Positions 1 through 32,000 of a DNA stretch of 32,000 bases are shown piece after piece. Position 1 is the stretch's first letter. Each line of letters begins with the position of its first letter. Both the position numbers and the translations under genes were made by a program. The notes under the pieces are model-generated. The model had not been told where the DNA came from. It worked only from the letters and a program-made list of their open reading frames with translations, and did not search any database. Source of the stretch: Nitrososphaera sp. (GTDB lineage Archaea > Thermoproteota > Nitrososphaeria > Nitrososphaerales > Nitrososphaeraceae); assembly GCA_037441265.1 (NCBI GenBank), contig JBBISN010000102.1, positions 7,987 to 39,986 of the forward strand. Reading direction: 5' to 3'.

Positions 1-1
1 C

Positions 2-415
2 CAGTTCATCCGTACCAAGGCCAGGATATACGATTCAAGCGACCTGAGCAGGGTGTACACGGTGAGATACAAGGGCGAGATAGTCGGGTTCTTTGCAGTT
101 TCAATGTCGGCGATAGAGATCAAAAAGCTTGCTCCTGCAGATGTGGTGGACGGAGCAAGCACAAAGTATTACCCTACACTCCTTCTAGGGCAGATGGGCG
201 TAGACAAGAAGAACAGAGGAAGAAAAATTGGTTACTGGATTTGCATGTATTGCATGGGTCTTGCCATAGAGATCAACCCGAAGGTCGCATGCACGGCTGT
301 GTGTTTGGAGACCAACAAAATAGACTATTACGCAAAATGCGGGTTCAGCTATTCTGGAAGAGAAAAGGGTAAGGCCAAGGTTTGGATGTACAGAAGAATT
401 TCTCAAATTGCTTGA
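2..415 (+). CDS. GNAT-family N-acetyltransferase, 5'-partial (frame open to window edge)
   Basis: The frame is open from nt 2 with no stop. Motif-A-like segment LLLGQMGVDKKNRGRKIGYWI and C-terminal YYAKCGFSY are typical of the GNAT fold. Small size resembles toxin-type (TacT/KacT-like) acetyltransferases, which is inference only. Confidence 0.6.
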   Translation, partial: QFIRTKARIYDSSDLSRVYTVRYKGEIVGFFAVSMSAIEIKKLAPADVVDGASTKYYPTLLLGQMGVDKKNRGRKIGYWICMYCMGLAIEINPKVACTAVCLETNKIDYYAKCGFSYSGREKGKAKVWMYRRISQIA

Positions 416-446
416 ATGTGCATCTGTACCACCCACCTCGCATCTG

Positions 447-2672
447 TTAGTAGAAGGCATCACCCAGCCACGACGCATACTTTCTGAACATCATGCCGGC
501 AACCACCGCGCCGGCCGCGCCAAAGATTGCGAGGATGACGTTCTGACCGTTGTTTTCTGAAAGCACGGCCGGCGGCCGGGCTATAGAACTGTCCGGTTTC
601 ACAGGCGCGGCCACGATAGCCGTAGCCTTGCCGCCCCATTCATTGGTGGCCACGATCGCGGCCGCGCTTGGAATGTCAAGAGTGCACCTATCAAAACAGG
701 CTTCTGATACGGCAACGCCATTCACCTGCAAGCTGGCTATCGCGCCAAAGTTGGCAGGCCTTTTCACGGTAACAGCGGCTCCCATACGTTCCACTTCAAG
801 CGCGTTATTCTGGCCTATGTTGGCTATGATCTCTGCGTCCCTGTCATGTGCATAGAGAACAAGGTCATATGTCCGGACCTTGCCTGTGCCAGAGACTGAC
901 ACCTGCAACTGGATTGAGGATGGAGAGCCAAGGGCGATGTCGGGCGGCAGGGTCGCAATCCCACCAGGATGGAGGTTATTGTAGATCTTCGGAATCAGCA
1001 GGCCGGTCATGTTGGTGCGCATTTCTACCACGCCGGCGCCTCTTTCCCGGGAAGTGGGAGAGCAAGGATACGCGTCTGACAGAGCCATCTCTGAAAACGT
1101 CGAGTCTCCTGTAACATAGAGGGCATGCTTGTCATAGTATTCGCATATCGTGGTTGTCGCGATGTCAGCCGGCCTGACTTCAAGCCGGACGGTCCTCCCC
1201 GCGGCTATGGCGTTGCCGTCAAGAACCTTTGCAGTTACCGTGTTTGCAAAATAAGTGTCGGGGTACGAGTAAATCGTTTCGAAGAGCTTTACCAGTCCTC
1301 TGCCCGCAAAATCCTTGGAGTAGAATGCCGGAGTGGCAGTCACGTTCTGAAGCTGTGTAAACGATAAAGGATCGTACCCTGACATCTCCATTGCAATTTT
1401 GGCGTAGCCGGCGCGCTCTATCATGGCGTGCCTGCCCGGCCTGGTCTCTGTAACCGTCGTAGGACCCGGCGTGGAATCACCCTGAAAGTCAGGAGTATAA
1501 AGCCAAGTCAAATCTGCCTGCTTTGTAATGTCGGTCGCGTTTGTGCCGGCTACAAGGGCACTGACCTGATTCGTGTACAGGTTGAGTTTAGCCCTGCGCA
1601 GCGGCTTTGTAGTACCGTCTGTGTCTGACGATCCCAAGTAGTGCAACCCTATCACCAAATTCTTTTCATAAGACCTGTCCCCTCCGTCCTTGAGGTTGAG
1701 GTATGGATACGTGGTGGCAAATACGGGACTGTAGTCTACGATTGAAACCGTGTGCGTATATGTGGTTCCCATCCCGGTGTACACGCCTGCATTCTTGAGC
1801 CTGACGTCAAACCGGAATTCTTTTTGCCCAAGCCCCTGCGGCGCGGTAGCATTTGCAACGGAAATGCCGGTTGCGTATTCGAAATTAGCGCGGTACTCTG
1901 ACGTGGCTGCAGTTGCAGGAACCACAAGCGCGCACGACTCCTGCAGGCAGTCAAGGTCTGCAATCCGGGGGTACGGATGGGTTCTCGTAACTTCTGGCTC
2001 TATGACTCCCCTGCGCGCGTCTTTGAACCTGTAGTCGACCTGGTACATGAGGGCGACAGCGTCGTTTACGTAGTAGGTGTCGTCGGCGTTGCGCATCAGG
2101 TAGCCGTCAGCATCTGTGACGTTTGCCGGAACCACCCTGACGGTTATCATGGGGTTAACCACAAAGATTGACAGGGCAGTGCTTGCAGAGCCGCTGCCTC
2201 CAGGTCCTGTACCAACCGCAGAAGCCCTGACCACGTACGAGCCCGGGATGGCAAAGGGGGAAACATCAACCCTGGTATTCGTGCAATTGGGGCAGGCGAT
2301 GCTGACGCCAGAGTCGCCCGATACAGAGGTTCTCACGCTTGTGCAGTGCTGCGAGCTGACGGTAAGCGAGACGGAGAAGGCGTCGCCGGGATAGTACGAG
2401 CCGTCCGGGTTGTTGCGAGGCAAGCCTGCATATGTGATCGGTGAGGAGTTCATGCCTACTGAGACTGTGCATGGTGGAGGTGGTGGAGGACTTCCACCGC
2501 CCTCTTTGACGATAACCTGTCCTCGCTTGCTGCCACCTATCCCGAGGTTGCCGCTTATTCCGCCACTGGCTCCTTCAGCCGGGAGCTCGGTTGGTAGAAA
2601 CGTCGCGAGCATGAATGCGGATAGTGTTGCTACTAGGACCCATTTCGATACCCTTCCTCCTGACTGCGCCAT
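447..2672 (-). CDS. Large secreted/cell-surface protein with N-terminal signal-like TM and C-terminal TM anchor; function unknown
   Basis: 741-aa ORF. N-terminal hydrophobic segment WVLVATLSAFMLATFL is followed by a Gly-rich stretch and a PPPPPP linker. C-terminal hydrophobic helix VILAIFGAAGAVVAGMMF is followed by basic residues. The protein is Thr/Ser/Val-rich and beta-rich in character. Confidence 0.6.
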   Translation of the reverse strand: MAQSGGRVSKWVLVATLSAFMLATFLPTELPAEGASGGISGNLGIGGSKRGQVIVKEGGGSPPPPPPCTVSVGMNSSPITYAGLPRNNPDGSYYPGDAFSVSLTVSSQHCTSVRTSVSGDSGVSIACPNCTNTRVDVSPFAIPGSYVVRASAVGTGPGGSGSASTALSIFVVNPMITVRVVPANVTDADGYLMRNADDTYYVNDAVALMYQVDYRFKDARRGVIEPEVTRTHPYPRIADLDCLQESCALVVPATAATSEYRANFEYATGISVANATAPQGLGQKEFRFDVRLKNAGVYTGMGTTYTHTVSIVDYSPVFATTYPYLNLKDGGDRSYEKNLVIGLHYLGSSDTDGTTKPLRRAKLNLYTNQVSALVAGTNATDITKQADLTWLYTPDFQGDSTPGPTTVTETRPGRHAMIERAGYAKIAMEMSGYDPLSFTQLQNVTATPAFYSKDFAGRGLVKLFETIYSYPDTYFANTVTAKVLDGNAIAAGRTVRLEVRPADIATTTICEYYDKHALYVTGDSTFSEMALSDAYPCSPTSRERGAGVVEMRTNMTGLLIPKIYNNLHPGGIATLPPDIALGSPSSIQLQVSVSGTGKVRTYDLVLYAHDRDAEIIANIGQNNALEVERMGAAVTVKRPANFGAIASLQVNGVAVSEACFDRCTLDIPSAAAIVATNEWGGKATAIVAAPVKPDSSIARPPAVLSENNGQNVILAIFGAAGAVVAGMMFRKYASWLGDAFY

Positions 2673-2696
2673 GTCGAAAACAAACGCCGGTGTTGT

Positions 2697-2704
2697 CTTT
2701 TAAG
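2697..2704 (+). promoter_or_regulatory. TATA-like box (CTTTTAAG) about 26 nt upstream of ATG 2727, implying a leaderless transcript
   Basis: AT-rich octamer in a 54-bp divergent intergenic region. The spacing to the start codon matches archaeal TATA-to-TSS distance. Confidence 0.35.
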
Positions 2705-2726
2705 CCGGAAAGCGCTTGCGATTGCG

Positions 2727-5267
2727 ATGTTCCCGTTTTTTGACAGGCTCAGGCGAAAGAAGAGCGGGTCCGAAACAGAGGAAGGGGCAGACGAGGAAGT
2801 GATTTCTGAGATAAGGGCAGAGATAGAGGGAGCTGAAAGGGAGATAGACGACGAGATCGACGCCGAGGCTGCCAGGGTGGCGATGAAGGTGAAGAACGGC
2901 CTAGGTCCAGGGGTGGAGCTGATACACATAGGCGATGAGACGGATACACGCGAGAAAGACAGACAGCCCCTTGACATCCTTGGATACAGCAACGACGGGA
3001 CAAAGGCGTACGGCATCTACTCTAAAGACAGGATACACATCGCGCTCTTTGGAGAAACCGGCTCGGGCAAGACAGTCACAATCGGCCAGCTTGTCTACCA
3101 GAACATAATGCGAAATGAAGGCTTTATGATAATAGACCCGCACGGCGACCTGGCTAGAGAAGCACTTGCAGCAATCCCGGAGCGTCTGAAGGACAGGGTG
3201 ATATACATAAGCGCGATGAACCCGCAGTGGTTTGGCAGGCAGATCAAGATAAACCCGCTAGAGTGCAAGGACCCAAAGGACCGCCACATAGTGGCCATGA
3301 CCTTTGTAAACGCGCTCAAGAACATGTACTACAAGAGCTGGGGAGACAGGCTTGAGGCTATCTTGAGAAACGGCGCAAACGCCCTGGTGGAGATGGAAGG
3401 CGCAACGCTGTGGGACCTATCGCGCCTGATATCGTCGCCAAAGTACCTTGCTCAGGTCATCAGGACCATCAGCAGCCCAAGCACCGTCAACTTTTTGCAA
3501 AACATCCTTCCGTCATACAAGAAGGATGCCGGCACTGCTGCCTACAACAAGATAGACAAGATACTGACCACCCCACTGGTGGCGTCACTTTTTGACACGC
3601 AAAAGTCCAGCTTTGACATGGGCAAGGCCATGAACGGGGACATGTTTGTCATTGTGGATTTGTCGTCGGGCATGTCTGACGACATTGCAGACTTTGTGGG
3701 GTCCATACTGCTGAACACCGTGTACGTAGAGGCTATGCGGCGGGTGGACATTGAAAGGGAAGAGCGAACGCCGTTCTACCTGTACGTGGACGAGGCGCAC
3801 CGGTTCTCGCCGGCGGAGCTCCAGAGCCTGCTGACAACAGTGAGAAAGTTCAATGTCAAGGTGACCCTTGCAAGCCAGACGATAAACAACTTTCCAGTCG
3901 ACATCCAAAGGTCGTTTGGCGCGCTGTGCAAGACTGTGATCCTCTTCAAGTCAGACGTTGCCACTGCCAAGATGTTTGAGACGGTGATGCCTCTTACGCC
4001 GGACGAACTGACGTCGCTTTCATTGAACACCTTTGCTTTCTACAGCCAGGCACAGCCTCCTATAACGGGGGTGGCAACCACAAAACTGGTACTTTCAAAG
4101 AATGCTGCAGTGGATGACTGGAAATCTAGGGCATATCACAGTGTAATGCGCTTTGGTTCAGACGTCAACCTGAACAAGTACATGCCTGCAAAGAAAAAGG
4201 GATACGTTCCAGACTGGCTGCCGCTTGACATCAAGATTGTCTATTTGCTTCGAACACGGAGGATGACGAAGGAGGAGATCTATAGCGAGCTTGTCAGGAG
4301 GTACGGCGAGCAGAATGTAGACCCTGAAGCCATGGACAAGAGCATAGAGGCGCTGCGTCTGGACCACGTAGTCAACAAGAGGTACGACCTGCACGAAGGA
4401 ACAGAGAAGGAAGTTCTTGACCTTGACTACAGCGCCTACCACCGCTTCTTTGACACAAAGATGATGGGTGCCAGGACTGGCAAGGAAAAACACAAGGCGG
4501 CCATAATTTACCTCGCAGAGACTTTCTGGAACAACCTCACTTACTGCAAGATAGACCTTGGCGACGCGCACGAGCAGCTTGCCGATATCGTGGCCATAAA
4601 CGAGGTGCAGTGGGCAGACTCGGATGGCAAGAAAAGGTACGACCTGCAGGCGTGGGGAGACGCCACTGCAATAGAGATAGAGACGGACCCATTGCACCGC
4701 GAAGAGCAGGTTGTCATCAACTACAGAAAGAACGTGGAGCAGGGATTCGGCGTGCACTACATCGTTTTTGATCAGAAGGACAAGGAAACGATACGGCGGT
4801 TCCTCACAGAGAAGAGGGGGATTGCAGAGGATGCGTACCAGGTGACCATCATGGACCTGTCAGAAGTCGAGCGCTTTAGAAAAGAGAAGTTGGGCGGCTC
4901 TGCCGCAGAGGCAGAAACGATATCGGGAACCGGAGGCATCATGCCAGCGGAGATGAGGGTCATACTAGCCATGAGAAATGAAGCTAAGAAAGTGAAGGGA
5001 AATGAAAGTGTCCATGTGGGACCAGCGCAGGCATCGATGCCACTACAAAATGAAGTTCCTGCAGACGAAATTACCAGCGGTAACAAAGCCCGAGAAGATG
5101 AAATAGTGACGCGCATTAGCACTGCAGCAAATCATGACGAGCTGGTAAGCATAGTGCGCGAGATGCACCCTGACATGCAGGGGTTTGAGAAGGTCCGGGA
5201 GGTCCTTGAGAGAAGGGGCTACAAGTTGCTGCAGACCAGGAAGGGACATTACCTGCCGGTGAAATAG
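2727..5267 (+). CDS. VirD4/TraG-like type IV coupling-type ATPase (FtsK/HerA superfamily) with long C-terminal extension
   Basis: Walker A FGETGSGKT, IIDPHGD, KINPLE, Walker B LYVDEAHRF, and TLASQT. The C-terminal roughly 350 aa contains wHTH-like and possible nuclease-like segments. Confidence 0.65.
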   Translation: MFPFFDRLRRKKSGSETEEGADEEVISEIRAEIEGAEREIDDEIDAEAARVAMKVKNGLGPGVELIHIGDETDTREKDRQPLDILGYSNDGTKAYGIYSKDRIHIALFGETGSGKTVTIGQLVYQNIMRNEGFMIIDPHGDLAREALAAIPERLKDRVIYISAMNPQWFGRQIKINPLECKDPKDRHIVAMTFVNALKNMYYKSWGDRLEAILRNGANALVEMEGATLWDLSRLISSPKYLAQVIRTISSPSTVNFLQNILPSYKKDAGTAAYNKIDKILTTPLVASLFDTQKSSFDMGKAMNGDMFVIVDLSSGMSDDIADFVGSILLNTVYVEAMRRVDIEREERTPFYLYVDEAHRFSPAELQSLLTTVRKFNVKVTLASQTINNFPVDIQRSFGALCKTVILFKSDVATAKMFETVMPLTPDELTSLSLNTFAFYSQAQPPITGVATTKLVLSKNAAVDDWKSRAYHSVMRFGSDVNLNKYMPAKKKGYVPDWLPLDIKIVYLLRTRRMTKEEIYSELVRRYGEQNVDPEAMDKSIEALRLDHVVNKRYDLHEGTEKEVLDLDYSAYHRFFDTKMMGARTGKEKHKAAIIYLAETFWNNLTYCKIDLGDAHEQLADIVAINEVQWADSDGKKRYDLQAWGDATAIEIETDPLHREEQVVINYRKNVEQGFGVHYIVFDQKDKETIRRFLTEKRGIAEDAYQVTIMDLSEVERFRKEKLGGSAAEAETISGTGGIMPAEMRVILAMRNEAKKVKGNESVHVGPAQASMPLQNEVPADEITSGNKAREDEIVTRISTAANHDELVSIVREMHPDMQGFEKVREVLERRGYKLLQTRKGHYLPVK

Positions 5268-5300
5268 CTACGCACAGGCCTGTTCCGGTAAATCTGGTCG

Positions 5301-6059
5301 CTAGTTCTCTTCGCCGCCTTGATATGTGCCGCTTCCAAAAATCCTCAGCGCATTCTTTCCCTGCTCCGTCAGCAGCACATTACTCCTTCTTCCCCTAGTT
5401 CTTACCTCGACGAAATGCCAATGCGACTCCATAGGATCCAGTATGGCCCGCAACCTGCTGTGAGGTGCGCTCCGCGGCTGCGACGGCAGATACACCGGAA
5501 TCATCTTCACCTCGGGAGACTGAAGCTCTTCTATGAGTTCTTTCTTGCTCATCTTACCCCCCGCTTTGTCCAGGAAGCCCAACACCTGAAGCGATTCAGG
5601 AGATGGCATGTTTATCTGGTACACAGGAAGAAAATCAATTCCTGTCACCTTGCGCTTGTCTGTTCCTGCAGTCGGACCGCCTTCTTCATAGTCAAGTTTG
5701 GCATAGTATGGCGTACCTCCCCAGAGCATGCATGCAAGCATCCCTGCCATAGAAAGTATCTTGCTTCCAGTGGAGACGTTGACGTAGATGTGATGTCTTC
5801 TTTCAGAACCAAAAATGTCCCGGTATTTTTCGAGGCATGAGAAGAGATCCCAGATATTCGCATACACACGCTTGATTTCGATAGAAGGGTGCTTGGCAAG
5901 GGCCGCCTCGACCTTGTCTACAATTTCAGTGGCAGGATCTTGTTTTGAACGTGAAACAAGATAGGCCTTGTCGGCTCGCTGCTCAATTAGAGGCGCGGCT
6001 ACGCGTTGAACAGGGTCAAAGCCTACGGGGGCAACATGGATCCTGAGATTGCTTGTCAC
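5301..6059 (-). CDS. CARF-superfamily (HFX_2341/Csa3-like) N-terminal domain plus C-terminal wHTH transcriptional regulator
   Basis: N-terminus IHVAPVGFDPVQRV and NVSTGSKILSMAG match the Rossmann-like CARF/DxTHG-type pattern. The C-terminal SKKELIEEL...VLLTEQGKNAL segment is wHTH-like. Apparent GTG start. Confidence 0.55.
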   Translation of the reverse strand: MTSNLRIHVAPVGFDPVQRVAAPLIEQRADKAYLVSRSKQDPATEIVDKVEAALAKHPSIEIKRVYANIWDLFSCLEKYRDIFGSERRHHIYVNVSTGSKILSMAGMLACMLWGGTPYYAKLDYEEGGPTAGTDKRKVTGIDFLPVYQINMPSPESLQVLGFLDKAGGKMSKKELIEELQSPEVKMIPVYLPSQPRSAPHSRLRAILDPMESHWHFVEVRTRGRRSNVLLTEQGKNALRIFGSGTYQGGEEN

Positions 6060-6074
6060 AAGGACAAAAAAATA

Positions 6075-6107
6075 TTATTCACTATATTAAGCTTATTCAC
6101 GCTATTA
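6075..6107. promoter_or_regulatory. Two copies of TTATTCAC-NN-TATTA, 18 bp apart, in a divergent promoter; candidate operator
   Basis: 6075-6089 is ttattcactatatta and 6093-6107 is ttattcacgctatta, a 13/15 match. The first copy overlaps the TATA-like box of the minus-strand regulator gene. Confidence 0.4.
6082..6089 (-). promoter_or_regulatory. TATA-like box (TAATATAG on minus strand) about 26 nt upstream of GTG start at 6059
   Basis: Spacing and AT-rich composition. Confidence 0.3.
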
Positions 6108-6118
6108 ACATGAATGGC

Positions 6119-6127
6119 AATAAATAA
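6119..6127 (+). promoter_or_regulatory. TATA-like box (AATAAATAA) about 26 nt upstream of ATG 6149
   Basis: Spacing and AT-rich composition. Confidence 0.3.
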
Positions 6128-6148
6128 TTTTTTCCCACATCACAAGGC

Positions 6149-6580
6149 ATGGAATCAAGACAAAAAAACGCAGTCCTCCTGGACTGTTGCACGGTAATAG
6201 GCGCCCTCGACGGGCGGCCAAACGCAGTGGCGTTCAAGGAAAGGCTGAGCAAGCGCAAAGACGTGGCCCTTCTGGTACCTGACCTGGTAATATCAGAGGT
6301 CGCGAGGGTCGCCAGAATTTCTAAAGAAGCGGCCGAGCAGGCCGTCAGGTCATTTGCACACGGAAGCGAGATTGTTCGCCTAGAAGACGACGAGGCTCTG
6401 GTAGATGCGGTCGCCCTGACTGTGCGCTATGACTACTGTCACTACCCTGACAGCATCTACCTTGTCCATTGCCGGAACACCGGCGCAGTACTTCTGACAT
6501 ATGACAGAAAGCTGAAAGAAGTGGCCAGGATGGAAGGCATAATGGCATGCTCGCCTGACAACTTCAGGTTCTATCAGTGA
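6149..6580 (+). CDS. PIN-domain (VapC-like) nuclease
   Basis: Four acidic positions lie in canonical PIN context: LLDCC (D12), ISEV (E), YPDSIYLVHC (D), LLTYDRKL (D). Length of 143 aa fits. Confidence 0.6.
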   Translation: MESRQKNAVLLDCCTVIGALDGRPNAVAFKERLSKRKDVALLVPDLVISEVARVARISKEAAEQAVRSFAHGSEIVRLEDDEALVDAVALTVRYDYCHYPDSIYLVHCRNTGAVLLTYDRKLKEVARMEGIMACSPDNFRFYQ

Positions 6581-6586
6581 TGCATC

Positions 6587-6802
6587 ATGATGTCAGAGCA
6601 AGAAGTTGTAATTGAAGAGTCACAGGCGGACTATGAGTGTCCAAGCTGTCACACGTTGCTGACCATCTACTATGACGAAAAGGCGAGGTACGTATGCGAG
6701 AACTGCGATGAGGAACTGAGCCGCTTCGACCTCAACATGGAAGACGGCGACAACAATATTAGCACTGGATTCAGTGATCGATCTAGCAGGAGATTGTTCT
6801 AA
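6587..6802 (+). CDS. Small acidic zinc-ribbon protein
   Basis: CPSCH...CENCDE (CxxC x18 CxxC) with an acidic tail. It starts 6 nt after the PIN stop and ends 1 nt before the helicase ATG. Confidence 0.5.
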   Translation: MMSEQEVVIEESQADYECPSCHTLLTIYYDEKARYVCENCDEELSRFDLNMEDGDNNISTGFSDRSSRRLF

Positions 6803-6803
6803 T

Positions 6804-9800
6804 ATGGCACAGGCGACGACTGGTATTTCTCTAAATGAAGATCAGCGTTTAGCGGTCACGGCAAGCCCGGACCGCGCCCTTCTGGTAGTCGCCGGTCCTG
6901 GTAGCGGCAAAACCCGCGTCATCATAGAACGGGTAATTCACCTTGTGAAGAAAGGCGTCAAGCCGTCGGAAATCCTCTGCCTGACCTTCTCCGAAAAGGC
7001 GGCCGAGGAGATGAAGCAGCGGTTGGAAAAGAGGATGGACATGACTGAGATGGGCATAAGCACCTTCCATTCGTTTGCAAAGGAGGTCTTGGAGGACAAT
7101 GTGCTCGACTCCGGCGTGGGAGTTTCTTCGGGCGTGATCACAAAGTCCGCCGCCCTCGTCTGGGGACTGAAGAACATCGACAACTTCAACCTGCAGCACC
7201 TCGAGATAGGCAACAACGCCGTGGACCTCGTCCGCTCGACAATCGAGGGCATAAGCACGTTCAAGGACGAGCTCATTTCGCCGCAGGAGCTGGAGCAGTA
7301 CGTCAAGAACAAGCTGGAGCGGGAGATATCCGACAAGGAGAGGGACTTTGCCCAAAAGCTCTCCGACCTGTGCAGGGTCTACTACAAGTATCAGGAATTC
7401 CAGAGGGGCAAGGCGGTCATAGACTTTGACGACATGGTCCTCCTGACTATAGACCTCTTCAGGAAGAAGCCGAACGTGCTAGCCAAGTACCAGAAGAAGT
7501 ACAAACACATCTTGGTGGACGAGTTCCAGGACAACAACTACGCGCAGCTCGAGCTGGTGAAGATCTTGGCCAAGGCCGGAAACGTGACCGTGGTAGGAGA
7601 CGACGACCAGAGCATCTACAGATTCCAGGGCGCCTACCTGACGAACTTTCAGGACTTCAAGGACCACTTTCCAAGCACGACAGTGGTGGTGCTGAGCCAG
7701 AACTACCGCAGCACCAAGAACATCGTCAAGGTGGCAGGCCAGCTGCTGTCCGGGGTGCAGAAGAGGCAGCCAAAGGATCTGTTCTCAGAAAACGAGGACG
7801 GCGACAAAGTGGTCGTCGCGGGCTGTTCCACGGAAGCGGCCGAGGTCGAGTTCGTCGTCGGCAAGATCAGGGAGCTGCTGGGCAAGCCACTGAAGAGGAG
7901 GGACGGGACCGAGTCACCCGCGACTTACAGGGACTTCGTGATACTGTCGAGGAAGAAGATGGAGGGAAGAAAGTTCTCCAAGGCGCTGAAGGCCTACGGC
8001 ATACCTTCGGTCTACGTGGGCGAGGCCAACATCTTTGCCGCGCCCATAGTCCGCGACCTCATGGCGTACCTGAAGGTGGCCAGTTGCCCAACGACGGCCG
8101 GCGTAGAGATAACCCGGCTGATGAAGGGCCACGGCATAACCGAGCAGAACATCGCCAGGATAAACCACGCGGCCAGGAAGAAGGCAAGAGAAGACCCCAC
8201 AGACATGGACTTCGTCCTAGAAACGCTTGCCGCGTGCGACCTGCCCGGTGTGACGCAGAAGGACGAGTGTGCCGAGCTTGCGGAGCAGATCAAAAAGATA
8301 TGCGAGCTCGAATCAAAGGCCACGATAAGCGAGTTCGTACACAAGGTGATGATGTCTGTGTCAGACCTCTACAAGCGGACCGTGCTGTCAGACTCGCCGG
8401 AAAACAGGCGCAACAGGCTTCTGCTCAACGAGCTTTACAGGATAGCGCTGGAGTACGAGTCTCTCAACCCGCACGGGACACTGGACGACTTTCTGAAGTA
8501 CCTCAGCCTCATGGGCCAGTTCGACATCGAGCTGGCAGAGGGCAACGAGACGGACGACGTAGTGCAGGTGACGACGATACACCAGAGCAAGGGAAGGGAG
8601 TTCCCGATAGTTTTCGTGGTCGATGTCGCGGCCAACAGGCTTCCGCTGCGCTACCAGTCAAAGGAGTTCTATGTTCCGAACGACCTGTCGAAGGGCGTCA
8701 AAATCGAAGAGGACGAAAAGGAGCTGCACCTGCAGGAGGAAAGGAGGCTCTTCTACGTGGCCATGACCCGGGCTCAGAACTTGCTCTTTGTTACTTACGC
8801 GAAGAGGTACGGCCAGAACGTCAGGGATACCAGGCCGTCACCCTTTCTCGACGAGATAGGGTTCACAGACAATCCGTCTGTGGAGTTCGTGGAATTCAAG
8901 GGCTCGCCCGCCGGCGAGGCGATGCAGGCCGAAGAGAGGCTTGCCAGGATAAGGGAAGAGCTCCAGCTCAAGGCAGTGAAGGCGATAAACCAGATGCAGC
9001 TGAAGACGGCCGTGCAGCGGATAGTCGAGCTTGCGAGAGTGAAGCATTTCGAGGAGAGCGGGAGAACTGACGGCTTCGACCCTGCGGAGATACTGAAGGT
9101 GGACAACACCGACGGCAACCTCGACGCAGAGCTGGTCGGAAAGAAGGTGCCCCTTTTCAACAGGGAAGAGCTGCACCTCAGTGCCACGGCCGTGAAGACT
9201 TACGCGGACTGCCCGCTGAAGTTCAAGTTCGCCAACATACTGCAGGTGCCCGAGCCGCCCAGAAAGTACTTCGAGCTGGGTACTGCAGTGCACGCCGTGG
9301 CCCAGCACCTTACCGAGATGCAGAAGGAAGGAGTGAAGCCTACTGAAGAGCTGGCCTTCGAGCTTTTGGCAAAGGAGTGGAGATCCAACGCCTTCCAGTC
9401 CGAGACCGAGGAACGCCAGTCGAAGGAGAAGGCCAAGGAAATGCTGAGGACGTATCTGCGCTGGCTGGCTGGCTGCCAACCCCAACGCGCCCGTGGCAGT
9501 GGAGCAGCCTTTCCAGATAGAGGTGGGAGGAGTGCCCTTCAAGGGCTTCATCGACAGGATAGAGCGCACGCCTGACGGCGAATATGAAGTCGTGGACTTC
9601 AAGACGGGCGGCGTGTACGAGAACAGCAGGTCGATCAAAGAGGACCCGCAGATGAACGCCTACGCCCTGGGCGTGCAGAAACTCTACGGAAAGCTTCCCA
9701 AGAAAGCGTCGCTGTTCTACGTGCGGGAGGATGAGATAGTACCTTACGCGGTGACAGAGCAGCAGGTGAGCAAGGTGAAGGCCGCGATGGCAGGAGTCGT

Positions 9801-9903
9801 CAGCGCTATACTGGAGGAGAAGTTCGACGCCACGCCCAGCTTCAAGGCGTGCAGAAACTGCCCCTACTGGGACATATGCGACAGCAAGGAGACGGAGGAG
9901 TAG
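6804..9903 (+). pseudogene. UvrD/PcrA-type SF1 helicase fused to a Cas4/AddB-like PD-(D/E)XK 4-Cys nuclease, frameshifted near 9460-9475
   Basis: Helicase motifs AGPGSGKT, VDEFQDNN, GDDDQSIY, QNYRS, TIHQSKGREF and FYVAMTRA are present. Nuclease elements are CPLKF, GTAVHA, then (other frame) IDRIE...VVDFKTG, QMNAYAL, CRNCPYWDIC. ORFs 6774-9575 and 9493-9903 overlap in different frames. Confidence 0.8.
9460..9475 (+). repeat. (GCTG)4 tetranucleotide tract at the frameshift point
   Basis: The sequence is gctggctggctggctg. Removing one 4-nt unit (or 1 nt) joins ...LRWLA to ANPNAPVAVEQPFQIEV... in one frame. Confidence 0.9.
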
Positions 9904-9975
9904 GCAGAATATCACCAGATACACCGCAGCGGGGTTGACAGTATTGTAACGCGTTCCTGAGGCTGGCTCTTCCCG

Positions 9976-10004
9976 GGCGACTCCACATCTGGCGGTGGAG
10001 TCGC
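9976..10004. other. Perfect inverted repeat: 11-bp stem, 7-nt loop
   Basis: Sequence is ggcgactccac-atctggc-gtggagtcgcc. It lies between the helicase-nuclease stop (9903) and the IS110 transposase start. It could be a terminator-like hairpin or an IS end structure. Confidence 0.6.
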
Positions 10005-10016
10005 CATCACCAGAGA

Positions 10017-11126
10017 GTGAGCAAAATGGGTAAGAGGAAGAAAGTAAAATCAAGCCGCATGAACACGATGGTTGCAGCTCTTGACCTGAGCGACACGGAA
10101 GGAGTAACGACTGTACTCTCACCGTACGGAGACGTGACAGACAGCTTTACCATCCGCCTGGACGACCATGGGTTTGCGCAGTTTGCAGGCCGGGTACCAA
10201 AGGACGCGAAGGTAGCTTTCGAAGCAACAGGCATGGCGTACCCTGTTCACAGGGCACTTGCGTCCTACGGCTACGACGTGACAGTGGTGCACCCAAAGGA
10301 GCTTGCCTGGATTGTAAAGAGCAAGAAGAAGAACGACAAGGCCGACAGCCTGAAGATAGCCAAACTCCATATGTCAGGGATGCTCCCTGAATCACACCTG
10401 TTGGACCCAGAAGAGCAGGTGAAAAGGGACCTCCTGGTACAGCGGGTGAAGATCGGTAATGAAATTGGCAGGCTGAAGAACAGCATAATCTCCTACCTGA
10501 AGAGGGAGGGCATATACCACAAACTCCCTCCAAGTACTGACAACTTTTCTGACAGGAGAAGAAAGGCCATCTCCTCACTAAAGTTCAACGATGACCGGGA
10601 CCTTGTACTCCGCACGATGACAGACAGGCTAGACTTTCTGGAGAGACAGTGCGATGCCATAGAAGACAGGATAAAGCAGTACGCCTTCAAGAGCGATGAC
10701 GTCAGGCTGCTCATGACCATCGGCGGCGTTGACTACTACCTGGCATCCCTGCTGTCTTCGTACATAGGCGACGTCAACAGGTTCCCTTCAGACGACCACC
10801 TGGCCAGCTACTTTGGCATAGTGCCTTCAAACAGGGACAGCGGCAGCACTGTAAGGAGGGGCAGGATGGCAAAGGAAGGCCCCGCGGCTGCAAGGTGGGC
10901 GCTATCCATAATGGTGGACACGGTTATCAGGCAGAACAAGCCTATCAGGGAGTACTACCAGTCTGTCAAAGTGAGGACGGGCTCAGGGAGTATGGCCCAC
11001 GTATCCACCGGAAGAAAGCTTCTCAGGATGCTCCACCATATGCTAAAGACGAGACAGCACTGGAAGTGGGAGAACCCAAAACTCAGCGAGAAAAAGATTG
11101 CAAGGCTTGGAGGTGACACCGACTAG
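10017..11126 (+). CDS. IS110-family (DEDD) transposase/recombinase
   Basis: Motifs VAALDLSD, AFEATGMAY and KKNDKADSLKIAKL, plus C-terminal LMTIGGVDYYLASLLSSYIGDVNRFPSDDHLASYFGIVPSNRDSG typical of IS110/IS1111. The start may be GTG 10017 or ATG 10026. Confidence 0.8.
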   Translation: MSKMGKRKKVKSSRMNTMVAALDLSDTEGVTTVLSPYGDVTDSFTIRLDDHGFAQFAGRVPKDAKVAFEATGMAYPVHRALASYGYDVTVVHPKELAWIVKSKKKNDKADSLKIAKLHMSGMLPESHLLDPEEQVKRDLLVQRVKIGNEIGRLKNSIISYLKREGIYHKLPPSTDNFSDRRRKAISSLKFNDDRDLVLRTMTDRLDFLERQCDAIEDRIKQYAFKSDDVRLLMTIGGVDYYLASLLSSYIGDVNRFPSDDHLASYFGIVPSNRDSGSTVRRGRMAKEGPAAARWALSIMVDTVIRQNKPIREYYQSVKVRTGSGSMAHVSTGRKLLRMLHHMLKTRQHWKWENPKLSEKKIARLGGDTD

Positions 11127-11395
11127 GCTCAGGACATACCGGGACTGGGCAGCGGGCTGAACCACTTTGTGCAACATGAGCCTTCGAGCTCTTGGTTTTG
11201 AGTGTGGAGGCCTGCCTCCGCAAAACTATCAGAGTGCACCATCGAGTGCTTACGGGTGTGTGCGGAAAAGGCATGGCCAAGGTCTGCTGTTACCCCGGGT
11301 CCAAAGGAGCGTAGTCGTTATAAACAGGGAGGTGCTGAATAGAAGGGAAGCGCCAGCCCACGCGTTACACGGGTGCCTAGTTAGCGAATTCGTCC

Positions 11396-11860
11396 CTAAT
11401 AACAAGCAGGATTAAGCAATTCAGTATCACCAAATCCGCAATGAAATGCAAGCGTCACCCATAGCACAATTCCCATAACTATTATGACTATCTGAGATAT
11501 TACAGCGAAATGACGATCGAAGAACCCCTGTTCCTTAGAATCACGGGCAATAGATTTTTCTTTATCTTCTTGTGTAAACCACGGCGGGAATATCCTTTCT
11601 TCAATTGATATGCGTTTACGCACGTATTCAATTTCCCTAATATTTTGCGCCCAATGTGGGAACATAGCCCAGATACCATAAATGACGATCACATATGCAA
11701 CGCACAAAGCAATCCAAGCCGGCGACACAATGACCGTATTCCCAAACATTGTGAGAATCGAAAATGCACCAAATGCAAGCGAAACTACCAACCCTGAAGC
11801 TTCCATCCTTCCTTGCGTCAGTAGATTTAGCCGATCTCGAAGTGAGTTGATATCCGCCAC
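11396..11860 (-). CDS. Small membrane protein (about 3 TM), unknown function
   Basis: Hydrophobic helices GLVVSLAFGAFSILTMF, WIALCVAYVIVIYGIWAMF and VISQIVIIVMGIVLWVTLAF. The gene is low in G+C and sits between the two IS elements. Confidence 0.5.
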   Translation of the reverse strand: MADINSLRDRLNLLTQGRMEASGLVVSLAFGAFSILTMFGNTVIVSPAWIALCVAYVIVIYGIWAMFPHWAQNIREIEYVRKRISIEERIFPPWFTQEDKEKSIARDSKEQGFFDRHFAVISQIVIIVMGIVLWVTLAFHCGFGDTELLNPACY

Positions 11861-11885
11861 ATAAGCGGGAACAATGGGGAATTAT

Positions 11886-11903
11886 ATCTGAACTTTGGCA
11901 AAT
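11886..11903. repeat. Left terminal inverted repeat of the IS701-like element
   Basis: 17/18 match to the reverse complement of 13376-13393. Confidence 0.8.
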
Positions 11904-11973
11904 TTCATTTCACCACCATGTAAACAGCCCATTACTGCAACCCAATTAGCTTTGAACCTCCTTCCGCTGTCCC

Positions 11974-13197
11974 ATGATACCAATAGCAGGATTCCCGTCA
12001 GCCGTAAGTTCAGCGCTGCCGCTATTTGGCACGGTCTTTAACAGGCCGCAGCTGAGAAACTTTGCCACCTACGTCACCGGGCTCATGGTATCGCCAAACC
12101 GCACCGTATCGTACATGAACAGCCTGTTCTTTGCCCACCGCGACCAGAGCGCGCTGAACCACTTTATCACCGACTCTGGCTGGAGCGACGAGGAGCTGGA
12201 CAAAAAGCGGTACGAGCTCATACAGGAAGGGCTCAGCCGCGAAGATGGCGACGGCGTGCTGTCAATAGACGACACGCTGAACCACAAGACCGGAAAGCAC
12301 ATGGACCTTGCAGGCACGTTCTTTGACCATACGGAGGGCACGTACACGCTGGCACACGACCTGGTGACCTCGCACATAACCAGAGGACACAAGTCTCTGC
12401 CGCTTGACTTTGAGGTATACGCCAAGGAAGGCCAGGTACCGGACGGCGAGTTCCGGGACAAGAACACGATTGCACGCGACCTGATATCCAGAGCCAGCGC
12501 AAAAGGCGTGCCGTTCAGCTGTGTCACCGCCGACTCGTGGTTCTTCAACAGAGAGACCGTGTCTCTGGTACAGTCCCTCAAGAAGGACTGGGTGTTTGGC
12601 TGCAAGAGCAACAGGACTGCAATCCTCCCACGCGGGCCCACAAGCCTGTCTGAATGGGCAAAGACGATACCGAAGGAAAAGTTCATGCCAGTAAATGTAC
12701 GCTACAAGCGGGAGAAACGGACCTTCTACTGCTACTGCAAGAACGTCGTCCTGAAGAACCTGGGGGAGGTAAAGGTGCTTGTGTCTTACAAAAAGCCTGA
12801 CCTGAGCGGTGACCCTGTCTTTCTGTGTACCAACCGTCTGGACTGGGGTCCGGCCATGATTGCAGGGACGTACGCAAAGAGGTGGCGCATTGACGCTTTC
12901 TACCGCGATGCCAAGCAGAGCCTGGGACTTGGGGATTATGAGCTGCGCAAGATCAAAGGTGTCAACCGGCACATAACCATGGTCTTCATAGCCCACGCCC
13001 TACTGGAACTGGGCTCGGGACTATCAAAGCATGGCACCGAGGCTGTACAGGCTGGGGCCTGTCTTGACACCATAGGCTCGAAATGCCGCCACGCGTACAC
13101 CGAAGTCCTGACCTCATTTGTCGACCTGGTGCTGAAGATAGGGGAGAAGGTACGCGGCAGCGATGCTGTAGCGGCAAAGATTAGACCTTTTGCGTAA
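11974..13197 (+). CDS. IS701/IS4-family DDE transposase
   Basis: N-terminus FNRPQLRNFATYVTGLM...SALNHFITDSGWSDEEL is typical of IS701. Also LSIDDT and VTADSWF. The C-terminal signature reads YAKRWRIDAFYRDAK, i.e. Y-2-R-3-D-6-K instead of the usual Y-2-R-3-E-6-K. Confidence 0.75.
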   Translation: MIPIAGFPSAVSSALPLFGTVFNRPQLRNFATYVTGLMVSPNRTVSYMNSLFFAHRDQSALNHFITDSGWSDEELDKKRYELIQEGLSREDGDGVLSIDDTLNHKTGKHMDLAGTFFDHTEGTYTLAHDLVTSHITRGHKSLPLDFEVYAKEGQVPDGEFRDKNTIARDLISRASAKGVPFSCVTADSWFFNRETVSLVQSLKKDWVFGCKSNRTAILPRGPTSLSEWAKTIPKEKFMPVNVRYKREKRTFYCYCKNVVLKNLGEVKVLVSYKKPDLSGDPVFLCTNRLDWGPAMIAGTYAKRWRIDAFYRDAKQSLGLGDYELRKIKGVNRHITMVFIAHALLELGSGLSKHGTEAVQAGACLDTIGSKCRHAYTEVLTSFVDLVLKIGEKVRGSDAVAAKIRPFA

Positions 13198-13375
13198 TTA
13201 TAGGCTGTGTCGTATTTCGTCATTATATGACGTATTGATGACGTTATACGCAAAGCGTCTCGCTCAGTGATGTGCGATATTTGGCTATAACATGCTCATT
13301 TTATCTATCTTCACAATTACGCAAGAGGTCTATTGTGTCGATTGCCACTGCACCAAGGGTCATGCTGCCTGAGGG

Positions 13376-13393
13376 ATTTGCCAAAGTTTAGAT
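13376..13393. repeat. Right terminal inverted repeat of the IS701-like element
   Basis: 17/18 match to the reverse complement of 11886-11903. Confidence 0.8.
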
Positions 13394-13411
13394 AAGAATA
13401 TTTTCTAGCAG

Positions 13412-13984
13412 TCAATCCAATGCCAGCGTTCCACCCGATTTGACTATCTTTACGTTATTATGCCATTTCTTATGGAACTTCTCTTTTTCTGTGTGGATAG
13501 GAATAAGCTTCTTCGCATTGGTATTCTCTACCACCTGCTTAATTTGAGTCCCGTCTCCATGTCCCGAAACATAAGAGCGTGTCAGCTGCTTTTCCTTCTG
13601 AATAAGGCCAAAATGAACAAGCCAGTTGATTACCCTCTCTTCGCTCAGCTCCATTTCGTCATCAAACGGCTCGGTGGTGGAGCGAATGTACTGTGAACCC
13701 GGCTCTGGCCTCACGTCTATCAGTTCCTTCAATTGGAAGTCGTTGCAGGAAAAGACCAATTCTTTCTGATGTGTGGATACGTACTGGTAGTCGGTTCTGT
13801 TGTTGTATTCAAGAAATTCCCTTTCCCAACTGTAATAATCGCCTTCTAGGAGTTCTTTAGTCCAGATGGCAGGGTCTCTTCCAAGCACACCCCATTTCTT
13901 TCTTGGAATGTAAACACGAATATGCTTGTCATCAGGTTTAGGGTAGGTGTTTCTCAGTTCGGTAGCGCATAGTAATAAACCCAA
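13412..13984 (-). pseudogene. C-terminal fragment of an MBL-fold/beta-CASP-like hydrolase (N-terminal HxHxDH domain missing)
   Basis: The C-terminal VSGHGDGTQIKQVV...KKLIPIHTE resembles beta-CASP motifs B and C. The ORF has only a TTG-type start, and no metallo-beta-lactamase N-terminal motifs lie upstream. Confidence 0.4.
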
Positions 13985-14080
13985 AGTTCAATTAATTTTG
14001 GTTTATTTATGGCAGTTTCAGACTGCGGCCAGATTGTCTAATGGCCCTTCCCCTCATCCTCCAGCATGGCTGGCCACAGC

Positions 14081-14455
14081 CTAGAGCAAGTCCTCCAGCT
14101 CTTTTTTCGCTACCCGTGCTGTTTTTCTGACCGCGCTTAATTTGAGTCGCATCTCGGCCGCGTGGGATTCGGCTTCGTCCGCCCTTCGTAGCCACCACTC
14201 CCTTTCCATAGAGTCTTCCATCATACGGGCTATATCCCTGCAACTCGCGGCCCGTCGCTCTTCAACCTCTATGAGCTGTTGATACTTGAAAGGGAGCGTC
14301 ACAGCGTGGAATTCCAGTACTTCTCCATAGGTGGAGTTTCCGTCAATCATCCAGTCTGGTTTTTTCTTCAGTTTTTCCTCGAACATCTCCCATCCGGCCT
14401 CCATGTCTGCGGCTATCCTGTCCATGTTCTCCGTGGTGATTTTCCAGTCAGCCAT
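14081..14455 (-). CDS. Hypothetical protein (helical, acidic N-terminal half)
   Basis: 124-aa ORF overlapping the upstream HTH gene by 8 nt, which suggests an operon. Confidence 0.45.
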   Translation of the reverse strand: MADWKITTENMDRIAADMEAGWEMFEEKLKKKPDWMIDGNSTYGEVLEFHAVTLPFKYQQLIEVEERRAASCRDIARMMEDSMEREWWLRRADEAESHAAEMRLKLSAVRKTARVAKKELEDLL

Positions 14456-15053
14456 CCCGGTTCCTCTCCTTCCGTATCATTTCGTCGAGCATCTTTCGGG
14501 ATTCTCTGGGTAGCCGTATCTTCTCAAAGACGCTTGTGTACCGATACTTCCAGTCCTCGTTTTCTGCCATCCGGTTGACGTATTTTATGACCTGTTCCCA
14601 GAACTGGACGTAATCATACTTTAGCTTCTCCATCATTGATGCGAGGCGGAAATCCATGTCTGCAAGTTGCTTTTCTATCACGATCTTCTGGTCCATGTCT
14701 CCTGCTTCCGCAAGATAAGATAGCAGGCGGGAGTGCTGGGTTTCAAGTCTGACAAACTGCTTGCTCAGGTATCCTTCCCATTCAGGACCTTCCAGTTTGT
14801 CGCTCATTTCCTTGTACAGCCACTTTATGTCGTCGTTGATGGTGTTACGGTTTACCTGCATCATGTCGGCTATCTTGATGGCCGGGATGCCCTGTTCAAA
14901 GTGGAGGCGGAATACCTCCTGCCGCCTCTTTCGTCGCTGACCTCTGGAACATGGGCCTCCGGATTTCTGCCTAGTTGTGACTAGTTTTGAGCGTTTGTTC
15001 TCTTCGATGAACGACTGGTCGACGTGTATGGGGTTTGTGTCAGGGCTTGACAT
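14448..15053 (-). CDS. HTH-domain regulatory protein; start reassigned to ATG 15053
   Basis: RRKRRQEVFRLHFEQGIPAIKIADMMQVNRNTINDDIKWL is HTH-like. The 50-aa N-terminal extension in the ORF track (to 15203) is a translation of DNA repeats (MSVLNV / MSVLSV) and is probably non-coding. Confidence 0.55.
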   Translation of the reverse strand: MSSPDTNPIHVDQSFIEENKRSKLVTTRQKSGGPCSRGQRRKRRQEVFRLHFEQGIPAIKIADMMQVNRNTINDDIKWLYKEMSDKLEGPEWEGYLSKQFVRLETQHSRLLSYLAEAGDMDQKIVIEKQLADMDFRLASMMEKLKYDYVQFWEQVIKYVNRMAENEDWKYRYTSVFEKIRLPRESRKMLDEMIRKERNRDG

Positions 15054-15353
15054 GCCCGCCTCCCACTGAATCTGACATAAAGTCACGCTCAGAACTGACA
15101 TAAAATTTCTGGCAAATGGTGACAAGGGAAAGTTTGCCAATATGGCAAATGCACTTCTTTGACCGAGGAATTTCTGACATGGATTTACGTTCAGAACTGA
15201 CATGAATCTGGTCGTTTACAATTCCACAAGTAGACATTCTCGGTTTCACAAATAATTGACAGATATCCACGTTCAAATTGACGAATAGGTGCCGGAAATA
15301 CCGGTTGCAGCGGATCCACCTCCTTGTATCAAGTCCACGCTCAGAATGATACA
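15046..15353 (+). repeat. Iteron-like array of TGACA-containing repeats (two units of about 45 bp plus degenerate copies) and a 7-3-7 palindrome
   Basis: CTGACAT occurs at 15072, 15095, 15174 and 15197, as pairs 23 bp apart with units offset by 102 bp. cacgctcagaactgacat (15084-15101) matches tacgttcagaactgacat (15186-15203) at 16/18. Degenerate copies lie at 15268-15283 and 15337-15353. The palindrome tttgcca-ata-tggcaaa is at 15133-15149. Confidence 0.75.
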
Positions 15354-15360
15354 ATTTGTA

Positions 15361-16314
15361 TCAAGGCTCCTCCTGACTGGTCACAGGTAACGGGTCTTTT
15401 CCTTGCTCTACTAGAGAGGTTTGTCCTTCTATTAAGGAGGGAAAAGAGGCTCTACCTGTGACCTCTTTCAACTTCAAGCCATTCAAGACGCGCTTTCTGC
15501 CCCTTCCTTTGCCAAGCTGACGTTCCGTATACCCTAGCGCCGAGAGCTCCTTACCAAGCCATACTTCGTTGAGGGGAGCAATGTTACGGGTTTTGCAGAA
15601 CCTGATATAGTTTGCATGGGCCTCTTGCTTGGTGACGCATGCGTCCGGCTCGTCATCATCGACCTCCTCACAGCATTCCTCCGTCCACAGCTTGACAGGG
15701 TTTGACATCCTGTCGTACTCGGCCCTTATTTCGTCCGTCGGCTGCTCCCTGCAGAAGCGCTCCCTTTTCAGGAGCCGGTGCGCCGATATGATGACAAGGT
15801 TCAGTAGGCCTGAAAGGTTCTCCGGCGTGGCCAGCTTGTCGAGTATCTTGCGGTCTCTGGTCCTCTGGGTGCCGGTGAAGTAGTCAGTTTCTCTCCAGGC
15901 GCACTTGATCAGAATCCAGCGCCGGTAAAAACTGTCGTCGACATTGAGGGGCGGCTTGGGCGGGATGTTGCAGGAGTAGGTCAGCTTTGCCGTCGGCCGG
16001 AACTTGAACATCTGCAGGCCCTTCTTTTCAGCCTCCGGCGCATCTTTGTCAAGCAGGAGATTGTTTACCTTGTCCTTGCCGTTTCCAAGTTCGAGTACGG
16101 CCCGGTTGATTATGGTCTGGACATGACGCTCGTCGATTATATCAACTTCGTATTCACTCGCGTACGCGGTAATCCGCGAAAGCAGGTCGCCGACCTTCCA
16201 TTCATGCGACAAGGGGATGGGCTTTTCCGGATCTGCGTTCAGGTAGCAGTTGCCATCTCTGATTTTGATGAGTCGAAGAACAGGCCTGTGGGTTTCCATG
16301 CCAGTCGCGGTCAC
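15361..16314 (-). CDS. P4/D5-family primase-helicase C-terminal-domain protein (SF3 helicase-like); Walker A/B not recognisable
   Basis: FKFRPTAKLTYSCNIPPKP...FYRRWILIKC...ENLSGLLNLVIISAHRLL...IRAEYDRMSNPVKLWTEECC...ANYIRFCKTRNI...LGKELSALGY is collinear with the phage/plasmid primase P4 C-terminal domain. Only a GNGKD remnant sits where GxGxNGKS is expected. Confidence 0.55.
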   Translation of the reverse strand: MTATGMETHRPVLRLIKIRDGNCYLNADPEKPIPLSHEWKVGDLLSRITAYASEYEVDIIDERHVQTIINRAVLELGNGKDKVNNLLLDKDAPEAEKKGLQMFKFRPTAKLTYSCNIPPKPPLNVDDSFYRRWILIKCAWRETDYFTGTQRTRDRKILDKLATPENLSGLLNLVIISAHRLLKRERFCREQPTDEIRAEYDRMSNPVKLWTEECCEEVDDDEPDACVTKQEAHANYIRFCKTRNIAPLNEVWLGKELSALGYTERQLGKGRGRKRVLNGLKLKEVTGRASFPSLIEGQTSLVEQGKDPLPVTSQEEP

Positions 16315-16574
16315 GGCCGTACCTCCCTTACCAGCTTCAGCCGGACAGTTGTCAAGTGATTATTGACTCCAGCGACATATGCCTCGGCTTGCTCCAACCA
16401 AAGGTGCTCAGACTCGGTGGCATCTAGCTTTGAGCGATAACAGCGATGTGGCAATCCATCAGGGCCTAAAGGTTTCAACGTCCCGTTTCGAGCACGGACC
16501 CTTGGATCCTGAACAATCGATGCTCCACAGTCACGACATCGCTCGGAAGGCCTGTCAGAATGTTCTCCCACCAT
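16311..16574 (-). CDS. Small zinc-ribbon protein
   Basis: CRDCGASIV...x...HRC. It overlaps the downstream helicase-like gene by 4 nt. Confidence 0.45.
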   Translation of the reverse strand: MVGEHSDRPSERCRDCGASIVQDPRVRARNGTLKPLGPDGLPHRCYRSKLDATESEHLWLEQAEAYVAGVNNHLTTVRLKLVREVRP

Positions 16575-16722
16575 TGGGTCTAGCCTCCGAGTGGGGCTTT
16601 CTCGTGCCGTGGATCTCTACAAATGAGCCACTTTCCAATGATCGATGCATCATATTCCCTAGGGCATTCGTCTGGAGTTTTAGTAAGGCACCTGTAAATG
16701 AACTCCCGAATTAGTTGTTGGG

Positions 16723-16878
16723 TCAAGAACGCGTGTTAACCTCCTCCGTTACCTGCGTATATGTGCGCTGTATCAGCCTGAGCAAAAATCGACTGCGCGG
16801 GATGTCCCCTCTATCGTGGTCAATTTTTTCAACTAGCTGCTTTGGCAGCGTTATTGATAGCCCTATCGTTTCAGGCAT
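16723..16878 (-). CDS. Ribbon-helix-helix (CopG/MetJ-like) DNA-binding protein; start reassigned to internal ATG
   Basis: IGLSITLPKQLVEKIDHDRGDIPRSRFLLRLIQ fits the RHH beta-strand plus two helices. The first 14 codons of the listed ORF are hydrophobic and probably untranslated. Confidence 0.5.
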   Translation of the reverse strand: MPETIGLSITLPKQLVEKIDHDRGDIPRSRFLLRLIQRTYTQVTEEVNTRS

Positions 16879-16938
16879 TGCAAGTATAGGTAGTATGGAT
16901 AACATTAATAAGGATACCATGACTAGGTATCTTAGTAA

Positions 16939-18075
16939 GTGATGGCGCGAAAAGAGTCGCTAGATATTGGTTACTTGAATGATATTTTTGAGAATAAGGA
17001 CGGCATTTACAGTAAAGATGCCCTCTTACTTCAGGATATCCTGAAATATGGAATTTCTAAAGAGCGGTCGCTTAATTTCAAATTTACTGATATGGCCAAA
17101 TGGCTGATGAATAACAACAGAGAGTTCCATGATTACTATGCAGGTTCTCATGATACAATGACAAATAGGATAGCAAAGCGGAGGCAAAGGATACAGGCTG
17201 CCCTAAATAAACTTCAAAACTTGCGGTTGGTTGTGCAAACTGGTTCAATAAAAGCGGAAAGAAATAACTTGGAGACTCCAACCTACGACTTGACCAGAAA
17301 TGGCTACTTTTCGGCAGCGCTGGTTTCAATTAATGCGAGTAAGCATCTCAAGAAAGACGAACTCCAATTAATGTATGATGTATTTTATGGTGTTTTGGAG
17401 AGCCTGTTAACCGCTACTATTTCGGAAAATTCCGACACGAAATCTATTGTCATCAAGAAAATATTCCAGAAGATAAAAGAAAAGTCGCTCATCCATGAAT
17501 TCGGGGTTGAAGTCCTCAATACCCTTCATTCGAACGAGCGCGACCAAATGTTAGAAACGGTAGAAGAGATACTTACATTACTTGATTTCCCCTATGGTTT
17601 GCGGAAACTAGGTAGGACCTCATTTCTCGATCTATGGAAAGAGTCTGTAAATGAATTAGAATCTGATAGGAAAGCCGCGCTTTTGTTTTCATACAAACTC
17701 CGTATTGAAACACAGTGGTCGGTCGCTGGTACACTGAATCAAGAGAAGACGAGAATGGCCAACGCGTCTAATTTCTCCAGTGCTATTGTAGATGTGGATT
17801 GCTGGAAATGCAAAATTAGGACTAGCTGTCCCGTTAGTGTTGTTGAGCTATTGGAATGTGTTTTTGAAAGGCGAGTCAAAGAAGGCACACAATTACTTAC
17901 GGGATATCAGGTCTCCTGTCCGCGATGTGGAGGTGATGATGTCTTTACATGGATTTTAATGCCGAAAAAGGAACCACAAATAATTCACGTCACGCCCAAT
18001 TGGTGGCATTTTCCCATTGAAAATGACAATGAGGAGCCTATCTTGAGCCGACTGCGCGGAACGTGGGGCCAGTGA
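16939..18075 (+). CDS. Hypothetical protein with C-terminal Cys cluster (CWKC...CP / CPRCGG); low G+C orphan
   Basis: 378-aa ORF. Hand counts of sample lines give roughly one-third to 40 percent G+C, against about two-thirds at 8041-8100. Confidence 0.5.
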   Translation: MMARKESLDIGYLNDIFENKDGIYSKDALLLQDILKYGISKERSLNFKFTDMAKWLMNNNREFHDYYAGSHDTMTNRIAKRRQRIQAALNKLQNLRLVVQTGSIKAERNNLETPTYDLTRNGYFSAALVSINASKHLKKDELQLMYDVFYGVLESLLTATISENSDTKSIVIKKIFQKIKEKSLIHEFGVEVLNTLHSNERDQMLETVEEILTLLDFPYGLRKLGRTSFLDLWKESVNELESDRKAALLFSYKLRIETQWSVAGTLNQEKTRMANASNFSSAIVDVDCWKCKIRTSCPVSVVELLECVFERRVKEGTQLLTGYQVSCPRCGGDDVFTWILMPKKEPQIIHVTPNWWHFPIENDNEEPILSRLRGTWGQ

Positions 18076-18111
18076 AGTCTGTTTATACTTGACATTTGTC
18101 TCCCGAAGCGG

Positions 18112-19372
18112 TTATTTTTCAGGAAGCGCTGACTTGTCCTTTATCCATCCTCGCTCGTACATCGCCTGATAGACCTCGTGCAACCTGCGCCGGTCTTCCT
18201 CGGCTTCCTTCTCCTTCTGCTTCTCCCTTTCCTTGACCTCCTGGTAGCTGTCCAGGGTCAGCGGCATTTCACATTCCTTATTCGCACAAAAGCGCGCGTC
18301 ATGCTTGTTCGGCTCCTTGCAGGCGGGGCATATCCTTGGCTGCATGGCTTCACGCTGCGGGTCGGCCGAATCGATTATGCCGTATGCTGCTAGCAGCTCC
18401 TTCGAGCTCTCCCCGCCAAGGTCATGGGTATAGATCTCTATCATCTGCGACGTTTTGGTCCATCCTGCGTACTGCCTGAGGTTGTACTCCTTGAGAATCC
18501 GGGCTTTTTCTGTCAGTGCGGTATGCCTCTGAATGTAGGGGTTCCACGGCTTCTGCAAAAGCCCGCGTATTATGGCCTTGTCTTCCGCGGGAACGTCCGA
18601 CCGTCCTAGCAGCGAAGGGAAATACTTTAGCTTCAGGTCGCGGTACAGCCTGTGCAGGCTAATCGGCTTGATGGGCTTGTTCAGGTACTTTGAGCGCTGG
18701 TCGTTATTGTAGAATATTGATTATCTTGACGTCCCCTATCCTCTTTGCCAGGATTTCATGCGGCCTGCCGCTGCTGTCGTCGGCTACCACATGGTAGAAT
18801 GAAACCCTCGGATCGGGACAGTACCTCAGGAATACTTCGTCTTCGGCTGCCAGCCATAGGTGCGTGGGCTTGACATGGGTCTTGCTCTTGCGCTTGAAGA
18901 AGGTTATCCCTGCTATCACGTCGGGTGTCTCCTTGGCCCTCTTTTCGGGCTCCATGTCTGGAAAATACCGGTATCTAAAGAAGCCAGAATAGGTCATGGC
19001 CCGCGTGTTATGCGTGGATATCCACTTCTCATCGGGGTCCTTCTCCTTGCTCCTGCGAATGCCCTGTAGATAGCTGTCTATGTGCTCCCTTTTCATGTCC
19101 TTGAGGTCCATCCCATTCCAGTTTCGTACGAGATAGACCAGGTTCTTGATGTGGGTCGACTTGGTGTTGACAGCGACGTTCTTTCTGTTAATCAGGTCAA
19201 GGACGAAATCAGTAATAACGCGCTTGTTAGGCTCTGACAGCTCGACAAACAGGGCCGCTACATTAGGAAGCAGCCCGTCACATACGGTCTCTATCCTCCT
19301 TTGCAGGATTTCGTCCTCTGTATAGACGATAGACGAGGTTTTCTGACCCTTTACCTGTTGCTGCCAGTCCAA
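18112..19372 (-). pseudogene. Tyrosine recombinase/integrase disrupted by a frameshift, probably with an internal deletion, at about 18704-18723
   Basis: The N-terminal ORF (18704-19372) carries the SAM-like domain and catalytic Arg context SGRPHEILAKRIGDVKI. A second frame is open from 18720 down and reads IFYNNDQRSKYLNKPI...YFPSLLGRSDVPAEDKAIIRGLLQKPWNPYIQRHTALTEK...IEIYTH, which includes the H-x-x-R and Tyr boxes. The expected GKTGxR beta-hairpin segment is absent. Confidence 0.75.
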
Positions 19373-19381
19373 GTGCTACCG

Positions 19382-20080
19382 CTAGATGTATGCTTGAGCG
19401 TGAATATAACCTTGGCTACCGTCAAGATATTTGCCATATAACTTGGCATCCGTCAAGAACGCGATCAGGTCTGCACAAGAAATTAATGGGTTGCATTCGT
19501 CACCTCTAAAATAAATAGACGGTTTTGACTCAACTCTAACTTTCTCCCATGCTGCCGTTTGCTTGGATCTAAATGCGTCTATATGAATAGGCAAGTTCCC
19601 CGTAGCTCTGTGTCTGTTTTGATGCAAGAAACTTGAAGCGGTTATGTATGAGAACATCGGACCTAGGGTTTCGATAAACGTACCTGCGGGAATCTCATCT
19701 GTGGGGCATTGTAGTCCACCCACTTTCACTGTTGGTATAGTTGCAGGCGGGAGTATTACAAACGAGCAATGAATGCTCTCAATAGAATCTTGCACTTCTG
19801 AAACCAACTGATCGGCAAATGGAATTGCTTTGTTCAACCCGATAATTCGCTTAAGATGGGTGCTCGAGTAGAACGGTAGTTCCTGCTCAATACCAAAACT
19901 CCTGCTAAGATCACTGACTTTCGATAGGTACCTCTCCACGAATTCTTTCTCATCTTTAAAGGAAACACAGATGCCAAGCTGTGAGCGGAAGCCTTCATAT
20001 TGTCGCACTAGCTTTCCTTGCTTCCACACGTCCTTAACTTTCCCTCTGCGAAATGATTTTGAATCCGCGGCGGCAAGCAT
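19382..20080 (-). CDS. Hypothetical protein, low G+C orphan
   Basis: 232-aa ORF with ATG start. A TATA-like ATATAA (20105-20110, minus strand) lies about 27 nt upstream. Confidence 0.5.
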   Translation of the reverse strand: MLAAADSKSFRRGKVKDVWKQGKLVRQYEGFRSQLGICVSFKDEKEFVERYLSKVSDLSRSFGIEQELPFYSSTHLKRIIGLNKAIPFADQLVSEVQDSIESIHCSFVILPPATIPTVKVGGLQCPTDEIPAGTFIETLGPMFSYITASSFLHQNRHRATGNLPIHIDAFRSKQTAAWEKVRVESKPSIYFRGDECNPLISCADLIAFLTDAKLYGKYLDGSQGYIHAQAYI

Positions 20081-20104
20081 CCATCGACAAGACAGAACGC
20101 TAAG

Positions 20105-20110
20105 TTATAT
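20105..20110 (-). promoter_or_regulatory. TATA-like box about 27 nt upstream of ATG 20080
   Basis: The forward sequence ttatat equals ATATAA on the coding strand. Adjacent 6-1-6 palindrome tcgatt-g-aatcga at 20118-20130. Confidence 0.3.
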
Positions 20111-20231
20111 CTCTTCTTCGATTGAATCGATTCATATGATGATCCTGTCCTGTCAAACCTACACACCATATTGGAAACTGAGGTGTTTATCAGGACCCAA
20201 CAAGCTGTATGTTCGCTTCTCCCATTCGCAT

Positions 20232-22055
20232 TCAGACGTATTCGTCCGTGCGTGCGCGGATATCCTGCATTCGCTCGGCCTCTCTTGCTTTGCTTTCGCT
20301 TACATACGTATCAGGCACCGCCTTTACCTGCTTCGTGGCAAGACCCTTCAGTTTCTCGACGCTTCCCCTTACATCTTCGAAGACAAAGTAGCCATCTCTG
20401 TCAAAGTCTAGCCGGCTGCCAATCGCACTGGATATGCCCCTGCCGATGTCGGCCATCCCCGCACCCCTAGACTCTATGGCAAGACCCTTCCCGAGGCCCT
20501 GTGCAAGCCCGGTCACCCCGCCCACCATAGCGCCCTTTGTGCCAAGGTGCAGCTTTTGCATCGTGGTAAGCGGTGTCGGTTCTGGCGTAAACACAACTGA
20601 ACCGGGCTGGATTGCAAAGGCTGGCATCCTGGTCTCCTTTCCGGATGTCTTGGTCACCGCATCTTCAATCGTAGAGATATCCGGCTTGAATGAAGACGGC
20701 GTCTCTACCACAGGCTTTGATGTCGCCGACAATATCGGTTCCGGCTTTATCGAAGGCGCGCTTCCTGTTGTCGAGCTAGGTTTCATTACAGGCGCATACC
20801 CAGTTGGAGCAAGGCCCCTCATGGCCCTGTCTTCCCTTGCAGCCACCATCTCTGGCGCAAGAATCTGGCGCGAACCTCTTCCGACTCCAATGGTCGCCCC
20901 ACCTATTCCCTGCATGGCGTTCTGCGCAATGCGGGAGCCAAGCCCTGCGGCCGCTCCTCCAAACCCTCCGCCGCCCATGCCCATGCTGCTGACAGCCTGC
21001 CCTCCGAATCCAAGTGCGCCAGCTGCTCCCCGGGCAGCGCCCATCACAGCCGAACTTCCGGCCACAGCTCCGGCCATGAGCGACGAAGTCACCATACCAG
21101 TTATGCTCGACACCACAGAACCTAGCATCGGCGAAAGCATCACTGGCATAAAGACTGCAAGTATTATCACAGCCGCCGCTGCCACAAAGGCCTGAAAGTT
21201 CTCTACAATTCCGTCCTTTGGTAGCGTGTCCAAATACGCGGCACCTGCCACGACCACTATTGACGATATGATGGTCGCGACCACCAGCCCGTACAGGGTC
21301 TCGAGCAGCCTGTCAGCAGGTTTTCGCACCCATGGCACCAGCTTTATTGCAAGTATCATGGGCAGGCCAACGATTATGGCAGCTGTCAGCACTATGCGTA
21401 TGGTGCCAATGATGAACATCATCAGAAATATGAGCGCTGCAAGAAATGCACGGAATATTGCAGTCAGGATGTCGTGGAAGAACTGCGTCAGCCCGCTCTG
21501 GTCGCCTACAAGCGCCTTGCCGGTTCCTTCAAGCAGCTTGCCCATGTCAAACTCGGTGTTTATCCCTCCCAGCTTGATGAACAGGTCCTTCGCTCTTGCT
21601 GCCGCGTTGTCCGGAGTCGGGTTTGACGGGTTTAAGATGTAGATGTTCAGGTACTCGACTCCGGTGGCTACGCCGTCCCACAGAACCGGAAACACCATGA
21701 GGAAGAGCGAGTAGACAAGCGTGTTTGCGATGAGCTCGATAGCCTGACCCTTCTTCTGGACGCCAAACTCTTCTCCAAGGAACAGGATCATTCCTAGGAT
21801 GAAGGCGCCGGCCATTACAAATATGGCAATCAGCCGCAGGTTGTGGTACGTCTCTATCATGCCCGGCTTTTCGCTAGGAGTTGACGGCGCCTCATAATCC
21901 GCAAGTGTGGCGTCCGGCTTGTCCACAAACTTGGGCATCTTGACCATCAGCTCGAAAAAGGACCTGTCGGCGCTGCCTATCACCCAGGCGTTTACTATCG
22001 CTACCAGCGCTACAAGAATTATCACGATAACTATGGGCGTAATGAAGTCCACCAT
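20232..22055 (-). CDS. Polytopic membrane protein with Gly/Ala-rich and Pro/Ser/Thr-rich C-terminal region; possibly VirB6/TrbL-like
   Basis: At least 7 hydrophobic helices in the first roughly 340 aa, then GMGGGGFGGAAAGLG low complexity. The functional assignment rests on architecture and context only. Confidence 0.55.
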   Translation of the reverse strand: MVDFITPIVIVIILVALVAIVNAWVIGSADRSFFELMVKMPKFVDKPDATLADYEAPSTPSEKPGMIETYHNLRLIAIFVMAGAFILGMILFLGEEFGVQKKGQAIELIANTLVYSLFLMVFPVLWDGVATGVEYLNIYILNPSNPTPDNAAARAKDLFIKLGGINTEFDMGKLLEGTGKALVGDQSGLTQFFHDILTAIFRAFLAALIFLMMFIIGTIRIVLTAAIIVGLPMILAIKLVPWVRKPADRLLETLYGLVVATIISSIVVVAGAAYLDTLPKDGIVENFQAFVAAAAVIILAVFMPVMLSPMLGSVVSSITGMVTSSLMAGAVAGSSAVMGAARGAAGALGFGGQAVSSMGMGGGGFGGAAAGLGSRIAQNAMQGIGGATIGVGRGSRQILAPEMVAAREDRAMRGLAPTGYAPVMKPSSTTGSAPSIKPEPILSATSKPVVETPSSFKPDISTIEDAVTKTSGKETRMPAFAIQPGSVVFTPEPTPLTTMQKLHLGTKGAMVGGVTGLAQGLGKGLAIESRGAGMADIGRGISSAIGSRLDFDRDGYFVFEDVRGSVEKLKGLATKQVKAVPDTYVSESKAREAERMQDIRARTDEYV

Positions 22056-22211
22056 GATGGCTTATTCCGGACGCAAAGGCAGCCATGCGCTTTTAAGGGT
22101 CGAATCAAAAGAAACTGTAAAACCTCGGTCTTGTTCAGGGCAGGCTATCTCCTATTTCCGGTCGATAGCTAACCTAAAATAGGATGCGGCACTCTACCAT
22201 AACGTACCATC

Positions 22212-22403
22212 ATGGCAACCGAGCTATCACAGCTACGACCAATCAAGATACGCTTTGCCAGCGAAGAGGAAGAGGTAAAGGGCTTTTACGCCTTGATGAT
22301 ATCTGGCATGCCGGTACACTGCCTGCCGGATAACGGGTACATAATCAACGAGGTTCAGTGCAAGGTCCTTTCTGACAAGAACATCCCCTACATAAAAGAG
22401 TAA
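22212..22403 (+). CDS. Small hypothetical protein (63 aa)
   Basis: ATG-initiated ORF. A TATA-like CTAAAATAG (22174-22182) lies upstream. Confidence 0.35.
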   Translation: MATELSQLRPIKIRFASEEEEVKGFYALMISGMPVHCLPDNGYIINEVQCKVLSDKNIPYIKE

Positions 22404-22412
22404 CAAGCTGCT

Positions 22413-22739
22413 TTGTCGCCTGAACAGCCAGATGAAATCGAAATAACGATTCTACCACCTCTCACCTATAATGACGGCACACCAATCGAGCAGGTTCATT
22501 TTCTCAAGACCCGGAAGGAGCATACCGCCCGCTTTGGCGGCTGTACTGCACTTGTACCGACTGAAGGCTTTTGGGTTAATCAAGAAAAAGAATACAGAGA
22601 CATAAACTCGGGCTTTTACATCATAGCCCCAAAGACCGAAGAAACATTTGATTTCTTGAAGGAGTACAAAGAAACCCTGAAAGAAAGATTCAGACAAGTA
22701 GACATCATGATTACGTGGCAAGACATCAAAAGGATCTGA
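22413..22739 (+). CDS. Small hypothetical protein (108 aa)
   Basis: ORF with a TTG-type start, 9 nt after the preceding stop. No recognisable motif. Confidence 0.35.
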   Translation: MSPEQPDEIEITILPPLTYNDGTPIEQVHFLKTRKEHTARFGGCTALVPTEGFWVNQEKEYRDINSGFYIIAPKTEETFDFLKEYKETLKERFRQVDIMITWQDIKRI

Positions 22740-22749
22740 TTATTCCTTT

Positions 22750-23487
22750 CTACCAGGCTGTCTGTGAAGCGCGAAAGTCTTGCAACAACATCAATGATAA
22801 AATGGCCGGCGCAAACCCTGAAAGCAGTGGGAGACCCGGGACAAGCCACGTCTTCCTGCTTCCTCCATAATACAATTCGTTGTCATAGTCGCGGCGTATC
22901 ATAGCAGAGTGCCTGAACGCGTACCTGCACGATTCTCCATTGCCGTAATAACAGAAAAGCAGGAGATACAGGCGATGCCATAAAGGACCACATGCAGCGT
23001 ACCTGTGTCGCGTGTTATTGCGAACATTCTTGGCCACAAAAACCACCACTACAAACACTATCGCTGACGCAAAATAGAGGATTATCTTCATAGGCGAAGC
23101 CGCGAATGGCAGCATGGCAAGCATCGCTGGAACGGCAAGAGCATCTCCTGACGCAAGCAGGCCGACCCTCCAGAATGCAACCATCGCGCCTGAGAGAAGG
23201 AGTACTGTGAGGATGGAGCCGGCGGCGCTGCGCGCAGTTTCCAAGGCAGACTCTCCAACACTTTCTGGGTGGGTTGACATTGTAGACGCTTGCTTGGAAA
23301 CTTCGGCGTCTGGGTCAGCCAGGCTGCCTGCGAGGATGGCGATGTTGACGCAGGCTGCAAGGCCATAGCATGCCAGGACCAAGCGCAAGTCCACTGTCCG
23401 CCTTTTCCAGTCGGACACGCCAAGGCAGATGGCTGCTGTCCCCAACGCTGCAAGCGCCACCAGCTCCACGTCACTGAAGGGCCGCAT
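22750..23487 (-). CDS. A24-family prepilin/preflagellin peptidase-like membrane protein
   Basis: Multi-TM protein with two Asp contexts: VSDWKRRTVDLRLV and GLLASGDALAVPAML (GxGD-like). Confidence 0.5.
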   Translation of the reverse strand: MRPFSDVELVALAALGTAAICLGVSDWKRRTVDLRLVLACYGLAACVNIAILAGSLADPDAEVSKQASTMSTHPESVGESALETARSAAGSILTVLLLSGAMVAFWRVGLLASGDALAVPAMLAMLPFAASPMKIILYFASAIVFVVVVFVAKNVRNNTRHRYAACGPLWHRLYLLLFCYYGNGESCRYAFRHSAMIRRDYDNELYYGGSRKTWLVPGLPLLSGFAPAILSLMLLQDFRASQTAW

Positions 23488-23618
23488 GCGCTTTTAATGA
23501 GATGAGGCAGACCACTGCCATGCATTCGTGCTTGTGTAAGCGTATCCACATATCGGCTTGCGAGGCCGACAGTGCGTACTAAGAACGGTGGCGGCAATTC
23601 CCGCCATACGAGGCCAAG

Positions 23619-23625
23619 TTTATTA
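23619..23625 (+). promoter_or_regulatory. TATA-like box (TTTATTA) about 30 nt upstream of ATG 23652
   Basis: Composition and spacing. Confidence 0.3.
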
Positions 23626-23651
23626 CTCCACGACGCCCACTACTAGGGGCA

Positions 23652-24371
23652 ATGAGAAGCAAAGCGACAACGTCAGGGAAATGCATCTACTGCTCGCAGG
23701 CCTTCGCAGGTTCCCTGATGGGGCGCCATCTTAGGTCGTGCGCAGAGAGGGAGAGGTACCTGATGTCCGGTATCCCCGGTATTGCAGACAGGAAAGGTAA
23801 CGCAGGCGACGAGAACAAGACCCGCGACCGTGTTTTTCTTATCAAAGCCTCATCATTGTACGCACCGCAGTACTGGCTGTTCTTGGAGGCAAACGCAAGA
23901 TGCAGGCTCACAGACGTCGACTCGTTTCTCAGAGGGATATGGCTTGAATGCTGCGGGCACCTGAGCCACTTCGTAATCGGCGACGAGGAGTACGAATCAT
24001 ACCCGGATCCGGATTTTGGGAGCGATAAGGACATGCGTGTTGCGCTGGCCAGCGTCCTTGAACCCGGAATGACAGTCGACTATGAGTACGACTATGGCAG
24101 CACCACGGAACTGGTCCTCAAGGTCGTTGAAGCCCGGCCCGGGAAATTGAAGAGAGGTCCGGTGGTGCTTGCCGCAAGGAACGACCACATACATTATGAA
24201 TGTGTGTCATGCAAAAAAGCACCGGCCACTGATATCTGCTCAATGTGCACCTGCGAGGGACCTGAAGATACCTTCTGCGCAAGCTGCCTCAAACACCACA
24301 GATACGGGGAGGATATGGCCCTGCCGATAGTTAATTCTCCCAGAACCGGAGTTTGTGGATACATAGGATAA
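23652..24371 (+). CDS. MM3350/pRiA4b-ORF3-like domain protein with N-terminal C2HC and C-terminal Cys-rich zinc modules
   Basis: N-terminal CIYCSQAFAGSLMGRHLRSC. Core WLFLEANARCRLTDVDSFLRGIWLECCGHLSHF...VDYEYDYGSTTELVLKVVE matches the PRiA4_ORF3 pattern (xWRx...L.dLH..I...fGW...HLh.F...Y.YDfGd.W.h.i.le). C-terminal CVSCKK...CSMCTC...FCASCLKHH. Confidence 0.6.
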   Translation: MRSKATTSGKCIYCSQAFAGSLMGRHLRSCAERERYLMSGIPGIADRKGNAGDENKTRDRVFLIKASSLYAPQYWLFLEANARCRLTDVDSFLRGIWLECCGHLSHFVIGDEEYESYPDPDFGSDKDMRVALASVLEPGMTVDYEYDYGSTTELVLKVVEARPGKLKRGPVVLAARNDHIHYECVSCKKAPATDICSMCTCEGPEDTFCASCLKHHRYGEDMALPIVNSPRTGVCGYIG

Positions 24372-24619
24372 CCGGCAACAGGTCACGGCCCAAAACCGGG
24401 TTCAAAAAGAGACTGTCCGGGTTCTTTTGCCCTCCCATCCACATTCCTTGAGCCTGTGCTGCCTCTTTCCTTACTTGTCCTGCCGGACGCGCAGTGACAG
24501 ATGGCTGCTGTTCCCAGCATGCCAAGTGCTCCCAGCTTGTGCTACCGGACGTCCGTACTCGCTTTTAGTGGGAGTACGCTGGTTATTGCCTGACCCCGCC
24601 CACCACGGCTATCCCGGCT

Positions 24620-25195
24620 TTAGAGCCGGGCATCTTCTACGTGGTGTTCGTCGTGACCACTGTCCGCGCAGCTGTCACACAGGTATGCTGGCCGCATCGT
24701 CTCATTGGAACAGTCGATGCACACGCACGTGGCAGCAGCCTTTCTCCCTTTCTCCTTGCAAGTTACGCAATACCTGCCCCTCGTCTTGCTCCTGGCGACC
24801 ATTAAGGGGTACCTGCCGCTTGCAACATCAGCCGACAGAGCAGAGGTCACTTTTTCCAGTGTTATCACGTGCTGCACGCTGTCGCCAAAGTCGTACACAT
24901 ACTCGAGCCTGCCGCCCTCTGCGAGCAGGAGCGACTCGATCCTGTGTAACGATCCCGGGCCCGTGCCATCCGGGTAGATTTCCCCGAATCCCTCAGACCC
25001 CCATACCTTTCCAGGGTAGAACTCGCTCAGGTGGTCAAACGTGTCATAGTCAAATGCGTCGCGTATTACCGCGTCAAAGTCGCCCAGCGTCTGTTTCCCC
25101 AGGATTTCGAATGTACGCCATCTGCCTTTGTTGTGCTTCAGCGCGACCCTGAAGGTGTACACATTATCAGGAACGCCCCTTGCCTGTACCTTCAT
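24620..25195 (-). CDS. MM3350/pRiA4b-ORF3-like domain protein with C-terminal Cys/His-rich zinc module
   Basis: YTFRVALKHNKGRWRTFEILGKQTLGDFDAVIRDAFDYDTFDHLSEF...LEYVYDFGDSVQHVITLEKV, then C-terminal CVTCKEK...CVCIDC...LCDSCADSGHDEHH. Confidence 0.7.
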   Translation of the reverse strand: MKVQARGVPDNVYTFRVALKHNKGRWRTFEILGKQTLGDFDAVIRDAFDYDTFDHLSEFYPGKVWGSEGFGEIYPDGTGPGSLHRIESLLLAEGGRLEYVYDFGDSVQHVITLEKVTSALSADVASGRYPLMVARSKTRGRYCVTCKEKGRKAAATCVCIDCSNETMRPAYLCDSCADSGHDEHHVEDARL

Positions 25196-25308
25196 GCTGC
25201 GCAGCCGGAGAGGAGGCGAGTTAATATCAATTATGGCGCATTAGAGGGTTGCCCAGTCCCGCAGTCTTCAGGGACTGCAGCCAGCAGTGAAGCCTCTCGG
25301 GGCCGTCA

Positions 25309-26805
25309 TCACGTGCCTGGCTGGACGACTGAATACCCTATCTCCTTGAGCTCGAACTCGGTGGGCGATACCGCATGGAGCAGTGAATTGACTGCCGCCC
25401 TTCCGCGGATTGCGGCGTCTACGCACAGGGCGATGTCGGAGCTGTCGCACCTGCCGTCCGGCGCAAGAACCTTGAGCAGCCCTGTCGCGGTCTTTTTGAT
25501 GGCCTTTTCGTCCCTGATGGTTATGTTGCTCCCCTCCAGCCTTACCCTTTCAGAGATAATGTGCCCGAAGCTCTGGAGCGAGAGCTGGTGAAATACCTCG
25601 GACAGATAATCCGCGACAATCCCGTAACCGTTTGCAAGGTGCTCAGAACTCTGCTTTATTTTCGGCAGGTCCCACCCGGGGATGAAGGCGTGGATCCTGT
25701 CCAGGATGGCCGAATCACGCATGAAACCGGGCAATGCCGCGACCACTTCCTCCGGCTCCGGCCTGGGTCTGTTAAACTCGATGTTGCCCATGAACACCAG
25801 CGAACATGCAGAGTGGGCCTTCTTCGGGCCGCGCTCAAAGAAGCCGTCCACCATGTAGTCCTTCAGCTTTCCTATCATCTCCTCGCCGCTGTGAAAGGTC
25901 AGCCAGTTTATCTCGTCAAACGCGACGCAGTCGCGTATCCCTATCTCGCCTGCCGTCTTGGTGCTAATGTTGTAGAATATCGTGGCAGGGCTCACCTTTC
26001 CGCCGGATATCACGCGGGTGTGGTATGAAAGGTTCCTGTACAGGTACGTCTTGCCCGTGGCCTTGGGGCCAATCTCCAGGATGTTGGAATTTGCTTCCAC
26101 CAGCGGCACCAGCCGGCACAGCAGCAACAGCTTCTGGTCTGCCGTATACGAAGCCGGGTTGAGGCCGATGCTCGTCACCAGCAGGTCGGTCCATTCATCC
26201 CGCGAAAACCTTGAGCGCTGGGAGGCAAAGTTGGACAGGCTGACATTGGTCACCTGGAAGGGGGTGAACTTGGACATGATGATGGGTGTTGACGCGGCGG
26301 TGCCTTCCTTTGCGCGGGCCGGCCCGTCGCCGTCTGACGGGGGGAGGTACTTCAGGGTCGCTATGCCCCACATGCCGGACCGGAGGAGCTCGGCATTTTC
26401 GTCAAGGACCGTATTCAGTATCTGGGCATCGTGTACCCCTATGCAGGGGATGACCAGCCGGTGTTTAGCGGCCTTGATGTCCGTTTCCACCTTGAACTCG
26501 TCCATGAGCGTGTAGGACCCGGTATTCATTATGTCGTGCAGTATCTTGTCCTTGTCCCTGAGTTCTGGAAAGTGGACGTTTACAAAGTCAGCCAGTTTTT
26601 TCAGGCCGTCGTCGCCCCCATCGCTCCCGGAAAACTTGGCTACCAGGTACTCGGAGATGAACCTTGGCAGCCGGCTTATCTCCTGCGAATTGACAAGCCG
26701 CTTGTTCACAGCATAGGTGCCGAACACCTGCCGTATCTTGATGTCCGTCTCTGGCGAGGAAGGCAGGGGTTGCGATGGAGATGCCGGAGGCTGTTGCGAA
26801 GACAT
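25309..26805 (-). CDS. BrxL-like AAA+ ATPase (TIGR02688-type, Lon-related) lacking the C-terminal Lon-protease domain
   Basis: Collinear with BrxL: N-terminal ISEYLVAKF..., MWGIATLKY, RFSRDEWTDLLVTSIGLNP, Walker A LEIGPKATGKTYLY, Walker B CVAFDEI, LVFMGN, DSAILDRIHAFIPGWDLPKI, GYGIVADYLSEVF, IRDEKAIKKTATGLLKVL. The protein ends where the BrxL protease domain would begin. ATG 26805 is preferred over TTG 26841. Confidence 0.7.
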   Translation of the reverse strand: MSSQQPPASPSQPLPSSPETDIKIRQVFGTYAVNKRLVNSQEISRLPRFISEYLVAKFSGSDGGDDGLKKLADFVNVHFPELRDKDKILHDIMNTGSYTLMDEFKVETDIKAAKHRLVIPCIGVHDAQILNTVLDENAELLRSGMWGIATLKYLPPSDGDGPARAKEGTAASTPIIMSKFTPFQVTNVSLSNFASQRSRFSRDEWTDLLVTSIGLNPASYTADQKLLLLCRLVPLVEANSNILEIGPKATGKTYLYRNLSYHTRVISGGKVSPATIFYNISTKTAGEIGIRDCVAFDEINWLTFHSGEEMIGKLKDYMVDGFFERGPKKAHSACSLVFMGNIEFNRPRPEPEEVVAALPGFMRDSAILDRIHAFIPGWDLPKIKQSSEHLANGYGIVADYLSEVFHQLSLQSFGHIISERVRLEGSNITIRDEKAIKKTATGLLKVLAPDGRCDSSDIALCVDAAIRGRAAVNSLLHAVSPTEFELKEIGYSVVQPGT

Positions 26806-26876
26806 TTTACCGATACCTGAATCTCTCACGCGCGTCCACAAATACGAAGTATTTCATCGACATATCTGTACCTCCT

Positions 26877-28124
26877 TCACGTCAGCTCATCGATTATGCT
26901 GTCCCAGCTCCGGGACGTTTCTTTTGTGCGGCGAACGTCAGCGGGTACGCCTGCTGCGGCTGTGGCCTGGCTTGTCCTGTTTTCTCCTCCAGCAGAACGG
27001 CCGGCACCGGGCGGCCTCGTCGCCTGCTCCAGAAGGCTGTCGATTCCGATTCCAGACCGGACACCAGCCCCGGCTGCGCCTTCTGCACCGTCGAGAAACA
27101 TCTCCACCGTGCGGTCAGCTGTGGCCAACAGCCCCTTATAGTAAACGGTCAGGAAAGGAAGGGAATATTTCCTGCAGATATTTCCCAGGACTCCAAGGTA
27201 CACGGAAGTCGTAACCGAGAGGACATCTGGCAGGAAGGCGTTGTTATGGGTGTGCGTCGTATCGGCGGAGTAATATGCGAGCGCACAGCTCTTCATCATG
27301 GACTGGACCTGCTGAATGACGTCCAGGTCGTCCCGCCTGCTGCTGGTCTTGAGGCCCTCCGCCACTTCGTCCAGTAACTCCAACACGCGGTCTGATTGTA
27401 TTACAAAGCTGCTCTGCAACCCCAGCTGGCTTTCACCATACCCATCATACCCGATGTCATCCTCGCGGGACCTGGCGCCTTTGGTCTGCACAGTGGTCCT
27501 GAACGTGTCGCGCTTGCGCACCCATGCCAGCATCAGCGCCACGGCATGCGGACACGCGTCGCGCTCGTTGAAGGCGGAACAGTCGCAGTTTAAACCCGCA
27601 GCTGCCCTGTTGCCTTTGACCAGGACCTCTACTTCAGGTTCATGGTACACCGTCCCCCTTTCCCGGACCTTGCCGGTCAACCTGTTCCACATTACGTTCT
27701 TTTCAACAACGCTGCCGCTCATGAATAGAGTCAGGGCCTGGAAGTATGTGGTGCCGCGACGGAACATCAGTTCGATGTCACGTTCTGTCATGGAGAGCAA
27801 AGCTGGATCAACCAGGTCTATCAGGTTCATGACACCGGCATCTTTGAGCGATATGGTCTGCGGGACTGGATGGGCATCCCCGGGGCCTCCACCTCCAGCT
27901 TCCACTGGTTGCGTACGGGAAATGGCTGTTTGCACGAGGGACGCCACCTCCTTGGACAGGAGCGACATCGATTTTGTCACCGGCCTTTTTTTACTTCCCG
28001 CCCTCCCGAACATGCTTCCCGGTTTGTGAGAAGGGGCCTGCTGGATTAAAAACATAGCGGCACGTGACGACATGAAAATTTCCTCTGCACAAGGCCGCAC
28101 GTTGGCCAGGCCTGTCAATTTCAT
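26877..28124 (-). CDS. SWIM zinc-finger protein with uncharacterised C-terminal helical region (start codon uncertain)
   Basis: RRGTTYFQ...VRERGTVYHEPEVEVLV...GLNCDCSAFNERDACPHAVALMLAW is a CxCx(n)CxH SWIM signature in its usual beta-rich context. Alternative starts lie at 28073 and 27968. Confidence 0.65.
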   Translation of the reverse strand: MKLTGLANVRPCAEEIFMSSRAAMFLIQQAPSHKPGSMFGRAGSKKRPVTKSMSLLSKEVASLVQTAISRTQPVEAGGGGPGDAHPVPQTISLKDAGVMNLIDLVDPALLSMTERDIELMFRRGTTYFQALTLFMSGSVVEKNVMWNRLTGKVRERGTVYHEPEVEVLVKGNRAAAGLNCDCSAFNERDACPHAVALMLAWVRKRDTFRTTVQTKGARSREDDIGYDGYGESQLGLQSSFVIQSDRVLELLDEVAEGLKTSSRRDDLDVIQQVQSMMKSCALAYYSADTTHTHNNAFLPDVLSVTTSVYLGVLGNICRKYSLPFLTVYYKGLLATADRTVEMFLDGAEGAAGAGVRSGIGIDSLLEQATRPPGAGRSAGGENRTSQATAAAGVPADVRRTKETSRSWDSIIDELT

Positions 28125-28239
28125 ACTCCGCGGGAGGGATATCCTGACTGGGCCAGACCTTGAGCGGCTGTCAAACTACCTGTGAAAGCTCAACCAGCGT
28201 AGGCCGCCTGCAAGCAAGGCAGCAAGAAGAATAATCACC

Positions 28240-28470
28240 TTACAACTGCTTTTGGGCCTTAAGGTCTTTCCATGCATGCACCGCGCTTTTTAGCCATTCA
28301 TTCTCCTTTGCCAGCCGTTTTTCCTCATCATCCAGCCGCTTTTCCTCATCAGCCAGCCGTTTTATCTCATCATGCATGGATTTCAACCGCGACTTAAGCT
28401 CTGTGCATCGTTTGCGGTAATACTCCGTCTCGGCCCAAAGCTTGGTTTCGACAACCTTCTCGGGTGCCAT
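28240..28470 (-). CDS. Small coiled-coil protein (76 aa)
   Basis: Heptad-rich KRLADEEKRLDDEEKRLAKENEWLK, encoded by a 3 x 21-bp tandem repeat. Confidence 0.45.
   Translation of the reverse strand: MAPEKVVETKLWAETEYYRKRCTELKSRLKSMHDEIKRLADEEKRLDDEEKRLAKENEWLKSAVHAWKDLKAQKQL
28311..28373. repeat. 3 x 21-bp in-frame tandem repeat
   Basis: Units are ccagccgtttttcctcatcat, ccagccgcttttcctcatcag and ccagccgttttatctcatcat. Confidence 0.85.
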
Positions 28471-28617
28471 AAGTCGAGGTGATTGACAACCGGGATGAAA
28501 ATATGGTGATCAAGAACAATTGTCAGACAGGTCTATGCGTTTCAGAATAGATTCCCGGCTCTACGCTTGCGGAACGCATGGCAATATCCTTTTCAGTCGC
28601 CCCGACAAGATCCATGT

Positions 28618-28743
28618 ATGACGCAATGCGCGGTCTGCGGCCGCTACATGGCACCGATGTGCTACGAGTGCAACCGGCACCACCATCCCGAATGCCCGTG
28701 TCCCGCTTCTAAACGTCAGTCGCGGCGCGAGAAACACACCTAG
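28618..28743 (+). CDS. Possible 41-aa Cys/His-rich mini-protein (below the ORF-track threshold)
   Basis: The ATG-initiated ORF reads MTQCAVCGRYMAPMCYECNRHHHPECPCPASKRQSRREKHT. It has CxxC x8 CxxC plus an HHH/CPC cluster and GC-rich third positions like neighbouring genes. Its TAG stop shares a CTAG with the stop of the convergent helicase gene. Confidence 0.25.
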   Translation: MTQCAVCGRYMAPMCYECNRHHHPECPCPASKRQSRREKHT

Positions 28744-30941
28744 GCTATCTGCTTCACCTTCAGGCTCAACACTCCGTCCTGCCGGTAGAGCTCGCCTACC
28801 ACGTCAAAGGTCGCGCCCTTTTTCAGAAGTTCTCTGGGGCCATTGTAGTCGTAGTGGTTCAGCCTCGCCCGCCACTTTTTGTTTATCATGACGACAGCCT
28901 TTCCCTGCACCACCTTTTCAACGCGGATGGAGTAGATGTCGCCTTTTGCTGCAGCCAGGTTGTCTGCAAGGACCACCGTCCCTTCGTCCCTCCACGCCAG
29001 CCTCCGGAGCTTTTCGAGCTTCTTGAGCGCCTCGTTGAGCACGGGGTAGTCCAGGGACAGGTACTCGCGCAGGAGCTCTACGTCCGCACCTTTTACCCCC
29101 GCCTTTGCAAGCTCGGTGTGTATGCGCCTTGCAGCCCTTTCGACTTCGCGCCGAAAAGCCCCGGTGAGCATCTCCTCCTCAGTCGATATGGCCTTCTTCC
29201 GCAGCGTCTGCACTCTGTTCCTCACTTCGGCGTCCACCGCGGCGGCCTCGACAGGACCCTTTTTCCCTAGCTCCTTTTCCACCTCTTTCCGCAGCCGCTC
29301 CTCCGCCTTTGACCTCCACCCTTCAAGCGCGGCCAGCTCTTCTGCTGTCATGGGGTCTGGCTCAAGGAACGCCCTCTTTGCCGGCGTCAGGACCGCGTTT
29401 ATGGACGACAGCGACTCTTTCATCTTCTCCACCCGCCTCTTGCTTGCATAGAGGTGGCGGGTGTCTATGGTGTCGTTAGCAGCAAGTATCACCACGGAGC
29501 CGGCTGCCTTTCTGCCTGTCCTGCCCCTCCTCTGGATGTACCTTATCTCGCTTGGTATGGGTTCGTAGAATACCACCAGGTCCACCTCCGGGATGTCCAG
29601 ACCCTCTTCTGCTATGGACGTGGCAACAAGTACGTCAAATTCGCCTTCCCTGAAAGACTGGAGCACTGCAGCCTGTTCGTCCTGCTTCATGCCCTCGTCT
29701 CCCTGCCGCTTGGCCTGTCCGACGAACCTCGAAGCTTTGATGTCGTTCGAAGACAGCACTTCTACTATGTGCCTTGCAGTGTCGCGGTACTGGGTGAATA
29801 CCAGAACTCGACCCTGTTGTTTGTTACTTCCGGAGCCGCAACAATACTCCTTTACAAGCTCAACTATGCGCCTGGCCTTAGGGTGCTCCACCGGTGCTTT
29901 CTCAACCAGTGCCCTTACCTCCATTATCTTGGGGTCTTTGAGCAGTGCGGCATGCGTCCTGCCGCCTTCCTCCTCTATCCTCTCAAAGAAGGCCTTGAGC
30001 GAATGGGAGCCCTGGCTCTCTATCAGCTCGAGACAGTACATCAGCGTGAGCGCGGCCGACTGGTTCATTATGGCCACGTATATTGGACCACGCTGCTCCT
30101 CCATAGTGAGCTCTAGCCTGTACCTTAGAGCCTCCCCTGCATCTATCAGGTCGCGCTTGAATATCCACCGTGTGTCTTTCTTTTTGCCCAGAATACCGCG
30201 CTGGACAAGCCACCTGAGCTTTTCGTCAAGCATCGACCTGAGCACCGACGCAATGTAACGGTACTCTTCTGGCAGGTCGAACCACTCCCACTTTACCTCT
30301 ATGGGGTTGACGTACGGCTTGACGTCGCCGTCCTCTTCGCTCCTGTACTCGACGTGCTCTATGTACAGGTTGTCGCACACTTCCTGTATCCTTTCCCTCT
30401 TGGCCCCGGGGCTTGCGGTCATGGCAAGGACCACTGGGTGCATCGACTGGCCGACGTATTCCCTTGCTATAGCAGTATACGCATAGTCCTTCACCGCCCG
30501 GTGGACCTCGTCAAAGACCAGCAGGATAAAGTCCTTCAGGTGTAGCCGGCCCTCCTCAAGGTCGTTCCTCACTACCTCCGGCGTGGCAAAGACGAGCCTG
30601 ACGTCCCTCTTGTCCCAGACCGCCCTCCTTGCTTCAGGGACAGTCTTGCCCGTTACCATTGCCGCCTGCTCTTCAGGGATCTTGAGCACAGCTGAAAATG
30701 ACTTTAGGTGCTGGGACACGAGCGGGCGTGTAGGTGCCATCATAAGCACCCTTTTGTCGCGGTACTTGTAGAGGGTGTCCGCGCACACAAGGGCTGCTAT
30801 CATGGTTTTTCCCAGCGCAGTCGGCAGGATGACCAGGGTGTTTTTGTGGCTTGCAGCGTCGGCTATGTTCTTCTGGTATAGCCTGTGGTCGATGGCCCCA
30901 TTCCATACAAGGGGGTGTTCTGCAAAAGAGGCTTCCGTCAA
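28740..30941 (-). CDS. Hef/FANCM/Mph1-type SF2 helicase without an ERCC4 nuclease domain; C-terminal coiled-coil plus beta-rich domain
   Basis: Motif I LPTALGKT, II FDEVHRAV, III LAMTASPG, VI IQRRGRTGRK. An inserted helical domain lies between the RecA lobes. The C-terminal roughly 200 aa has no GDxnERKx3D nuclease signature. Confidence 0.75.
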   Translation of the reverse strand: MTEASFAEHPLVWNGAIDHRLYQKNIADAASHKNTLVILPTALGKTMIAALVCADTLYKYRDKRVLMMAPTRPLVSQHLKSFSAVLKIPEEQAAMVTGKTVPEARRAVWDKRDVRLVFATPEVVRNDLEEGRLHLKDFILLVFDEVHRAVKDYAYTAIAREYVGQSMHPVVLAMTASPGAKRERIQEVCDNLYIEHVEYRSEEDGDVKPYVNPIEVKWEWFDLPEEYRYIASVLRSMLDEKLRWLVQRGILGKKKDTRWIFKRDLIDAGEALRYRLELTMEEQRGPIYVAIMNQSAALTLMYCLELIESQGSHSLKAFFERIEEEGGRTHAALLKDPKIMEVRALVEKAPVEHPKARRIVELVKEYCCGSGSNKQQGRVLVFTQYRDTARHIVEVLSSNDIKASRFVGQAKRQGDEGMKQDEQAAVLQSFREGEFDVLVATSIAEEGLDIPEVDLVVFYEPIPSEIRYIQRRGRTGRKAAGSVVILAANDTIDTRHLYASKRRVEKMKESLSSINAVLTPAKRAFLEPDPMTAEELAALEGWRSKAEERLRKEVEKELGKKGPVEAAAVDAEVRNRVQTLRKKAISTEEEMLTGAFRREVERAARRIHTELAKAGVKGADVELLREYLSLDYPVLNEALKKLEKLRRLAWRDEGTVVLADNLAAAKGDIYSIRVEKVVQGKAVVMINKKWRARLNHYDYNGPRELLKKGATFDVVGELYRQDGVLSLKVKQIA

Positions 30942-30997
30942 CTGCTATTCACAGGAGCTGCCCTGACTAGAGGCGGCCAGAGCGGTATTTAAGCAGT

Positions 30998-31324
30998 TCA
31001 GATCTCAAACACGTCTTCGCCAGCCTTCACGGCGGGCTTTCTTTCAGGGTTGACCTCGTCTATGCTGTGCGCCAGCTGCTCTAGCTTGGGGTTGACAAGG
31101 AGCTTGGTTATCTCTTCAAGCTCAGGCGCCGACCTGATTACTATTCCCCTCTTTTTTGTTGCAGCGCCGGACGCGTCTACCGGGTTGACTTCAATCGCAA
31201 GGGTGGGAGCCCTTCCCTTGAACTGCGGCAGCTTGATGAGGAACACGCCCGGTACAGTTGTGGCTTTCCTCTCCCAGTCCTTCCCGTTCTTCAAGAATTG
31301 TGCGAGCCTCTCGTCTGGAGCCAT
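30998..31324 (-). CDS. Hypothetical protein (108 aa)
   Basis: ATG-initiated ORF co-directional with the helicase. No motif recognised. Confidence 0.4.
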   Translation of the reverse strand: MAPDERLAQFLKNGKDWERKATTVPGVFLIKLPQFKGRAPTLAIEVNPVDASGAATKKRGIVIRSAPELEEITKLLVNPKLEQLAHSIDEVNPERKPAVKAGEDVFEI

Positions 31325-31375
31325 AGGATGTCATGAGGATAGCCGCTTTAAAAGCACTGCGAGAGCTTTCCCGGC

Positions 31376-32000
31376 ATGCCCGTAAACACTGCCAGTTCAG
31401 GATGGTACGAGCTCAGGCCGTTTTTCGAGCCGGCAGACGGCAAGTACGCAGACATGCACGAAGTGGTCAGGAGGATAACGGAATTTTCGTTTTTCATAGT
31501 CAGGGCCGCGGACGGCACGATGCGGCTTTTCGCGCACGTGCCCAGTGAGAGCGATGCCAGAGTGGCGCAGGGTACATTGAAGAACGCGCTTTTGGAGCCG
31601 ACAGATCCAAAGGCATTCTCCGCAAGTGTGGTTGCATACCTGAAGATGAAGAAACATTACGCCATACCAATCGCGCGTGAGCTGGCGGCGCCACTGCTGT
31701 ATGCGACTATGGAGAAGATAGACAGGCCGTGTTTTGTCGCCGTGAGCGCAAAGCATTCTGATGAATCGTTCCAGATATCAAATTTCATAGAAAGAAACAC
31801 GTACGACAAGCCGCCGCTCTGGCGCGATGTTCTAGGTATGTTTACTTCTGGTACCAACCCGGAGAATCCAAAGAGAAGCATGTCGCCGGGGAAGCTGATG
31901 GTTGCCGAGCTTGCGAAGGAGAAACAAAAGTTACGACATTTTCACTGCATCATCGCAATTGGCACAGGTGACCTTGGCACAGCCCGTTCCATCATCAAAG
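31376..32000 (+). CDS. Hypothetical protein, 3'-partial (runs off the window; absent from the supplied ORF track)
   Basis: Codon-by-codon translation from ATG 31376 gives 208 codons with no stop: MPVNTASSGWYELRPFFEPADGKYADMHEVVRRITEFSFFIV...HFHCIIAIGTGDLGTARSIIK. The in-frame upstream stop is TAA at 31349-31351. Confidence 0.55.
   Translation, partial: MPVNTASSGWYELRPFFEPADGKYADMHEVVRRITEFSFFIVRAADGTMRLFAHVPSESDARVAQGTLKNALLEPTDPKAFSASVVAYLKMKKHYAIPIARELAAPLLYATMEKIDRPCFVAVSAKHSDESFQISNFIERNTYDKPPLWRDVLGMFTSGTNPENPKRSMSPGKLMVAELAKEKQKLRHFHCIIAIGTGDLGTARSIIK

Follow-up and report, generated by a model that had tools for sequence, protein, structure and literature searches.

A SWIM-domain protein paired with a short BrxL-type ATPase outside BREX in Nitrososphaeria: a candidate for interference with invading DNA

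Genes and protein domains at the locus

The window, a stretch of 32,000 nucleotides from a Nitrososphaera sp. contig, contains three minus-strand open reading frames, all of which were found where the original prediction had placed them (Table 1), with the predicted intergenic distances of 113 nt between the MM3350-like gene and the ATPase gene and of 35 nt (TTG start) or 71 nt (ATG start) between the ATPase gene and the SWIM gene. The MM3350-like product comprises 191 and the SWIM protein 415 amino acids, and the ATPase frame encodes 510 residues if translation starts at TTG 26841 or 498 residues if it starts at ATG 26805, the latter being the more likely start and giving the length of P0001. 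The predicted domain families were likewise recovered, namely PRiA4_ORF3, BrxL_N together with BrxL_ATPase, and SWIM, which is borderline for the window protein and solid family-wide. PRiA4_ORF3 (PF07929; gathering score 26.6) is passed by the MM3350-like protein of the original prediction (E = 4e-15, 56.4 bits) and by the product of a second, convergent gene (E = 3e-6, 27.5 bits), the two paralogs sharing 29 % identity (E = 6e-10).

Table 1 Features of the SWIM–BrxL locus and its MM3350-like neighbours (positions in the window)
Feature	Position	Strand	Basis and remarks
Second MM3350/PRiA4_ORF3 paralog, convergent with the first	23652..24371	+	Pfam; outside the conserved module
MM3350/PRiA4_ORF3 protein, C-terminal Cys/His module	24620..25195	-	Pfam; outside the conserved module
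Short (Lon-less) BrxL-family AAA+ ATPase	25309..26841	-	Pfam, TIGR02688, PADLOC, 8emc alignment
Walker B D309-E310	25912..25917	-	Translation; 8emc alignment; invariant in 27 clade members
Walker A GPKATGKT	26047..26070	-	Translation; invariant in 27 clade members
SWIM-domain partner gene	26877..28124	-	ORF, Pfam SWIM, family alignments, AF2 model, Foldseek
RSWD motif (R405-D408)	26901..26912	-	Translation, 31-sequence alignment
SWIM zinc-binding motif CDCSAFNERDACPH (C180, C182, C191, H193)	27546..27587	-	Translation, family alignments

The ATPase contains a BrxL_N domain (PF20442; E = 1.3e-27, residues 38-165) followed by a BrxL_ATPase domain (PF13337; E = 5.4e-107, residues 188-499) and is matched by the PADLOC BrxL model (1e-104). 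It passes the NCBIfam equivalog TIGR02688 (449 positions) with 455.8 bits at a cut-off of 329.3 and stays below the cut-off of the long-form model TIGR02653 (316.6 vs. 628.25 bits). The predicted collinearity with BrxL was confirmed, residues 31-497 corresponding to residues 8-464 of the 679-residue Acinetobacter BrxL (8emc; E = 3.5e-80); as the alignment ends at residue 464 of 679, the ATPase stops ahead of the Lon-like domain. The missing domain, taken in the original prediction for an oddity or truncation, turned out to be neither, and the reading of the ATPase as an orphaned truncation was rejected because the protein passes TIGR02688 and represents an established, type-4-like short form; BrxL of type-4 BREX has been described without any C-terminal extension (PMC12839542). 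Besides the Walker motifs, further AAA+ positions are invariant across the 27 clade members. E310 aligns to E280 of Acinetobacter BrxL (8emc), whose exchange in the E280Q variant abolished phage restriction (PMC10164562), and K123 aligns to R104, a DNA-contact residue of 8emc. Judged from these alignments, the ATPase motifs are intact and the positive pore residue is conserved.

The SWIM partner starts with a disordered N-terminus, continues with a domain that combines helices, a beta-sheet, and the SWIM zinc finger, and then with a domain of four helices, behind which a low-complexity linker leads to the motif helix at the C-terminus. A database homolog (P0121) begins at the internal ATG 28073. 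Against Pfam SWIM (PF04434; gathering score 19.6), the window protein reaches 19.3 bits, and the domain is matched independently by 12 of 31 partner relatives (E ≤ 0.01; best 2.2e-6); all eight tested distant profile matches exceed the gathering score. The four residues of the CxCxnCxH signature are invariant in the 16- and 31-member family alignments, and zinc binding is predicted from this signature. The RSWD motif, with R, W, and D invariant and S almost so across 31 sequences, is located behind the disordered linker and opens a short terminal helix (residues 406-414 in the AF2 model; mean pLDDT 73.9, core >85, linker disordered); it may serve as a docking peptide for the ATPase. A Foldseek search with the model returned ZSWIM8 (PDB 9rwz) as the best and sole high-probability match (0.93). 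Profile searches detected no sequence relationship to other SWIM proteins beyond the SWIM region of about 100 residues, and the partner family is tiny, with 31 representatives among 1.84 billion at E ≤ 1e-10.

In agreement with the original prediction, searches of the window ORFs with Pfam and PADLOC revealed no PglZ, PglX, BrxA, BrxB, or BrxC, and none of the ORFs scanned carries a methyltransferase or PAPS-reductase domain. DUF499/BrxC had no match in the window or in the SWIM-clade loci, and neither a bacterial PglZ query nor a PglX-like query gave any match across the SWIM-clade loci. An overlapping contig, which extends about 1.9 kb beyond the right edge of the window, encodes a tyrosine integrase and an unknown protein there and no BREX gene such as PglZ or PglX.

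Conservation and genomic contexts of the SWIM–BrxL pair

Loci containing BrxL were collected by pattern-seeded scans of up to 80 loci each, with 167 loci among the matches listed. In all 29 loci with a BrxL identity of 57 % or more to the window protein (about 20 distinct loci of Nitrososphaerales and Nitrosocaldaceae, among the matches listed and counted only where the contig extends far enough upstream), the partner-family HMM matches the same-strand ORF directly upstream of BrxL, and it has no match in those of the 167 listed loci in which BrxL identity is 51 % or lower. The same arrangement is present in three additional loci (L168-L170), and a reverse look-up from the partner relative P0128 led to a BrxL gene downstream (L173). 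The 15 homologous loci measured have an intergenic gap of between -26 nt and +33 nt, compared to 35 or 71 nt in the window. The divergence of the two proteins is correlated (Spearman 0.88, 120 pairs), the median identity over these pairs being 26.8 % for the partner and 68.6 % for BrxL, and for pairs with a BrxL identity below 75 % about 24 and 65 %, respectively. The SWIM partner evolves much faster than BrxL, and the two genes are strictly adjacent and diverge together.

The pair, composed of the SWIM gene followed by the gene of the BrxL-type ATPase, is specific to the ammonia-oxidising Nitrososphaeria, and the real unit is very probably a two-gene SWIM and short BrxL operon that excludes MM3350. 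Of the cassette originally proposed, the link between the ATPase and the upstream SWIM protein stood, and the membership of MM3350, which is no conserved neighbour, did not. Among species-representative genomes the pair occurs in six, all of them metagenome-assembled and none from a cultured isolate, including cultured Nitrososphaera. A literature search gave no paper connecting BrxL with SWIM, which is in line with the earlier statement that no named defence system is known to combine the three families.

In a neighbour-joining tree of 141 BrxL proteins, the SWIM-linked proteins form a single clade, which is adjacent to a DUF499-linked clade and nested among archaeal short-BrxL clades, each with its own neighbour genes; the remaining clades accompany a PglX-like methylase, a five-gene cassette, or PglZ. 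With Nitrosocaldaceae in basal position, the topology is also compatible with vertical descent with losses. The ATPase lineage probably split off from archaeal short BrxL proteins serving BREX-related modification systems, shed all modification genes, and acquired the SWIM partner.

The genomic contexts of the pair vary. Plain housekeeping settings were found in L006, L007, L013, L168, and L169, and an identical housekeeping setting in three assemblies of Nitrosocaldaceae, which looks like stable vertical inheritance. In L010, L091, and L170 the pair is followed immediately by genes for XPB and Bax1 (DUF790), and in L011 these genes immediately precede it, representing two distinct arrangements in two subclades. 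Other contexts include TnpB (adjacent in L001), PIN-MazE, PIN, and an IS/integrase-rich region. The window itself harbours many IS110 and DDE transposases and a HerA/TrwB-like ATPase, and the gene of a Hef-like helicase, which is not conserved with the pair across related loci, adjoins the pair upstream. A defence function had been deduced from the location of the genes as cargo beside those for conjugation, IS elements, and integrases; this argument is weaker than it seems, since orthologous pairs are also found in housekeeping contexts and beside XPB-Bax1.

Proposed mechanism and alternative roles

Taken as a whole, the best explanation for the locus is a SWIM and short BrxL pair which acts outside BREX and interferes with invading DNA, an explanation for which we see about as much chance of being right as of being wrong. 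As the C-terminal domain mediates tail-to-tail dimerisation of BrxL rings, the ATPase, which lacks it, would be expected to form a single ring encircling DNA. Specificity or loading would be the task of the rapidly diverging SWIM protein, whose zinc finger and helical core would recognise either a structure in the DNA or a protein of foreign origin. Its invariant RSWD helix, at the end of a disordered tether, would bind to the ATPase ring and thereby permit loading; we infer this loader and docking mechanism with evenly balanced confidence. The most likely role would be a modification-independent block on the replication of invading DNA (viruses, integrative elements), to which we give slightly less than even weight, and in our ranking interference with invading DNA comes first and host DNA repair a close second. 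More tentatively, ammonia-oxidising archaea may use the pair as an immune system that is self-contained and independent of modification, in which the SWIM protein senses the invader and docks via its RSWD tail. If true, the BrxL ring ATPase would be an autonomous effector blocking the replication of foreign DNA, and BrxL would be re-targeted by exchanging its partner module (PglX, PglZ, DUF499, or SWIM). The absence of a methyltransferase leaves no evident means of self/non-self discrimination, which counts against a defence role. The pair is furthermore not consistently found within defence islands, repair helicases adjoin it at several loci, and no relative was detected in the viral contigs searched, all of which also speak against such a role. 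A helicase activity of BrxL has not been demonstrated (PMC10164562).

The strongest competitor is a chromosomal accessory of DNA repair or replication restart, in which the SWIM protein, in concert with XPB-Bax1 or Hef, would bring an MCM-like ring to DNA that is damaged or stalled, a role we consider possible, if rather unlikely. Such a role would have a parallel in eukaryotes, where SWIM proteins (Sws1/Shu2/ZSWIM7) partner RecA-family ATPases. The recurrence of XPB-Bax1 beside the pair, the Hef-like helicase of the window, the unchanged housekeeping context in Nitrosocaldaceae, and a tree that fits vertical inheritance all favour this role. BrxL, moreover, resembles MCM (PMC10164562). However, a repair helicase is close to the pair in only about 4 of about 20 distinct loci listed, the distribution over six species-representative genomes is patchy, the fast divergence of the partner would be unusual in a core repair factor, and the nearest BrxL clades all stem from modification- or restriction-type loci.

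It is improbable that the pair serves a mobile element instead of the host; on an integrative element, for instance, it could provide an ATPase for replication initiation or maintenance together with the loader of that ATPase. The transposases and the HerA/TrwB-like ATPase of the window, the integrase just outside, the TnpB genes next to the pair in L001, and the MCM-like ATPase would fit this role, but genes of integrases, transposases, or other element functions are missing near the pair in most orthologous loci, the position in Nitrosocaldaceae is stable and chromosomal, and a search of 2.9 million viral and proviral contigs found no relative.

The original prediction, one new three-gene defence cassette of SWIM protein, BrxL-like ATPase, and MM3350/PRiA4_ORF3 zinc protein, possibly with the helicase, is very unlikely. 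It rested on the co-directional and closely spaced genes of the window, and locus L171 repeats the arrangement, being the sole locus of the census in which the MM3350 gene recurs; the BrxL of L171 is, however, 100 % identical to that of the window (P0001) and the gene order is the same, so that L171 probably derives from the same organism and lends no independent support. No relative of either MM3350 paralog (E ≤ 0.01) is present in any of the 167 BrxL-containing loci listed, including the about 20 distinct SWIM-BrxL loci, and the downstream neighbour of BrxL varies across all orthologous loci and is often encoded on the opposite strand. In addition, the 113-nt gap preceding the MM3350 gene contains an AT-rich stretch, and this gene probably has its own promoter region; its convergent paralog suggests a separate two-gene unit. 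Both MM3350 genes and the gene of the Hef-like helicase lie beside the pair by chance.

Least probable of all is a piece of an ordinary BREX locus whose core genes (PglZ, PglX, BrxC) lie just beyond the window or were recently lost: the ATPase passes the BrxL equivalog model and the window extends just 3.9 kb to the right of the module, but no BREX protein was found among the window ORFs or in the 1.9 kb past the right edge, PglZ, PglX-like, and DUF499 proteins have no relatives in the orthologous loci, for which the flanks covered reach up to 10 kb per side, and in every clade member the SWIM gene lies upstream of BrxL, where other clades have PglZ or PglX.

Comparison with known systems

Nitrososphaeria are ammonia oxidisers of soil and hot springs. 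Knowledge of how viruses and mobile elements are controlled in this group is very sparse, and the pair would add a lineage-specific candidate system. The contribution of BrxL to BREX requires other BREX proteins, and its loader or licensing factor has not been identified (PMC10164562); BrxL without modification machinery and with one dedicated partner would offer a minimal two-protein system for studying how BrxL is recruited to DNA and acts on it.

SWIM proteins of eukaryotes and bacteria often serve as adaptors beside ATPases; some are attached to SNF2 ATPases, and Sws1/Shu2 acts with Rad51 paralogs. Like the SWIM adaptor ZSWIM8, the partner described here carries a helical domain behind its CxCxnCxH zinc finger. 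In contrast to known SWIM adaptors, its helical domain and RSWD tail are confined to the partner family, and a BrxL-type partner is unreported in the literature searched.

The BrxL of the Acinetobacter type-1 system (8emc/8emh), to which the window ATPase is homologous over residues 8-464, is a DNA-dependent ATPase with an MCM-like fold, forms rings around dsDNA with the DNA in the pore, and dimerises via its C-terminal domain (PMC10164562). The window ATPase lacks this Lon/RadA-like domain of about 200 residues, which is responsible for tail-to-tail ring dimerisation, and it is found outside BREX, whereas Acinetobacter BrxL functions only inside a six-gene BREX system. With the short BrxL proteins (TIGR02688) of type-4 BREX and some type-1 loci it shares the BrxL_N and AAA+ domains without C-terminal extension, the ATPase motifs, and the DNA-pore residue. 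Unlike these, it is not encoded together with PglZ, BrxC, PglX, or BrxP. A SWIM gene always precedes it, and it belongs to its own clade confined to Nitrososphaeria.

Other archaeal short-BrxL cassettes in our census consist of a PglX-like methylase and BrxL, of a DUF499/BrxC-like protein, BrxL, and proteins of 300 and 125 residues, or of five genes (methylase-like protein of ~990 residues, ~1087 residues, BrxL, ~273 residues, and ~171 residues). They share with the SWIM pair the same ATPase family and clade-specific partner genes immediately alongside, but their methyltransferase or BrxC-like genes reflect a restriction-modification logic, and the SWIM pair has neither. Since the set of partners is fixed within each archaeal short-BrxL clade and differs between clades, the comparison suggests that BrxL is a reusable module and not a part of BREX only.

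The conserved gene neighbourhood of BrxL

ORF calling recovered, at the same positions, the three co-directional minus-strand ORFs on which the original prediction of a defence cassette composed of a SWIM protein, a BrxL-like ATPase and an MM3350-like protein was built. The latter two assignments were upheld by Pfam (BrxL_N 1.3e-27 and BrxL_ATPase 5.4e-107 for the ATPase; PRiA4_ORF3 for the MM3350-like protein, whose Cys/His tail additionally gave a SNAPC3-like match), whereas the SWIM call was marginal for the window protein itself (19.3 bits, gathering score 19.6). PADLOC designated the ATPase as BrxL (1e-104), gave only a weak PDC-S62 match for the SWIM protein (E 0.0027) and none for the MM3350 proteins. 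In the identical database protein P0001, BrxL starts at ATG 26805. The window gave no matches when scanned for Rfam families and tRNA genes.

Features of the window and of related contigs (L-numbers) discussed in the text
Feature	Location	Strand	Remarks
Unknown ORF	first-named member of cluster 447-9575		741 aa
HerA/TrwB/mad8-like ATPase	2727-5267
CARF + winged-helix protein	5301-6059		PADLOC CARF3 5e-50
PIN protein	6149-6580
UvrD helicase fused to PD-(D/E)XK nuclease	6774-9575
IS110-family and DDE transposases	10017-13197		mid-window
MM3350/PRiA4_ORF3 paralog	23652-24371	+
MM3350/PRiA4_ORF3 ORF	24620-25195	-	191 aa; Pfam PRiA4_ORF3 4e-15
BrxL ATPase	25309-26841	-	510 aa from TTG or 498 aa from ATG 26805
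Upstream ORF	26806-26862	-	18 codons
SWIM partner	26877-28124	-	415 aa; marginal Pfam SWIM
Hef-like SF2 helicase	28740-30941	-
Tyrosine integrase	L172 1-1302		about 0.7-1.9 kb past right window edge
XPB helicase + Bax1 nuclease (DUF790)	L010 3423-6741; L170 8836-12154; L011 5835-8653		adjoining the pair
Five-gene short-BrxL cassette	L036 3249-12300		example span

The neighbourhood of BrxL was surveyed in 80 loci from species-representative genomes, 80 from metagenomes and a dozen annotated contigs, in which ORFs were called and then searched with profiles. An HMM of the SWIM-domain protein, hereafter the partner, matched the ORF directly upstream of BrxL in 29 of 29 listed loci (about 20 distinct) with a BrxL that shares at least 57% identity with that of the window; these belong to Nitrososphaerales, Nitrosocaldaceae and Nitrosothermus, and listed loci with a BrxL identity of 51% or less gave no match. 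The two genes are separated by -26 to +33 nt at 15 homologous loci, as is typical of operons, and by 35 or 71 nt in the window, and in a reverse lookup a fragmentary partner relative (P0128) again had BrxL downstream. None of the 167 listed BrxL-containing loci holds a relative of the MM3350 paralogs (E<=0.01), and these genes recur only in L171, a contig whose BrxL (P0001) is 100% identical to that of the window and which probably stems from the same organism. The gene located 3' of BrxL is different in each lineage and often lies on the opposite strand. Since at the loci surveyed a BrxL of this kind always has the partner upstream, MM3350 is without relatives and the downstream gene varies, the conserved unit consists of two genes, partner and BrxL, and not of three; an orphan BrxL working with a SWIM protein was thus borne out, and the cassette including MM3350 had to be abandoned.

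The median pairwise identity is 26.8% for the partner versus 68.6% for BrxL (24 and 65%, respectively, for pairs with a BrxL identity below 75%), so that sequence change is much more rapid in the partner than in the ATPase. Over 120 pairs, partner and BrxL divergence correlate closely (Spearman 0.88), and therefore both genes are inherited and evolve as a unit.

Three further components were considered and rejected: a conserved small gene preceding the partner (ORFs of 72-102 aa at five loci could not be aligned and are mutually unrelated), the Hef-like helicase, which accompanies the pair in the window only, and XPB-Bax1, which adjoins it at a minority of loci. The two convergent MM3350 paralogs share 29% identity (E 6e-10), both end in a Cys-rich zinc-like module, in one case matching the SNAPC3 C-terminal region, and look like a separate small unit. 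Between the partner stop codon and the BrxL ATG, the window contains an 18-codon ORF (MSMKYFVFVDARERFRYR) with AGGAGG 6 nt upstream and a stop 1 nt before that ATG; it could act as a coupling device or reflect chance, and homologous loci have almost no gap at this site.

A short-form BrxL in the absence of a BREX core

The ATPase aligns with residues 8-464 of the 679-residue Acinetobacter BrxL (8emc; E 3.5e-80) and, as had been proposed, is collinear with it up to the point where the Lon-like domain would start. The lack of this domain is no anomaly, contrary to the view of a truncated protein: the ATPase passes the NCBIfam equivalog TIGR02688 (455.8 bits, cut-off 329.3), which has only 449 positions and therefore describes the short form, and fails the long-form model TIGR02653. 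The best 120 homologs in a collection of 5.8 billion proteins have the same two domains and comprise 450-520 aa, with two longer ORFs and a small number of fragments as exceptions, and BrxL of type-4 BREX is without any C-terminal extension according to a 2026 survey (PMC12839542). In agreement with the original prediction, Pfam and PADLOC searches matched none of the window ORFs to PglZ, PglX or BrxA/B/C. Within about 1.9 kb beyond the right edge, covered by a 3.1-kb overlapping contig found from the 108-aa ORF of the window, there are no BREX genes either, and a tyrosine integrase is present instead.

In a neighbour-joining tree of 141 BrxL sequences, all SWIM-linked proteins form one clade beside a small DUF499-linked clade. 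Other short-BrxL clades of archaea go with a PglX-like Eco57I/N6 methylase of about 1200 aa, with DUF499 plus 300-aa and 125-aa proteins, with the five-gene cassette described below, or with a 545-aa protein, and the bacterial long BrxL goes with PglZ. On the simplest reading, the SWIM-linked clade would descend from a BREX-related BrxL that shed its modification partners within the Nitrososphaeria lineage and acquired a SWIM protein as partner.

A five-gene short-BrxL cassette of Thermoproteota, for which we found no description, encodes a methylase-like protein of ~990 aa, a protein of ~1087 aa, BrxL, and proteins of ~273 and ~171 aa, the three besides the first and BrxL being without a Pfam match. 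It occurs at ten loci (L021, L031, L035, L036, L043, L044, L047, L049, L059, L062) and more than 40 metagenome loci; the layout looks BREX-related, with the large protein as a possible divergent PglZ. At L027, L052, L053 and L020, a short BrxL (at about position 10001 where not otherwise listed) has housekeeping genes alone upstream (polyprenyl synthase, DUF354, CTP synthase, molybdopterin oxidoreductase), and therefore truly solitary BrxL proteins may exist in other clades.

The SWIM partner family

The partner family is very small: a full HMMER scan of 1.84 billion cluster representatives yielded 31 members at E<=1e-10; word-index searches found only 5-6 relatives, as their prefilter is unsuitable for a fast-evolving and partly low-complexity family. 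The residues of the SWIM signature CxCxnCxH (C180, C182, C191, H193) are invariant in alignments of 16 and 31 members, K319 and Y320 are so in the former and nearly so in the latter, and the C-terminal RSWD motif (405-408) follows a variable low-complexity linker. Pfam SWIM is matched individually by 12 of the 31 members, and distant matches of the partner profile are confined to the SWIM region, all eight tested being bona fide SWIM proteins. Two relatives of 537-538 aa (P0132, P0147) carry an extra N-terminal extension of ~180 residues with a second SWIM finger.

An AF2 model from the 31-sequence alignment (mean pLDDT 73.9; 33.5 and unusable with eight sequences) shows confident cores at residues 45-210 and 230-350, disorder at 1-40, 215-229 and 352-405, and a terminal helix at 406-414. 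The sole high-probability Foldseek match was ZSWIM8 (9rwz; probability 0.93, E 0.024); viral structures gave nothing significant, and a PDB sequence search with the partner profile gave chance-level matches only.

Proposed mechanism and biological role

The N-terminal and AAA+ domains of Acinetobacter BrxL form a hexamer or heptamer, which assembles on dsDNA with ATP, and its C-terminal domain mediates tail-to-tail dimerisation of the rings; restriction was abolished only by the Walker B mutant E280Q, and the need for a loader was raised by the authors (PMC10164562). In the window ATPase, both Walker motifs, A (GPKATGKT) and B (D309-E310; in the alignment, E310 corresponds to E280), are intact and invariant across the clade, and the DNA-contact residue R104 has K123 as its counterpart in the alignment. 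With these features, but without the domain that dimerises the Acinetobacter rings, the ATPase is expected to form a single ATP-dependent ring encircling DNA. The obvious candidate for a targeting or loading subunit is, we infer, the SWIM protein, whose folded core would serve in recognition and whose linker would act as a flexible tether, and the invariant terminal RSWD helix looks like a docking peptide.

As to function, a role in conflict or defence ranks first, at somewhat below an even chance, because the pair appears to descend from BREX-type loci, the partner evolves very fast, the distribution is patchy (at least six species-representative genomes, all MAGs), and the pair is found in the context of TnpB, PIN-MazE and PIN elsewhere and of IS110 and DDE transposases, CARF, UvrD-nuclease and HerA-like genes and a nearby integrase in the window. 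A function in DNA repair, which we rank second and consider rather unlikely, is favoured over defence by XPB-Bax1 immediately adjoining the pair in two distinct arrangements (L010/L091/L170; L011), the Hef-like helicase upstream of it in the window, the identical housekeeping position in three Nitrosocaldaceae assemblies and the ordinary metabolic neighbours at other loci; it also speaks against defence that no self/non-self mark is evident and that viral copies were not found, a scan of viral contigs yielding no relatives of the ATPase. XPB-Bax1 lies downstream of the pair in one subclade, and a second subclade has it upstream. The Hef-like protein, for which no exact match is on record, scores just under the NCBIfam Hef cut-off (603 bits, cut-off 610), is without the XPF-type nuclease region and terminates in a different domain. 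The cluster at 447-9575 resembles a defence island, and the region with the transposases and the integrase is possibly a mobile element that has integrated.

The ATPase family and its short form, SWIM fingers and MM3350 are already known; full-text literature searches turned up neither a paper connecting BrxL with SWIM nor one on the pair, and SWIM is absent from the 2026 BREX survey (PMC12839542). What is new here is that a BrxL apparently derived from BREX works with a SWIM partner of its own, an arrangement specific to a single archaeal class.
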